This document shows positions 1 to 64,000 of a stretch of 64,000 nucleotides of DNA, piece after piece. The stretch comes from Candidatus Bathyarchaeum tardum. Lineage in GTDB: Archaea > Thermoproteota > Bathyarchaeia > Bathyarchaeales > Bathyarchaeaceae. The position numbers and the translations under genes are program-made. Each line of letters begins with the position of its first letter. Position 1 is the first letter of the stretch. Under the pieces are notes generated by a model, which saw only the letters and a program-made list of their open reading frames with translations, did no database searches and was not told where the DNA came from. The DNA lies in contig CP122380.1 in NCBI GenBank assembly GCA_024650005.2, positions 448,001 through 512,000 on the forward strand, in the 5' to 3' direction.

Positions 1-1117
1 CAATTACAGACTTTCCCGAAATTGCCCCAACCATCGGAAATGTGGAGCCCTCAAAATCAGTTATGGATTTGGTTAAATACATCGAACTTCCCTGCTCGCT
101 GTAAATTGGCATTTCATCGTAAACTGCATCTTTGACTTTTTTTAACATGTTTTTGTTTGTCGACAACTTCTCTGCAATCCTGTCAGGGAAACCTCCTGGA
201 AAATACAATCCATCAATGTTTTCTGGAAGTTCTCGGTCGTTAACTGGACTAAAAAACACAATCTTTGCACCATAAGCTTCCAAAAGATCAAGGTTGTCGG
301 GATTATGGCAACTAAATGCTTCGTCAAATGCTACTCCAATTCTAACTGTTTGTTTCCTTTTGGTTGTTGGATACACTTTATGTTCGATGTCTGGTAGTTC
401 TTTGGCTTGTTTTGCGATTTCTACAATTTTGTCAACTTCAACATGGGCTGAAACGTGTTCTATAAGGTCAGCAACTGTTTGTTTTAACCCGTTTTGTTCA
501 GGAACTGGAACCAGTCCCCCCCGTCTGGGGGGCATTACAATGTTTGGGTTGTAGGGAATCATGCCTAGAATTGGAATTTTTGTGGCTGAACCCACAGCTT
601 TTTTGAGCCATGGTTCTTGTTGCCAGTCTCTAACATTGTTTATAACTATGCCTTTGATGTTAATCTGTTTGGTTAACACTTTGAAGATGTTCATAACCGC
701 GTGGATTACTTCTGCGCGGTGCATCCACAAACTGCCAATGTCCAAAACCAAAACAATGGGCGCCCGTAAGAGTCGAGCAATATGGGCTGTGCCTTCAAAG
801 TCTTTGACTCCATCTATCTCTCGGGGGATTCCTTGAAAGATTCCTCCTGCGCCTTCAATAACTGCAATGTCAACGTTTTTTGCTGTGCGTTGAAAGCTTT
901 CAAGAACAGTTCTTTGAGACGTAAGCCAAGCATCCAAATGTCTAGACTGTTTGTTGGTTACTTGGTTATGATAAGTTGCGTCAATGTGGTCGGGGCCAGA
1001 CTTGAAGGTTTGAATGTTTAGCCCTTTTTTGATTAATGCGCCCATTAATCCGGTGGCAACTGTTGTTTTTCCTCCTTCGCCGTAAAGGCCTGCGATAACA
1101 ACTCTGGGAACGTTCAT
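1..1117 (-). CDS. Cobyrinate a,c-diamide synthase (CbiA/CobB/CfbB)-like protein, 3' end outside window
   Basis: Not in ORF track (runs off edge). Hand translation from ATG 1117: MNVPRVVIAGLYGEGGKTTVATGLM..FKSGPDHID..HLDAWL..IAVIEG..IGVAFDEAF..FFSP..DGLYFPGGFP..MPIYSEQGSSMYL; P-loop GKTT plus GATase-like half. Confidence 0.85.
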   Translation of the reverse strand, partial: MNVPRVVIAGLYGEGGKTTVATGLMGALIKKGLNIQTFKSGPDHIDATYHNQVTNKQSRHLDAWLTSQRTVLESFQRTAKNVDIAVIEGAGGIFQGIPREIDGVKDFEGTAHIARLLRAPIVLVLDIGSLWMHRAEVIHAVMNIFKVLTKQINIKGIVINNVRDWQQEPWLKKAVGSATKIPILGMIPYNPNIVMPPRRGGLVPVPEQNGLKQTVADLIEHVSAHVEVDKIVEIAKQAKELPDIEHKVYPTTKRKQTVRIGVAFDEAFSCHNPDNLDLLEAYGAKIVFFSPVNDRELPENIDGLYFPGGFPDRIAEKLSTNKNMLKKVKDAVYDEMPIYSEQGSSMYLTKSITDFEGSTFPMVGAISGKSVI

Positions 1118-1320
1118 GTTTTTTCCTGCATAACTTGTTTTGGTGTTCGAGGTTGCAGAATCAATTAAACACTTTGTCAAGGAAATATAAGATTTAGTAT
1201 CAGCCCATTTGTTGAACTCAAAAAAACGGTCAATTTTTTCTGTTTGTGTCCCACATTATATTTATTAGTAGCGCACTTTGTCTAATGTTACACTAAAAAA
1301 TTTGAGGACGAATTGTAAGG

Positions 1321-2709
1321 ATGCAGGTAACTCTTGTAAATCCACCTTATCCTGAAGGTTCCCATCGACATCCCCCCTTCATTCCTTTGGGTATTGGATA
1401 TTTGGCTGCAGTTTTAGAAAAAAACGGATTTGAGGTTAACGTTATCGACCTTCAAGCCCTGCCCCTCCCCTTAAACGAAGTAGAATCCGAACTACGCAAA
1501 CGAAAACCCGACCTAGTTGGGTTGACTTCTACTACTCTGACTTACAAGTCTGCCCTCAGAGTAATCAGGGTCGCGAAGAAAGCGTTGCCTGAGTGTGTGA
1601 CTGTTATTGGTGGTTCTCATGTTACTTTCTGGGACGAAAATGCCCTGAAAGAATGTCCTGAGTTAGATATTGTTGTGCGAAAAGAAGGCGAAAACACCTT
1701 ACTAGAAATCGTTCAACGCCTTGAATCCGGAAAAAGCTATGATGATGTTATCGGATTAACTTGCAGAAAAGGCGCAGAAATAATCAAAACTGAAGACCGT
1801 CCTTACATCGAAAACTTGGATGCGCTTCCTTATCCTGCGTTTCATTTGTTTCCTATCGAGCAGTTCAACAAATATGGAAACATCATTTTTCCTTTAATGA
1901 CCAGCCGGGGATGCACTTTTTGGTGTGATTTTTGTTCGGCGGTTAGAATGTTTGGTCAAAGGTACCGTATGCGTAGCCCCAAAAAGGTTGTTGACGAACT
2001 TGAGTTTCTTTACAAAAAGTATGGTGAAAAACAGTACACCTTCTATGACGATGCTTTCACAGTTAATCAAAAACGAACCGAAGAATTGTGCGATGAAATT
2101 CTTCGTCGGGGATTAAAAATTAGGTGGGACTGTGAAACTCGGATAGATATGGTTTCAAAACCGTTGCTTGAGAAGATGCACAAAGCTGGTTGCATCGCTG
2201 TGTGGTATGGTGTTGAAGCTGGCTCTCAAGATGTTCGGGATGCCATGGGGAAAGGGATTTCCACTAGCCAAACTTTTAACGCTTTCAAGTGGACCCAAGA
2301 AGCTGGTATGATTGCGGTTGCCAGTATTATTCTTGGTTTTCCAGGTGAAACTAAAGAAACTGCAATGGAAAGTAGTGGCCTTTTGCGTAAACTTAATCCT
2401 GACGAGATTGGAGTTTACATTGCAACTCCGTATCCTGGAACTCCTATGTATGATTACGTTAAAAAGATGGGCTGGCTGCGGATCCACGACTTTGATCGTT
2501 ACGACACTGCTACTCCAATTTTTGAATCTCCAAACATGACTATGCAAGAAATCAGGGGAATTCACGACAAAATCCATCAAAGCTTCTATATTCGACCAAC
2601 TTACATATTGCGTGCCTTCAGAAAAGGTGGAGTATACGGTTATTCCACAACCCGAACAGCGTTGGCGTGGCTTCGAAGGTTGATTGCTTCTAAAATCGGT
2701 TTACGTTAA
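1321..2709 (+). CDS. B12-binding radical SAM protein (paralogue 1)
   Basis: VNPP..PLGIGYLAA and GGSHVTF cobalamin-binding domain; SRGCTFWCDFC; GVEAGS; PYPGT. Confidence 0.93.
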   Translation: MQVTLVNPPYPEGSHRHPPFIPLGIGYLAAVLEKNGFEVNVIDLQALPLPLNEVESELRKRKPDLVGLTSTTLTYKSALRVIRVAKKALPECVTVIGGSHVTFWDENALKECPELDIVVRKEGENTLLEIVQRLESGKSYDDVIGLTCRKGAEIIKTEDRPYIENLDALPYPAFHLFPIEQFNKYGNIIFPLMTSRGCTFWCDFCSAVRMFGQRYRMRSPKKVVDELEFLYKKYGEKQYTFYDDAFTVNQKRTEELCDEILRRGLKIRWDCETRIDMVSKPLLEKMHKAGCIAVWYGVEAGSQDVRDAMGKGISTSQTFNAFKWTQEAGMIAVASIILGFPGETKETAMESSGLLRKLNPDEIGVYIATPYPGTPMYDYVKKMGWLRIHDFDRYDTATPIFESPNMTMQEIRGIHDKIHQSFYIRPTYILRAFRKGGVYGYSTTRTALAWLRRLIASKIGLR

Positions 2710-2752
2710 TTAGATTCATTATATGATTTCGTTTGCTGGAGGAACCTTTCAG

Positions 2753-3841
2753 TTGCAGAAACGCAAACTAGGACGAACTGGTCTTGAAGTCTCTGTAGTT
2801 GGCTTTGGTGGAACATGGATTTCAGAACTACCCCTTGATGATGCAGTAAAGATTGTTCAACGAGCTTTTGAGCTTGGAATTAACTATTTTGACACAGCAA
2901 AACTCGATGGAGACAGCGAAGAAAAACTTGGGGCAGCCTTGAAGGATGTGCGTGATGGATGTGTTTTGGCTACAAAAACTGCTTCTCGAACAAAAAGTGA
3001 GTCTTTGGATGACTTCAAAAACAGTTTACGTTGTCTGCAAACTGACTGGCTAGATTTGATTCAACTTCATGGAGTGGACGACGTCAAAACCCTTCAGAAA
3101 GCAATGGGTCCGGGAGGATCTTTAGATATGTGCAGAAAAGCCCGTTCTGAGGGGTTGGTGGATTTTATTGGAATTACTGGTCATAAGCCTCGGGTGTTGA
3201 TTGAAGCAATCAAAACTAACGAGTTTGACACGGTTTTGGTTCCCCTTAACATAATAACTAGGCAAGCCCTTGATGAACTGATTCCCCTTGCTAACGACCT
3301 AGACATCGGGGTAATCGCAATGAAGCCTTTGATGGCAAAAACTTCTAGGCTCATAACGTGTTTGTATCAACCCTCCCTTTCGTTGTTGTCCGACGAGCCC
3401 GAACTGAAATCGTTACTTGGGCAAGATGTTTCTTCAAAGGTTCATAATGCCCTTAGTTATGTTTTAGACCAAGACGTTTCCGTAGCTATCACGGGATTCA
3501 AATCAGTAGAAGAAGTTGAAACAGCCGCACAGATAGGAAACAACTACAACCAGCTAACGAATAAACAAAAAAGCCGATTTAGTGTCAAATTTGAGCAACC
3601 TTATTGTCGGGACTGTGGGCTGTGTTTTCCTTGCCCAGAAACCTTAGACATTGCTGCAATTCTTCGGTTTAAAACCCTTTACGAAACTTATGGCTTGAAA
3701 AATTGGGCAAAAAAACTGTACAGTGGACTTCCAACTAATGCATCTAGTTGCACAAATTGTGGAGAATGTGAACCAAAGTGCCCATACAATTTGCCTGTTG
3801 TTTCTATGCTTAAGCAGTGTCAGAATGATTTAGGGCGTTAA
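2753..3841 (+). CDS. Aldo/keto reductase-fold protein with C-terminal 4Fe-4S dicluster
   Basis: LGRTGLEVSVVGFGG, GINYFDTA, ATK, LIQLHG; CRDCGLCFPCP and CTNCGECEPKCP; TTG 2753 follows GGAGG (track start 2723). Confidence 0.88.
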   Translation: MQKRKLGRTGLEVSVVGFGGTWISELPLDDAVKIVQRAFELGINYFDTAKLDGDSEEKLGAALKDVRDGCVLATKTASRTKSESLDDFKNSLRCLQTDWLDLIQLHGVDDVKTLQKAMGPGGSLDMCRKARSEGLVDFIGITGHKPRVLIEAIKTNEFDTVLVPLNIITRQALDELIPLANDLDIGVIAMKPLMAKTSRLITCLYQPSLSLLSDEPELKSLLGQDVSSKVHNALSYVLDQDVSVAITGFKSVEEVETAAQIGNNYNQLTNKQKSRFSVKFEQPYCRDCGLCFPCPETLDIAAILRFKTLYETYGLKNWAKKLYSGLPTNASSCTNCGECEPKCPYNLPVVSMLKQCQNDLGR

Positions 3842-3911
3842 TTTCATAAGCTATGTGCTCCTTTTTGTGTTTGTTTGAGTGTAGCTGCAACTGGAGACCT
3901 GAAAGTAAAAG

Positions 3912-4613
3912 ATGGTTATAGGTCAAGTTCTAGGTTTAGCGTATTTGGTGATGCATCCTTCCCAGTTAAAACATCTTGTAATAAAACACACGCGCTACAA
4001 ACACCGAAACCAAACCAAACCCAAATGGATCGAATGGCAAAAATACAACAGCTCACGAATTGAAGCCGCCCTAAAAGCCCATGGAGCAGAAGCCCTGTTG
4101 CGACCTTTTAATGTGGCACGAATACAAACAATTTCTAACATGGTTCTCCCCCTAGGCAAAGGACTACAAATCCTAGACGTAGGCGGCGGGGACGGATTAA
4201 TCGGAGAACACTTATGGAAAATGCAAAACAATATAGCAACCATAGACCTGCCAACAGTTTCTGCCCAGTCACATAAACGTGAATTTTTATTCGCTGTAAC
4301 TGGGGACGCAGAAGAATTGCCTTTCAAACTAAACGGTTTTGATGTTGTAATAGCCTCCGAAATAGTCGAACACCTATGGGATCCAAACAGTTTCTTGGAT
4401 GATGCTTACAAGATTTTGAAAACTGGGGGGCATTTAATCATTTCAACCCCCGATGGTGTTGAAGGGTTGCGTTATGATTCTCATAAACATTACTACACTG
4501 TTGAAATTCTGGAAAAGTTGCTCGCTTCACGATTCAGTTTAGTTCAAATGAAACGTTTAACTGATGTGGGGACTCCAACTCCCACCATTATTGTGATGTT
4601 CCAAAAAATTTAG
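3912..4613 (+). CDS. Class I SAM-dependent methyltransferase
   Basis: ILDVGGGDG motif I, GDAEELPF, FDVVIASEIVEHL, LKTGGHLIISTP. Confidence 0.88.
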   Translation: MVIGQVLGLAYLVMHPSQLKHLVIKHTRYKHRNQTKPKWIEWQKYNSSRIEAALKAHGAEALLRPFNVARIQTISNMVLPLGKGLQILDVGGGDGLIGEHLWKMQNNIATIDLPTVSAQSHKREFLFAVTGDAEELPFKLNGFDVVIASEIVEHLWDPNSFLDDAYKILKTGGHLIISTPDGVEGLRYDSHKHYYTVEILEKLLASRFSLVQMKRLTDVGTPTPTIIVMFQKI

Positions 4614-6007
4614 AATATTTTTCGAACACGCCAAATGAGATGGTTCATTGCGGTTCGTGCCATTACTTTGCTGTAAAAGTTTTTCTTGAAAATGTGTCGC
4701 AGAACATATTTGGGTGAATAGAAACTGTCGTAGAATTTGCCTCGGATTGCATTTACGTCCGTTTCTGACAGGTTAGGGTTTTCAAACACTGGGATGGTTG
4801 TGTCATACCGTTTCCAGTCGTTAGAAATGGTCCAGCCTTTTTCTTCAATAATGTTTCTTAGCTCTGTTCCTGGGTACGGAGTAGCCACACAAATGTAAGC
4901 ATCATCGGGTTCGGCTTGTCTGAGTAAGTCAATTGTTTGCTCAAGCATCTCTCGGTTTTCGCCGGGATATCCAACCATGACAGAAACTGCAACAAACAAG
5001 CCCGCATCCTTGGCCAACTTTATTGCCCTTTTGTTTTGTTCAACAGAAGTTCCTTTATGGACTGCGTCCAAAATAGTTTGACAACCCGATTCTACTCCAA
5101 AAAAAACTTGCTGACAATTTGCGTCCCGCATAATTTTTAGCATCTCTTCGGATACTGTGCTCACACGAGTTTGACAATCCCATGGAATCCCAAGTTTTCT
5201 GTTTTTTATATCTTCACAGATTTGTATTGCCCGATTTTTATCTAGGGTAAATGTATCGTCATAAAAGGAAAACGCGTCTGCTCCATGTTCGTCTCGCAAC
5301 CATTCCAGTTCATCCACTACGTTTTTTGGGCTTCGAGCTCGGAAGGGTCGTCCAAAAATTCTGGAAGTAGTACAAAAGGAACACTGAGATGGACAGCCCC
5401 TGCTAGTAATAATTGGGAGCATTTTTCGTCCAAACAGACGATATTTTTCTAAATCAAAATGCTTGAATGCCGGACGAGGCAAATCATCAAGATTTTGAAT
5501 AAAAGGTCTGTCAGGGTTCTTGACCATTTGCCCGTTTTTTCTAAAAGTTATGCCCTGAATTGTGTCTAAAGTCTTCACGTTGCCGGCATTTTGTGCCAGT
5601 TCTAGAAGTGTTTGTTCTCCCTCTCCCCTAACTATTACGTCAACTGCTGGTTCTTCAGCAAGAACCTGTTTATCCATAAACGTGGCATGTGGACCACCCA
5701 AAACAACTGTTGACTGAGGGCATGCTTGTTTAGCGACCTGAGCCGACAAAACTGCTGACTGTATTGTAGGGGTCATGGAAGTGATTCCAATAATTTCCGG
5801 CTGAATAGATTCAAGTTTTGTCTTCAGCATATCTTGATTTATGTTCACTGCCGGGCAATCAATTACAGTTACTTCATGTCTGTTCTCTTCCAGAACTGCT
5901 GCCATGTACGCCAAACCAAGAGACAAATAAAGTTGATGACGATAAACTCCCTCCAGCGGTGGAGGATTAACCAGCGTTGTTTTGACTTTTTTGTTTGGTT
6001 CTGTCAA
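4610..6007 (-). CDS. B12-binding radical SAM protein (paralogue 2)
   Basis: LVNPP, LGLAYMAA, GGPHATF, RGEGE, SRGCPSQCSFC, GVESG. Confidence 0.93.
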   Translation of the reverse strand: MTEPNKKVKTTLVNPPPLEGVYRHQLYLSLGLAYMAAVLEENRHEVTVIDCPAVNINQDMLKTKLESIQPEIIGITSMTPTIQSAVLSAQVAKQACPQSTVVLGGPHATFMDKQVLAEEPAVDVIVRGEGEQTLLELAQNAGNVKTLDTIQGITFRKNGQMVKNPDRPFIQNLDDLPRPAFKHFDLEKYRLFGRKMLPIITSRGCPSQCSFCTTSRIFGRPFRARSPKNVVDELEWLRDEHGADAFSFYDDTFTLDKNRAIQICEDIKNRKLGIPWDCQTRVSTVSEEMLKIMRDANCQQVFFGVESGCQTILDAVHKGTSVEQNKRAIKLAKDAGLFVAVSVMVGYPGENREMLEQTIDLLRQAEPDDAYICVATPYPGTELRNIIEEKGWTISNDWKRYDTTIPVFENPNLSETDVNAIRGKFYDSFYSPKYVLRHIFKKNFYSKVMARTAMNHLIWRVRKIF

Positions 6008-6478
6008 GTTTTACACCAATTTTGAAGTAACCGCTAGAATGTCAAACAGTTAGACCCTTTCTGCTCTATATCTTTATTGCATATACCCTATTTACTGCCT
6101 CGAAAAATTAACTTAATTTCGAGAATTGTCACAAAATATTTAAACTCAACACTCTAACATACACAGCAGGCTAAAAAAGAGGAATAAAAAATAGAAATTT
6201 GCAAAAAAATAAAAAACCTATCTACTATCCATTTAATTCCTCCGTAGCAGTGTTCCTGCTACTTTTCCTTTATTGGTTTCAACTACAATCAATAATCTTT
6301 TTTTTGATTAAAGAGATTTAGTTTTCACGAAAAAATAACCATATGTTTCACATTTGTGCTGTATAATAGTAGTCTAATAGCACTGGGGTGTTGAAAAGTA
6401 GCTTTTTTTCTAAATTTTTTCTGCATGATGATATCTAATTTCTAAAGTTCATTTATCTATTGGAACTTTTTCCTGAAA

Positions 6479-7456
6479 TTAAAACAAGTAAAGATTCAAC
6501 AAAATTGCAGGTACCGTGATTATTATGCTAAGAATTATTGCCACGTTTCGGATTTTTAGGGACTGAATTATTTTGCTGGCGTCGAGTTCTTGTTCTGGGT
6601 CACCTACAGCATACTGTCCAGGTTTTTCCAGTTCTACTCGGAGGGCGCCTGCTATAGCTGCCATTTGCCATCCATGGTTTACGCTGGGGATTTTGGTTTG
6701 GTCCCGTCGGGCAATTTTCCACGCGTTCTTGTAGTCTTCCCCAACTATTGCAGCTCCAGCAATCAACAAAAGAGTAGTGAGCCGAGCGGGAATGTAATTG
6801 ACTATGGTGTCTGTGACTGCAGAAAACCATCCGATATGCAAGTTTTCTTCATCTTTGAAGCCAACCATCCCATCAAGGGTGTTAACTGCCCGAAAGGCAA
6901 CTGCTCCAGGAACGCCAAAAAGTCCATAATAAAAGATGGGTGACAACCTGAAATCTGTCAAGTTTTCAGCCAATGATTCAATAACCGAAGAAACAATTTG
7001 TGCACCGGTTAAGTCTTTGTTGTCTCTTCGGGAAAAATGTGCATACTTTCTAGCTTCAGTTAAGTCACCTGATTCAATTGCTTTTGCTGCGGCGTAGCCC
7101 CAGTCTGTTTCAAGTTTCATGCAAATTGTTAATTTCAAAATCACTGCAGCAACTATGAAAAAAACTATAACCCCAAGGTACCTGTAGATTATTTGTAATG
7201 CAAAATAGACCGGAACAGTGAAAACCAAAATTACTGTTACCCCCATAAGAACGCCGTTAATTTTTTCGATTTTTGGGTTGGGGTTCTTGAAGAATGGTTT
7301 GATTTTTTGGGTGAACTGTCCCATCCAAACCGTTGGGTGAAGTTTGTATTGGATTTTTTCGGGGTAAATGGGGGAGGGGTCGCCAAAAATCAAGTCGAGC
7401 ACCAGTGCTGCGATGAGAATTCCAACTGCCACCAACAGATTTGTTATTGTTATCAT
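6479..7456 (-). CDS. cbiB: Adenosylcobinamide-phosphate synthase CbiB
   Basis: LDLIFGDP..HPTVWMG, IESLAEN, FRAVNTLDGMVG, NYIPARL, AAIAGAL; multi-TM. Confidence 0.9.
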   Translation of the reverse strand: MITITNLLVAVGILIAALVLDLIFGDPSPIYPEKIQYKLHPTVWMGQFTQKIKPFFKNPNPKIEKINGVLMGVTVILVFTVPVYFALQIIYRYLGVIVFFIVAAVILKLTICMKLETDWGYAAAKAIESGDLTEARKYAHFSRRDNKDLTGAQIVSSVIESLAENLTDFRLSPIFYYGLFGVPGAVAFRAVNTLDGMVGFKDEENLHIGWFSAVTDTIVNYIPARLTTLLLIAGAAIVGEDYKNAWKIARRDQTKIPSVNHGWQMAAIAGALRVELEKPGQYAVGDPEQELDASKIIQSLKIRNVAIILSIIITVPAILLNLYLF

Positions 7457-7537
7457 TTGGCAAGCACGTTTTAACCAGATAATTACCGTTACTCAAAGAA
7501 AGTTACTTAAAATGATTGTCATCAAAATCGTAAAAAG

Positions 7538-9118
7538 CTAAGATAATTTCTGGAAAACAATTTCTCCATCCACAATGGTCATGTATACTTCAATTTTTCC
7601 AATATCATTGGCTGGAATTGTTAGGGGATCACCCGAAAGAACAGTAACATCCGCGAGTTTTCCTTTTTCAATTGAACCTTGATTTTTTTGTTCACAAGAC
7701 GCAATTGCAGCATTAATTGTGTACATTTGTAACGCTTCATTTGATGTGATTTTTTCTTCAGGAAAATATTGGCGTTCTACAGCTGCTTGTATGCCTAACA
7801 ACGGATTTAAGGGCTCCATTGGACAATCTGATCCGCCAACAATTTGTATTCCATTTTTGATTAACGTTTTAAGAGGATACAACCATCTTGCCCTTTTGTT
7901 TCCTAATCTTTCAATTGCTGACCAATCCGTAAATTCAGTAATTACACATTTTGGTTGTACAGAAATTGTCATCCCTAGATTCTTTATTCTCTGAATCAAA
8001 TCAGGAGTCAGTACAGACCCATGTTCAATACGATGACAATGTGCTTCTCTAGGGGTTTCTTTCAACACTTTTTCAATAGCACTTAACGCCATGTCAATTG
8101 CTTTGTCGCCCATTGCATGCATAACCAACTGAAGTTTTGTTTTGTGCGCCTTTCTAACCACTTTATCCAATTCGGTTTGGGAATAGAGCAGTTTCCCTTC
8201 TGTAGTGTTATCGTCCATGTACGGCTGGCAAAGTGCTGCTGTTCGGGCAGCTAACGAACCATCTATAAAAATCTTAACACCCAATTGTTTGTCGATTTTG
8301 TTTGAATCAAAATTCAACTCATTAATTCGCTCCAAAATATTAGCCGGAACAATAACATGAACCCTAACTGGTAACTTGTTTTGTGTATCCAGCTTTTTCA
8401 CACTCAACGCTTCTTCCAGCGAGGAAACAATCCAATGAACAGTAGTTATCCCCGCTTCTACTACTTTTTCACAAGCTAAACTGGTTGCTTCAATTATTTC
8501 TTCTTCAGTTGGTTCAGGAATGGTCTTCCAAACCAAATCTGTTGCAGTTTCCCACAAAATACCTGTTGGCTCACCAGTTTCGTGATGTTTTTTGATTTCT
8601 CCATCCAATGGGGCTACAGTTTCTTTTGTTACTTTTGCAGCATCTAAGGCTTTACTGTTAACAACGCAAACCCGCCCACACTCATGATACAACACCACTG
8701 GATTATTTGGAGAGGCAATATCCAAATCATAACGGTTTGGACAACGTTTTTCTGCAAAACGGATTTCGTTCCATCCGTTACCAACAATCCACCTGTTTTT
8801 CGGAATCTTTTGTGCACGTTCTTTAAGTCTTGTTTGCATTTCTGAAATCGAGTTTAGATTGGTCAGGTTGATCCAATTCAAGAACTTTCCAAAATCTGCG
8901 ACATGAATATGGGAATCAATAAACCCTGGGACAACAGTTTTTCCCTTTAAATCAACTACTTTTGTTTTTTCGGTGAGTAATGCTTTGATATCTTCTGTTG
9001 TGCCAACTTTTAACAATCGGTTTTTTTCGATGGCGACTGCTTGTGCTTTTGCTTGCAAAGAATCCATAGTGATAATGTTTCCATTTATAAGTGCCAAATC
9101 TGCACACATTTCAGTCAC
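7538..9118 (-). CDS. Metal-dependent amidohydrolase (YtcJ / amidohydrolase 3 type)
   Basis: PGFIDSHIH, KIFIDGSL, HAMGD, RIEH, GSDCP, GSIEKGKLAD. Confidence 0.9.
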   Translation of the reverse strand: MTEMCADLALINGNIITMDSLQAKAQAVAIEKNRLLKVGTTEDIKALLTEKTKVVDLKGKTVVPGFIDSHIHVADFGKFLNWINLTNLNSISEMQTRLKERAQKIPKNRWIVGNGWNEIRFAEKRCPNRYDLDIASPNNPVVLYHECGRVCVVNSKALDAAKVTKETVAPLDGEIKKHHETGEPTGILWETATDLVWKTIPEPTEEEIIEATSLACEKVVEAGITTVHWIVSSLEEALSVKKLDTQNKLPVRVHVIVPANILERINELNFDSNKIDKQLGVKIFIDGSLAARTAALCQPYMDDNTTEGKLLYSQTELDKVVRKAHKTKLQLVMHAMGDKAIDMALSAIEKVLKETPREAHCHRIEHGSVLTPDLIQRIKNLGMTISVQPKCVITEFTDWSAIERLGNKRARWLYPLKTLIKNGIQIVGGSDCPMEPLNPLLGIQAAVERQYFPEEKITSNEALQMYTINAAIASCEQKNQGSIEKGKLADVTVLSGDPLTIPANDIGKIEVYMTIVDGEIVFQKLS

Positions 9119-9172
9119 CGTTACCTCTCAAACCTAACTGCAGAACCGCTATAACTGTTTGGGGTAAAATTC

Positions 9173-10267
9173 TTACTTTGTTTTCTTTGAACCGTCACCT
9201 TTTGGTTGGTAAAGGCACGCAGGGTCTGAACCAAAGTAAGAGCCAGTTAATGCGTGAGCTCGGGTTCTGCATCCGCCACACACGTTTCGCAGATCACAGA
9301 TCCCACATTTGCCTTCCAAATTGTCCGGGTTTTGCAATGTTTGATAAAATTCAGAGTTTTGCATCTTGTCCCAAAGTTCAGTTAGGGTGTTTTCTTTGAT
9401 GTTTCCAATTTTTAGGTCTTCATCATAGAAACACGGGATAACGTCTCCATTTTCTAGTACACTTAGGTATCCGCCAAACAAGAAGTAAATACATTTGGCT
9501 GTGTGGGTTTCTTTGTTGACCCATTCGCAGAAGCCTTCGGGATCTCTGTCTCGGACTACTCGGATGTAATGAGGACAGTGGATGTTAAAATCAAATTTGA
9601 CTTTGTATTCTTTTTTGGTCAAATCATACACGTGATTCAAAAACATGTCATACTGTTCTGGTGTGGGTTCCAAATTTATTTGATGTTTAGCCCTTCCCGT
9701 TGGAACCAAATGATTAAACCAAACAAACTGGGCATGATATTTTTCTGCTAACTCAACTATGTGATCTGCTTCATTGAGGTTGCGGTTTGTTATGGCCATG
9801 GATAACCCGTTCAAAATTCCTTTTTCTGACAACTTTTGAATCGCAGACACAGCAGCCTTGTAGGAACCTTTCCCTCGTAGGGAATCGTTTGCTTCTTCTG
9901 AGCCATCGATGCTGACGGAAGTGTAAACGTTATATTTGGCTAGTTTTTCTAGAATTTCTCCGTCTACATAATATCCGTTGGTCAATAAATTAACTTCAAG
10001 ACCTAACTCTTTAGCGTGGGCGATAAGGATAAAAAGGTCTTTTCTCACAAGGGGTTCGCCTCCTTTTATTCCGAACCATTGGGAACCAAATTCTGCAATT
10101 TGGTCAACCAAACGCAGTCCCCATTCTGTGTCTAACTCGTTGGGGGTGGGTTCACAGTTTGCGTCCACGTTACAATATACGCAATTGTAATTACACGCGC
10201 CAGTGGCTCTCCAAGAAGTAATCATCAGAGGACCCTGAAGTTTTTTCGGGGGACCAGGACATGCCAT
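9173..10267 (-). CDS. Radical SAM/SPASM protein (NirJ/AhbC/AhbD-like architecture)
   Basis: CNYNCVYC, GGEPL, LTNG; SPASM GDVIPC..GKCGICDLRNVCGGCRTRA..DPAC. Confidence 0.88.
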   Translation of the reverse strand: MACPGPPKKLQGPLMITSWRATGACNYNCVYCNVDANCEPTPNELDTEWGLRLVDQIAEFGSQWFGIKGGEPLVRKDLFILIAHAKELGLEVNLLTNGYYVDGEILEKLAKYNVYTSVSIDGSEEANDSLRGKGSYKAAVSAIQKLSEKGILNGLSMAITNRNLNEADHIVELAEKYHAQFVWFNHLVPTGRAKHQINLEPTPEQYDMFLNHVYDLTKKEYKVKFDFNIHCPHYIRVVRDRDPEGFCEWVNKETHTAKCIYFLFGGYLSVLENGDVIPCFYDEDLKIGNIKENTLTELWDKMQNSEFYQTLQNPDNLEGKCGICDLRNVCGGCRTRAHALTGSYFGSDPACLYQPKGDGSKKTK

Positions 10268-10470
10268 TTTGAACCAAATCCAGCCAAATTGATAAGTTGT
10301 TAGTATAGTTACAATTTAAAAACAATTCCGTTTTCCCCAGAATCACTACTGAACTCTCTAGTTGGATTATTTCTCGTTGTAACTGTTCTGTACTTTTGGT
10401 TTTGTAGATAAAAGTTATTATTTGTCTAATTTCATGTGTGCTATACTAATCCAACGGAGATCGTTATTGC

Positions 10471-11817
10471 ATGATTTTGTTGATGACAACCGCTCCGCCT
10501 GAAGACTCCCCGTGGGGTCTGGGTAGACGTTATCCACCGCTGGGTTTAGCTTACGTTGCTGGGTCTCTTGAACAGGCAGGATATGGAGTTCAAGTAATTG
10601 ATAACTATCTTTTGAAAAAATCAATCAACGATATCAAACAAGAAGTCAAACGCCTAAACCCCAAAATAGTTGGAATGACCTGCGGCTCAGTAACCTATGG
10701 GAAATGTGTTGAAACCGCTAAAGCAGTAAAGGAAGTTCTTCCCAACTGCAAGGTTGTTGTGGGTGGTTGGCATCCTTCATATTTGCCTGAAAGCATGCTC
10801 GAGCACCCTGAAATTGACTATGCGGTCATAGGTGAGGGCGAACGTGCAATCGTGGAGCTAGCAAATACTATTACTTCAGGTAAGGAAGATTCTGAAGTAC
10901 CCCAAATTTCTGGTGTTGCTTACCGTAAAGGCAGCCAAATTGTAAAAAACCCTCAAACTTTAATTGAAGATTTAGACACTGTGCCCTTTCCTGCTCGCCA
11001 TTTGTTGCCTATGGACCTTTACATGCGAAAGATGGAGTACCTAACTGTTGAACCCGTGGATAACATGAACGTAATCCGCGGTTGCCCTTACAACTGCGCC
11101 TTTTGTGAAACAAAAAAAATCTGGACCTCAAAATGCCGAGCCTTTAGTCCACCTAGAGTTGTAGCTGAACTAAACCATATGATAGAAAAATACGGCACAA
11201 AGGGCATCTACTTTGTTGGTGACAATTTTACCATCAACAAAAAAAGAACCATAGAACTGTGCAAAGAAATCAAAAAAGCAAAACTGGACTTACAATGGGT
11301 TTGTGATACTCGAGTTGATTTGGTTTCCAGGGAAATGCTCCAAGAAATGAAATCTGCAGGGTGCAAAACAATATGGTTTGGTGTAGAATCGGGTGCGCCT
11401 CATATTCTTAAAAAAATCAACAAACAGATTACTATTCAACAAGCTGTTGATGCCTTCAAGCTTTGTAACCAAGTAGGCATCCGAACTGCCAGTTCCTTTA
11501 TGATTGGCTTGCCCGGAGAAACAGTTGCAGACATGCATACCACCTACATGTTTGCCCGAAAATTAGATCCTGATTATGCCCGTTTTCACATCTTTATCGG
11601 ATACCCCGGAAGTAGCATGTATGACGAAATCATGGCTAACGGCTGGTACGAACGGGTAGAAGATTATGTAACCTACGTCAAAACCGACCAATTTGATTTT
11701 GAGTTAGTAAAAAATCTCCAACGAGAATTCCACAGGAACTTCAATCGTTCAATCCACCGGATTCTAAAAACAATTCAACGAGACGGGTTCCTAAGCGTCC
11801 TAAAACGCAACATCTGA
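10471..11817 (+). CDS. B12-binding radical SAM protein (paralogue 3)
   Basis: YPPLGLAYVA, GGWHPS, GEGE, RGCPYNCAFC, GVESG. Confidence 0.92.
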   Translation: MILLMTTAPPEDSPWGLGRRYPPLGLAYVAGSLEQAGYGVQVIDNYLLKKSINDIKQEVKRLNPKIVGMTCGSVTYGKCVETAKAVKEVLPNCKVVVGGWHPSYLPESMLEHPEIDYAVIGEGERAIVELANTITSGKEDSEVPQISGVAYRKGSQIVKNPQTLIEDLDTVPFPARHLLPMDLYMRKMEYLTVEPVDNMNVIRGCPYNCAFCETKKIWTSKCRAFSPPRVVAELNHMIEKYGTKGIYFVGDNFTINKKRTIELCKEIKKAKLDLQWVCDTRVDLVSREMLQEMKSAGCKTIWFGVESGAPHILKKINKQITIQQAVDAFKLCNQVGIRTASSFMIGLPGETVADMHTTYMFARKLDPDYARFHIFIGYPGSSMYDEIMANGWYERVEDYVTYVKTDQFDFELVKNLQREFHRNFNRSIHRILKTIQRDGFLSVLKRNI

Positions 11818-11842
11818 ACTTAACAAAAACCTTTCATTCATG

Positions 11843-13330
11843 CTATTTCTTAGGCTTGGGCTTTTTCAATAACGCTTTAGCAATAACCAATGCTTTTTTG
11901 GGGTCTTTCATGAGTTTGAATACTTTACCTGCTGTAATGTTTTGGTTTATGGCGTTTGCCCGTACACATATCTCACATAGTTCCTCTGGTGTGAATTCGG
12001 GGGTTTCAATGAGGGGTTCGGCTCGTGCTAGGGCTTCGTCACTGAATCCGTCCTTTAAGAAATCCCCCTCCACTGCCTGTTTGTAGAGTTCAGTTCCGTA
12101 AATTGGCGTGGCTATGCTGAAATGGAATTTTTCTGCCCCAAGCTTTCTTAGTTTATATGCATATTGTATGGTTTGTTCCATGTCTTCTTTTGTTTCGCCG
12201 ATTAGTCCAAGAATGAAAAAAATCGCTGTTTTGATTCCTACTTTTTTAGCTAAAACAACTGCTTTTTCAACATCTTCAAGTTTCATGTTCTTTCCAATAA
12301 TATCCGTAACAACCCGTTGAACCCCCGATTCAGGAGCAAAACGAATTCCCTTGCAGCCTGAACGCTTCATTTTTCTTAACAGTTGTTCATCAAGGGTGTC
12401 TGCCCTAACTCCGGTTGGAACAAACCAGTTTATGTTCAGGTTCCTTTCTACTATCAGGTCACAGATTTTTTCTGCCCTTTTCTTAATTAAGGTCATATTA
12501 TCATCAAAAAAATCAATCTGTTTTATTTGGTATGTTTTTACTAGCTGTTCTATCTCGTCAACAACACTTTCGGGGTTTCTGCCCCGCCATTTTTTGCCCA
12601 TGACAATATGATTAGAACAAAACACACAATTATGCGGGCAACCTCGACTGGTTAACATTATGGCGTAATGGTCACGGATAACCCCCCGAATTGGGTTCTC
12701 TTTTACTGCCTCAAAATATGTCTTCATAGGCAACAAATGCCTTGCAGGAAAAGGCAAGGCATCCAGGTCTTCGATTTCTGGTCGAGTCCCAGTAATAACC
12801 AATTTTCCATTTTCTTTAAACCCGATTCCCTTAATATCCTTCAACCTGTCTGTTGTTGCGTCCTTTTCTAAGGCATTAACCAACTCAAGAGTGCTGTATT
12901 CTGGTTCCCCGCGAACAACAAAGTCCACATCGGGATTCGACAAGCACTCCACAGGTCTGGCAGAAGGGTGCAATCCATCTAAAACTGTGGTTATGTCTTT
13001 ATCCACGTTTTTTATTACTGACGCAACTTCAAATGCAGCTTTAGACCAACCCGAAAACGGGATGCTTACTCCAGCAATGTCCGGAGAAAACTGTTTAATT
13101 TTTTCTGCAATTTGTTCGTTTGTTAATCCTACCTTAGAATTTGTTTCATCTATGTCCACAGAATTTCTCCAGCCTTCTGTGGGCGCATCTATGATTATTA
13201 CTTCATGCTGTTTTTCTAAAACTGCTGCTACGTAAGCAATGGACAACGGTTGATATACAGTTGGTTGTCCCCAAACTTTTGGGTGAATACGGGGCGGATT
13301 AATCAAACAAACACGCATTTTGTTAATCAC
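11843..13330 (-). CDS. B12-binding radical SAM protein (paralogue 4)
   Basis: LINPP, PLSIAYVAA, GLHPS, RGEPE, SRGCPHNCVFC, APESG. Confidence 0.92.
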   Translation of the reverse strand: MINKMRVCLINPPRIHPKVWGQPTVYQPLSIAYVAAVLEKQHEVIIIDAPTEGWRNSVDIDETNSKVGLTNEQIAEKIKQFSPDIAGVSIPFSGWSKAAFEVASVIKNVDKDITTVLDGLHPSARPVECLSNPDVDFVVRGEPEYSTLELVNALEKDATTDRLKDIKGIGFKENGKLVITGTRPEIEDLDALPFPARHLLPMKTYFEAVKENPIRGVIRDHYAIMLTSRGCPHNCVFCSNHIVMGKKWRGRNPESVVDEIEQLVKTYQIKQIDFFDDNMTLIKKRAEKICDLIVERNLNINWFVPTGVRADTLDEQLLRKMKRSGCKGIRFAPESGVQRVVTDIIGKNMKLEDVEKAVVLAKKVGIKTAIFFILGLIGETKEDMEQTIQYAYKLRKLGAEKFHFSIATPIYGTELYKQAVEGDFLKDGFSDEALARAEPLIETPEFTPEELCEICVRANAINQNITAGKVFKLMKDPKKALVIAKALLKKPKPKK

Positions 13331-13539
13331 TACTTACGGCACTCAAATTTTCATGGTACACAGTTTGTGTTTCAATGGAAACTGAATAATAGTGGCTATC
13401 TGTTTGAAACCTAAAAACGTTTGGAACCTTCCATCCGGTTTACTGACCCTTTTTACTGTTGGAGTTTTGCCACGTTTTATACATATAACTACAGCGACTG
13501 AAAAAACTATCTTGTTTTGTTAACGGAGTGTGTAAAGGC

Positions 13540-13549
13540 TATTAAGCAT
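13540..13549 (+). promoter_or_regulatory. Putative TATA-type element TATTAAGCAT upstream of paralogue 5
   Basis: Identical 10-mer at 17455-17464; starts 56 and 54 nt before the two ATGs. Confidence 0.45.
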
Positions 13550-13595
13550 GTATACTGCTTGTATGTCTGTAACTTAAAAACTTCAGGCGAGAATA

Positions 13596-14990
13596 ATGCG
13601 TCCTCGAGTGACTCTTGTTAATCCCCCTTACCCCCTTGGTCCTCATAAGCACATGCCTTTCCCACAACTGGGTTTAGGCTACCTCGCAGCAGTTCTAGAA
13701 AAAAACGGTTATGAAGTTGATGTTATTGATTGTCAGGCATTGTACATTCATTATGAAGAATACAAAAAAGAAATCAGCAAGCGCAAACCTGATCTTGTTG
13801 GGTTCACTTCGATTACTTTAACCTACAAATCTGCGTTACACCTCGCAAAATTAACCAAAGAGAGTCACCCAAATTGTGTAACTGTTCTAGGTGGACCCCA
13901 CGCCACCTTTTGGCACCAAGAAGCTTTACAAGAGTGCCCTGACCTTGATGTGGTTGTCCGCAAAGAAGGGGAATACACCTTACTGGAACTGGTTCAACGA
14001 CTTGAATCCGGAAAAAATTTTGATGGTGTCCAAGGAATAACCTACCGAAAAGACGGAAAAATAGTAGTAAACCCCGACAGACCTTACATCGAAGACCTAG
14101 ACAGTTTGCCTTATCCTGCTCGACATCTTTGGCCAATAGCAAAACTTCGAAAAGTAGAAGACGTTTTTTACATGACAACAAGCCGCGGTTGCACCTCATG
14201 GTGCGATTTTTGTCAAGCAGTCCGAATGTTTGGTCGCCGATACCGAATGAGAAGTCCTACCGGCATCGTGGACGAACTTGAGTACCTAAACAAAACCTAC
14301 AATGCAACCCAGTTTACCTTCTGTGATGACGCCTTCACAATAGATCCTGCAAGAATTGAAAAATTATGTCAAGAAATAATGGATCGAAACCTGAAAATAA
14401 TATGGAATTGTGGAACCCGTGTCGATAAAGTAACAAAAGAATTGCTTATCAAAATGAAAGAAGCAGGCTGCGTTTCAGTATGGTTTGGAGTTGAATCTGG
14501 CTCCCAAGATGTTCTGAACGAGATGCATAAAGACATTTCAACTGCTCAAACCCTCAGGGCAGTAGGTTGGGTACAGGAACTTGGGTTGCAGCCTGTCCCG
14601 AACGTTCTTCTTGGGTTCCCTGGTGAAACCAAAGAAACTGCCTGGAAAACAATTAGATTTGTTCAAAAACTGTGCCCAAATAACATAGCATTTTTCAACG
14701 TCACGACCCCTCTTCCTGGAACGCCTCTGTATGATCGCATCAAAGAAAATGGGTGGTTACGAATAACTGACTTCAACGTCTACGATTGCATGACTCCAGT
14801 TTTTGAAACACCTACCTTAAACATGAAAGAACTAGCAGACCTTTACGAACAATCATTCCAAAGTTTCTATTTACGCCCCATGTATATTCTTCGAATGTGG
14901 CGCAGAGGTTGGACATATGGAGTTTCAGCAACACGAAATGCGTTCTTTGCTTTGATTAGTTCACTAAAATCTAGGCTCCGTAATCTGTAG
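13596..14990 (+). CDS. B12-binding radical SAM protein (paralogue 5)
   Basis: LVNPPYP, LGLGYLAA, GGPHATFW, SRGCTSWCDFC, GVESGS. Confidence 0.93.
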   Translation: MRPRVTLVNPPYPLGPHKHMPFPQLGLGYLAAVLEKNGYEVDVIDCQALYIHYEEYKKEISKRKPDLVGFTSITLTYKSALHLAKLTKESHPNCVTVLGGPHATFWHQEALQECPDLDVVVRKEGEYTLLELVQRLESGKNFDGVQGITYRKDGKIVVNPDRPYIEDLDSLPYPARHLWPIAKLRKVEDVFYMTTSRGCTSWCDFCQAVRMFGRRYRMRSPTGIVDELEYLNKTYNATQFTFCDDAFTIDPARIEKLCQEIMDRNLKIIWNCGTRVDKVTKELLIKMKEAGCVSVWFGVESGSQDVLNEMHKDISTAQTLRAVGWVQELGLQPVPNVLLGFPGETKETAWKTIRFVQKLCPNNIAFFNVTTPLPGTPLYDRIKENGWLRITDFNVYDCMTPVFETPTLNMKELADLYEQSFQSFYLRPMYILRMWRRGWTYGVSATRNAFFALISSLKSRLRNL

Positions 14991-15227
14991 CTTTGGGCAC
15001 TTGTTTTTGTGGTTAATTGTTTTTTTGTTTGCGTTTAATAATCTTAAAAGAAGGCTTTTGAATTGGGTCACTGACACTTTTTATTTTTTTTTATGCAATA
15101 AAAATGATATTTTATAATTGGTATTGCATATAATTGTTTATGTGTTGTACGCCATGGTATCTGTCCAAAAGCTTAAATATGAATTTTTTAAGAAAGCTAG
15201 CCCATATAAACATGAGGTTACGAAAAA

Positions 15228-16544
15228 ATGGTAAAAGCTCCAATGACTAAAGATTTGTTAATGCAATACACATTAGTTGCACTATTCGTTATCGCATTTT
15301 TGTCCTATTTCGTATTTGGACTTCAAGCTCTCTTAGTATGCGGAATTGCTGGTGGTGTCGCAGTTCTCTGTGACATGTTGATGGCTAAAGTCATGGGTTC
15401 AAAAGCACCCAAAGACATGATGTCTGCGGCTGTTTTCGGGTTAATTGTTGGTTTATCTTATTCATTAGGAGAACCAATGATGGCTCTGGGAACAGTCTAT
15501 CCAGTTTTAGCTGGTGGACTTGAAATGTATTTGTATCCTGCTTTGATTTCTGCTGTTGGTTTGATTGTATTCAAGAAACTAGCTGGATTAGCTGGACGCA
15601 AATATGTTAACCCTGCTGCAGTTGCAAAACTTCTGGTTTTAGGTTTGCTCTTTTTGCCCATGCTAACTAACGTTAACGTCTTAATCCCTGAAGATCACAC
15701 AATTTCAATAGATTTAACACAGCCTCTAACCGAAGAAGTTTTCTCTAACACTCTGGTCACTTGCTATGGACATCCAACAGATGTTATGACGGAATTAATG
15801 ATGGGGGGATCTTTCCAATTAGATGACGCTGTTTGGACCATGATGTGGGCAAAATACCACGGTTGGATTGGCGGATTCTCAAGCCTATTAGTAATCGGTG
15901 TTGGATTAGGATTATTCTTTGTTTGCCGAGGCTACATCAAATGGCGAATTACTCTGTCATACTTGCTAGGTACCGCAGTTGTTGCTGCAGTTATGAGTGC
16001 CATGTATGTTGGCGCTGCTCCAATGATGAACGACATGATTCTAAGAATAGTGTTCCACCTGTTTATGGGCAGTTCAATATTCTTAGCGTTCTTCATGGCA
16101 ACTGATCCTGCAACCACGCCAATGACACACACAGGACAACTCATATTCGGTGTTGGCTTAGCAGTACTAACAATCGTGATTCAAACCTACACTGGATTTT
16201 TGGGCGGATCTATCCTTGCGTTGGTTATCATGAACTTGACTTGTCCTGTTCTTGATCACATCGGTGCACCAAAAGGAACCAATGAAAGACGTACCGTAAA
16301 ACTACCAAAGGTCAAAAAAGTCGGAAGCCCTGTTACTACCGCTTGTATTCGTTGTGGACAATGTCTAACTGCTTGCCCAATGAACATACCTTCAATATTC
16401 GTCAAAAATGCTGCTGACAAAGGTGACTGGGCAAAAGCAAAGGAACTGGGTGCTGGTTACTGTATTGAATGTGGTCAATGCTCTTTGGTTTGTCCTGCGA
16501 GAATTGATCTGAAAGGTGCAGTAGTTTCTGCTAAAGGCAAATAG
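15228..16544 (+). CDS. RnfD/NqrB-family membrane protein fused to an RnfC-type 2x[4Fe-4S] domain
   Basis: NPAA, GWIGG, IKWRI, FFMATDPATTP, LIMNL; C-terminal CIRCGQCLTACP..CIECGQCSLVCP. Confidence 0.85.
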   Translation: MVKAPMTKDLLMQYTLVALFVIAFLSYFVFGLQALLVCGIAGGVAVLCDMLMAKVMGSKAPKDMMSAAVFGLIVGLSYSLGEPMMALGTVYPVLAGGLEMYLYPALISAVGLIVFKKLAGLAGRKYVNPAAVAKLLVLGLLFLPMLTNVNVLIPEDHTISIDLTQPLTEEVFSNTLVTCYGHPTDVMTELMMGGSFQLDDAVWTMMWAKYHGWIGGFSSLLVIGVGLGLFFVCRGYIKWRITLSYLLGTAVVAAVMSAMYVGAAPMMNDMILRIVFHLFMGSSIFLAFFMATDPATTPMTHTGQLIFGVGLAVLTIVIQTYTGFLGGSILALVIMNLTCPVLDHIGAPKGTNERRTVKLPKVKKVGSPVTTACIRCGQCLTACPMNIPSIFVKNAADKGDWAKAKELGAGYCIECGQCSLVCPARIDLKGAVVSAKGK

Positions 16545-16567
16545 TTAACTAAACTAACTATCCAAAA

Positions 16568-16612
16568 GTGTGCGCGTTTTTTGGTGCACACATTGTTTTT
16601 TTTTTTTATTTT
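16568..16612 (+). terminator. Hairpin plus long T-tract after the RnfD fusion
   Basis: GTGTGCGC/GTGCACAC stem (one G-U) then T run. Confidence 0.55.
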
Positions 16613-16735
16613 TTGATATTTTAGACTGATTTTAACATAAACTGAGTGTTTAGTTATATTTGTGGCGTGCCGGTTGCGCAAAATATAAATGTATAATGAT
16701 AGTAAAGTGGAAAAAAGAAAAGGAGTAAACAAAAA

Positions 16736-17368
16736 ATGGCAAGCTGGACTGATTGGAAACTAAGCGATATCCTTTGGGGTATCTTTATACCTGTTATTGT
16801 TGCATTCTTGATTATAATATTCCCGACAGAACTTGCAAACATCCTTGCAGAAGTTGATCCCTCTTTATCACTAAACGCTATTTTCGTTGATGGTCTTGGA
16901 CAAGCAATTCTGACTGTAGCCATTCCATTGTTCGCTGGATTAATCTGGAACCAATGGGCTGGTGGCGGTGCAGGATTCCTTCTTGGAAGCATTTATGCAC
17001 TCTTCGTTAACGACGTATATTCAGTAATGGCCGCTACGATGGGAATTGGTATATCTGGTATGGGCATGGTTGGAGACATTAGCACTCTTGGTTACGTAGT
17101 ATCTGCAATGCTTGTAGGATACATGGCTGGAGCATTAAACAAAGGTTCTTACAGCTTCCGGAGAATGGTTGTAGCTGCAATGATTGCTGCATTTGTTGCT
17201 GCGGGCTTTGAGCTGTGGACTGGATTAATTTCGCCCCTTGGCATGGTAACTGATCCACTATATTCTGGTGCACTGATTGTACTACCTAAGGTCATCTACG
17301 CAGTCATTATACCAATATTCGTTACACTCTTCGGCTGGTTTGGTATAAGTCCCAAACAGATGATGTAA
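16736..17368 (+). CDS. Gly-rich multi-pass membrane protein, possibly ECF S-component-like
   Basis: 210 aa, about 5-6 hydrophobic segments, AGLIWNQWAGGGAGFLLG; AGGAG before ATG; no Cys. Confidence 0.7.
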   Translation: MASWTDWKLSDILWGIFIPVIVAFLIIIFPTELANILAEVDPSLSLNAIFVDGLGQAILTVAIPLFAGLIWNQWAGGGAGFLLGSIYALFVNDVYSVMAATMGIGISGMGMVGDISTLGYVVSAMLVGYMAGALNKGSYSFRRMVVAAMIAAFVAAGFELWTGLISPLGMVTDPLYSGALIVLPKVIYAVIIPIFVTLFGWFGISPKQMM

Positions 17369-17416
17369 TACAGTGTGAAAATACTGTATTTCATCCATCT
17401 TTCTTTTCTTTTTTTA
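17367..17416 (+). terminator. 10-bp stem with GAAA tetraloop followed by pyrimidine/T tract
   Basis: AATACAGTGT-GAAA-ATACTGTATT then TTTCTTTTCTTTTTTT. Confidence 0.6.
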
Positions 17417-17508
17417 ATGTTAATTTTTTAGAATATCTGCTTTTGTGCAAAACATATTAAGCATATCACAGTTTAGTTTTTGGCGTATACTTTCGTCAGG
17501 GAATTATT

Positions 17509-18900
17509 ATGAAACCACATGTGACTCTTGTCAATCCCCCATATCCAAGTAATGCACATCAGCATCCCCCTTTTACTCCTTTGGGTCTTGGTTATCTGGC
17601 TGCTGTCTTGGAAAAAAACAATTATGTAGTTGACGTTATCGATTGCCAAGCTCTTGGTATATCTTATGCAGAATTCAAAACTGAACTTGCTAAAAGAAAA
17701 CCTGATATCATCGGAATGACATCTACCACTTTAACCTACAAATCTGCGTTGAAAATCGCTGAAATTGCTAAACAAATACATCCAAACTGTTTGACCATTT
17801 TGGGAGGATGTCATGTTACTTTTTGGGATGAAAATGCACTGAAAGAGTGTCCATCATTGGATGTTGTTGTTCGAAAAGAAGGTGAAAACACAATATTGGA
17901 ACTAGTTCAACGAATGGATGCTGGCAAGTCATTTAGTGACATCTTAGGTATAACATGCCGAGATGGTGACACCTTTATTCGTAACCCTGATCGACCTTAT
18001 ATTGAAGACCTTGACAGTTTGCCTTTTCCTGCTCATCATTTGTGGCCTCTTGATCATTTAAAAAAATATGGCAATGTAATATTTCCCTTGATGACCAGCC
18101 GTGGCTGTGTATACTGGTGTGAATTTTGTTCTGCTGTACGAATGTTTGGCAGAAGATACCGCATGAGAAGTGCAAAAAACGTTGTTGATGAAATGGAATA
18201 TCTTCACAAAACTTATGGCTCAAGTACTTTCACTTTCTATGATGACGCTTTCACTGTTGACCAAGTCCGTGTTGAAGAAATATGTAAAGAGTTGTATGCC
18301 CGAAATCTTAAGTTAACTTGGGATTGTGGGACTCGTGTTGACATGGTTAACAAAGAACTGCTTCAAAAAATGAAAAATGCAGGATGTATTGCTGTTTGGT
18401 TTGGTGTTGAAGCTGGTTCCCAACGTGTCTTAGATGAAATGGGCAAAGGATTTACTTCACAACTTACAAAGGACGCTTTCAAAATGGCTCAAGATATTGG
18501 GTTAATGACTATTGCAAGCGTTGTTTTTGGTTTTCCTGGTGAAACCAAAGAAACTGCTATGGAAACCATCAAGTTCATTGAAGAAATCAATCCCGATGAC
18601 GTCGGATATTACATTGCTACGCCTTATCCTGGTACTCCAATGGCTGATTATGTAACAAAGATGGGTTGGGTGAAAGTAACGGACTTTAATAAATACGATA
18701 CAGCTACGCCAATCTTTGAGTTACCTACATTGAGTATGCAAGATGTGCGCGAAATCCGTGAAAAGGCTTTTCACAGATTCTATATTCGACCAACGTACAT
18801 TATTCGAATGTTTGCTAAAGGTGGAACATACGGTTATTCTGCAACAAAAACAGCTCTTGCACATCTTCTCAGGGCAACTAAGTCCAAAATTCACAAATAA
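17509..18900 (+). CDS. B12-binding radical SAM protein (paralogue 6, closest to paralogue 1)
   Basis: HQHPPFTPLGLGYLAA, GGCHVTFW, SRGCVYWCEFC, GVEAGS. Confidence 0.93.
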   Translation: MKPHVTLVNPPYPSNAHQHPPFTPLGLGYLAAVLEKNNYVVDVIDCQALGISYAEFKTELAKRKPDIIGMTSTTLTYKSALKIAEIAKQIHPNCLTILGGCHVTFWDENALKECPSLDVVVRKEGENTILELVQRMDAGKSFSDILGITCRDGDTFIRNPDRPYIEDLDSLPFPAHHLWPLDHLKKYGNVIFPLMTSRGCVYWCEFCSAVRMFGRRYRMRSAKNVVDEMEYLHKTYGSSTFTFYDDAFTVDQVRVEEICKELYARNLKLTWDCGTRVDMVNKELLQKMKNAGCIAVWFGVEAGSQRVLDEMGKGFTSQLTKDAFKMAQDIGLMTIASVVFGFPGETKETAMETIKFIEEINPDDVGYYIATPYPGTPMADYVTKMGWVKVTDFNKYDTATPIFELPTLSMQDVREIREKAFHRFYIRPTYIIRMFAKGGTYGYSATKTALAHLLRATKSKIHK

Positions 18901-19049
18901 TCATTCAATCCTTTTTTCATGGGCTTAGTGTCTTCTATTTTTGATTTTATGATTGGGTGAGTTTTTTCTTTTTTGTTTTAAAATTAATTAGCATCTACTT
19001 GTGTTAATTCATGTTAATGTAATGCCCATATTTTGGAGGTTAGCAAAGT

Positions 19050-19877
19050 TTGTCTTTAGATAAAAATCTTCAAGAAAAAATTCGAAAAGCAAACTTGTCC
19101 CTCCATAAATATGAAGCAAAATATTATGAACTAATTCATCCCGAGATTTATAACCAGCATGAACAAAATCGGTTACTTTCTACATTAAAAAAAGCAAATG
19201 AATTAATTTTATATCCTCCGAATAGGCGGGTAAAGATGGCTCTTGATTTCGGGGCTGGAACGGGCAATGTAACAGGTAAACTGCTGAATATGGGTTTCCA
19301 CGTAACTGCAGTGGATCTTTCTGTGGAAATGTGTACGATTTTAAAAAAAAAATATTCAGATTATGTAAAATTAAAAAAACTGGTTGTTGTGAATTCTGCG
19401 GTAGAAGATTTGATTTTTGAAAAAGAATCTTTTGATTTGATAACTTGTTATTCTGTGTTGCATCATCTGCCTGATTATGTTGTTGCTGTACGTAATCTTT
19501 CCGGGTTTTTACGAAAAGGAGGGGTGATGTATTTGGATCATGAGATATCTCCCTTTTATTGGGAACCCGAACCCCATATGGTGGCGAATTTGTTAAAATT
19601 TGTATATTTATATTTGAATCCAGTGTTTAACAGTTTATATTTTCGGCTCATGGGTTTGAAACTTCCTTCTCTTGATTACGAGTTGTCTGATTACTGGTAT
19701 GCAAAAAACCATCATATAGTCCATAAAAAAATAAAAAAAGTGTTTGAAGAACAAACTTACGAACACTTTGAACGCCATGATTATCATCTTAGACGAGGAT
19801 TGTTTTTGAATTCTTTTTTCATTTTATACAAATATATTTGTAGACCTGAAACAAGTTTGTGGTTAGCAAAAAAATAA
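19050..19877 (+). CDS. Class I SAM-dependent methyltransferase
   Basis: ALDFGAGTG, SFDLITCYSVLHHLPD, LRKGG; GGAGG before TTG. Confidence 0.87.
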   Translation: MSLDKNLQEKIRKANLSLHKYEAKYYELIHPEIYNQHEQNRLLSTLKKANELILYPPNRRVKMALDFGAGTGNVTGKLLNMGFHVTAVDLSVEMCTILKKKYSDYVKLKKLVVVNSAVEDLIFEKESFDLITCYSVLHHLPDYVVAVRNLSGFLRKGGVMYLDHEISPFYWEPEPHMVANLLKFVYLYLNPVFNSLYFRLMGLKLPSLDYELSDYWYAKNHHIVHKKIKKVFEEQTYEHFERHDYHLRRGLFLNSFFILYKYICRPETSLWLAKK

Positions 19878-19997
19878 TATTGAATTTTTAATTTTTTCTG
19901 ATTTAAACTTACTTTTTGATAAATATTATTTTATTGTCAAGAGTGTAGCAAAATTTTTAAACTAATTGAGCTACACATAACTTGAAGGAATGGAAAA

Positions 19998-22559
19998 ATG
20001 AAATTTTCGAAAAAAAATCTAAAAATATCTACTATCACCGCGATTCTATTACTGACGATGTCTGCTAGCCTCATAGCTTTACCTACTGCCTTTGCACAAC
20101 CTGGAACAACTTGGCCCTCATTTCCAGTTTTGTCTATAATTCCTGATCAATCTGCAGTTGGCCAAGAAGTTTTGCTGTCATACGGTATTACTCGTCAAAC
20201 TGCCTGGCCACAATCAGGCTGGACAGGAATAACCGTAACCGTTACAGCACCTGACGGAAGCACACAAACTTTAGGACCTTACAATACAGACACAACCGGA
20301 TTAGGCGGCGCAGTGTTCATCCCAACAATGGCTGGAACATACAAATTCGTATGCAACTTCCCAGAACAAGACGTTACAACTAGTGTTGCAGGTCTTGAAG
20401 CAGGAACAACAATGTTAGCAAGCCACACCCCAGAAATTGAATTAGTTGTAACTGAAGATGGTGACCGGCACTTCTTCCCGGACACTCCTATGCCCGATGA
20501 ATATTGGGTAAGGCCAATTGATGCGCAAAACAGAGAATGGTTCTCAGTCGCAGGAAGCTGGCTTGATGGTAACTACAAACGGGGTCACTATAACCGAAAT
20601 GCAGATGGTAACGATGGTCCAGAAACTGGCCACATCCTATGGGAAATGATCCAAGATGTGGGCGGATTAGCTGGAGGCTTGGAAATGGGTTGGCACAGCT
20701 TTGAAGACGGAGATGCTTACGAAGGCAAATGGAGCAACCCAATGATCATCGCTGGAACCCTCATTGGAGTTAGATACGTTAGAGGGACACAAGTAACCTA
20801 TGCAGTTAACGTGCGAACTGGTGAAATGATGTGGGAGAAAGTCTTAGGAGAAGACATCGACCTAGCATTATCACCAGGCTTTGGACAAGTCTTCTATTGG
20901 ACAACAATGAACAACCACGGATGTTACGCCTACCTATGGGCAACACAAGGCAGCACATGGCACGCATTTGATCCTCTTACTGGACGATGGGAATATACCA
21001 TGACTAACGTTCCAGGAGGAACACGAGTACCCGGTCCAAACGGCGAAATTCTACTTTACAACATTAATGGAGCTGCTGGAACCCTAACAAAGTGGAACTC
21101 AACAGCAGCATACTACGACATGATGTTAGCTGGATACGGTGACAGTCCAACTGCAACATATGAGGCTGGTCGATGGAGACCAATCGGAACAACATTTGAT
21201 GCTGAATATGGAGTAGAATACACTGTTCCGGTTCCAATCGACCAACTATCAGGCGCATTATCATTTGGCTTTATGAGCTATGGTAAACTAGTAATTCCAG
21301 AAGATCGAATAATCGGTGGAAACACTGAATGGGCAGGAGGCGCTGCAGTACAAAACCCACACTTTTGGGCTATTGACCTAAGACCTGGACATGAAGGTGA
21401 ATTAATCTTCAGTAGAAACTGGGACGTACCTGAAGCAGGAGTCCACTATGACTTTGCAGGTTCACACCCATTTTCAGTAGAATATGATTTGTTCGTTGTC
21501 ACAGGAAAAGAAACCCGAAAACACTATGCAATCAGCATGACAACTGGTCAGCAACTATGGGCAACTACCGCCTTTGAACCATACAACAACGCATATTCAA
21601 ACGTCTACATGGACCCTTGGGGACAATCAATTTGTTATGGTGACAAACTCATTACTCAAGGATTCGGAGGTGTAAGTACTGCTTACAGTCTAGTTGACGG
21701 AAGTATGGTCTGGCAATACAGAGCAGGCAACGAATATGGAGAATTCTTGTTTGGAAACGATTGGTCTATTCCAGCTGCTTTCACTGCTGATGGTAAGCTC
21801 TATCTAGTCCATGCTGAGCACTCTGCTATTGATCCTAAACCACGAGGTGCACCCACAATTTGCCTTGATATCGCTACTGGTAACGAAGTCTGGAGAACTG
21901 ACGGTTTGCGGTTAGGTACCCGATGGGGTGGTCAACCAATAATCGGAGACAGCGTAATTACTGCATTTAGCTCATACGACAACACAATCGTTGCTCTCGG
22001 GAAAGGCCCAAGTGAACTAACAATTAAAGGTCCAGATACTAGTGTACCTCTTGGAAACGAAGTGCTAATTACTGGTACCGTAATGGATGTATCTCCAGGA
22101 ACTAAAGATCCTGAAGCAATGTTGCGGTTCTCCGATGGTGTGCCAGCAATTTCTGATGGTGACATGAGCGAATGGATGCTCTATGTTTACAAACACAGGC
22201 CTCGTCCAGCAAATGCAGTGGGTGTTAACGTTAAGATTGAAGCAGTAACTCCAAACATGGAATGCATACAACTAGGCACAACGACAAGCGACTCTTATGG
22301 AAAGTATGGCTTTGCATTCAAACCTGAAATGCAAGGTGTATACACAATAATTGCAACCTTTGAAGGCTCTGGTGGATACTTCGGATCAACTTCAACAACC
22401 TATGTAAATGTAGGTCAAGCAGGATCTGCATCAACCCCAATCGAACCTGACCAACCACACGGAACACCTGTAATCACTACAGAAGTAGCTATCATATTGG
22501 CTGTCGTAATTGCAGCAGTCATTGGCGTAGCAGCATTCTGGGCGCTAAAGAGGAAATAA
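19998..22559 (+). CDS. Large membrane-anchored surface protein with PQQ-type beta-propeller repeats and Ig-like ends
   Basis: Signal peptide; TGxxxW repeats (TGEMMW, TGQQLW, TGNEVW); C-terminal TM plus KRK. Confidence 0.85.
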   Translation: MKFSKKNLKISTITAILLLTMSASLIALPTAFAQPGTTWPSFPVLSIIPDQSAVGQEVLLSYGITRQTAWPQSGWTGITVTVTAPDGSTQTLGPYNTDTTGLGGAVFIPTMAGTYKFVCNFPEQDVTTSVAGLEAGTTMLASHTPEIELVVTEDGDRHFFPDTPMPDEYWVRPIDAQNREWFSVAGSWLDGNYKRGHYNRNADGNDGPETGHILWEMIQDVGGLAGGLEMGWHSFEDGDAYEGKWSNPMIIAGTLIGVRYVRGTQVTYAVNVRTGEMMWEKVLGEDIDLALSPGFGQVFYWTTMNNHGCYAYLWATQGSTWHAFDPLTGRWEYTMTNVPGGTRVPGPNGEILLYNINGAAGTLTKWNSTAAYYDMMLAGYGDSPTATYEAGRWRPIGTTFDAEYGVEYTVPVPIDQLSGALSFGFMSYGKLVIPEDRIIGGNTEWAGGAAVQNPHFWAIDLRPGHEGELIFSRNWDVPEAGVHYDFAGSHPFSVEYDLFVVTGKETRKHYAISMTTGQQLWATTAFEPYNNAYSNVYMDPWGQSICYGDKLITQGFGGVSTAYSLVDGSMVWQYRAGNEYGEFLFGNDWSIPAAFTADGKLYLVHAEHSAIDPKPRGAPTICLDIATGNEVWRTDGLRLGTRWGGQPIIGDSVITAFSSYDNTIVALGKGPSELTIKGPDTSVPLGNEVLITGTVMDVSPGTKDPEAMLRFSDGVPAISDGDMSEWMLYVYKHRPRPANAVGVNVKIEAVTPNMECIQLGTTTSDSYGKYGFAFKPEMQGVYTIIATFEGSGGYFGSTSTTYVNVGQAGSASTPIEPDQPHGTPVITTEVAIILAVVIAAVIGVAAFWALKRK

Positions 22560-22565
22560 ACACTA

Positions 22566-22591
22566 TTTCCCCCTTTTCTTTTTTTTATTTT
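22566..22591 (+). terminator. Pyrimidine/oligo-T archaeal terminator
   Basis: TTTCCCCCTTTTCTTTTTTTTATTTT just after stop; similar tract after the paralogue ending at 56263. Confidence 0.55.
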
Positions 22592-22881
22592 CAAAATTTA
22601 TAAATCAAGACTTTCATGTTATCCTGTAATTATGGATATTGATATTTTTCAAGAAAACAATTATTCACACTTCTGAACAGAATAATATCAATCTAATGGC
22701 ACTTCTATATTGAAAACTGGCTTTTTTCTAAAATTTTTCTTCACCGCACAATTTTGATTTCAAGTCTACACATGTATGCTAACCCTGCTGTTTGATATGC
22801 AAAACAAGTTTTTCTAGGTAAGTTTATTTTTCCTGTCTATTCTAAACTATTAACTAAATTCACCTGTTGGATCGAACTTAA

Positions 22882-24294
22882 ATGGACCTGTTAACTAATC
22901 AAAAACTTTGGAATTCTGTTATAACGACTCCTCCCGTAAGGTGGATGCTAAAAAAAACACTAACTAGATGTCGTAAATGTAATAAGAGTCCCCTTGAAAC
23001 TGCCCTAGACAACTCTGCAGGAATAATGAGCTCAAAGTGTTCTTCATGTCGGGTTTATGTTCACGTTATTGAATTTTGGATTGATTTTATACAAAGAGCG
23101 TTGGGTGTAGAAGAAAATCGCCTTTCAAAACTGTTTTCAGACTCTTACGTTAGACGAGCTATCCTAAGTATTGTTTCAGGATTTTCTGAATTTGGTTTTT
23201 GTCGCCCTATACAAATTCATGCCCCTTTGCTTGTGGTCTGGAATTTTACTTACAAATGCAACCTCAACTGTAAACATTGTTACTCAAACTCTGGAGCCAG
23301 CGCAAAAAATGAGCTTTCAACCGAAGATGCACTAAAAGTTGTAGATCAACTTGCAGAATTTGGAGTGACCTCCTTAGCCTTTTCAGGTGGTGAACCCTTG
23401 ATGCGAAAAGACTTTTTTGCAGTCGCCAAACATGCGGTTGATTCTGGATTGTATGTTTCTTTAGCTACAAACGGCACATTACTTACTGAAGAAAACGTTA
23501 AAAAACTCAAAGAAATTGGTCTTCACTATGTTGAAGTAAGCCTTGACGGTTCCAACGCCAAAACCCATGACCATTTCAGGGGAAAAACAGGTGCTTTTGA
23601 GCAAACCTTGCAGGGATTAAAGAATTGCATGAACAAAAACATCTGTACTTGTGTGGCAATAACTGGAACAAAAAATAACTTGGAAGAAGTTCCTGCAGTT
23701 ATTGATATGGCAGAAGAGATGGGAATCGACAGATTCACTTTATTCAATTTTATACCTGTTGGTAGAGGCAAAGAAATTGTTGCAGCTGATCCTTCTCCTC
23801 AAGAACGGGAAAAACTTTTGAGGCTTTTTAACCAAAAATTGTCTGAAGGACTCAGAATGGCTATATTGAGCACAACTCCTCAGCTTGCTCGAGTTGCTTT
23901 GCAGTGTCAGTCTCCAACTGAAGGAGATTTGATTATGCCTTTAGCTCACATGGAAGCCACAAAAATAAGTAAACGAGCTAAAGCCCTTGCAGATTTCATT
24001 GGTGGTTGTGGTGCAGGACGATTCTATTGTGCAATTTCTCCCGAAGGACACGTTCAACCGTGCGTATTTATGCCCCTAATTGTGGGTGATCTAAAAACCC
24101 AAAAAATGGAAGATATCTGGTTGACTTCAGATGTACTTAAAGACCTCAGAAACCGTGAAAACCTGAAAGGTCGATGCAGCAAATGCGAATATAAGTATGT
24201 ATGCGGAGGATGCAGAGCACGTGCCTACGCTTACCATGATGATTATCTGATGTCTGATCCTGGCTGCATTAAACAGGTCTCAGAAGGCGACTGA
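22882..24294 (+). CDS. Radical SAM/SPASM protein with ~115-aa N-terminal extension (candidate GMGT-synthase-like)
   Basis: N-terminal CRKC..CSSC; APLLVVWNFTYKCNLNCKHCY; FIGGCGAGR..VQPC..GRCSKCEYKYVCGGCRARA..DPGC. Confidence 0.88.
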   Translation: MDLLTNQKLWNSVITTPPVRWMLKKTLTRCRKCNKSPLETALDNSAGIMSSKCSSCRVYVHVIEFWIDFIQRALGVEENRLSKLFSDSYVRRAILSIVSGFSEFGFCRPIQIHAPLLVVWNFTYKCNLNCKHCYSNSGASAKNELSTEDALKVVDQLAEFGVTSLAFSGGEPLMRKDFFAVAKHAVDSGLYVSLATNGTLLTEENVKKLKEIGLHYVEVSLDGSNAKTHDHFRGKTGAFEQTLQGLKNCMNKNICTCVAITGTKNNLEEVPAVIDMAEEMGIDRFTLFNFIPVGRGKEIVAADPSPQEREKLLRLFNQKLSEGLRMAILSTTPQLARVALQCQSPTEGDLIMPLAHMEATKISKRAKALADFIGGCGAGRFYCAISPEGHVQPCVFMPLIVGDLKTQKMEDIWLTSDVLKDLRNRENLKGRCSKCEYKYVCGGCRARAYAYHDDYLMSDPGCIKQVSEGD

Positions 24295-24303
24295 TGAATC
24301 CCG

Positions 24304-25497
24304 TTAAGCAGTTCCTAATAGTTCATGGTACAGGTCAATAACTTGGTTTGTAATAATATTCCATGATAGCTTTTGTTCAATCATTTCACGTCCAAGGTCA
24401 CCCATCTTTTTTGCGAGGTCAGGATTCTGCAACAAGGTCAACAGTTTTTGAGTCAACTCAGGTTCATCTCCTGCTTCAATTACAAATCCGTTTTTTCTAT
24501 CTTCCAAGAATTCTGGTATTCCTCCAACATTTGTGGAAATAACTGGCAAAGCAGTAGATTGGGCTTCTAGTATCGCAAAGGGAAAGTTTTCATAAATTGC
24601 AGGCAGCACAAAAATGTCTGAAGCAGAATAAAGTTCAGGCAATTTTTCGTCCGGAACATAACCCAAGAATTTTACATCCTTTTCGATGTTTAGTTCTTTT
24701 GCTAAGTTTCGTAGGCTTTCTTCTTTTTCTTTGAATCCTGTTCCAGATATTGCAAAAGTTACGTTACTGAATTCTTTAAGAACCAAAGGAATCGACCGCA
24801 ATAAAGGCTCTAAACCTTTACGGTGATACAAACGCCCTACAAACAAAACGATTTTATTATCTGGTTCTAATCCAAACTGTTGTCGTAGTTCTATTTTGTT
24901 TGGTCGCGGTTTGAATTTTTGTATGTCTACTCCGTTGTAGATTACGTGTATTTTTTCTGTGCTGATTCCATAAAGGTCTGTTAATTCATTAACCGTGTAT
25001 TTACTCACTGCAATCAGGGCATCTGAACGGTTCATCAACTTTTTTTCGTACGATCTTAGAACAGAATTAAACCTGAGCATCGCTTTCTCGTTGGGGTTCA
25101 ACTCTTTGGGGTTGTCACGTTTTGTTACTATGGCTTCACCTTTCCATGTAGAATGAACCGCACATACAATCGCTTTAGCTGAATCCTTTGGTATGGCAAA
25201 ATTTGGAACCAACGGAAGATTTGCGTGTATTATATCAATGCCGATTTCCTCGTCAAGTTCTTTGATTTTCTTGGATGCCGAACGAGCAAACTTCCAATAT
25301 CGGGTTAAAGCATTTCCAACACCAGTTATGTAATGAACTTTAATTCCGTTAACAGTCCTTTCTGAGTCCTGTTTATCTCGAGCAACAACATGAATATGAT
25401 GTCCCATTTGTTGCAAACTGTGAGAAAGGTAAAAAACGTAGGCTCCTGTTCCCCCAGAAATTGGGAAATATTCGGGAGTTACAAAACACACATTCAA
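24304..25497 (-). CDS. Glycosyltransferase family 4
   Basis: EYFPISGG, YNGVD, FVGRL..KG, ENFPFAILEA. Confidence 0.92.
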   Translation of the reverse strand: MNVCFVTPEYFPISGGTGAYVFYLSHSLQQMGHHIHVVARDKQDSERTVNGIKVHYITGVGNALTRYWKFARSASKKIKELDEEIGIDIIHANLPLVPNFAIPKDSAKAIVCAVHSTWKGEAIVTKRDNPKELNPNEKAMLRFNSVLRSYEKKLMNRSDALIAVSKYTVNELTDLYGISTEKIHVIYNGVDIQKFKPRPNKIELRQQFGLEPDNKIVLFVGRLYHRKGLEPLLRSIPLVLKEFSNVTFAISGTGFKEKEESLRNLAKELNIEKDVKFLGYVPDEKLPELYSASDIFVLPAIYENFPFAILEAQSTALPVISTNVGGIPEFLEDRKNGFVIEAGDEPELTQKLLTLLQNPDLAKKMGDLGREMIEQKLSWNIITNQVIDLYHELLGTA

Positions 25498-26507
25498 TGT
25501 TTATCCTCTTCTCTTGTTAATGCAATTTGAATTAAAGATGTTATTCCCCCCAATGTCCAACCAAGGGCACGAACAAAATATATAACAACCAAATACATGG
25601 CAGACCCGTCCCTATAAATTGAAGAAATTTTTGTTGCAGAAGCAACATACTGCAATAAAGTTACCGTTACTATGCCCAAAAATGCAAAAGATGGAATCCA
25701 ATGAAAGATCGTAACAAAACTAACTAAAAGCAAGATACCTGCAATTCCATACAGTATAGGTTGGGCGTTCATCCATCCGTCTGTTATCTTATCTCCCTTT
25801 GCAAGTTTAGGGTGCTTCAAATAAAGTTTCCAAGTGTTCTGACCATACTTGTATTGTTGCCGGAAAAAAGCTCCCAAAGTCGGACGATGAAAATGATAAC
25901 AAACTGCTTCAGAATCAAAAGCTATTGTATAGCCCTCTTTTGCTAGCCTTGCGCCGATGTCTGTGTCGTACTGGGTTGGAAGAGTTTCGTCAAATCCTCC
26001 AATTTTTTTAACAATCTGTTTTTTCAGTAACAGGTTCATGGTTGCGACGCGTTCAACAGATTTGGGAAGCCTTCGATACCTGTAATTTAATTCATAACCG
26101 ATAACCCTTGGAACTAGATTGTTTTTATTCCATGTTTCTACCGTTCCGCTTGCTCCAGCAATTTTTGTGTCATCTAAAAGGTTAGCAAGTTTTGTTAGCC
26201 ACTGTTTTTCTACTTTAGCGTCAGAATCTATCAACCCAATTACTTCATGTTTTGCATCGTCCAAAACAAGGTTATATGCAGCAGCAGGATTAAGCTGACT
26301 GTAAACCAGTTTAACAGAATATTTTTTTGCAATCTCTATTGTTGCATCTGTTGAGCCTCCATCAACAACAATTACTTCAAGCAATTCTTTTGGGTAATCT
26401 AACTCGAAAATTGACTGTAAGCATTCATCTAGGGTTTGGGCGCTGTTTAAGGTGGTTACTATTATGCTTACGCCTAACTCAGTATTGTTGGTTGCTTTGT
26501 TTTTCAA
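25494..26507 (-). CDS. Glycosyltransferase family 2 with C-terminal TM helices
   Basis: VSIIV, VVDGGSTDAT, IDSD, GGFDE, RQQYKYG. Confidence 0.9.
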   Translation of the reverse strand: MKNKATNNTELGVSIIVTTLNSAQTLDECLQSIFELDYPKELLEVIVVDGGSTDATIEIAKKYSVKLVYSQLNPAAAYNLVLDDAKHEVIGLIDSDAKVEKQWLTKLANLLDDTKIAGASGTVETWNKNNLVPRVIGYELNYRYRRLPKSVERVATMNLLLKKQIVKKIGGFDETLPTQYDTDIGARLAKEGYTIAFDSEAVCYHFHRPTLGAFFRQQYKYGQNTWKLYLKHPKLAKGDKITDGWMNAQPILYGIAGILLLVSFVTIFHWIPSFAFLGIVTVTLLQYVASATKISSIYRDGSAMYLVVIYFVRALGWTLGGITSLIQIALTREEDKH

Positions 26508-26560
26508 GTGATAGCCCCTTTTTTCTGTGTTATGCTGTTGTTATTATACTAACAATTCTA

Positions 26561-27280
26561 TTATGATAAATAAGATGTAACTATAGCATAAAGTATTCTT
26601 GTCCCATCTTTTATAGGGTCAAGCTTTGATTGCCCTACTGTTCGCTGAATAAAACTTATGGGAGTTTCTACAACTCGCGCCTGTTTTCGTAAGGCTTTAA
26701 CAAGCATTTCAGACTCCACTTCATACCCATAAGAAGTTAACTTCATTTTTTTTATCAGCGAAGCTCGAATCGCTCGAAATCCTGACTGGGAATCAGTTAT
26801 GTTAACTCCAGTGAGATACCTTGTCAGGTTGTTGAATAGTTTATTTCCTGCCCTGTTTATTTTCGGAATCTTAGTTTTGTTATGTTCAGAATTTGCAAAT
26901 CTTGACCCAACAACAAAATCAGCCTTGTCATCCGTTAAATACTGTAAAATCAACGGAATTTCTTCAGGTTTATGCGAACCATCTGCATCTATTGTAACTA
27001 CATATTCTCCTTTAGCACGCAAAAAGCCACACCTGAGCGCAAATCCTTTTCCTGTGTGGCATCCTTTTATGACTATTGCTTTTTGTTTTTGAGCAATATC
27101 TGCTGATTTATCGTTTGAACCATCATCTACAACTAGAACTTCGTAGGATAATCCCATTTTTTCCAGTGTTTTATTTGTGCGATTAATTACGTCCCCTACA
27201 GTTACTTCTTCGTTGAACACTGGAATAATAACAGAAACGATAACTTTGTTTCGTTCCTTGTCTTCTTTGCTTTTTACCAT
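26561..27280 (-). CDS. Glycosyltransferase family 2, dolichol-phosphate mannose synthase-like
   Basis: VIIPVFNEE, VDDGS, GKG, DADGSH, GSRF, DSQSGFRA. Confidence 0.92.
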   Translation of the reverse strand: MVKSKEDKERNKVIVSVIIPVFNEEVTVGDVINRTNKTLEKMGLSYEVLVVDDGSNDKSADIAQKQKAIVIKGCHTGKGFALRCGFLRAKGEYVVTIDADGSHKPEEIPLILQYLTDDKADFVVGSRFANSEHNKTKIPKINRAGNKLFNNLTRYLTGVNITDSQSGFRAIRASLIKKMKLTSYGYEVESEMLVKALRKQARVVETPISFIQRTVGQSKLDPIKDGTRILYAIVTSYLS

Positions 27281-27549
27281 TATGTTTGAGAAGTGTTGAC
27301 TTCATGAATTAAATAGTTTGTCAAACAGCCAGCAATCCTGTTTGATTGTTCAAATTGTATATTAAATAGCTACATGGAGTTACATTTATCTTACTTGAAA
27401 AGTTAATGAATTAGCATAATTTTTCGATTGCAAGTAACTTATTTCCTCTGCCAATTATCTTGATATATTCTTGTTTTCGCAATATTATTCAGTTCAAAAC
27501 AACCATAATATAATGTCTTAATATTTTATACAATTGGGACCAAAACAAA

Positions 27550-27648
27550 ATGACAAAACAAAAAAGAATTCCATCAAAACCGACCAAGATAAAATGGGAT
27601 CCTATTGTCATTAAACTTATTCAGGATAAAAAACAGATTTTTGATTAA
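27550..27648 (+). CDS. Putative 32-aa small protein
   Basis: MTKQKRIPSKPTKIKWDPIVIKLIQDKKQIFD; TTTATA about 20 nt upstream; T-rich tract downstream. Confidence 0.45.
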   Translation: MTKQKRIPSKPTKIKWDPIVIKLIQDKKQIFD

Positions 27649-27845
27649 TTCTTGTTTTCTATCTTTCTTTATCATCTTTTTGTTTCGTTTAGTGTTTGTC
27701 AAAAAGATCAATAAATGTTTTCTTTAAAACATGAAGAACTTTTAACCTGTGCTTGCTTGTGTTTGAGGATGTTTTATATTAAATGTGGATGATGTAGTTT
27801 CACGTTGCCGAAGTCATTACACAACTTTGACGGAGAAAAAACAAA

Positions 27846-28445
27846 GTGAAACAAGCCTTGGAAGACATCAAACAAAATCTCAAAGCCAGAAAAAAAACAG
27901 ACCGAATCATGTGGTTTTCAATGTGGGCTGTTCTGGCAGTTGCGAGTTTTGGGATTGCTTGGTTTCCCATGATATATTACAGCATCAAAAGAAGGAACAA
28001 CCACTTTGCCCGCCAAGAAAATCTGGAAATACTAATTCGGAGCAAACTCAACCTAAATTCAGAAAAAATGTCAACTGAAGTTACAAAATCAATGAATGCA
28101 ACATTATGGACTTTGTTGACTTTGTTGATTGTTCCTGGTTTTTACTTGTTTTATTCCTTGAAAAAGGATCTGCAAGAACATGAAATGCATGAACATGTTT
28201 TCTTGTCTGATGTAATTAAGGTAGCTGAAGAGTCTGGTGTGTCCCTTGATGTTCAAAGCTTTGCAACTACTCCAAGTTTTCGGATGGAAAAATATTTTTT
28301 TCTTAGTGTTTTATCTTGTGGTTTAGTTGCGGCTTACTGGTTGTATCGAATATTTAATGATTATAATGACCATTTCAAAATGCAGTGGATAATCGAAGAT
28401 GAACTACTACGTTTCTTGAAAGAATTGGAAAAAAAATCCAGTTGA
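27846..28445 (+). CDS. Membrane protein of unknown function (DUF4234-like repeats)
   Basis: Three hydrophobic segments each followed by Y..N.H/E.H; GGAG before GTG. Confidence 0.7.
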   Translation: MKQALEDIKQNLKARKKTDRIMWFSMWAVLAVASFGIAWFPMIYYSIKRRNNHFARQENLEILIRSKLNLNSEKMSTEVTKSMNATLWTLLTLLIVPGFYLFYSLKKDLQEHEMHEHVFLSDVIKVAEESGVSLDVQSFATTPSFRMEKYFFLSVLSCGLVAAYWLYRIFNDYNDHFKMQWIIEDELLRFLKELEKKSS

Positions 28446-28524
28446 TTGTTCGTGGTTTTGCTGATGATTTTTATATCTGTCTGACCAATACGAAGGTCTG
28501 AAAAACCGAAGGAAGCCACATAAT

Positions 28525-29664
28525 ATGGTAGATGTTTCCAAACTTGCAAAGAAACCTTTCAAAAAAATGACTCCCTGTTTTCATGGCGGAAACGTTTGGG
28601 AACTCTCACAAAATTGCAAAATCCCTGTTGAACAAATAATTGACTTTAGTGTCTCAACAAATCCTTTGGGTGCACCTAAAACAGCTCTTGATATTATGGA
28701 AAAAAATCTTGAGTGTGTGGAGCATTACCCTGACCCAACTCATGAGTGGCTTCTTCAAGACATTGCAAAGTCACTTGATGTGTTTACAGAAAATATTGTA
28801 ATTGGTAATGGCTCAACTGAACTGATTTACTTGTTTGGGGAAATCTTTCTTGACGAAAAAACAGATGCTATACTTCCTGTTCCATTTTTCAGTGAATACA
28901 AAGCAGTCATAAACCGGTTTGGCGCTAACATGTTGTTTTTGGACTGCATACCTGAACGTGGTTTTCAGTTAGACTTCAACGAACTAGAGAAATTAGTCTC
29001 AAAGAAAACTCGAGTCATTTTTCTTTGTAACCCAAACAGCCCCACTGGTGTTCTTTATAAATCCAAAGACCTTCTAGAAATTGTAAAATTTGCTGCACAA
29101 AGAAACGTTTTTGTGTTTGTTGACGAAGATTACATTGATTTTGTTGATAACAGCAAACAGCATTCAATGGCCAAATACGTGAATGAATACAACAACCTGT
29201 TTGTTCTTAGATCCTTGACCAAATTCTTTGGCTTAGCTGGAATAAGAATTGGTTTTGGCGTTGGTTCCCCTGGTTTGATTAGAATTCTGAAAAACTGTAA
29301 ACTTCCTTGGAGTGTAAACAGTCTAGCCATGTTTGCCACTTCGGCAGCAATCAAAGATACTGAATATATTAAAAAGTCTAGAAATCTTATATCAAAAAGC
29401 AGAACCGAAATGGTAGACCTGTTCAGTTCTATTTCTTGGTTGAAGGTTCATCCTTCGGAAACTAACTTTTTGCTGGTAGAAATTATGGATACTAGTTTAA
29501 CTTCAACAAAACTCAAAGAAGAGCTTGCAAAAAAAGGGCTTCTAATCCGAGACTGTAAAGATTTTGATGGTTTAAACAACAAATTTTTCAGGGTTTCAGT
29601 TAGAAAACCCGAAGAAAACCAGAAACTAATCAACCAAATAAAATCCATTGGAAACAAAAACTAA
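28525..29664 (+). CDS. cobD: L-threonine-O-3-phosphate decarboxylase CobD (PLP)
   Basis: HGGN, DFSVSTNPLG, YPD, GNGSTE, CNPNSPTG, RSLTKFFGLAGIRIG, IRDC. Confidence 0.85.
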   Translation: MVDVSKLAKKPFKKMTPCFHGGNVWELSQNCKIPVEQIIDFSVSTNPLGAPKTALDIMEKNLECVEHYPDPTHEWLLQDIAKSLDVFTENIVIGNGSTELIYLFGEIFLDEKTDAILPVPFFSEYKAVINRFGANMLFLDCIPERGFQLDFNELEKLVSKKTRVIFLCNPNSPTGVLYKSKDLLEIVKFAAQRNVFVFVDEDYIDFVDNSKQHSMAKYVNEYNNLFVLRSLTKFFGLAGIRIGFGVGSPGLIRILKNCKLPWSVNSLAMFATSAAIKDTEYIKKSRNLISKSRTEMVDLFSSISWLKVHPSETNFLLVEIMDTSLTSTKLKEELAKKGLLIRDCKDFDGLNNKFFRVSVRKPEENQKLINQIKSIGNKN

Positions 29665-30281
29665 CTGTCAGTTTCTTGTTTTTTGATATATTTTTTTACG
29701 GCTTCCAAATCGTTAACTGAATTTACAGTGAAAACAGCTTCAGGTTTGCTGCTGGCAACAACTTCTTGTTCTTGTTCTTCCAAAATATGTTGTCCATCAA
29801 TTATGTTAATCCCCGAAACAGCAAATTTTTTACCTTGATGCTCGTAAAGAGAAACAGCCGACAACCCATATTTCTGAAAAGCCTCTTCGGGAATCATGAC
29901 CGTTAATGCAGGTTTACCTGATCTTTCATATTTTGTAATTATTTCATCCAAAAATTCTCCATTAATCAACGGAAGATCAGACGAAAGAATCAAAACAGGG
30001 CAATGCAAATTTGCAACTTGAACTGCCTGCTGGACGTCTTCATGGTATCCTTTTCCATTAGTTTCTAAAACTATTACTCCTGCATTTTTTGCTTCTTGAG
30101 CTGTTTTTGGGCTGATCGAAGTTACAGCAACATAAATTTCAGAAATTTTTTTTGCTTGTCTTGTTGCATCGATGACTCTTCGTATGAGGGGCTTTTCCAT
30201 AAACTCTGCCATTGGTTTTTCAATATTACTACTGAAACGGGTTCCTTTTCCCCCTGCCATAATAATTGCAGCAATTCGCAT
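29661..30281 (-). CDS. cobY: Adenosylcobinamide-phosphate guanylyltransferase CobY
   Basis: IMAGGKGTRF..EKP, GYHED, SDLP, SGINI; ATG directly after cobS stop. Confidence 0.85.
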   Translation of the reverse strand: MRIAAIIMAGGKGTRFSSNIEKPMAEFMEKPLIRRVIDATRQAKKISEIYVAVTSISPKTAQEAKNAGVIVLETNGKGYHEDVQQAVQVANLHCPVLILSSDLPLINGEFLDEIITKYERSGKPALTVMIPEEAFQKYGLSAVSLYEHQGKKFAVSGINIIDGQHILEEQEQEVVASSKPEAVFTVNSVNDLEAVKKYIKKQETDS

Positions 30282-30283
30282 TA

Positions 30284-31114
30284 CTACAAAAACACCACCA
30301 CAAACAATGCACACATTCGGGCGACTTCGTTAGTTGCCCCGAAAATGTCACCGTTTACTCCTCCAAAAACCCGTTTTCCTAAAACTATCATGAATGCCCC
30401 CACAAGTATTCCCGCGGCTACGGCAAATACGCCAGTTAAACCAAATAGGGGAACGCTGAAAGCAAGAGATATAGTTAATGCAATTGTGTATAACTTGTTG
30501 TTTTTTCGAATAAAGTCGATGAAACTTCTGCCTTTTCCTCGTTTTTCTTCAAGGTTTTCTGGAGGAGATGTGCCTTGCCATGCTGTTGTTACCATAGCTA
30601 GTTTTGCGCATACTTCTGCTACTATTATTGAAGGAATTATTGTGTTGTTATTTGTTAGGAAAATTAGCAAGAAAGTTAAAAACGAAACAGCAAGGGCAAA
30701 AAAAGCTCCGGTTCTGGTTACTGTCCACACATGGGCGATGTCCATTTTCTCTTTTAGAGAAGCTTTACGGATTCCTAGAGCATTGCCGACGTCAACCAGT
30801 CCGTCTGTGTGTTGCAGCCCGATAACAACAAGAAGAAATGCCATGGTTACTATACCTGCTAATCCCTTTGCAGCAAAATCAAAATAGATTTCATAAGCTC
30901 CAGAAAAAATCAAATTGTTTATGATTCCCAAAACGAAAAACGTTACTTTGTTTGCCACGTATCCGTATACGCCCACAATTAGACCGATAACTGCTCCAAT
31001 GACTGGAAACAAGAACATGTAACGGGCAGAAATGTCCAAAAAACTTTCATCCATTTTCACGGGGATGGCGGTGAGAAAGGCGAATAACCCTCTGAAAACT
31101 GTTATTATTTTCGT
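30284..31114 (-). CDS. cobS: Adenosylcobinamide-GDP ribazoletransferase CobS
   Basis: FLTAIP, FPVIG, GLQHTDGLVD, FGGVNGDIFGA; frame open to 31117, upstream of track GTG 31060; start placed at ACG 31114 (see findings). Confidence 0.88.
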   Translation of the reverse strand, partial: TKIITVFRGLFAFLTAIPVKMDESFLDISARYMFLFPVIGAVIGLIVGVYGYVANKVTFFVLGIINNLIFSGAYEIYFDFAAKGLAGIVTMAFLLVVIGLQHTDGLVDVGNALGIRKASLKEKMDIAHVWTVTRTGAFFALAVSFLTFLLIFLTNNNTIIPSIIVAEVCAKLAMVTTAWQGTSPPENLEEKRGKGRSFIDFIRKNNKLYTIALTISLAFSVPLFGLTGVFAVAAGILVGAFMIVLGKRVFGGVNGDIFGATNEVARMCALFVVVFL

Positions 31115-31306
31115 TGTTTAATATCCTCCGTGACTTGTGTTTACTGTAGAGTGTTTTCCTGTTTACCGTTTTAGAACTTTTAAAATCTTCTACTAACACG
31201 GTTTGGTTCAAAACACGCACAATTTTTTCTTAAACTATGAAGATGTAACTGTTTACAGAAGGTTTATATTGGTTTCACAGCAAACCCGTCTCGTTAGTAA
31301 CTAACG

Positions 31307-31615
31307 TTGGGTGAAAACAACTTGATAGATAACTTGATTTACTTTGTAGCTGGGTTTGCCATAATTTTTGTTTTGATGTATTTTGGTGTTGGAATAAATG
31401 ACCCCATGGGTGGAACAAGCATGAAAGGCTGGTGCTACCAATACCTTGTGATAGCATTAGTTTTTGATGCCCTTGCTGTTTTTGCTTTGTTTTACCAAAA
31501 TGCCATACTTACCCAATTAATTCTTGGTGTTGCTGCAGGATCGGCAACAGTTCTAGGAATTCATGTTGCACATCACATTAAAGAAGAAAATGAAGGACAT
31601 GGACACAGCCACTAA
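31307..31615 (+). CDS. Small three-TM membrane protein with His-rich tail
   Basis: Three hydrophobic stretches; ends HVAHHIKEENEGHGHSH; alternative TTG start at 31322. Confidence 0.7.
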   Translation: MGENNLIDNLIYFVAGFAIIFVLMYFGVGINDPMGGTSMKGWCYQYLVIALVFDALAVFALFYQNAILTQLILGVAAGSATVLGIHVAHHIKEENEGHGHSH

Positions 31616-31687
31616 CTGAATTTATTGTTTCAGTTAGGATATTTTTTATACTCTCCCTTTGTTAACTAGTGTATCAAGGGTTTTGTA

Positions 31688-33118
31688 ATGAAAAATTACG
31701 ATTTAATTTCTGTAGGTTCAGGTTCGGCAATGGCAATTGTTGAAGCATTTATCCAAGAAAACCCAAAAGCCAAAATTGCAGTTATCGAAAAAGATACTCC
31801 CGGAGGTATCTGTTTAACAAGGGGATGTATTCCGTCTAAACTTTTGTTATACCCCGCAGAAGTAGTGCGAACTATTCAAAAAGCGAAAGATTTTGGGATT
31901 GATTCTGAAATAAAAAACGTTGACTTCAAAGCAGTAATGGAACGCATGCGAAACATAATCCAAATTGACGTAAACAATATTCGGGAAGGACTTGTTCAAT
32001 CCAAATTCGTTGATTATTATCCTGAGGCTGCACAGTTTACTGCACCCTATACCCTTAAAGTTGGCGAAGAAACAATAACCGCAAAAATGATAATTCTAGG
32101 TGCAGGTTCAAAACCGTTAATACCTCCAATTAAAGGTCTTGAAAAAACTGCTTATCTTACCAGTGACACTGTTCTGAACATCAACGATTTGCCAAAAACT
32201 GTTGTAATCGTTGGGGCAGGCTACATAGCTGCAGAATACGGGCATTTCCTTTCTGCTATGGGGGCACAGGTGACAATAATTGGAGATATGCCCCAGTTTA
32301 TTCCTTCTGAAGAACCAGAAATTTCAGCTGTTGCTCAAAAAAAGCTCGGGGAACATGTAACAATCTATACTAATTATAGGGTTCAAGAAACAAGTTTGAT
32401 TTCTGATGGCAAAAAACGTGTCATCGCAATTAATTTGGAAAATAAAAAGAAACTAGAAGTCACTGCAGACGAGATTTTAATTGCTACAGGAAGAAAATCA
32501 TTATCGGATGTTCTTCATCCCGAAAAGGGTGGAATAAAAACTGATGACCATGGATGGATAACTGTTAACGAGTATTTAGAAACTTCTCAACCTAATGTTT
32601 GGGCTCTTGGAGATGCAAATGGGCAATATCCTTTCAAACATGTTGCAAACCATGAAGCATCAGTTGTTTATTACAATGCCCTGTTAAAACAAAAAACTAA
32701 AGTAGACTATCATGCGGTTCCTCACGCAGTTTTCACTGACCCTGAGATTGCTTCAGTTGGTTTAGGAGAAAAAGCGGCTATAGAACAGTATGGCATGACC
32801 AATGTGCTAATTGGCTTTTACCGATACGAAGATACCGCCAAAGGAGAAGCAATGAACGCCAAAGACTACTTTGTTAAAGTTATCGTGGAACAAGGCACCA
32901 TGAAAGTACTTGGAGCACATATAGTAGGACCTCAGGCTTCTGTGTTAATTCATGAAATCATTCCTGTGATGTACACCAAAACTCAAAGTGCAAAACCCAT
33001 AGTGAACAGCATGCACATTCATCCTGCGTTAAGTGAAGTTGTTGAACGAGCTTTTCGTTCCCTTATGCCCCCTGAACATTATCATCATATTCTTGAGCAC
33101 TATGCTCAAAATGCTTGA
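31688..33118 (+). CDS. Pyridine nucleotide-disulfide oxidoreductase (dihydrolipoamide dehydrogenase / mycothione reductase-like)
   Basis: GGICLTRGCIPSK redox disulfide, GAGYIAAE, ATGR, ALGD, HIHPALSE. Confidence 0.9.
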   Translation: MKNYDLISVGSGSAMAIVEAFIQENPKAKIAVIEKDTPGGICLTRGCIPSKLLLYPAEVVRTIQKAKDFGIDSEIKNVDFKAVMERMRNIIQIDVNNIREGLVQSKFVDYYPEAAQFTAPYTLKVGEETITAKMIILGAGSKPLIPPIKGLEKTAYLTSDTVLNINDLPKTVVIVGAGYIAAEYGHFLSAMGAQVTIIGDMPQFIPSEEPEISAVAQKKLGEHVTIYTNYRVQETSLISDGKKRVIAINLENKKKLEVTADEILIATGRKSLSDVLHPEKGGIKTDDHGWITVNEYLETSQPNVWALGDANGQYPFKHVANHEASVVYYNALLKQKTKVDYHAVPHAVFTDPEIASVGLGEKAAIEQYGMTNVLIGFYRYEDTAKGEAMNAKDYFVKVIVEQGTMKVLGAHIVGPQASVLIHEIIPVMYTKTQSAKPIVNSMHIHPALSEVVERAFRSLMPPEHYHHILEHYAQNA

Positions 33119-33190
33119 AACTAGATACGTCGCGTAACCAGCGTTCACAATTTTCTGAAAAACAATCCAAGAAAAAGAGAAAAACAAGGA

Positions 33191-34687
33191 TTATTTTTGT
33201 TTAACTGGGATTCGTGGTATGGAAAACTGTTTTTCGACGTGTTGACGGTAGAACATGTTGTACACACAGAAAGGAATAATCCGGTTGTCAGGAGTCGCAT
33301 AATGAATAACACAATGATGGGCACGTTCTACATCAAACGTGTAGGGGTCCATGAAAGCCATGCTTCCGATTAGTAGGAGTCTTCTCCGGATGGGACCAAG
33401 GGAATCGTAAGAGGGGTTAGTGTGTATTTGAACCAGCGTCTTTATCGCATTTAACAAACCTGCTTCTCGTTGCACTTTTCTCCAGTCTAGCGACTTGAAG
33501 GAAGCAAGGAACAGTCTCAAATAAATTCCCAGTTTACTGATTTTCTGTTCTTTAACTAATAAATTCAAGTTTTTTAGATCAGACATGAACACGTCAAAAT
33601 TCAGGAACCGATTAATTGGCGTAAACATGTGGTTTCCGCGCCTGGAAACTAAAATCCAGTTCCAAAGCCCACAATATGGTGTAGGCGTAAAAGGTGGCCA
33701 AATTTTTGAAAGGAAAGTATTCATGATTTTTAGGGGAGGATCCATAACTGAAACAGGGAACATATCATCTTCTTGGATTAATCCATTTGTTTGTTCGGCA
33801 ATTTTTTGAGCAAGTAATGAGTTATCTATCCGTTGCTGTCTAGAAACAAATTCATGTGTCCGTCCCGTGAAAGACATGGGCTGAAAAACAATACCCCGTA
33901 CGATGTCTACGTTTTTGGCAGCGAACTTGACTATATCTCCGACTTCGTTGTCATTTATGCTCCCTTGAACTGTAGGAACCAGAATGATTTCGATGTCATG
34001 TTTTCTACAGAGTTCAACAAGACGTAACTTGTTTGGCAACAATTTGGCATTTCTTAGTTTCTTATAAGGAGCATCTGTAAGTCCATCAAATTGCATGTAA
34101 ACTATGTTTAGTCCTGCTTTCTTGAGTTTTCTGACCAATTCCGGGTCGTTGGACATTCTAACACCGTTTGTGGCGAGAAGAATCATGTATTTTAGGTCAT
34201 GAGCCATTTGCACAATTTCCACGATATCATCGCGGACCGTTGGTTCTCCACCCGCAAACATTACTGCTAAAGGTGCGGGATCTTGTTTTTTCAAAAACTT
34301 GAGCATGTCATGAATTTTTTCTTTACTTGGCTTATAAAGGTCAGGAGGTTGGGAAGCATTTGCAAAACATATGGGGCATCTTAAATCACATTCATTAGTT
34401 ACGTCGATTACTGCCATGACTGTTGCAGAAACATGATTAGGGCATTTGTTTACTGCACAGCCTTCGGGACAGTTGTCCTTAAAGGGTGTTGATGACGGTC
34501 TTTTGTATTCTTCAGCTTTGTGATAAATGTCTGCCCGTGACCAGTAGGTATCACTGAAGTTACCGTGTTCTTTGCAAGTTTTTTCTATTAGAATTTTGCC
34601 ATCTTTTTCTACAACTTGAGCTTTTATTTTTTCATAACAAACTGGACAAACGCTGAAAGTTTCCCTGAGAATTTTTTGCTCAGTCAC
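33191..34687 (-). CDS. tes: Tetraether synthase (Tes / GDGT-MAS, MJ0619 family) homologue
   Basis: SVCPVC..TCKEHG..YW; IDVTNECDLRCPICFANA; AGGEPTVR; RGIVFQP.SFTGR; FMDPYTFDVER..CVIHYATPD.RIIPFCVYN. Confidence 0.85.
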   Translation of the reverse strand: MTEQKILRETFSVCPVCYEKIKAQVVEKDGKILIEKTCKEHGNFSDTYWSRADIYHKAEEYKRPSSTPFKDNCPEGCAVNKCPNHVSATVMAVIDVTNECDLRCPICFANASQPPDLYKPSKEKIHDMLKFLKKQDPAPLAVMFAGGEPTVRDDIVEIVQMAHDLKYMILLATNGVRMSNDPELVRKLKKAGLNIVYMQFDGLTDAPYKKLRNAKLLPNKLRLVELCRKHDIEIILVPTVQGSINDNEVGDIVKFAAKNVDIVRGIVFQPMSFTGRTHEFVSRQQRIDNSLLAQKIAEQTNGLIQEDDMFPVSVMDPPLKIMNTFLSKIWPPFTPTPYCGLWNWILVSRRGNHMFTPINRFLNFDVFMSDLKNLNLLVKEQKISKLGIYLRLFLASFKSLDWRKVQREAGLLNAIKTLVQIHTNPSYDSLGPIRRRLLLIGSMAFMDPYTFDVERAHHCVIHYATPDNRIIPFCVYNMFYRQHVEKQFSIPRIPVKQK

Positions 34688-35547
34688 GTTAAAGCCCCTA
34701 AAACCAATGCTAAAGGTATGAGTATCATTGTTCTTGTTGCAAATCTTTCATGTTTCTTTACATTGTTTATAGCTTGGTTTTTGAGCAAAGAAACTCCCGA
34801 AACAACAAGAATTGCATCCCAAATAATGATTGGAATTAAATACGCGTAACCAACTGCACCTACCAGATACGGAATGGGTGAACCCGCTACGTTGAGCAAG
34901 AAGAAAGTTGCTCCCACTTTGGTTGCAAAACTTGTACCCCGTTTAGCTGCTAAGGTTGCATATCCTGCTTTTTTGTCTCCTTCTAGGCTTAGTACGTCTC
35001 TTAGTACGTTTCCACCTATGCTTCCCATGCTCATGAACGTCAACGATAAAGATGTTATAGTGATTGTTCCGAATAAAGCAGCTTCACCGTAAACAAAGGA
35101 TGTTCCTATGAGAAAGCCCATAAGAAAACTTCCTAAGAATCCGATGTGTTTTTTGATGTATTTGGAATAAGCAATTAAAAGAACAGTATCGGTTATGGCG
35201 ATGGCAACACATAGCCAATTTATTGTTGCTGATGCAGCAATTCCGATAACAAACAAGATTATTGCTGTTAAAAGTGCTTCCCACGGCTTCAAGTTTTTGG
35301 ATGGTATTGGTCGGTTCTTTTTTACTATAGCGTCTGACTCTTGGTCTACATAATCGTTGAAGGCAAAACCGCCTGAACTAATGCATATTGCTGACAGGAC
35401 GACTAACGGTATTATTAACTCGTTTTCCGGTAAGATCCCTCGTTGCAAAGTAAAGATTGTTAAAACTGAAAGACCACCCGTCATTAACCAGTATGGCGGA
35501 CGAAGAAGCATAATAATGGCCTTAAGCCGATTTTTAAACGAAGCCAT
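34684..35547 (-). CDS. UbiA-family prenyltransferase, DGGGP synthase-like
   Basis: LLRP, NDYVDQESD..RPIPS, AYS, EGDKKAG.ATL; TGA overlaps the GTG of tes. Confidence 0.87.
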   Translation of the reverse strand: MASFKNRLKAIIMLLRPPYWLMTGGLSVLTIFTLQRGILPENELIIPLVVLSAICISSGGFAFNDYVDQESDAIVKKNRPIPSKNLKPWEALLTAIILFVIGIAASATINWLCVAIAITDTVLLIAYSKYIKKHIGFLGSFLMGFLIGTSFVYGEAALFGTITITSLSLTFMSMGSIGGNVLRDVLSLEGDKKAGYATLAAKRGTSFATKVGATFFLLNVAGSPIPYLVGAVGYAYLIPIIIWDAILVVSGVSLLKNQAINNVKKHERFATRTMILIPLALVLGALT

Positions 35548-35558
35548 TTAAATCGACC

Positions 35559-36503
35559 CTAATATCTTTTTGAGCTTATTATTTTTTTCAGTCCCTCTTC
35601 AATGCTCACTTGAGGGGTCCATTTCAGGATTTTTTTGGCTTTAGAATTGTCAGCCAATGTTATATCCATGTCTCCTTCCCATGCTTTGCCGCCTTTGAAG
35701 TAAATATCAACGTCTTCAAATCCAAGAATCTTTACAATCAGATTAGCTAGGTCTGTTACCGAAGTTGTGGAACCTGTTCCAACGTTAAAGGCATGTCCTG
35801 AAGCTTCAGGAGTAATCGCAGCCCTTAGTAAAGCGTTCACCAAGTCGTCAACATACACAAAGTCTCTGGATTGTCTACCGGTTCCCAGAACTTCCAGCTT
35901 GTGGGGATCCTTTTTTAGTTTATTAAGAAAGTCATAAATTACGCCTTGGCAGTTGGGTCCATAAACGTTGAAGATACGGAACATAACAGTTTCCAGTCCG
36001 TACGTTTTATGATAGAAGCTACAATAATGTTCACCTAGAAGTTTTGTTAACCCATAAAAGGCGATAGGGTTTGGTTCTGCTGTTTCGGGAGTTGGTTTTT
36101 CTTGGGGGTTACCGTAAACTGCAGAAGAAGAAGCAAAAACCACTCGGGCACCTGCTTTTCTGGCAGCTTCAAGGACACTCAAAGTTCCGATTACGTTAAT
36201 CTCGCTGTCTTCTTGGGGGTTGACCATGGAAAAAGGAACGCTTGTTTGTGCTGCTAAATGAAAAATTGTTTTACATTTTTTTGTCGCTTCTTGTATTGCC
36301 TCTTTCTCGCGGATGTCTTTTTGCACAAATTTTAGACCGTTTTCCATGAGGTCTTGTATGCGTTCTGTGCTTCCAGAATAAAGGTTATCAATTACGGTTA
36401 CTTTGGAGCCCAGTTCTACCAATTTTTTGCACAAGTTAGAACCGATGAAACCAGCACCACCAGTAACAACTACTTCTCGTCCATTGAATTCTTTCAATGC
36501 CAT
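35559..36503 (-). CDS. NAD-dependent nucleotide-sugar epimerase/dehydratase (UDP-glucose 4-epimerase-like)
   Basis: VTGGAGFIG, HLAA, SSSAVYG, YGLTK, FNVYGP, RDFVYV; start moved to ATG 36503. Confidence 0.9.
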   Translation of the reverse strand: MALKEFNGREVVVTGGAGFIGSNLCKKLVELGSKVTVIDNLYSGSTERIQDLMENGLKFVQKDIREKEAIQEATKKCKTIFHLAAQTSVPFSMVNPQEDSEINVIGTLSVLEAARKAGARVVFASSSAVYGNPQEKPTPETAEPNPIAFYGLTKLLGEHYCSFYHKTYGLETVMFRIFNVYGPNCQGVIYDFLNKLKKDPHKLEVLGTGRQSRDFVYVDDLVNALLRAAITPEASGHAFNVGTGSTTSVTDLANLIVKILGFEDVDIYFKGGKAWEGDMDITLADNSKAKKILKWTPQVSIEEGLKKIISSKRY

Positions 36504-36616
36504 ACCCCAATAATATGACTGCAAACTAATGAGGCACTCATTAGTTAACCTTTTCCAAAAAAACATTACCCCAAATAAATCTTCATGCTGGGTCACAAAC
36601 TGAACAAGTGTTCAAA

Positions 36617-37177
36617 CTAGGCTGATGCTTCGATTGCTTCAACAGACAGGTTGACCCAGATTCCGCTATATTGATACTCTGTTGCAGTTGCATTCCAGAT
36701 GAACAATTCAAAGATGATCCTGTTTGTTCCCAACTTTTCTATGGTTATTTCTACTGGAAATTCCCAAATGTCGTTATCTTCTAAAGTTTGATCAAAATAT
36801 TCTATGACTTCGGCTGAACTTTGATTTAATACACCCTTTCCATCATCAATTTTCATTAATACTTGATAATCAAGGGGTTCATTGTTCTGGTTTTCTACAC
36901 CAACCCATAACGAGAACGTGCTGTTTTCTCCCAAAATTATCGTTGAGGGCAAGTTTTCTGTTTGTTTATTAGAATCCAAGTAGTATAGCGCTGAACATTT
37001 TTCTGCATTTATAGGTGTTAAAAGTGTTAACTGCACTAAGAGAGCACCTATAATCACCACAGCAATTGCAATTGTAAGGATTACGGTTTTTTCTTCATTA
37101 CTGTAAGCAGAGGATTCTGTTTTTGAAGTTTTTTTGATTTTTTTTTCCATAAATTCGTCATTATTGTTATTCGTCAA
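36617..37177 (-). CDS. DUF1616-like single-TM protein
   Basis: One TM, then E..SALYYL, VGVEN, FELF, WVNL. Confidence 0.7.
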   Translation of the reverse strand: MTNNNNDEFMEKKIKKTSKTESSAYSNEEKTVILTIAIAVVIIGALLVQLTLLTPINAEKCSALYYLDSNKQTENLPSTIILGENSTFSLWVGVENQNNEPLDYQVLMKIDDGKGVLNQSSAEVIEYFDQTLEDNDIWEFPVEITIEKLGTNRIIFELFIWNATATEYQYSGIWVNLSVEAIEASA

Positions 37178-37361
37178 TTATTTGTCATCCCCTGAAAAAA
37201 TTGAAATCAATTGTTTTCATCTCATATGCATTGTTTCTTTCGGATTAAACTAACATTTAGCTTTGTCCTAATAAAAGAATTCTTACAAACATCGAACAGC
37301 TCAACCGATTTAGACAACTTGCAAATTCAGGTCAGGTCAGGTATATTGCCAAAAAATAAGC

Positions 37362-38525
37362 TCATTTTTTATTGTAGACTTCTTGATAAACTTCCAGTAG
37401 TTGGCGAACGTTTTGTTTCCAGCTGAGCTTACTATGAATATACTGTTTAGCTTGTTTACCAATTTCAGATATAATCTCTTTTTCTGCTAGCAATTTAGAT
37501 AATGTATTAGCCATTACTTGGGGTTTTTGAGGTGGCACCAGAATGCCGTTTTTCATGTGCTCAATTATTTCTGGTGTGCCACCTACTATTGTCGCAACTA
37601 CGGGCAATCCACAGGACATAGCTTCAATAAGAACTAAAGGCAATCCTTCACCAGATGAAGAGGGTAACAAAAAGAAATCAGCTGCTGCATAATAGACAGG
37701 TAAGAGTTCATCAGGAACAAACCCAACTAGTTTGATGTTTTTTTCTATTCCAAGTTCTTTGATTCGTTCTTCAATTAAGCTTCTGCTGGGTCCTTTTCCT
37801 GCGACTACAAACAATACTTCTGGATGATTTTTTGCTAGCAAATAAGCGGAGTCTATAAGCGTGTCAAGCCCATTTTTATAGACTAATCTTCGAGCGCTGA
37901 AGATTATCTTTCGGTTTTGGGGTAAACCTAGTTTGTCGCGGCTTTGGTCTTTGTTTGCGGACTGAAAACAGTTTGTGTCTACGCCGTTATAAATTACTGA
38001 AGTCTTTGATTTGTCTGCCCCTAGACTAAGAACATACTTCATTGTTTGTTTACTTACCGTGAGTATTCTATCTGCGCGTTTCAAAACTGATTTACCAATT
38101 ATTACGTCATTGAGGTTTTCTACAGTGTTGAGCCATGACTTGTAATCAATGAAAGTGTTGTGCTGGGTTACAATAAAGGGTTTGTTGTATTTTTTTGCAA
38201 GCACGCCTGCAAGGCACGAAGACATGTAAACGTGACCGTGAGCATGAACCAAATCACAGTTTCTTATCTTCTTAGCAAATAGTTTGTAAGCGTTTACAAA
38301 AAGAATTGGATATGGCACGCCAAACCGGTCAGTAAATTTCAAGCTGGGATATGCAAAAACGTTGATTCCTTTGATGGGGTGCCTTGTTTGATCTTTTGTT
38401 TTACTGGTTAAAACATCAAATTCATAACCTGATTCTATTAATCGTTTGCTTTGTTCATATGCTACCTTTTCGATACCTCCCACGTGAGGTGAAAAAAAGT
38501 GCGTGACGAGGCATACTTTAGGCAT
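37362..38525 (-). CDS. Glycosyltransferase family 4
   Basis: PHVGGIE, VHAHG, YNGVD, RLVYKNG, EGLPLVLIEA. Confidence 0.92.
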   Translation of the reverse strand: MPKVCLVTHFFSPHVGGIEKVAYEQSKRLIESGYEFDVLTSKTKDQTRHPIKGINVFAYPSLKFTDRFGVPYPILFVNAYKLFAKKIRNCDLVHAHGHVYMSSCLAGVLAKKYNKPFIVTQHNTFIDYKSWLNTVENLNDVIIGKSVLKRADRILTVSKQTMKYVLSLGADKSKTSVIYNGVDTNCFQSANKDQSRDKLGLPQNRKIIFSARRLVYKNGLDTLIDSAYLLAKNHPEVLFVVAGKGPSRSLIEERIKELGIEKNIKLVGFVPDELLPVYYAAADFFLLPSSSGEGLPLVLIEAMSCGLPVVATIVGGTPEIIEHMKNGILVPPQKPQVMANTLSKLLAEKEIISEIGKQAKQYIHSKLSWKQNVRQLLEVYQEVYNKK

Positions 38526-38628
38526 AGGTGGAGGGTGGATGCCTGTAAATTTAACTATTTCGCACCCTGCCCAAACAATCTACAATGCAAAACATCTAAA
38601 TTACACAGACAAAATTAACGTAACAGAG

Positions 38629-40086
38629 ATGTCCACCGAAAAACAACCTGAAGTACGCATTGGCTTAGAAGTTCATGTGCAATTAACCAGCCTTAATACT
38701 AAACTGTTCTGTGGCTGTGCCTCCGACTATAAAGGAAAAGACCCAAACTCCCTAGTTTGTCCAGTTTGCCTTGGAATGCCTGGGTCTCTTCCAGTTCTTA
38801 ATGAAAACGCAGTAGAATACGCGGTAATGGCTGCATTGGCTCTGAAATGCAAAATTTCTGAACAGATGTTCTTTTTCAGAAAAAACTACTACTACCCTGA
38901 CATGCCCAAAAACTTCCAGATTTCACAATACGACCAAGCAGGTGGAGTTCCCCTTGCTGTAGATGGACATCTTGAAGTAGAAGTTAATCAGAAACGAAAA
39001 AAAATTCGGATTGGAAGGGTTCATTTAGAAGAAGATCCCGGCAGGCTTGTTCATCAAGGTGCAATCGATACGTCGCCGTATACTTTGGTTGATTATAACC
39101 GTGCAGGAATTGCCCTTCTGGAGATTGTTACTGAACCTGATCTTGGTTCTCCAAAAGAAGCACGATTGTTCCTTCAAAAACTTCGTTCAATTCTTGAACA
39201 CCTAGGTATATTTTCAGGAAAACTGGAAGGTTCATTACGTTGTGATGCTAACATTTCGTTGATTGGTGGAACCCGAGTTGAAGTAAAAAACATCTCTTCT
39301 TTCAAAGAAGTTGAACGAGCGTTACGTTTCGAGATTATGCGCCAAAAGAACTTGGTTAAACGGGGGCAATCTATACAGCTTGAAACAAGGCACTGGGATG
39401 AAACACGCAGAGTGACCATTTCGTTGCGTATGAAAGAAAAAGAACATGATTACAGATATTTTCCTGAGCCTGACCTTGTTCCAATTGTTATCTCTAAAGA
39501 TTTGGTTGAAAATGTTAAACAAAAAATGCCTGAACTTCCTGAGGCTAGGATTCAACGGTTTGTTAACAATTATGGGTTGCCTTTGTATGATGCGGAAGTT
39601 TTGGTTAGTGATAAAACGTTAGCAGACTTTTTTGAAGAAACTGTGAAACTTTGTGATAAACCCAAAGACATAAGCAATTGGATGATGGGTGACCTTTTGC
39701 GTAATCTCAACGAGAACAACATTGAGATTACTGATTCCAAGATTACTCCTGAACATTTAGTTGAAATGATTCAATTGATAGATGAAGATGTAGTAAGCGG
39801 CAAAATCTGCAAACGCGTTTTACCTGAAATGGTTATAACTGGCAAAATGCCGTCCGAAATTATCAAAGAAAAGGGTTTAGTGAAAATTTCATCAACAAGT
39901 ATTCTTCAAGAAATTGTGGAAAAAGTGTTTACTGAAAATCCAAAATGTGTTCAAGATGCTCTTGTGGAGCAGAGTGCAGTTAACTTTCTTGTTGGACAAT
40001 TGATGCGGGCAACTAAAGGAAAAGCAGACCCAGGGTTAGCTAACCAACTGATTCAAGAAAAACTTTCAACCCTGAAAAATGAATAA
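38629..40086 (+). CDS. gatB: Asp/Glu-tRNA amidotransferase subunit B
   Basis: IGLEVHVQL, CPVCLGMPGSLP, RKNYYYPD, HLEED, DYRYFPEPDL. Confidence 0.96.
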   Translation: MSTEKQPEVRIGLEVHVQLTSLNTKLFCGCASDYKGKDPNSLVCPVCLGMPGSLPVLNENAVEYAVMAALALKCKISEQMFFFRKNYYYPDMPKNFQISQYDQAGGVPLAVDGHLEVEVNQKRKKIRIGRVHLEEDPGRLVHQGAIDTSPYTLVDYNRAGIALLEIVTEPDLGSPKEARLFLQKLRSILEHLGIFSGKLEGSLRCDANISLIGGTRVEVKNISSFKEVERALRFEIMRQKNLVKRGQSIQLETRHWDETRRVTISLRMKEKEHDYRYFPEPDLVPIVISKDLVENVKQKMPELPEARIQRFVNNYGLPLYDAEVLVSDKTLADFFEETVKLCDKPKDISNWMMGDLLRNLNENNIEITDSKITPEHLVEMIQLIDEDVVSGKICKRVLPEMVITGKMPSEIIKEKGLVKISSTSILQEIVEKVFTENPKCVQDALVEQSAVNFLVGQLMRATKGKADPGLANQLIQEKLSTLKNE

Positions 40087-40099
40087 TGTTTAAACTGAT

Positions 40100-40771
40100 T
40101 TAACCTTCTGATTTTTGTTCAGGTTTTGTTTCAAGGGTTTTTGTGTCTGATTCAAGTATGTTTTGTAACACTTTGTAGATTGAAAGGGCAGCGGCTCGTT
40201 CTGTTCCAAAACCTGAAGTTGCTCCTAGTAAGCAGATGCCTTTCCATCCCCGTTTTTTTGCAAGCCCAATTAATAGTCCAGTTGCACCTGCGATTTTTCC
40301 CTCGCTGTATATTGTGGTTCCTTTATCAAGGTGTTTTTGAGCCAGAGAATCAGATGTAGCAGCAATATAAACTTGGTCTGCTGCATTTGACGTTGCCACT
40401 CCCCCTAAGGTGACTATGCGTTTTGTTCCATATTTTGCGGCAAAATTCAGTATTTCATCACTGATGTCGTAGTGAGCTAGTCCATCCTCCATTGAAGGTT
40501 GGGCGTCTCCAGTTAAGATTATGAAATGGCTTTTTTCTGTTTTTGCAACGTAAAACCTGTAACGGGGTGGACGACAGATTCCTTCCTTGTTTACTGTCAC
40601 GTAATCTGGAAAATATGGTGCATAAACTTCAGCGAAAGGTTTAGCATCTGTGCATTCTATAAGGTGACATGCGGCAATCATTCCAATATTGCCTAGACCT
40701 GCGAGTCCCTCTACTAAAATTGGATTTTCAAGTTGGGGTTCAAAGAGTTCACGGAAATATGGTTTATCCAT
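40100..40771 (-). CDS. PAC2 family (proteasome assembly chaperone-like) protein
   Basis: PILVEGLAGLGNIG, LTGDAQP, VTLGG, IAGATGLL, CLLGAT. Confidence 0.85.
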   Translation of the reverse strand: MDKPYFRELFEPQLENPILVEGLAGLGNIGMIAACHLIECTDAKPFAEVYAPYFPDYVTVNKEGICRPPRYRFYVAKTEKSHFIILTGDAQPSMEDGLAHYDISDEILNFAAKYGTKRIVTLGGVATSNAADQVYIAATSDSLAQKHLDKGTTIYSEGKIAGATGLLIGLAKKRGWKGICLLGATSGFGTERAAALSIYKVLQNILESDTKTLETKPEQKSEG

Positions 40772-40829
40772 TAGGGGTCACTTACCAGTTAATGAAAAAT
40801 GCAGACTATAGTTCTTTCGTAACTTTTCA

Positions 40830-42293
40830 TTAAAGCTTGGGTTTTTGCTTGCTGAATTCTGTGTTTTGTTCAAAGGTGTAAGCAACCTGTAGAGTGAGGT
40901 CTTCTCGAAGGTGGGGCGCCAAAATCTGTAATCCCACTGGAAGCCCTTTAGTAAATCCACAAGGGACAGAAATTGCAGGTAATCCTGCTAGGTTTGCTGA
41001 AACCGTGTCTACGTCGCTCATGTAAAGTTGGAGGGGGTCTTCAATTTTTTCGCCAATTTTAAAGGGAGGAAACGGCATAGTTGGACCCATTAAAACATCA
41101 AATTTTTTGTAAGCTTCTTCAAAGTTTTTACGAATTAATGTTCGAACTTTAAGGGCTTTCAAGTAATACTTGTTGTAGTAACCCGCTGAAAGCGCATAAG
41201 TGCCCAAGATTATTCGTCGCCTTACTTCAGCTCCAAATCCGGTTCGCCTGTTTTTGGAATAAACTGTTGCCCAGTCTGCTTCATCTTTGTCTATGCGATA
41301 ACCGTAACGTAACCCATCAAACCGAGCCAAATTCGAGCTGGCTTCAGACATTGCGACAATATAGTAAGCTGCAAGGGACTGCTCCAAGCTGGGCAGTGAA
41401 GTTTCTTCGTATGATGCACCTAATTCTTCCAGTTTGTGAATTGCATTCCAAACCTGTTTTTTAACATCAGGTTTTGTTCCTTCACCAAAAAATTCTTTGG
41501 GTACTCCGATTTTAAGTCCTTTAACGCCGTTTTTTAAGAATTGGGTGTAATCTTTTATGGGTTGATTAACTGATGTGCCATCTTTCGTGTCATGACCCGC
41601 AATTACGCTTAAAAATAGTGCACAATCGTAAACGTCCTTTGCCATGGGTCCTATTTGTTCTAGGCTGTTGGCATATGCGATTAATCCGTAACGGCTAACT
41701 AGTCCATATGTTGGTTTTAATCCAACAACCGAACAATAACTTGCAGGGCAACGAATCGAACCTCCTGTATCTGTTCCTAATGACAGGACTGCTTCGTCAG
41801 TGGCGATGCATGCTGCACTTCCTCCGGATGATCCTCCGGGAACTCGTGAGTTATCCCACGGGTTAAAGGTTGGTCCAAAATAGCTGGTTTCTGTGGATGA
41901 GCCCATTGCGAATTCATCCATGTTTGTTTTTCCAATTATTATCCCGTCTTGTTGTTTGATTCTATTAATAACTTCGGCATTGTAGGGGGGAACAAAATTT
42001 TCAAGCATCTTAGACGAGCAGGTTGTCAAAATCCCTTGTGTGCATATTGCATCTTTTATTGCGATTGATACCCCTGCTAGTTTTCCGACTTTTTTTCCTT
42101 CAGAAATTTTTTTGTCAATTTCTTTGGCTCTGTTTAAGGCTTGGTCTTCAACAAGTGTTACAAACGCGTTAATTTTATCTTCAACTTTGTGGATTTGTTC
42201 AAAGACTGCTTCCAAACATTCTTGTGCGGATGCTTCTTTGCTTTTTATTTTTTGTATGGTCTGTTGGGCTGTTAATTTGTGCAAGTCTGACAT
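40830..42293 (-). CDS. gatA: Asp/Glu-tRNA amidotransferase subunit A
   Basis: GKTNMDEFAMGSS, PGGSSGGSAA, DTGGSIRCPA, EVRRRIILG. Confidence 0.97.
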   Translation of the reverse strand: MSDLHKLTAQQTIQKIKSKEASAQECLEAVFEQIHKVEDKINAFVTLVEDQALNRAKEIDKKISEGKKVGKLAGVSIAIKDAICTQGILTTCSSKMLENFVPPYNAEVINRIKQQDGIIIGKTNMDEFAMGSSTETSYFGPTFNPWDNSRVPGGSSGGSAACIATDEAVLSLGTDTGGSIRCPASYCSVVGLKPTYGLVSRYGLIAYANSLEQIGPMAKDVYDCALFLSVIAGHDTKDGTSVNQPIKDYTQFLKNGVKGLKIGVPKEFFGEGTKPDVKKQVWNAIHKLEELGASYEETSLPSLEQSLAAYYIVAMSEASSNLARFDGLRYGYRIDKDEADWATVYSKNRRTGFGAEVRRRIILGTYALSAGYYNKYYLKALKVRTLIRKNFEEAYKKFDVLMGPTMPFPPFKIGEKIEDPLQLYMSDVDTVSANLAGLPAISVPCGFTKGLPVGLQILAPHLREDLTLQVAYTFEQNTEFSKQKPKL

Positions 42294-42304
42294 GTATTTG
42301 GCTC

Positions 42305-42598
42305 CTATACTATTCTGGGGGCTTTGAAGAATTTTTTCTCTTTTTTGGGGGCCGTTTTTAATGCTTCTTCTGTGGACAATGAAGGAACTATTTCGTCTTT
42401 TCGAGTGATGTTCTTGAGGTCTAAAACATGATAGGTTGGTTCTACATTTTCGGTGTCTACTTCGTCAATTTTTTTAAAATATTCAAGAATGTCATTGAAC
42501 TGTTCCGTAAACAACTCTTTTTCTTCTTCCGAGAGCTCTATATGGGACAGCCATGCTACATGTTCAACGTCTTTTTTTGACAGGTGCTGTTCTTTCAT
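42305..42598 (-). CDS. gatC: Asp/Glu-tRNA amidotransferase subunit C
   Basis: DVEHVAWLSHI, EVDTENVEPT, FFKAPRIV; GGAGGAG before ATG 42598. Confidence 0.93.
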   Translation of the reverse strand: MKEQHLSKKDVEHVAWLSHIELSEEEKELFTEQFNDILEYFKKIDEVDTENVEPTYHVLDLKNITRKDEIVPSLSTEEALKTAPKKEKKFFKAPRIV

Positions 42599-42791
42599 GT
42601 TTTCTCCTCCACAGTAGACCTTCAAGGCTCCATTATTAATAAAAGCCTATCAATCTCTTGTCAAACTCTGTTCGAGACTACTTTTAACTCTTCTGTGATT
42701 TGTCCGTTTAGGTTTTGTTTGTTCAAAGTTTAGTTGAAATCAATATTCTTGTACCAAAATTGTTTTATTGCTTAGAGTCAGAACCTGAATA

Positions 42792-42867
42792 GAACACACG
42801 CAACATATTTCAAGGTTGAATCTGCGTTCCCACCCACACGACAATTCACCTTTTTTTGCGTGTGTTC
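42792..42867. repeat. Perfect 12-bp inverted repeat enclosing a second stem
   Basis: GAACACACGCAA 42792-42803 / TTGCGTGTGTTC 42856-42867; inner AAGGTTGAAT / ATTCACCTT. Confidence 0.75.
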
Positions 42868-42893
42868 CCCCTTTTCCTTTTCTAACAATAATT

Positions 42894-44861
42894 TTAGTCG
42901 TCGTAGTCTTCACGGCGTTTTCTAATGAAAACTATTGCAGAAACTGCTGCAGCACCACCCCCACCACCAATTATGTAAATGAAGTACTGGTTTAGGAATG
43001 TGTCTGTTACCGTGAAAGTGGTTACGTTGCTGTATGCCTGGCTTAATGTATCGTTTTCTGCTAAGTTTGCGTGAACTTGCCAAATTCCCATGGCTGTGGG
43101 TTCCCATTTTGCTGTATATGTTCCGTTTTCATCGGTGATTACACGTTTTGTGGTGGTTGTGTTCTGGTCGATAAACACCAAGTTAACCGATAAATTGGCT
43201 GCTCTTGGGATTGTCACTCCCGTTATTGTTATGTTCTCTCCAATCTCAACAGTTTTTGAAGTTACGTTACATGATACCGCTATGTAATTTTTCAGTATTG
43301 TAAAACTTTCTTGTTCACTGGTTGTTCCAAAGTATGTTTCGCTTCCATTCCAAGTTGCCCAAACTAGCCAATCTCCACCTTTTTTTAACGGTGGCACGTC
43401 AGAAAAACTGCCTGAAGCGTCTGTAGTTGCTATTCTGGATATTACTGTATCAGTTGAAGTTTCATTTTGTGTTGTATCTTCTGTTGTCTTGTTGGATATT
43501 GTGGTTGCTAAAAAGTCACTTTCCAGTTGATAGTATAATGTAACGTTTCCTTTTCCAGCTCGGGTTGAACCTATTACTGTGATTGAGTTTCCATATTCCA
43601 CAACTTTGCTTGAAACATCCAAAGTTATGTTTTCAGAATTTTTCACCCAGTAACTGCCACTGATTTGTCCAATGTTCCCGCCTACGTCTTTTGCCTCAAC
43701 CGTGTATTCGATTAAGGTTCCCGCAGGTTGTCCTGGAATTGTTGCAGTGAATATTTGGTTTTGTTCTGTTTCCATCTCGATGCTCGAGTATTTTTCCCCG
43801 TTATCTTTTGTGTAATTCATTGTTACAGATTCTAAGTTGAATTGTTCTTCTATGAGCACGTTTATGTCTGTTCCTATGTTGGGTTCTGCTTTTTCCACAT
43901 TGTCAATTATTGTTAGTTCTGGTTGGTCAAAATCTGTTTTAACCATGAATTTGATTTTGCCGTTTCCATGTTCAGCTATTAGTGCAAGGTGATATAATAT
44001 GTCTCCTTGACTTGGGGCTGTGAAGTTGATTAGCATGTCTTGTCCTGGATATTCGCAGCTTGCCATAGCGTCTTTGATTCTTACTCCTTTGCTGTTAACG
44101 TTGTATCCGCCATAAATTCCTGAAAGTTTTCCATATAGTCCCTGTTCTATTGGTAATGGTAAACCGTTTAGAACTGTGCCTGCTCCTGCAGATGGGTTTG
44201 CCATAATATACAATCGGGCTTCGTACATGTCCAGACTGTCGGGAACTTGAACAATAACCTCTATTTGGCTAGCGTTTGTGGTGAATTCGTATCCCCACGA
44301 AGTTTTTAGAACGGGATTGTCGTTTACTTTTCCTTCCATGTCCAGCTCGTACCATTGGTCTGTTTTAATGTGTTCAATTATCATCAAAGTGGCTGCTTGG
44401 GCACCGTTGCTTTCTCTGGCGTCGTTTTTAATTTGGAAACTGTAATCTCCCGTTTTTTCTGGAATAAAAAATGGGTGATCAACTGTCGTTCCCAAGTGTT
44501 CAGGCAATCCCGCAGCTTCAGTGTGGTAAGACTCTAATTTTCCTGAAGGATTATAAACGAAAAGGTCGTAGTCTGTTTTGTTGGTTTCTGGGGCGTAGTC
44601 TATCCACTCACCATAGCAGTAAACTCGGTACATTTTTCCCTCTTCTAGGGGATACACAAAAGTTTTGTATTCTCCAATTTCAATCTCGGATGCATTGATA
44701 TAAACAGGAAGAACAGGTTTACTAATGTAATCCCATTTACCCAATGGATAAGGAACATTGGGTGCTGCACACACAGTGCAAGGTATTGTAATGATACTTG
44801 TCACTGTCCAAACTAGTATGATTGTGAATAAAAACAATCCTTTAGTCGACCACCCACCCAC
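42894..44861 (-). CDS. Membrane-anchored surface protein with beta-sandwich/Ig-like domains
   Basis: Hydrophobic N-terminal signal, many N-x-S/T sequons, C-terminal TM IYIIGGGGGAAAVSAIVFI plus RKRR. Confidence 0.8.
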   Translation of the reverse strand: MGGWSTKGLFLFTIILVWTVTSIITIPCTVCAAPNVPYPLGKWDYISKPVLPVYINASEIEIGEYKTFVYPLEEGKMYRVYCYGEWIDYAPETNKTDYDLFVYNPSGKLESYHTEAAGLPEHLGTTVDHPFFIPEKTGDYSFQIKNDARESNGAQAATLMIIEHIKTDQWYELDMEGKVNDNPVLKTSWGYEFTTNASQIEVIVQVPDSLDMYEARLYIMANPSAGAGTVLNGLPLPIEQGLYGKLSGIYGGYNVNSKGVRIKDAMASCEYPGQDMLINFTAPSQGDILYHLALIAEHGNGKIKFMVKTDFDQPELTIIDNVEKAEPNIGTDINVLIEEQFNLESVTMNYTKDNGEKYSSIEMETEQNQIFTATIPGQPAGTLIEYTVEAKDVGGNIGQISGSYWVKNSENITLDVSSKVVEYGNSITVIGSTRAGKGNVTLYYQLESDFLATTISNKTTEDTTQNETSTDTVISRIATTDASGSFSDVPPLKKGGDWLVWATWNGSETYFGTTSEQESFTILKNYIAVSCNVTSKTVEIGENITITGVTIPRAANLSVNLVFIDQNTTTTKRVITDENGTYTAKWEPTAMGIWQVHANLAENDTLSQAYSNVTTFTVTDTFLNQYFIYIIGGGGGAAAVSAIVFIRKRREDYDD

Positions 44862-45104
44862 GACTATTCCTCACTGTTTTTTGTTGAGTTACCTCAATTT
44901 CTGATAGCAAGTTAGTAATTGAGAGTAAAAATGGTTATGAATATGGGCTAACTACCTAAAATATTGATTTATTCAATTACTGGATTTAACTGATAATATG
45001 CCTTTTAACATATACTTTTGCATTTTTTATGTCAGTTCAATATGTTACACACGCTTTTTTTTATGTCTTTTTTATCGAATATTTGATTGGAGCATAGGAG
45101 CATT

Positions 45105-45506
45105 ATGTCTGCACCAGAAGAAACTTACGACGAGGCAGAAGCCGAAGAGGAAGAAGAGGAAACTAAACTTCTTAACGCTGAACAAGTAACCACAATTGCT
45201 ACTGATTTTTTGAAACGATTAGGAAACAAGCAGATGCTCAAGCCAGTTAAAGCCTCCCTGGAAGAGGAAGAGGAAATCTATGTTGTAGAAGTAGCATTAA
45301 GCAAAAAAATTGCAACTGTTCAAGTAAACGCTACTACTGAACAAATCATAGAATACGAAATCATAGCCAAAGAACAAGAAACACCATCTAACTCATTTCT
45401 ACCCCTCACTCCACAAAACATAATGGTTCTTGCCGGAACAGCAATCGGATCCGTAATCATTTCAGCGCTATTAGGACTACAATCCCTAATACCTAGCATA
45501 CTATAG
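45105..45506 (+). CDS. Hypothetical protein, acidic N-terminus, possible PepSY-like core, C-terminal TM
   Basis: AGGAG before ATG 45105; poly-Glu; YVVEV..VQVNATT..I; hydrophobic tail. Confidence 0.65.
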   Translation: MSAPEETYDEAEAEEEEEETKLLNAEQVTTIATDFLKRLGNKQMLKPVKASLEEEEEIYVVEVALSKKIATVQVNATTEQIIEYEIIAKEQETPSNSFLPLTPQNIMVLAGTAIGSVIISALLGLQSLIPSIL

Positions 45507-45706
45507 CAGTAAACTTCAACCTCCAAAACATAGGTCAACCAAAAAATCCCTTTTTTGGTCACATAATTCGGAACAATTTTTATTATTCCTTAGTTTTTTA
45601 GAAAAAAACTTTTCAATATAGAACTAATGTTAAAACACTAATATGCTAAATCATCTAACTATTTTGGTTTAATCGTGCTTGGGTTGCTGGTTTTTTAAAG
45701 GGAACT

Positions 45707-46708
45707 TTAGCACCATTTTATAATTTGTTGTGGGATTTTAGTTATTGGAAGGATTTTGTCAACATTTCCTTCTTCTATGGCTATTTTGGGCATGCCATAT
45801 ACAGTGCATGTCTTTTTGTTTTGGGCTATTGTTTTTCCGCCCTTTTCTTTGATGGCTTTCATGCCCCAAGAGCCGTCCCGTCCCATTCCGGTTAGGATTA
45901 CTCCGATCACTTGGTCTTGAAAAACTCGGGCTGCTGTTTTCATCATGGGGTCAACTGCTGGCCGGACTCCATGGATGTTGGGTCCTTTGTCTAGTTTTAT
46001 CCTTCCGTTGCCTGAAACTGTCATGTGTTGACCTGCAGGGGCAATAAGGGTTAGTCCGTGTTCAATTTTATCTCCTTTTTCTGCCTCTTTTACTTGGAAA
46101 CTGCAAAGCTTGTCTAACCTTTCTGCAAACAACTTAGTGAAACCCTTTGGCATGTGCTGAACAATCAGTATAGGGGGACTGTTTTCTGGTAGATGAACCA
46201 AAACTTCTTCTACTGCGGGAGGTCCTCCAGTTGAAGCCCCAATAGTAATGATTTTTTCTGCGATTTCTTGTTTAATTTTAATTGGTGAATAAGTTTCGTG
46301 TTCATGAGTAACAAGGTTTGCTTCTGCAGCAGTTTTGATTTTTTCTACAAGTTCATTTCTTACTTTTTCTATATCCAACGAGATTTGTCCTGAAGGTTTT
46401 TGGATATAATCTACAGCTCCTAGCCTAAGTGCTTTGAAAGTTGTTTCTGCCCCTTCTTTGGTGGTTGCACTAACCATTACCACTGGCTTGGGATTTGTTT
46501 TCATTATCTCTTTTAATGTAGTTAAACCGTCCATCCGCGGCATGTTAACGTCTAACGTGATTACGTCGGGGTCCAATTCTTTGATTTTTTTTAAGGCATT
46601 AAGTCCATCAAAAGCAGATCCAACAACAGTTAAATCAGGGTCTGAGTCAACAATTTTAGTGATAACCTTTCGCATAAACGCAGAGTCATCAACGACTAAA
46701 ACTTTCAA
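45707..46708 (-). CDS. cheB: Chemotaxis methylesterase CheB
   Basis: REC domain VVDDSAFMR..LDVNMP; GASTGGP, QHMP, GMGRDG. Confidence 0.97.
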   Translation of the reverse strand: MKVLVVDDSAFMRKVITKIVDSDPDLTVVGSAFDGLNALKKIKELDPDVITLDVNMPRMDGLTTLKEIMKTNPKPVVMVSATTKEGAETTFKALRLGAVDYIQKPSGQISLDIEKVRNELVEKIKTAAEANLVTHEHETYSPIKIKQEIAEKIITIGASTGGPPAVEEVLVHLPENSPPILIVQHMPKGFTKLFAERLDKLCSFQVKEAEKGDKIEHGLTLIAPAGQHMTVSGNGRIKLDKGPNIHGVRPAVDPMMKTAARVFQDQVIGVILTGMGRDGSWGMKAIKEKGGKTIAQNKKTCTVYGMPKIAIEEGNVDKILPITKIPQQIIKWC

Positions 46709-46812
46709 AATGTATTCCCCACAAAATCACCATCAAATTTGAGTTATGCCTAAAAAGGGGAAAGGAACAAAAATTTTTGTTCAATTATTGGCTAATCACG
46801 TTTGTTATTTAG

Positions 46813-47313
46813 TTAAGCAATTGGAACGATTTTTGCTGCAGGTTCCTTATTGCGCGCGGAAGTTTCTTGCTCATCCGCTTCTTCTTTGCTGTCACTGATT
46901 ATTTTGGCCAAATCCAGAATGACTACCAGTTTTTCTTTTTGTTTTCCAACGCCAACCACATATTCTTCCAGTTTTTTTGTTACCTGAATGCCCCTTTCAA
47001 TGTCTGCTTCAGCGATTGTTGAAACCTCTGTTACAGAATCAACTACAATGCCCACTGCAGTTTTTCCCATCTCGATGACAATAATTTTTTCACCGCTACT
47101 TTCTTTGCCTTCTAGGTTCAAGCGTTTGCGAAGGTCCATTACTGTTATGATTTGTCCTCGAAGGTTAGTTACGCCTTCAACGTAGCTGGGGGCTCCGGGA
47201 ACCGGAGTTACAGCTTGCACATCTCGAACTTCCCTGACTTGCTCCACGGGTGCGCCGTAGTTTACGTCTCCAACCGTAAAGTTGACGATTTGTATTCCAT
47301 TAGTTACTGCCAT
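46813..47313 (-). CDS. cheW: Chemotaxis coupling protein CheW
   Basis: QVREV, VTPVPGAP.YVEGVTNLRGQI, GIVVDSV. Confidence 0.95.
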   Translation of the reverse strand: MAVTNGIQIVNFTVGDVNYGAPVEQVREVRDVQAVTPVPGAPSYVEGVTNLRGQIITVMDLRKRLNLEGKESSGEKIIVIEMGKTAVGIVVDSVTEVSTIAEADIERGIQVTKKLEEYVVGVGKQKEKLVVILDLAKIISDSKEEADEQETSARNKEPAAKIVPIA

Positions 47314-47324
47314 GCTTGATGCCC

Positions 47325-49067
47325 CTACTGCCACATGTCTTTGAACATCTTGACTTCAGATTCAATCTTTTTAGCAAGTTCCATGATTCTGGTTACTTCT
47401 TCCTGAACTTTGGTTGCTGCTACTGCTACTTCTTCGGTTGCTGCGGTTTGTTCTTCAATGCTGGCTGCAGTTTGTTCAGATGCAGATGCAGATTCTTCAG
47501 AGAAACTTGCTACCTGCTCAACAACTCCACCTACGTCTTCAAGGTATCTCACAGATTCTTGGACTGCTGCTTGTAGGTTCTTGGTTACTCCCAGAATTTG
47601 TTGCATGGATTCCGCTACTTTTTGGGAACCAGTAACTGCATCGTTAACATTCATGTCACCTTCTACGGCTGCTTGATCTGCGCTTTTTGACATAGTTCCT
47701 GCACGTTCTCCGGCTTTGGTAATTGTATCAATAGATTCAACAGATGTTTTTGCTGCAGTTCCTGCTTGTCCGGCGAGTTGTTTTACTGCATCGGCTACGA
47801 CTGCGAATCCTCGTCCTGCCTCGCCTGCTCGAGCTGCTTCGATTGCAGCATTCAAGGCTAACATGTTAATTTGTCCTGCAATTTGGGATATATCGTCTGC
47901 TAATCCAGCAACGTTTTTGACTGAAGCGTTTACTTCACTGATAGTTATTCCAACATCGCTTGATGCTGCTTTGATTGCGTTTAATGATTTTAGGGCTTCT
48001 TTTCCGTTTTCACTGGCTTCTTGTGCTACTTTGTTAGATGTGTCTACAATTTTGTTTACTTCTTCAGTATTTGTGCTAACGTTGGTCATTTTTTGCATCA
48101 AAACTTGGACGTTCTTTTGTGTTTCTTGAGCAAGTTTAGAAAGGCTTTGGGCACCATCCGAAACATTTTGCGAGGCAGCCATTACCTGTTCCATTGTGTT
48201 GCTTAATCTTTCAGATGCTTGTGCTGATTGTGCACCCATTGCACCGATGTTTTCTGCTGTTGAGAGTATCTCTGTTGAAAGACCAGCAATGTTATCAGAC
48301 ACAGAAGTGCTAACTTGAACCAAACTTTGAGTGTTTTCTAGCATCTGTTTAATTTCAGTAATATCAACGACTGACTCAATTGCACCAATCACTTTTCCTG
48401 TATTATCAAAAAGTGGTGAACCCGTGTAACGAATGTGCCATTTACCATCTGAAATAGTCTCAGATGTTTCTGGCTTTTTGTTTTTCATTGCAATAGCACA
48501 TGCACATTTCGGTGTTTTGCAATCTTCTGTTTTGTAAAGATTGTAACATTTCTTTCCAATGAACTTGTCAGGAGTTGATCCCAACAAGCTTGCTGCATAT
48601 TCATTGAGGAATGTAACTTCAAAATCTTTGTTTATTGCGACAATGGATGCTTGAGCTCCTTGTAGATATTGTGCTTGTTTTTCAGCTAATTCGACTTCCT
48701 TTTTGAGGGAAGTTATATCGACCAAGTATTCTACTGCACCAATAACTTTACCTTTGTCATCACAAAGTGGTGAGCCTGTGTTCCAAATCCGCATTTCGCT
48801 GTTTCTTGTTTGAGCAGTTGCTTGTTTCTTTTTCTTCATTGCAATCGCACAAACACATTTGGGTGTTTTGCAGTCTTTAGTTTTGAAAAGGTCATAACAT
48901 TTTTTTCCAACAAGTTTGTCCGGGTTTGACTTCAGCATTTTCGCGCCGAACTCGTTGATGTATGTAACATCAAAATCTTTGTTTATTGCTACAACTGCCC
49001 CCTGAACGCCTTCAAGATACTGAGTATAAGTGTTAGATGTTTCATCTAATTGTGTTGTTTTCGCCAA
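47325..49067 (-). CDS. Soluble methyl-accepting chemotaxis protein with two Cys-rich PAS domains
   Basis: IAGQINMLALNAAIEAARAGEAGRGFAVVADAVKQLA; two N-terminal PAS repeats; no TM; GGAGG before TTG 49067. Confidence 0.93.
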   Translation of the reverse strand: MAKTTQLDETSNTYTQYLEGVQGAVVAINKDFDVTYINEFGAKMLKSNPDKLVGKKCYDLFKTKDCKTPKCVCAIAMKKKKQATAQTRNSEMRIWNTGSPLCDDKGKVIGAVEYLVDITSLKKEVELAEKQAQYLQGAQASIVAINKDFEVTFLNEYAASLLGSTPDKFIGKKCYNLYKTEDCKTPKCACAIAMKNKKPETSETISDGKWHIRYTGSPLFDNTGKVIGAIESVVDITEIKQMLENTQSLVQVSTSVSDNIAGLSTEILSTAENIGAMGAQSAQASERLSNTMEQVMAASQNVSDGAQSLSKLAQETQKNVQVLMQKMTNVSTNTEEVNKIVDTSNKVAQEASENGKEALKSLNAIKAASSDVGITISEVNASVKNVAGLADDISQIAGQINMLALNAAIEAARAGEAGRGFAVVADAVKQLAGQAGTAAKTSVESIDTITKAGERAGTMSKSADQAAVEGDMNVNDAVTGSQKVAESMQQILGVTKNLQAAVQESVRYLEDVGGVVEQVASFSEESASASEQTAASIEEQTAATEEVAVAATKVQEEVTRIMELAKKIESEVKMFKDMWQ

Positions 49068-49468
49068 TTTGTTTTCCTCCGAATTCCCCAATAAAAAAAA
49101 TGTAGATTCAAAAAACTATTACATTGTGTGCATACACAAGTCAGACACACAATAATGAATCACGTTTTCAAAAAACTAAACTCACATTTTTAATGTTGAA
49201 CCCGTTTCCATTATTTCCTATTGTTCTCCATATGATGCCGTAATAGTAATTCACCATATCAAAAATTTATAAGTCAAAAATTATACGGAAAGCACAACTC
49301 CGTTAAGGGCTGAAATGTTCACGCATTAGTAACCTGTTCAGCTGCTATTTGTTTGTGGATTGCAGTTTCACCATGGTTTGGGATTATTTTCTTGAGTTCA
49401 AAATTAATTTTTTTGCCAAGGATAACTATGAGCTTATCCCCATTTTTCTAACACCTACCACGCAGTTA

Positions 49469-50296
49469 TCAACCTTTTTGGTAAATTCGGCATTTTGAGT
49501 TAACGTCAACAAATTTTTGGCTGGCTTCTCCAGCGATAAATTCTGTCTTGCCTGATATCAAGTAGCCCTCTGGTCGCAGGGAGTTATAGAAATGTCCGTA
49601 AATTATTTGTTGAATTTCTCTGGAAAAGTAGATCATGACATTTCGGCATAAAATTAAATCCAGGTTCCGGCGCACCGGTGGAGCCATTAAATCTTGTTTT
49701 TCGAAATGAATAATCTCTTTTATAAAGGGTTTAACCTTGTATATGTTGTCTTCAAAGTCAAAATATTTTTCAAGCAACTTTTTGTTGATGCTTTCTGTTG
49801 CTCGTTTATCGTATTCTCCACGAGCTGACTTGTCCAGAACTGTTTCATCGATGTCTGAAGCGTATATTGTAACTCGTCGTTCTTTTGGTGGAATTTTTGA
49901 AACTTCATGAATTAGCATGGCCAGAGAATATGGCTCTTCACCTGTTGCGCATCCTGCGCTCCAAATTCTAATCCATGGTTTGGATGAGAATATGAGTTTA
50001 GGAAGAAGTGTGTCTTTCAAAAAATCGTAGACGTCTGTGTCCCTGAAGAATTTGGTGTAGTTTACTGTGACATCGTCGATTAATCGCTTAAATTCTGCTG
50101 GATTTGTTTTAAGAAATTGCATGTACTTGGAGTAAGTGTGAGTTTTTGTTAGGGTTAATCTTACTTTTAATCGCCTTTTCAAGTAAGACTCACGGTAGTA
50201 ATCAAAATTAATTCCCGTACCTTGATTCATTACCTCTTTGAGCATTTGAAAATCAATTTCAGTGCCTACGTCTACAGTTGAACATGTTTGATTCAC
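49469..50296 (-). CDS. cheR: Chemotaxis methyltransferase CheR
   Basis: TVNYTKFFRD, IWSAGCATGEEPYS, CRNVMIYF. Confidence 0.96.
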   Translation of the reverse strand: MNQTCSTVDVGTEIDFQMLKEVMNQGTGINFDYYRESYLKRRLKVRLTLTKTHTYSKYMQFLKTNPAEFKRLIDDVTVNYTKFFRDTDVYDFLKDTLLPKLIFSSKPWIRIWSAGCATGEEPYSLAMLIHEVSKIPPKERRVTIYASDIDETVLDKSARGEYDKRATESINKKLLEKYFDFEDNIYKVKPFIKEIIHFEKQDLMAPPVRRNLDLILCRNVMIYFSREIQQIIYGHFYNSLRPEGYLISGKTEFIAGEASQKFVDVNSKCRIYQKG

Positions 50297-50492
50297 TTAG
50301 TTTCCACCCACACACCTTATCAAACAACTTCAGCTTCTAGATAGGAGTTATGAACTCTTAGTTAATATTTTCAATAACCCCAACAATTATTCAAACAACA
50401 ATTTTCTGCAATCAAAGGTGAACGCCAATAACTCATTTGTGTAAACAAAAAACCGCAATGTGTCAATCTTGGATAGAATATAGTTGGTTTTA

Positions 50493-51149
50493 CTATAGCC
50501 ATTCTTGGCTCTGTGTTACAAGTAATTCTTGGAGTTCTACACTTGGGAAAACTACTAAGCTTCCTCCGACTTCGCTGGTGCTTCGTCTGAAACAAGCGTC
50601 AAACACTAATGCGGCCTCTGTAAGTAAGGCCTGTTTTACAAGAAAGCTATCTAGAACACACTCAAAAGGTCCTCTGACCAGGCTGGGTGGTCTTGGAACC
50701 ATTTCCACTCCAGTAAAGTCTGCAATTGCACTGAGAAATCCGCCAATCATGATGTTTCCCAATTCTGCTACTGCAGAGTTTTCTGTGTCTTCGTCAAGTT
50801 CTTCTGGTGTGGTCATTGCCATCATGGCTGCGATTCTTTTTGCCTCTTCCATTTCTAATACCAATAAAATGTCGCAGTCTGCTTCTCCTCGTAGTTGCAT
50901 GTAAATGACCGTCATCATGTTATCACGGCTTCCAAACAGCCTTGGAACCAAATGTGGAGGTGAAACATGCAATCGGGGGACTTCTACTACTATTCTTTCG
51001 TTGAGGATGTCTGCAAGGGCTGTGGTTGCGTTTCCTGAACCTATGTTTCCTAATTCTAAAAGTATGTCACAGTTAAGTTGATTTTCTGGGTCAAAAGATT
51101 CCAGATTTTGACTGTTATTTTGTTTAAATGTTTGCAATTTTAAACCCAA
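50493..51149 (-). CDS. cheC: Chemotaxis phosphatase CheC (copy 1)
   Basis: ELGNIGSGNATTAL and AELGNIM; exact start uncertain. Confidence 0.9.
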   Translation of the reverse strand: MGLKLQTFKQNNSQNLESFDPENQLNCDILLELGNIGSGNATTALADILNERIVVEVPRLHVSPPHLVPRLFGSRDNMMTVIYMQLRGEADCDILLVLEMEEAKRIAAMMAMTTPEELDEDTENSAVAELGNIMIGGFLSAIADFTGVEMVPRPPSLVRGPFECVLDSFLVKQALLTEAALVFDACFRRSTSEVGGSLVVFPSVELQELLVTQSQEWL

Positions 51150-51757
51150 TCCTTTGCTTTATCTGTTAACGCTTTGTGCATTTCTTCACTTGGGAACATC
51201 ATTAGGACGCCACTTATGTTTCCGTCAGAACGTTTGAAATGTGTGTCAAAGATTATTGCCACATCAGAGTTGACTAACTGTTTTCCTGTGAACTTTTCAA
51301 ATATTCTTTCAAAGGAATCTGTTGTTCGTTCAGGTGGGTAAGGTACCAAATTTACACTTGTAAAATCAGACAATGCCGCTAAGAACGAACCGATTACAAT
51401 GTTTCCGAGCTCTTCTATTGCAGAAGTTTCCATTTCTGGGTCTAACTCTTCAATGGGCATCATTGTCATCATTGATGCTATTTTTTTTGCTTCTTTGTTT
51501 TCGAAAATCAGCAAGACATCGCAGTCGGCGTCTCCTCGTAGTTGCATGTAAATTCCAGTTGATTCAACACCCTGTTGTTCGTAAAAGTCTTGAACCCGTT
51601 CATTTGGCACAGCGTGAATTTTTGGAACTTCTATGGATATTTGTTCCTGAAAAATTTCAGATAACGATGTAGCTGCGTTACCTGCACCTATGCTTCCTAA
51701 TTCTAGAAAGATTTCAAGATCTAGGTCATTGCTTTTTTGCATTGCTTTTTCTATCAT
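51140..51757 (-). CDS. cheC: Chemotaxis phosphatase CheC (copy 2)
   Basis: ELGSIGAGNAATSL and EELGNIV; shares IYMQLRG.ADCD with copy 1. Confidence 0.9.
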   Translation of the reverse strand: MIEKAMQKSNDLDLEIFLELGSIGAGNAATSLSEIFQEQISIEVPKIHAVPNERVQDFYEQQGVESTGIYMQLRGDADCDVLLIFENKEAKKIASMMTMMPIEELDPEMETSAIEELGNIVIGSFLAALSDFTSVNLVPYPPERTTDSFERIFEKFTGKQLVNSDVAIIFDTHFKRSDGNISGVLMMFPSEEMHKALTDKAKDWV

Positions 51758-52272
51758 ATTTTTGTAGCATCTCCATTTCCGTTTCGCACGTAAACTTCTC
51801 CGGTAACAACATTGAATGTAACTTTTCGGCCAACTATTCCTGTAACGTCTTCTGCCAACAGTTTAATCCCATGTTCTGCTAGCGCCTGTTTCACTGCTTC
51901 CACATTTTTTGTTCCAATATTCATTGTATTAGAATTCAAGTTAGGAAACATGTTAGCGCCGCCTGCAATTTTGGCCGATAAGGCGAAGCTGCATTTTCCT
52001 GATTGCTTTAGTGCTTTTGTTAATGCTGGAACTGCTGTGTCAGCGTATTTTGAATGCAAAACGTCTTTACGGCATATGCTAGAACTTGGTAGCATTATAT
52101 GAGCCATTCCGCCGCACTTGTTTATTGGGTCATGGATGCATATCGCGACGCATGAGCCAACATTTGTTACCAGAGAAACTGGTCTTCGTTCAATTTTCAT
52201 TTCTGCCATGTCTACCCTGACTTCTTCTAGATGTCCCATTTTTGGACTTTGAGTGGTTGTAGTTGATGACAT
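51754..52272 (-). CDS. cheD: Chemoreceptor glutamine deamidase CheD
   Basis: GSCVA, GGMAHIMLP, KYADTA, AKIAGGANMF; start moved to ATG 52272. Confidence 0.93.
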   Translation of the reverse strand: MSSTTTTQSPKMGHLEEVRVDMAEMKIERRPVSLVTNVGSCVAICIHDPINKCGGMAHIMLPSSSICRKDVLHSKYADTAVPALTKALKQSGKCSFALSAKIAGGANMFPNLNSNTMNIGTKNVEAVKQALAEHGIKLLAEDVTGIVGRKVTFNVVTGEVYVRNGNGDATKI

Positions 52273-52399
52273 TAAAGATGAAAAAATTGGTTTAGTTGTG
52301 CATGTTGAATCAAACCTGTTTGGTATTTTGGTTAGGTGTGTGTTTAATGGATTATTTGTTAATAGCAGTTGGAGAAGTCGGGTCCACACGGGGATGTCC

Positions 52400-52768
52400 T
52401 CAGCAGTATTTGGACAAAACTTCTAGAACTTTCTGGGGTTTGAAAGGTTTGGTTACGAAGTCCTTGGCTCCAGACTTCAAAGCTTCAACGATGAGGCTTT
52501 GTTGACCCATGCTGCTGCACATTACACATTTTGCTGCGGGGTCTTCTTCCATTATTTTTTTTAGGGCTTCAATTCCATCTTTGGTCATTTCCCCTGCTGG
52601 CATTACTATGTCCATTAGAACTAGGTCTGGTTTGTGTTGTCTGTATAGTAGTATTGCTTCGTCTCCTGAACCTGCTTCTGCGATTACGTCGTGTCCTGAT
52701 TGCATGACAATTCGTTTAAGCACGTTTCTCATGAATGAAGCATCGTCTGCTATTAGAACTCCTGCCAT
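52400..52768 (-). CDS. cheY: Chemotaxis response regulator CheY
   Basis: ADDASFMR, PDLVLMDIVMP, SSMGQQ, DFVTKPF. Confidence 0.95.
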   Translation of the reverse strand: MAGVLIADDASFMRNVLKRIVMQSGHDVIAEAGSGDEAILLYRQHKPDLVLMDIVMPAGEMTKDGIEALKKIMEEDPAAKCVMCSSMGQQSLIVEALKSGAKDFVTKPFKPQKVLEVLSKYC

Positions 52769-52965
52769 GGTTAAAATCCTCCATAACCTCTTGGTTTGGT
52801 TGTGGTTTTTAGTGTTAAGATTCTCATTACGTTCCCACCCGAGAACGAGTAATAGTGAAAAACCAATAAAAATATTATGTCTTAATATATTCGATTACTA
52901 TGACCTATTACTGAACAATACCAAAAAACCCTAACAACAATCAAGTTTAACAAAAAAGGCAAAAA

Positions 52966-53310
52966 CTACACAATATATCTGAGCTTTTTTGTTTCACTTT
53001 GTTGCTTGAGCCAACTCTCGCTCACAAAGGACCACGTAAACTCATTATTTTCAATCTGTAACACAAGCAAAAGATCAGAATTATCCAATCTGGTGTATTC
53101 TAATAATACTTCGTACATTTTTTGTGAAATGTCAAAATCCAAATCAACCATCTGACCGCCATCAACTTGTTTTGCCCGAAAAATCGCATTATACTTCTGG
53201 TTTGATTCAGAAAATTCAACATTCACTTGGTCAACATAATACAACGAATTTTCATACTTCAAAATAACATGACGAGCGTTATCAGACCGAGTTTCCACCC
53301 TCTTAACCAT
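52966..53310 (-). CDS. Hypothetical 114-aa beta-rich protein
   Basis: ATG-initiated ORF filling the gap, co-oriented upstream of cheY. Confidence 0.65.
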   Translation of the reverse strand: MVKRVETRSDNARHVILKYENSLYYVDQVNVEFSESNQKYNAIFRAKQVDGGQMVDLDFDISQKMYEVLLEYTRLDNSDLLLVLQIENNEFTWSFVSESWLKQQSETKKLRYIV

Positions 53311-53689
53311 AACAAATCAACTGCTAGTGTGTTTTCAAGAAACACTATTAACTAACAATAAAATGTTAACACTTAAAGGGTGTTTCCATCATCGATGCAT
53401 TACAAAAAATAAAAATCTGAATGAACTGCTTATTTTTTACCTTTTTTCCTCTGTTCCCAAAACTTGTTCTTTTGTCTACTATGTGTTGATGTAATCCATT
53501 TTTATATATGAATTCAACAATTTCTGCTCTACTGTCAATTTCAGGGGAATGTTAAGAACTACGGTGATGTGCACATGTTACTACATTATTTAATATTTTT
53601 TCTTTTTTAGTTTTTTTCTAGGCTTATTTTCATGACAAATATTATATACATTTCGATTGAATACCAATATTTATTATGAAGGGAAAAAA

Positions 53690-56263
53690 ATGAAAAAACT
53701 AGATTATAATAGAAAAATTTTTGCAATCGTTTTGGCTCTGATGTTGACAATTTCAACTATAATTGTTATTTTGCCAACAGTCAGCGGACAAGAATACGAT
53801 TACAGTAAAACAGCATATGCATACATTGGTGCTACACCAAACCCCGTAGGTGTAAATCAAGAAGTATTGCTGCACGTAGGAATCACGGACTATCTAAATG
53901 TAGTAAGTGATGGATGGGAAGGTCTAACAGTTACCGTTACTGACCCTAACGGAAACGAAGAAACTCTTGGTCCATTCAGAACAGACTCTACAGGTGGAAC
54001 CGGAACAATATTCGTACCCACAATGATTGGAACATATACCCTCCAAACACATTTCCCTGCACAAACTTACACGTGGACTTCACCCCCAGTGTTTGACCCC
54101 GAATTCGTTGGTACTATACTGTATGAAGCTGATGACAGTGAAGAACTAGAACTTGTTGTAAATCAAGATCCAAAAGAATACTACACTCCTTCACCATTTC
54201 CAAATGAATACTGGAGCCGACCAATAGATGGACAAAATCGAGAATGGTACAGTATTGCTGGCAACTGGGTTGATCGTCCAGCAAACAGTTATGCACCTTA
54301 CAACGATTATGCTCCTGAAACAGCCCACATATTATGGACTGATTGGTTAGAACTTGGTGGTGTCGCCGGTGGAGCAACTGGATTTCACGCTTTCGATTGT
54401 GGTGACGCGTACGAAGGAAAATTCGTTGGCTCTGTAGTTATTGGTGGTATACTGTTCTATAACAAATATCACTCTGGATTAGCCGGAGGTCCTGAATCTC
54501 AGATAGTTGTTGCGACTAATCTACACACAGGTGAAGTATTATGGGAAAAACCATTAACTGCTCCTGATGGATCGGTTCATAGACTTGCTTTTGGTCAAAC
54601 ATTTTATTTTGACTCCTTTAACTATCACGCAGTTTTTGATTTTCTATGGGCAACAGAATCAATTTTTGATTTTGCCACATTTACCTCTAAAAATATTTGG
54701 CATGCTTTTGATCCTCTAACAGGAATCTGGCAATACTCAATGGAAAACGTCCCAGCTGGAAGTATAATGTTTGGAGCTAGTACAACTATCCGAGGGGACA
54801 ACGGTGAAATCATAATTTATAACATCAATACTGCAGCCGGTTGGTTGGCAAAATGGAACTCAACCCGCGTAATCTTCGGTGATGGCGTAGGTTTTGATAC
54901 CGGAAGTTTCAGACCATATGGTCAAACATGGGATGGGAACAGAGGCTATGAATACAATGTTACAATTCCAACTGGTTTGCCTGGAGCAATACGATTCATA
55001 ACTCAAGATAAAGCTGTTGGAAACGATGTTTCTGGATGGGGTGGTATTGGAGACGATCCTGTTAATCAATGGTGTCTTAGTTTAGAAGATGGAGATTTGG
55101 TGTGGCAAAACACATGGGTTCCCCCACAAGGTGACTTGGGCATATCGTATGGTGCTTCTAGTAGCGAAGAAGGAATTTTCACATTACAGGCAAAAGAAAC
55201 AAGGCAAGTTTGGGCATTCGATATAAATACTGGTGAAGAACTTTGGGGACCTACTGAATCGATGCCATATTTGGGTATATATGGAATGATAAGTAACATA
55301 GCAGAAGGCAAAGTTATTGTAGCAGCTCGAATGGCTGGAGTCGTGAATGCATACGATTCTAACACCGGTAATTTAATCTGGTCTTATGATGCATCCGATC
55401 CATTCAATGAAATTCTGTGGGGCAATTCTTGGCCAGTACAGCCTGTGTTCATAACTGATGGAAAAATTTACCTTGGTCACAGTGAGCACTCTCCAGTTGA
55501 TCCTAAACCGCGGGGTGCTCCATTCATATGCCTTGATCTTGATGATGGTTCAGTAATCTGGAGAGCAGATGGGTTATTCCGTCAAACAGATTGGGGTGGT
55601 AAAGCCGTAATAGGCGACAGCATAATTGCAACAATGGATTCATATGACCAACGTATCTATGCCATCGGCAAGGGTGCAAGTAAAACTACACTTACTGCTT
55701 CACCCAAAGGTGCAACAGTAGGAAGCAGCGTAATACTAGAAGGCATGATCACCGACATATCACCAGGAACTAATGACATTGAGTTAACAACAAGGTTCCC
55801 CAATGGAGTTCCAGCAGTAGCAGATGAATCCATGAGCGAATGGATGCTATACGTCTACAAACACATGGCTCGCCCCTCAAACACAAATGGAGTTACAGTA
55901 ATCTTCTGGGCAGTTACTCCTGAAGGAAATACAATGGACATTGGTCGAACCACAACAGACAGCAACGGATACTACAGCTTCTCGTTCAGACCAGAACTTG
56001 AAGGCATATACACCATATTTGCAACCTTTGAAGGAACTGCAGGATACTACGGTTCAAACACACAAACTGCTATTGTAGTAGACCCCGCACCTACACCTGC
56101 AGCACCTATTGAACCTGAAGAACCAGAAACCCCCGAAGTGCCTATTGAACCAACCCAACCAGAAGCACCGTTGATCACCACTGAAATGGCAATCGTCATA
56201 GCAGTTGCAGTTATTGCACTCATCAGCGTAGCAGTGTTCTTTGTGCTAAGAAGGCGAAAATAA
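53690..56263 (+). CDS. Large membrane-anchored surface protein with PQQ-type beta-propeller repeats (paralogue of 19998-22559)
   Basis: Signal peptide; shared motifs EYW.RPID.QNREW, GDAYEGK, EHS..DPKPRGAP, MSEWMLYVYKH; Pro/Glu linker, TM, RRRK. Confidence 0.87.
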   Translation: MKKLDYNRKIFAIVLALMLTISTIIVILPTVSGQEYDYSKTAYAYIGATPNPVGVNQEVLLHVGITDYLNVVSDGWEGLTVTVTDPNGNEETLGPFRTDSTGGTGTIFVPTMIGTYTLQTHFPAQTYTWTSPPVFDPEFVGTILYEADDSEELELVVNQDPKEYYTPSPFPNEYWSRPIDGQNREWYSIAGNWVDRPANSYAPYNDYAPETAHILWTDWLELGGVAGGATGFHAFDCGDAYEGKFVGSVVIGGILFYNKYHSGLAGGPESQIVVATNLHTGEVLWEKPLTAPDGSVHRLAFGQTFYFDSFNYHAVFDFLWATESIFDFATFTSKNIWHAFDPLTGIWQYSMENVPAGSIMFGASTTIRGDNGEIIIYNINTAAGWLAKWNSTRVIFGDGVGFDTGSFRPYGQTWDGNRGYEYNVTIPTGLPGAIRFITQDKAVGNDVSGWGGIGDDPVNQWCLSLEDGDLVWQNTWVPPQGDLGISYGASSSEEGIFTLQAKETRQVWAFDINTGEELWGPTESMPYLGIYGMISNIAEGKVIVAARMAGVVNAYDSNTGNLIWSYDASDPFNEILWGNSWPVQPVFITDGKIYLGHSEHSPVDPKPRGAPFICLDLDDGSVIWRADGLFRQTDWGGKAVIGDSIIATMDSYDQRIYAIGKGASKTTLTASPKGATVGSSVILEGMITDISPGTNDIELTTRFPNGVPAVADESMSEWMLYVYKHMARPSNTNGVTVIFWAVTPEGNTMDIGRTTTDSNGYYSFSFRPELEGIYTIFATFEGTAGYYGSNTQTAIVVDPAPTPAAPIEPEEPETPEVPIEPTQPEAPLITTEMAIVIAVAVIALISVAVFFVLRRRK

Positions 56264-56480
56264 CCAATTTTCCCTCCCTTTTTCTTTTTTGGGAGTAAAA
56301 GTATGGGAGAAATGGGGCTGAAAAGGCTCAAACACAAAAAATGAAAAAATAACCAAAGTGATAGTAGCAAATTTTTTTCATTTTTTATCCTCAATAGCCT
56401 GTGCTAGAGTCTCAGTAAACCCATTTCTTTCTTGACAAACCTAGTTTTGAGTTAATAAAGAAAAAAGGGAATATGCCCAT

Positions 56481-56951
56481 TTATTGGGCAAAAAAATAGT
56501 TTGTTTCTGTTATTGTGCCGTTTTCCCATGTGCCTTCCCAGTTCAATGAATAAGGAATCGAGATCATTCCAGAGGGTACAGAATATTCAACTTTAACATC
56601 AAATGTTGGGTTAGCAACTATTGGGTACGAGATTTCAACAGTCCAGCCTTCACTTTGATAGTTATAGAGTCCAGCACCTAGAAGACCTGTTTCTACAAGT
56701 CCACCAGTCCATTCAAAATTGTTTATCAAAACTGTTACATCTGGGTGGTTATCTTGGATGTATTGTATAATCTCATCCCTAATTTGTTCAGGCGAAGAAA
56801 TTTCTGAATTTAGAGAATCGTTTGTTTCATTTGGTACAATATTTTCATTTTGATTTGAGCCTGCCAAGACCCAAGCAATGCTACTGCAGCAAACTAAAAC
56901 GGCTGCAAAAACAGCAATCCACAGATATTTTTTATTTCGTTTTTGGTTCAT
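56481..56951 (-). CDS. Hypothetical secreted or membrane-anchored protein
   Basis: Basic N-terminus, hydrophobic signal, Asn/Glu-rich ectodomain. Confidence 0.72.
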   Translation of the reverse strand: MNQKRNKKYLWIAVFAAVLVCCSSIAWVLAGSNQNENIVPNETNDSLNSEISSPEQIRDEIIQYIQDNHPDVTVLINNFEWTGGLVETGLLGAGLYNYQSEGWTVEISYPIVANPTFDVKVEYSVPSGMISIPYSLNWEGTWENGTITETNYFFAQ

Positions 56952-57002
56952 TGTTTTTCACCACATAACAAATGCTAAAATAACAAACTTAATGCCATGC
57001 TT

Positions 57003-57031
57003 TAGAACATAGTGTTCTATTTGCTAGAACA
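57003..57031. promoter_or_regulatory. Palindromic operator-like site TAGAACA-N3-TGTTCTA plus extra half-site
   Basis: 57003-57009 / 57013-57019; third TAGAACA at 57025-57031. Confidence 0.45.
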
Positions 57032-57388
57032 GAATAACTTTTCAAAAAACGGTATAATTTGAGATGTTTTTCCAGATTTACTTCTTAACCCGATGATAAC
57101 TAAAGCTGAACTAAAAAATTGTGGTAAAATATCATGAAGAAACTTCTGGAATACTGTTTGTTGGATTAGTGACTAATTGTTGTGGTTGTTTTCATCTAAT
57201 GTGTAAGGCTTCTCTGCAATTTCATCTCCATTTATATCTACCCAGTAATGGTCACTTCTGAGCTTCCTTTTGTAGATGAATCCAGCCTTTTGTTGTCTTT
57301 TACCGCTGAATCAGGACATAACCCAGCAGTTTATTGTTCTAATTGTGAAATAAGCCTGAAAACCAAATAAAAGAGGAAATTTTACTCC

Positions 57389-57607
57389 TTATAATTTTTT
57401 ATTGGTTTCTTCGATAATTTTTACAAAAGTGTGTTTTTTTTGTGCCCACGGAGCTGTGGTTTTTTTATGAGTCCTGACTAGTCCTGCATTCCTAAGGTTC
57501 GGAATTGCACCCCACATCATTTTAGGAATATTGGAAATATGTACGTCTTTTTGTTCTTTAATATAGTTGTATGTTTTCTTTTCAAATTCTGTAATTGTTC
57601 TTGCCAT
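57389..57607 (-). CDS. Small basic protein, winged-helix-like
   Basis: AGGAGGGAG before ATG; EKKTYNYI..GAIPNLRNAGLV. Confidence 0.7.
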   Translation of the reverse strand: MARTITEFEKKTYNYIKEQKDVHISNIPKMMWGAIPNLRNAGLVRTHKKTTAPWAQKKHTFVKIIEETNKKL

Positions 57608-57635
57608 TTATCTCCCTCCTATGCATTAAAACTAG

Positions 57636-57663
57636 GATACTATCTTGGTGCGTGATACTATCT
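57636..57663. promoter_or_regulatory. Tandem GATACTATCT boxes (each a GATA-C-TATC palindrome)
   Basis: 57636-57645 and 57654-57663, just upstream of the 57607 start. Confidence 0.45.
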
Positions 57664-58321
57664 AAATTAGTACATTTTTATCTCACTTTTTGAGATCGCA
57701 CCTATCTTCTTTTGCGTGACCTTTTTCGCGGAAAAAAATTAATTTCCCGCAGTACCGACATTTTTGTAACAAATATTTCAGGACCATATTATTATAGGTA
57801 ATTGTGGCATATTAACAGTTTGTTAATTGATAATTATCGTTATACATGAAGTAAAAAATAATGCAAATACAAAATTAATATAGTGAAAATTGACAAAAAT
57901 ATTTTTCCCATTTTTCAAAAATAGACTTAGAATTTGAATACACCTGAAAAAGAAAGCTAATACTAATGCGGGAGTTTGCGATTATTTTTTGTTCTTTTAT
58001 AAAAGATGGTGTTTCAGTTGGTTTCGTTGCAAAGGAATGGGCTGAAAATTAAATCAGGTTTACTGTTATTTTTTCTTTATCCTCTTATGGGGGGATGCAA
58101 AAATTGAAATTTGCTGTTGTTTGCTGGACAACAACCTGGTAATTTCGTGGTTTTGTGGAAATTTATGGTTGTCACATGTTTAACTTTTTACATGGGCTAA
58201 TTTTCAGGTATATTCGTTTTATATGAAGGATCAATTTTTTTCGTGTGCTTCTCGTGTTTGAAATAATTATCATTTATTTCACAGCTTTTCATTGTTAAAC
58301 CGAGTTAGATTTGCAAAATTC

Positions 58322-59959
58322 TTAATATTCAGGAGGCATTCCACCTGGACCGCCAGAAGCCCCAATGTTTTTGCCCGATATTACGTCGTCAATCCTCAAA
58401 ATCATGGTTGATGCTTCTGAAGCTGATTTAATTGCCTGTTCCTTAACACTTACCGGTTCGATAACTCCCTTTTTGCACATGTCAACAATCTCGCCGCTGA
58501 AAACGTCCACACCCATAAAATATCCTTTGGATTTCTCATGAACGGATCTCAGATTAACCAAGATGTCGATTTGTTCCAAGCCTGCGTTTTCGGCCAATGT
58601 TCTAGGAATTATTTCCAAAGATTTTGCAAAAGCTTCAACTGCTAACTGGGCTCTACCACCTATTTGAACTGCATACTCACGTAGTTGCTTTGCAATTTCA
58701 GTCTCTGTGGCTCCACCCCCAGCTACAACCTTATTTTTCTTGTATAAATCAGCAATAACTGACAAAACATCATGAATAATACGGTCAGCCTCATCTACCA
58801 ATCGTTCTAAACCTGCACGTATCAAAATTGAAACAGATTTAGGATTCCTGCAGCCTTCAACGAACACCATGTCATCATCGCCAATCTTTCGTTCTTCCAC
58901 AAGCTCAGCGTAACCTAAATCGTCTGGTCTAATATCATCTAAATTGGTAATAACTTTCGCTTCGGTTGATCTTGCAAGCATTTTCATATCAGATTCTTTT
59001 ACGCGCCTAACAGCCATTATACCCTCCTTTGCAAGGAAATATTGAGCTGTATCATCTATTCCTTTTTGACAAATCAAAACATTAGCTTTTGACTTCTTGA
59101 TTTTCCTAACCATTTCCCTGAGCATACTAGCTTCCTTATCTAAGAAGCCCGCAATTTGAGACGGATCGTCAATTCTAATTTGAGCGCTAACTTCAGTTTT
59201 TTTAACTTCCAACGCTGTATCAACAAGAGCAATTCGAGCCTGTTTCACACTTCTTGGCATGCCCGAATGAACAATTTCTTTGTCCACTATTAGACCTTTT
59301 ATGAGTTCGGTGTCTTGAAGACTTTTTCCCGCTTTCTTTACGATCTGGATGTTGTCTATGTCAACAATCCATTTGTCTCCTTGTTTTTCAGCTATGTGAT
59401 TAATTGCGGCAACAGCAATGTCAGCAAAATGTTCTTTTGCTGTTCCAACAGCTTTACTTCCCATTGCTGTTTTGGCAACCTTTTTGAGCATTTCTTTATC
59501 ATTCAAGTCCACCGTTTGGCTGATTTTATCCAAGACTTCTAAAGCTTTTTGAGTTGCTATCCGGTAACCTTTCACAATTAATGTTGGGTGGACACCTTCT
59601 TCTAGAAGCTCTTCTGCCTCTTTTAGTAATTCTCCTGCTAGAACTACTGCTGTTGTTGTTCCATCGCCAACCATATCGTCTTGGGTTTTGGCTACTTCAA
59701 CAATCATCTTTGCTGCTGGATGTTGAACATCAATCTCATCAAGTATTGTTGCCCCGTCGTTAGTTATGGTTATGTCACCTAGGCTGTCGACAATCATTTT
59801 ATCCATGCCTCGGGGTCCAAGTGTAGACCTTATGGCTTCAGCAATAACTTTGGCTGCCATAATATTGTTTTTCTGAGCCTCTTGTCCCCTGCTCCGTGAA
59901 GTTCCTTCTTTTAAAATAAGAACTGGTTGTCCACTTTTAGTTTGAGTTAAATATGCCAT
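58322..59959 (-). CDS. Thermosome (group II chaperonin) subunit
   Basis: [43 protein letters not shown] tail. Confidence 0.97.
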
Positions 59960-60204
59960 TAAATTCCCCTATTTTACTTAGTTTAAAAATGATTACGTCA
60001 ACATATCCAAAGGTTCTGAGAATATAAACATTCTTAGATTTAAGTATGATTTACACTTGAAAGTTATCTAAAAACAATATGAAAAAAAGGTTAATAATAA
60101 TGGCTTCATATTTCCTAAAATTGAATGCTTTTTTTCACAGATGTTTCTATCTAAAATTTTTGTCTGTTTATTTTTGTAAAATTTTCAAATACATAATGAA
60201 CTTA

Positions 60205-60609
60205 TTATTTAGAACCAACAGTGTACAAAAATTCCACAAGTTTTAAGATTTCATCTCGTAGCTTTATTTGAGACTCTGTCCATTGGTTTAGCGTATTCCA
60301 ACTCTCCTCTGAAGCTCTGATGTATTTTTCTGTGAACGTTCGATTTTGTCCATTTTGTTTCGAATTCCATCCACTGGCATAACTTTTAGTTTGGTTAAAT
60401 AATTTGATAATTCGTGTACAGTAACCAGTGATGGCATTAGTTTCTGATAGATATTGTTGTTTTGCATGATTAGCGACAAGAAAAAGACGATTTAAATTAG
60501 TCATGTATTTTTCTGCGTTTCCCAACCAACTGTCTAGAGATGCAAAACAGTCTTTGTCATCATAAAGCATATCCAACTCTTCGAGAATTTTTGCGTCTAT
60601 TGCTCTCAT
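60205..60609 (-). CDS. Hypothetical helical protein
   Basis: 134-aa ORF with AGGAG before ATG; no recognisable motif. Confidence 0.65.
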   Translation of the reverse strand: MRAIDAKILEELDMLYDDKDCFASLDSWLGNAEKYMTNLNRLFLVANHAKQQYLSETNAITGYCTRIIKLFNQTKSYASGWNSKQNGQNRTFTEKYIRASEESWNTLNQWTESQIKLRDEILKLVEFLYTVGSK

Positions 60610-60654
60610 TTGCTGTCTCCTTTGATATTTTCGAGTAAAAACATTTTGAATAAA

Positions 60655-61062
60655 CTAGATTGGGGTATACGTTCTCGGGTCTATGTGCAAAATTTCATTG
60701 TCTATCTTTTTCAAGAGTTTGTCAAGAATTTTCTCTTTTGTTCTCAATTCTTTTTTTGAAACACTTTTTCCCCTTGGGCATGATTCGTCAATCATTGCTA
60801 CTCCTTCATTTGTTACATGCATAACTGGATATATGTAGCAGCCTAGGGGCCTGTTTTCATATATTTTACATCTCTTTTTGGTTCGACTGTAAAAATAACA
60901 ATATCCGTCAACATTTCTGAGCCGGATACCATATTTGTCTATAACTGCAAATTCTTCTAAGTGATAACCTTTCACATTTAACTGGTGCACATCATTGCTT
61001 GAAAGTTCCATCATTGTTTGTTCACAACAAATTCCACAATTTGAGCAACGCATGTTAAACAT
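60655..61062 (-). CDS. YkgJ/CxxCxxCC family Zn/Fe-cluster protein
   Basis: CSNCGICC, CYFY, CKIYENRPLGCYIYP, CP. Confidence 0.85.
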   Translation of the reverse strand: MFNMRCSNCGICCEQTMMELSSNDVHQLNVKGYHLEEFAVIDKYGIRLRNVDGYCYFYSRTKKRCKIYENRPLGCYIYPVMHVTNEGVAMIDESCPRGKSVSKKELRTKEKILDKLLKKIDNEILHIDPRTYTPI

Positions 61063-61326
61063 CTCTCCCCTACATATACAAACAACAGAGATGTAATGAA
61101 CCTTTGGGTGTATAACTAAATTTTAATTGGCAACCAAAAAATGGCTTTTTTCCTGTCGGTGCTGCATATTAATGGTCTCAAACCGCCTTTCAAAGACTAA
61201 TTTGTATTTTTACTGTTTTTTAGTGACAATACGAAATGTAACCTGAACCTATTTATTGTTATATATTGTAAAATAAGCCACATTTTTCGGAAAAATTATT
61301 TTTTTGTCACCTAATTTTTTTGTTAT

Positions 61327-63321
61327 TTAATTGTTTTCTTTATTGATAAAATGGGATAAGTCGAGTACTGGAATCACTCGACCGTTTCCGAGAATGGTGA
61401 ATCCACTGTATCCTTTGCTGTTTATCATGGTTTCTGCTAGGGGTTTGATCATTATTTCTTGTTGACCAATAACTGAATCGATTACTATCCCAACTTTTTG
61501 ATCCTCATTGCTGCAATGAGTTACCAAAACTTCTAGGTTGTCTGGTTCTTCACAGCTTTCAATTTTTAGTAATTCATGTAAATGAAGCAAAGGCAAAACT
61601 CGACCCCGAACAACTATTGCCCGGAACCCGCTGAGCATTTTTACTTCTTGTTTTGGTATCCTAACAATTTCTGTAACCAAACTGGTTGGAATGGCAAAAG
61701 TCTGGTTAGTGTCCTTAACCAAAAGGGAAGTAACAATAGCCAAAGTAGGCGGTAACCGAAGACTAATTCGGGTTCCAGTGCCTTTTTTTGATTCCATGTT
61801 CACTGATCCTCCTAGCGCGTTAGTTTTGGTTTTCACAACATCCATTCCAACTCCACGTCCGCTGGTTTCAGTGATTGTTTTGGAGGTAGACATTCCTGGC
61901 AGAAAAATTAAGTTTATAAGTTGATCATCCGTCATTTTTTCTGCTTCTGCCTCAGACAAAAAGCCTTTTTTTATTGCAGAATTTTTAACTTTCTGGGGGT
62001 CAATTCCTGAACCGTCATCCGAAACTTCAATTATTACATGTTCCCCTTTGCGTTTAGCAAACAAATTTATTGTTCCCGTTGGATGCTTTCCTGATGATTT
62101 TCTTTCTTCGGGGGTTTCTATTCCATGGTCAACACTATTTCTAATAATATGAATAAGAGGCTGACCAATCTCATCCAAGACTGTCCTGTCAACTTCTATT
62201 TCTCGACCTTCAACAATCAAGTTAGTTTTTTTGCCTTTCTTGCGGGACAAATCCCTTACTAATCTTGGGAATCGATCAAAAATCTGGCTAACTGGAACCA
62301 TCCGAATCTGCATCGCCAAATCCTGTAAATCCGCAGTTAAACGGTCAATATTGCCCGCAAGGCGTCGCAACGAATCATCTTTGGTTTCTGTGGTCATCTG
62401 AAGCAACGCAATCTTGTTAATCACAAGCTCCCCTGTAAGATTCATCAACTCGTCAAGCTGTTCAAAATGAACTCGAACAGTTTGAGGAGTTTTCACATCA
62501 ACAGCAACCTTAGACTTAGTTTCTGTCATCTGTTTTTTGTTTTTAGTTTCCGCTGACTTTACACCAAACAATTCAACATTAGCCTTTTCTACCTCACAAA
62601 CAGACTCAACACACTTTATAACTTCTGTTTTTGTTTCTTCAGTAACAAAAACAACTTTGAATTTTTCTTCAATTTTTTCCGCTTTAATGGCTTTTTTATC
62701 TGGAAACGTAGAAATTACCTTGCCCTTTTTTGCAAGATTTTCCAAAACCATGTTTGCTCGTAAGGACTTGAATCCACAGTCAGCTGTAAACTTAACGTCA
62801 ACCACAAAACAATTCTTGCCCTCTTTCATGGCTTTTTCAATTATCTCATTTTCTTTTTCACAAAGTTCAACCGCCGCTGATATTTTTTGACTCTGCTTTT
62901 TCGCTTTTTTTTCTTTGGTTTTTTTGGTTGAATTTTGATTGTTTTTAGAAAATTCTTGGAGTCTTTCCACAAATTTGGCTGTATCAATTTTTTCATCAGA
63001 CCCTTCTTGTATGCTTTCAAGGCGTATTGTTAACGCGTCAATGCATTCCAGCAGGACGTCTATCATGTCACTTGAGACTTCTCCGCCTTTTCGTAACCCG
63101 TCAAAAATGTCTTCCATGGCGTGGGCTAAATCTTGAAGGTCTTTAAAGCCCATCATGCCTGAAGAGCCCTTCAAGGTGTGGGCTGAACGGAAAATGTTAT
63201 TCAGTGAATCAGAATTTTTTGGGTCTTTTTCTAGAATCAATAACGCTTGCGTTACAGTGTCAATGTGTTCTAGTGCCTCTTCTACGAAAGCTTCCCTGTA
63301 TTCTTCCATGTCTAAAGACAA
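61327..63321 (-). CDS. cheA: Chemotaxis histidine kinase CheA
   Basis: HPt FRSAHTLKG, IRNSVDHGIE, DDGSG, SGRGVGMDVV, C-terminal CheW-like domain. Confidence 0.97.
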   Translation of the reverse strand: MSLDMEEYREAFVEEALEHIDTVTQALLILEKDPKNSDSLNNIFRSAHTLKGSSGMMGFKDLQDLAHAMEDIFDGLRKGGEVSSDMIDVLLECIDALTIRLESIQEGSDEKIDTAKFVERLQEFSKNNQNSTKKTKEKKAKKQSQKISAAVELCEKENEIIEKAMKEGKNCFVVDVKFTADCGFKSLRANMVLENLAKKGKVISTFPDKKAIKAEKIEEKFKVVFVTEETKTEVIKCVESVCEVEKANVELFGVKSAETKNKKQMTETKSKVAVDVKTPQTVRVHFEQLDELMNLTGELVINKIALLQMTTETKDDSLRRLAGNIDRLTADLQDLAMQIRMVPVSQIFDRFPRLVRDLSRKKGKKTNLIVEGREIEVDRTVLDEIGQPLIHIIRNSVDHGIETPEERKSSGKHPTGTINLFAKRKGEHVIIEVSDDGSGIDPQKVKNSAIKKGFLSEAEAEKMTDDQLINLIFLPGMSTSKTITETSGRGVGMDVVKTKTNALGGSVNMESKKGTGTRISLRLPPTLAIVTSLLVKDTNQTFAIPTSLVTEIVRIPKQEVKMLSGFRAIVVRGRVLPLLHLHELLKIESCEEPDNLEVLVTHCSNEDQKVGIVIDSVIGQQEIMIKPLAETMINSKGYSGFTILGNGRVIPVLDLSHFINKENN

Positions 63322-63838
63322 TTTTGATATCTCTCCTTGATGAATCTCTGTGTTGGTGGCTAACCTAAGGTAATGTATGGCTTAGTTTTGCAAACTAAAA
63401 TTATTTACCCATGTGTGTGAATGAATGCGACATCTATGCTGTAATTACGGTCTTGATTCATTATTTGAGAAGTTAGCATATCTGGTGTATTTTACTTGAT
63501 GCTAAATGTGGTTTTATCTTTTGGATTTTTTTTTTGGAATTTTCCGTTTGATTTATCATACTGATATAAAAATTATAGTTTTCTTTTGGGATGCAAAACC
63601 ACAAGAATAATCTTGAATCAAACGACATAATGCTCTTATTTGAGAGAATATATGTAATGGTTATTCGAAGTGGGTGGATAGAAAATGTCTCAAAATAAAT
63701 ACAAAGTTGACATTAAACAAAACAGAAGCGCCAACCTTCTGCATGTTAATCAACTCTGTAATTATCTGTCTCTCGTTTTATCTCCCATTCTGCCCACTTC
63801 CCAGAAAAATCCAAAAAAAATAGGAGGTGGGAAATATA

Positions 63839-64000
63839 ATGAGAAGAACTCTTAAAAATCGCTTAGCTTTGAGCACAGTAGTAACAACACTGATCATACT
63901 GGTAATTTCAGTTCTGCTCGCCGGAGTAGTTTCTTACTTCGCAATCAACGTCACCAGTACCCGTGTTCAAGAAGAATCATTGCACATCACAAAACATAAC
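63839..64000 (+). CDS. Archaellin/type IV pilin-like protein with class III signal peptide (5' part only)
   Basis: AGGAGGTGG then MRRTLKNRLA|LSTVVTTLIILVISVLLAGVVSYFAINVTSTRVQEESL; open to window end. Confidence 0.8.
   Translation, partial: MRRTLKNRLALSTVVTTLIILVISVLLAGVVSYFAINVTSTRVQEESLHITKHN

Follow-up and report, generated by a model that had tools for sequence, protein, structure and literature searches.

A second, diverged DGGGPS-like and Tes-like gene pair beside sugar genes in Bathyarchaeia, possibly serving an accessory ether-lipid route

The window analysed here is a stretch of 64,000 nucleotides of Candidatus Bathyarchaeum tardum (contig CP122380.1, positions 448,001 to 512,000), and all coordinates given below are positions within it. 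It contains two adjacent minus-strand genes, here called UbiA2 and Tes2. UbiA2 (34684..35547, minus strand) encodes a 287-amino-acid DGGGPS-like paralogue of the UbiA prenyltransferase family, and Tes2 (33191..34687, minus strand) encodes a 498-amino-acid radical SAM paralogue of Tes/GDGT-MAS that starts with GTG. Direct reading of the sequence places the TGA stop codon of UbiA2 inside the GTG start of Tes2, as GTGA, at 34684..34687 on the minus strand. The minus-strand text across the junction is GGGGCTTTAACGTGACTGAG, and an AGGGG stretch lies 8 nt 5′ of the GTG. An overlap of 4 bp is by itself common in operons. However, it was kept in 24 of 26 related loci, and this retention exceeds chance; the remaining two loci showed spacings of -17 and 0, values that depend on the start-choice rule used. 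An earlier note on this DNA had described the overlap and regarded the two genes as translationally coupled, and with their adjacency across relatives the pair is indeed a conserved, coupled unit.

An extended-SDR gene resembling UDP-hexose 4-epimerases (35559..36596, minus strand; PF01370, 212 bits) lies directly 5′ of UbiA2 with a gap of 11 bp. Its translation probably begins with the Met at about 36503, and its best PDB relatives are short UDP-glucose 4-epimerases from thermophilic bacteria and archaea (4ZRM, 195 bits). Upstream of it, in the same direction, are the genes of a DUF1616 membrane protein (36617..37177, minus strand; PF07760, 57 bits) and a GT4 glycosyltransferase (37362..38525, minus strand; PF00534/PF13439). 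Gene order in the cluster is maintained across 15 loci representing 14 genera. The epimerase gene was located 5′ of UbiA2 in 10 of 11 loci of the same genus, the eleventh of which ends inside UbiA2, and in 12 of 15 loci of other genera; in five loci it overlaps UbiA2 by 4 bp. The GT4 gene adjoins the pair in 14 of the 15 other-genus loci, and a weak DUF1616 homologue (23-40% identity) adjoins the cluster in 13. Clusters of family f9 contain a GT2 whose top models, matched below their cut-offs, are those of AglJ and dolichyl-phosphate hexose transferase; no such GT2 was found in the cluster of this genome. It is possible that GT4, GT2 and DUF1616 act in protein glycosylation and are neighbours of the pair only.

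UbiA2 matched the UbiA family (PF01040) at 108 bits. Its best NCBIfam models are of the DGGGPS type, with scores below the cut-offs (167.6 against 269 for PRK12884 and 153.8 against 296 for PRK12882). A second DGGGPS-like gene of the same genome, which is 29% identical to UbiA2, came closer and was also under both cut-offs (255.8 and 203.2, respectively). The predicted model of UbiA2 (pLDDT 92) superposed on MjDGGGPS with TM scores of 0.84-0.86 (6M31/7BPU) and on other UbiA-family structures with scores of 0.57-0.77. MjDGGGPS (MJ0279, PDB 6M31), a fold of nine transmembrane helices with two lipid tunnels, is thus the best structural match, at 28% identity. Both proteins contain motif 1 (NDxxDxxxD), the Y...K motif, F148 and D187, while motif 3 reads GGNxLRDxLSxxGD in UbiA2 and GRExxKGxxDxEGD in DGGGPS.

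Residues are numbered after MjDGGGPS as in the available text of PMC9385802. The equivalents of N62, D66, D70, Y125, K130, F148 and D187 were kept in all 26 UbiA2 sequences compared; those belonging to motifs 1 and 2 are N64, D68, D72, Y127 and K132 in UbiA2 numbering, again in 26 of 26. The motif 1 string NDYVDQESD, cited in the earlier note, is present at residues 64-72, and the aberrant string reported there, GNVLRDVLSLEGD, is present at residues 179-191. The latter belongs to the third motif, which deviates from the canonical form throughout the clade (26/26), so that GGNxLRDxLSxxGD is clade-invariant. R175 is replaced by Gly, E176 by Asn and D183 by Ser in 26 of 26 UbiA2 sequences, whereas the canonical DGGGPS copies of the order have Arg, Glu and Asp in 17 of 17. 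All 26 also have Asp at position 180, where the canonical copies of the order have Gly, and the third-motif Asp is therefore displaced by one helical turn, from 183 to 180. The GRE stretch and D183 of DGGGPS motif 3 are both missing from UbiA2. Chlorophyll synthase, too, has Ser at the position of D183.

According to the available text of PMC9385802, alanine mutants of the motif 3 residues D180, D183 and D187 of MjDGGGPS were impaired in GGGP binding and not in GGPP binding, and the tunnel-2 residues I29, S171 and F148 bind GGPP. Two of the three donor-tunnel residues are kept in UbiA2. Because the changes lie in a motif whose Asp mutants lose acceptor binding and these two donor-tunnel residues are retained, a different acceptor or head end of the substrate would be favoured over a different chain length. 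We infer the altered acceptor from these alignments; the part of PMC9385802 available to us does not state a role for R175 or E176 in MjDGGGPS.

The sugar genes raise another reading, that the pair has a role outside core lipids in cell-surface or protein glycosylation, UbiA2 making or modifying a polyprenyl-type glycan carrier and Tes2 modifying that carrier or another hydrophobic substrate. The neighbouring GT4, DUF1616 and epimerase genes and the AglJ-like GT2 of f9 would fit it, and the UbiA family includes decaprenyl-phosphate phosphoribosyltransferase, to which UbiA2 has a weak match (45 bits). We consider it quite improbable, however, since DGGGPS is by far the closest relative of UbiA2 in both sequence and structure (TM 0.84, whereas the membrane phosphoribosyltransferase 8J8J/8J8K reaches 0.57-0.66), N62 and Y125, which position the glycerol, are kept, and Tes2 matches GDGT-MAS over all four domains.

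Tes2 exceeded the threshold of 450 bits for NF045702 (tetraether lipid synthase Tes) with a score of 493.9, and it scored 419 bits against PDB 7TOL. It is 43% identical to the canonical Tes of the same genome. The predicted model (pLDDT 81) matched 7TOM over its full length with a TM score of 0.86, so that Tes2 has the four-domain architecture and fold of Tes/GDGT-MAS (MJ0619, PDB 7TOL/7TOM; MA_1486) at 39-40% identity. In the loci compared, Tes2 differs from these proteins in that a dedicated UbiA gene always stands ahead of it; in this genome and its closest relatives, two extra residues also separate the second Cys of the N-terminal cluster from the third.

Alignment to 7TOL, combined with the residue list in the available text of PMC9433317, indicated that all metal ligands are kept. 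The rubredoxin ligands C14/C17/C38/H41 align to C9/C12/C33/H36 of MJ0619 and the radical SAM ligands C100/C104/C107 to C98/C102/C105, and both sets are invariant in 27 Tes2 sequences. The ligands of the N-terminal auxiliary [4Fe-4S] cluster are all present as C73/C77/C82/H85 (C73, C77, C80 and His in the reference). Met443 corresponds to the labile Met439 of GDGT-MAS and Tyr463 to the conserved Tyr459, and Arg212, Gln269, Ser272 and Arg276 stand for R210, Q268, S271 and R275, all of them kept. C339, C459 and C474 (Tes2 numbering) are invariant in 13 of 13 Tes2 and 43 of 43 canonical sequences, and on this conservation they are the probable ligands of the C-terminal cluster. Of 67 alignment columns that are conserved in canonical Tes, Tes2 retains 54, and from its sequence it looks catalytically complete. 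Four substitutions at otherwise conserved sites are fixed in the clade: N→D following the first Cys of the radical SAM motif, T→N343, H→A444 next to the labile Met, and G→K/R166.

The motif oddities of Tes2 on which the earlier note had relied are mostly normal family variation or are confined to close relatives. The string CPEGCAVNKCPNH is present at residues 73-85 with its Cx3Cx4C spacing, but as a clade feature it fails, being found in 3 of 13 Tes2 sequences (this genome, P0027 and P0094), while nine of the other ten examined have Cx3Cx2C. TPTPYCG is likewise present, at 334-340. Its contrast with HxHCG does not hold, since His precedes the Cys in 13 of 43 canonical representatives. ERAHHCVIH occupies residues 454-462, and here "CV" in place of "CC" is the commonest state of canonical Tes (V in 17 of 43, C in 8 of 43). 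These counts rule out HxHCG and CC as features of the Tes family.

The fixed substitutions bear on the possibility that the chemistry of Tes2 has changed, that is, that Tes2 performs a "class D" radical SAM methylation or another C-H functionalisation on a lipid made by UbiA2 and joins no tails. The family of MJ0619 was first annotated as class D methylases, an assignment that the authors of the structure were unable to reproduce (both according to the available text of PMC9433317). When the second of the Tes homologues of Methanosarcina acetivorans, MA_1114, was expressed, GDGT was not formed and macrocyclic archaeol appeared in traces only, as described in the available part of Zeng et al. 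2022 (PMC8941075). Like Tes2, MA_1114 occurs as an additional Tes-family gene, in its case beside a working Tes, a likeness drawn from its description only, and it is a precedent for paralogues with another or narrower role; that part of PMC8941075 reports no UbiA gene linked to it. Nevertheless, the putative ligands of the C-terminal cluster are present in Tes2, as is the proposed coupling Tyr, and a change of chemistry appears very unlikely to us.

As the earlier note had supposed, the pair is a second, diverged one. A search of the 2.15-Mb genome for canonical copies recovered both a canonical Tes and the closer DGGGPS-like gene, so UbiA2 and Tes2 are not the sole copies. On NF045702 the canonical Tes scored 680.8 bits and Tes2 about 494, a difference of 187 bits; on PRK12884 the corresponding scores were 255.8 for the DGGGPS-like gene, which has the usual GRE..K...D.EGD motif, and 167.6 for UbiA2. 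Because a canonical Tes and a better DGGGPS-like gene are present in the same genome, UbiA2 and Tes2 constitute an extra pair. GGGPS is present in a single copy.

In phylogenetic analysis the Tes2 clade was monophyletic (SH-aLRT 100) with a stem of 0.64, and the canonical Tes of this genome grouped elsewhere, together with that of genome G040. Tes2 is thus a distinct subfamily and not an orthologue of characterised Tes. Among 1.84 billion representatives, its own cluster scored 965 bits and the next best 341, and this search found no Tes2-type protein outside that one 50%-identity cluster. An ESM Atlas look-up with Tes2 returned generic Tes-like clusters only.

Tes2-type genes were found in 112 of 301 genomes of the order: 21 of 24 in genus g1 in addition to this genome, the single genomes of g33 and g34 (1/1 each), and 88 of 148 in family f9. 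None was found in 93 genomes of the other families of the order. In a phylum-wide sample they occurred in 21 of 401 genomes, all from f1 or f9, and are thus confined, in the genomes sampled, to two families of one Bathyarchaeia order. UbiA2-type genes, defined by scores of at least 182 bits where canonical DGGGPS reach at most 134 bits, follow the same distribution within the order, and in every Tes2-positive row compared by hand, a subset of the 112, UbiA2 was adjacent on the same contig. More than 110 species of the order carry the pair. Orthologues of GT4 (E<=1e-60) showed the same phyletic pattern in 113 of 301 genomes (18 of 24 sampled in g1 plus this genome, g32, g33 and g34 with 1/1 each, and 91 of 148 in f9), with 0 of 93 in the other families of the order. 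Few independent events underlie this co-distribution, namely a subset of one family and one genus group. Genome G032 has a split Tes-like gene with neither UbiA2 nor the epimerase alongside.

Of 25 genomes of the genus, 18 yielded both a canonical Tes and Tes2. In four of its 22 Tes2-bearing genomes, G016 (95% complete), G009 (90%), G002 (84%) and G005 (81%), canonical Tes was not found, and either Tes2 can stand in for it or the gene lies in unassembled DNA. These four genomes would suit the simplest alternative to a new lipid, in which the two proteins are redundant or condition-specific isoenzymes, UbiA2 producing ordinary DGGGP and Tes2 ordinary GDGT-0 or macrocyclic archaeol; in such a case the pair might be used under other growth conditions or other regulation. 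That Tes2 is above the NCBI Tes cut-off, that its cofactor ligands, Met439 and Tyr459 are all kept, and that UbiA2 retains the Mg-binding and glycerol-positioning residues would also agree with isoenzymes. On the other hand, Tes2 has a long stem branch and is isolated in sequence space, the third-motif changes of UbiA2 are invariant in 26 of 26 with canonical DGGGPS showing the opposite in 17 of 17, the two genes are inherited strictly together and in linkage with the epimerase and GT4, and both Tes copies coexist in those 18 of 25 genomes. We therefore hold isoenzymes to be possible but on balance unlikely.

The genus is presumably Baizosediminiarchaeum, and this brings the butanetriol and pentanetriol tetraethers (BDGT/PDGT) into consideration: a methylated backbone would serve as the acceptor for UbiA2, and the product would then be joined to normal archaeol by Tes2. 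The paper of Coffinet et al. 2022 reportedly speaks of enzymatic backbone methylation in its title, which calls for no second DGGGPS or Tes, and a preprint likewise describes addition of a methyl group to the glycerol backbone, for which no second DGGGPS or Tes is called for. The pair is also equally common in the second family (88 of 148 in f9), and the other known producer, Methanomassiliicoccus, probably does not have Tes2, judging from the isolation of the Tes2 cluster only. The link between the pair and BDGT is therefore weak and the reading highly improbable, although the UbiA2 changes fall in a motif tied to acceptor binding, no enzyme for BDGT is named in the literature searched, and BDGT is a lineage-specific biomarker of the marine Bathyarchaeia genus Baizosediminiarchaeum in the available texts of PMC12694404 and PMC13003381.

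UbiA2 and Tes2 are intact and strongly conserved paralogues. The earlier note had proposed a second, specialised ether-lipid route, with a non-glycerol or modified backbone, a macrocyclic diether or another chain length as conceivable products; what speaks for such a route is that the pair is extra, diverged and conserved, whereas the Tes motif oddities cited there are no evidence. The reading we prefer, with a probability of about one half, is an accessory, lineage-restricted ether-lipid route that would lead, beside the housekeeping DGGGPS and Tes, to a distinct and probably glycosylated macrocyclic or membrane-spanning lipid. Since UbiA2 retains the residues for the donor tunnel, Mg and glycerol positioning but has an altered third motif, the one related to the acceptor, it would attach a polyprenyl chain (probably geranylgeranyl) to an acceptor of the glycerol-monoether type with a head end unlike that of GGGP. 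Once the chains are saturated, Tes2 would join the isoprenoid tails by GDGT-MAS chemistry: a 5′-deoxyadenosyl radical would give a C-S intermediate on the C-terminal [4Fe-4S] cluster, followed by C-C coupling of the terminal methyls, and the outcome would be a distinct macrocyclic or membrane-spanning lipid. Against a new lipid, the curated NCBI model would name Tes2 "Tes" and the catalytic residues are all kept, so the chemistry may be identical and the product plain GDGT. No description of the pair was found in the literature searched, a scope to which Dong et al. 2025 and Coffinet et al. 2022 do not belong. A complex prediction for Tes2 and UbiA2 scored 0.00 and gave no verdict.

Bathyarchaeia are among the most abundant sediment archaea, and their lipids serve as biomarkers of which the biosynthesis is almost unknown, according to the available text of PMC12694404. 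Gene surveys take any Tes homologue as capacity for GDGT. They may thereby mis-assign function, for members of the Tes2 clade exceed the curated Tes threshold although they are separate paralogues accompanied by a prenyltransferase and sugar genes of their own. Should the product of the pair prove to be a distinct lipid, genes could be tied testably to a biomarker in two large Bathyarchaeia families, and substrate choice in Tes and DGGGPS could be studied as a natural experiment.

In the preferred accessory route, the head group would be a hexose, with the epimerase and GT4 responsible for its supply and attachment. Glycosidic tetraethers are abundant in anoxic sediments. In a more speculative "glycolipid-first" form of the route, comprising epimerase, UbiA2, Tes2 and GT4, UbiA2 would add the second chain to a phosphate-free glycosylated monoether and Tes2 would join the tails of glycosyl-archaeol, giving glycosidic tetraethers directly and bypassing CDP-archaeol. 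This form takes up the loss in UbiA2 of an Arg and a Glu, both of which canonical DGGGPS keep without exception; we think it rather improbable. Were it true, the pair would be a gene marker for a Bathyarchaeia source of glycosidic tetraethers. The CobS and NTP-transferase genes beside the cluster were also considered as a head-group activation pair and were set aside: they are single copies here and score best, below the cut-offs, on the CobS/CobY models of cobalamin.

The two genes lie head to tail on the minus strand. UbiA2 (34684-35547), the upstream gene, encodes a UbiA-family protein of 287 aa and is directly followed by Tes2 (33191-34687), which encodes a 498-aa radical SAM protein. The stop/start overlap claimed in the earlier note was read directly in the sequence: the TGA stop of UbiA2 is located inside the GTG start of Tes2 at 34684-34687 (...AGGGGCTTTAACGTGACTGAG...), and a purine-rich AGGGG stands 8 nt 5′ of this start. 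All peptide strings quoted in that note were found in the two ORFs. In profile searches UbiA2 matched PF01040 with 108 bits, and its best NCBIfam models were of the DGGGPS type, both below cut-off (167.6 versus 269 and 153.8 versus 296). Tes2 exceeded the cut-off of 450 of NF045702 (tetraether lipid synthase Tes) with 493.9 bits, and a domain search also found an HMPTM-type zinc ribbon in it. No description of the pair was found in the limited literature searched, outside which lie Dong et al. 2025 and Coffinet et al. 2022, papers that may name candidate genes.

The host genome, a single contig (C1) of 2,152,572 bases, is 97.9% complete. A genome-wide search for canonical, housekeeping-type copies bore out the proposal that the pair is a second set. 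Another Tes-family gene at C1:1169330-1170748 reached 680.8 bits on the Tes model, and its product is 43% identical to Tes2. There are six UbiA-family genes in total; the best DGGGPS-like one, C1:1558446-1559168, scored 255.8 and 203.2 bits on the same two DGGGPS-type models, and its product has the usual NTGREITKGIVDVEGDK motif and 29% identity to UbiA2. UbiA2 and Tes2 are therefore not the only copies. The genome also encodes one GGGPS and three polyprenyl diphosphate synthases. A polyprenyl diphosphate synthase gene outside the window (C1:1706179-1706916, minus strand) adjoins two minus-strand radical SAM genes, C1:1703568-1704038 and C1:1704807-1705109. We give a probability of about 0.5 to the reading that the pair belongs to an accessory lipid module. 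In this module, a modified monoether would receive an isoprenoid chain from UbiA2, the tails would be coupled by Tes2 via GDGT-MAS chemistry, and a hexose head group would come from the epimerase and GT4. For a further Tes gene that plays a different part there is a known precedent, MA_1114 of M. acetivorans, reported to yield no GDGT and macrocyclic archaeol in traces only (PMC8941075).

As a predicted structure, UbiA2 (pLDDT 92.2) aligned to MjDGGGPS (MJ0279) with TM 0.84-0.86 and to other UbiA structures with 0.57-0.77. Residues were compared, in MjDGGGPS numbering, between 26 UbiA2 and 17 canonical DGGGPS-like sequences of the order. N62, D63, D66, D70, Y125, K130, F148 and D187 are common to both sets. 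Motif 3 reads G-R-E-x-x-K-G-x-x-D-x-E/Q-G-D in the canonical set, with R, E and D183 in 17/17, and G-G-N-x-L-R-D-x-L-S-x-x-G-D in all 26 UbiA2 sequences, so that Arg175 and Glu176 are missing and the Asp sits at 180 rather than 183; chlorophyll synthase likewise has Ser at the D183 position. In MjDGGGPS, as described in PMC9385802, the lining of the GGPP tunnel includes I29, S171 and F148, the glycerol is held in position by N62 and Y125, and Ala mutants of motif 1 (N62, D66, D70) and motif 3 (D180, D183, D187) are impaired in binding of GGGP but hardly of GGPP. From these residues we infer that UbiA2 probably still takes a polyprenyl diphosphate as donor and an acceptor of the glycerol type, and that it probably recognises another head end.

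The AlphaFold model of Tes2 (pLDDT 81.4) matched the MJ0619 structure 7TOM over its full length with TM 0.86. Mapping onto 7TOL (419 bits) and onto the residues listed by Lloyd et al. 2022 (PMC9433317) indicated that the rubredoxin site (C14, C17, C38, H41), the N-terminal cluster ligands (C73, C77, C82, H85), the radical SAM motif (C100, C104, C107), the 5′-deoxyadenosine contacts (R212, Q269, S272, R276), the labile Met (M443) and the conserved Tyr (Y463) are all kept. Cys 339, 459 and 474, taken to be the putative C-terminal cluster ligands, are invariant in 13/13 Tes2 and 43/43 canonical representatives. The Tes2 clade retains 54 of the 67 columns conserved in at least 85% of the 43 canonical sequences. 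The oddities singled out by the earlier note lost their force in this comparison: Cx3Cx4C occurs only in the host genome and in two further Tes2 proteins (P0027, P0094), while 9 of the 10 others have Cx3Cx2C; His precedes the Cys of the supposed HxHCG in just 13/43 canonical Tes; and the Val of "CV" is what canonical Tes has most often (V in 17/43, C in 8/43). Changes fixed in the clade are Asn to Asp101 right after the first radical SAM Cys (13/13, versus N in 39/43 canonical), Thr to Asn343 (13/13, versus T in 37/43), His to Ala444 beside the labile Met (13/13, versus H in 38/43) and Gly to Lys/Arg166. That the chemistry of Tes2 is altered is, in our judgement, very unlikely.

Close relatives carry the source names Candidatus Bathyarchaeota, Bathyarchaeum and MCG. 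Within g1, the genus of the host (the host and 24 sampled genomes), Tes2-type genes were found in 22/25 genomes, canonical Tes in 21/25 and both together in 18/25. This coexistence speaks against UbiA2 and Tes2 as redundant isoenzymes, a reading that we consider rather unlikely. Four g1 genomes, 81-95% complete, yielded no canonical Tes, which could mean that Tes2 suffices for GDGT. Order-wide (E<=1e-130, at least 455 bits), Tes2-type genes occurred in 112/301 genomes: 21/24 of g1 plus the host, the single genomes of genera g33 and g34, 0/33 in the rest of the family (f1), 88/148 in f9, a second family of the order, and 0/93 in the ten other families. In the phylum sample they occurred in 21/401 genomes, each in f1 or f9. 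UbiA2-type genes, separated from canonical DGGGPS by a clean gap (at least 182 versus at most 134 bits), were counted by hand in 23/24 g1 genomes, g33, g34 and 95/148 f9 genomes. UbiA2 lay on the same contig directly 5′ of Tes2 in every Tes2-positive row compared by hand, a subset of the 112. In a Tes-family tree (n=59; quick method, midpoint rooting), the 13 Tes2-type sequences form one clade (SH-aLRT 100, stem 0.64), whose sister group is left unplaced, and the canonical Tes of the host genome and of genome G040 pair elsewhere (SH-aLRT 99). One Tes-family gene, L028 5001-6433 (G032:C55), is broken by in-frame stops (one TGA, one TAG) into two pieces 44% and 35% identical to Tes2, lacks an adjoining UbiA2 or epimerase, and may be a decaying copy.

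BDGTs have been reported as specific to one Bathyarchaeia genus (PMC12694404, PMC13003381), and the literature searched does not name the enzyme, which could suggest that the pair makes BDGT/PDGT. However, the pair is equally frequent in f9; Tes2 has no relatives beyond its own 50%-identity cluster among 1.84 billion representative proteins (965 bits, runner-up 341 bits); and formation is described as methyl addition to the glycerol backbone (preprint; Coffinet et al. 2022). This reading seems to us less probable still than altered Tes2 chemistry. Window 1321-18900 contains six B12-binding radical SAM genes, 1321-2709 (+), 4610-6007 (-), 10471-11817 (+), 11843-13330 (-), 13596-14990 (+) and 17509-18900 (+), together with two radical SAM/SPASM genes, two class-I methyltransferases and CbiB. 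None passed an equivalog cut-off in NCBIfam, where the closest matches were BchE/HpnJ-like. They are plausible candidates for lipid- or cofactor-modifying enzymes, and better backbone or tail methylase candidates than the pair.

Upstream of the pair lie the epimerase/SDR gene (35559-36596), DUF1616 (36617-37177) and GT4 (37362-38525), all on the minus strand. The following locus and phyletic counts come from related genomes and have few independent gains or losses behind them. In g1, UbiA2 and Tes2 stand between the epimerase side and a dihydrolipoyl-dehydrogenase gene in 11/11 loci; the epimerase is visible in 10, because one locus ends within UbiA2. Among 15 loci of 14 other genera, an extended-SDR gene is 5′ of the pair in 12, and the flanks include GT4 in 14, DUF1616 in 13 and an AglJ-like GT2 in 13, all f9, with a CobS/NTP-transferase pair on the opposite side. 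UbiA2 and Tes2 share 4 bp in 24/26 loci; in five, the SDR gene and UbiA2 share 4 bp as well, and in g1 a gap of 11 bp separates them. The best PDB likeness of the SDR protein is to short UDP-glucose 4-epimerases of thermophilic bacteria and archaea (4ZRM with 195 bits, then 3ICP and 3EHE). GT4 orthologues (E<=1e-60) follow the phyletic pattern of the pair: 113/301 genomes of the order, with 18/24 of g1 plus the host, 1/1 each in g32, g33 and g34, 91/148 in f9 and 0/93 in other families. Such glycosyltransferase neighbours could also be expected if the pair acted on a glycan carrier or in protein glycosylation, which we hold to be distinctly unlikely. The f9-type AglJ-like GT2 has no close counterpart in the host genome; its best match (38% identity) is at another location, about 3 kb from two divergent UbiA-family genes, 1890324-1891061 (-) and 1891255-1892046 (+), in C1:1886473-1892094 outside the window.

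A second glycosyltransferase block is present on the minus strand of the window (GT4 24304-25497, GT2 25494-26507, AglJ-like GT2 26561-27280). At least six f9 loci (L030, L032, L035, L037, L038, L043) have a block of this type close to the pair, one with a weak GT2 match only. In five f9 loci (L030, L032, L033, L034, L037) the GT4 side of the cluster holds a further CobS-like copy that is more diverged, adjoined by an NTP-transferase gene in L034 and L037; both genes are single-copy in the host genome. The window also contains, at 45707-50296, the chemotaxis genes CheB, CheW, MCP with PAS domains and CheR, in an archaeal lineage with few cultured members.
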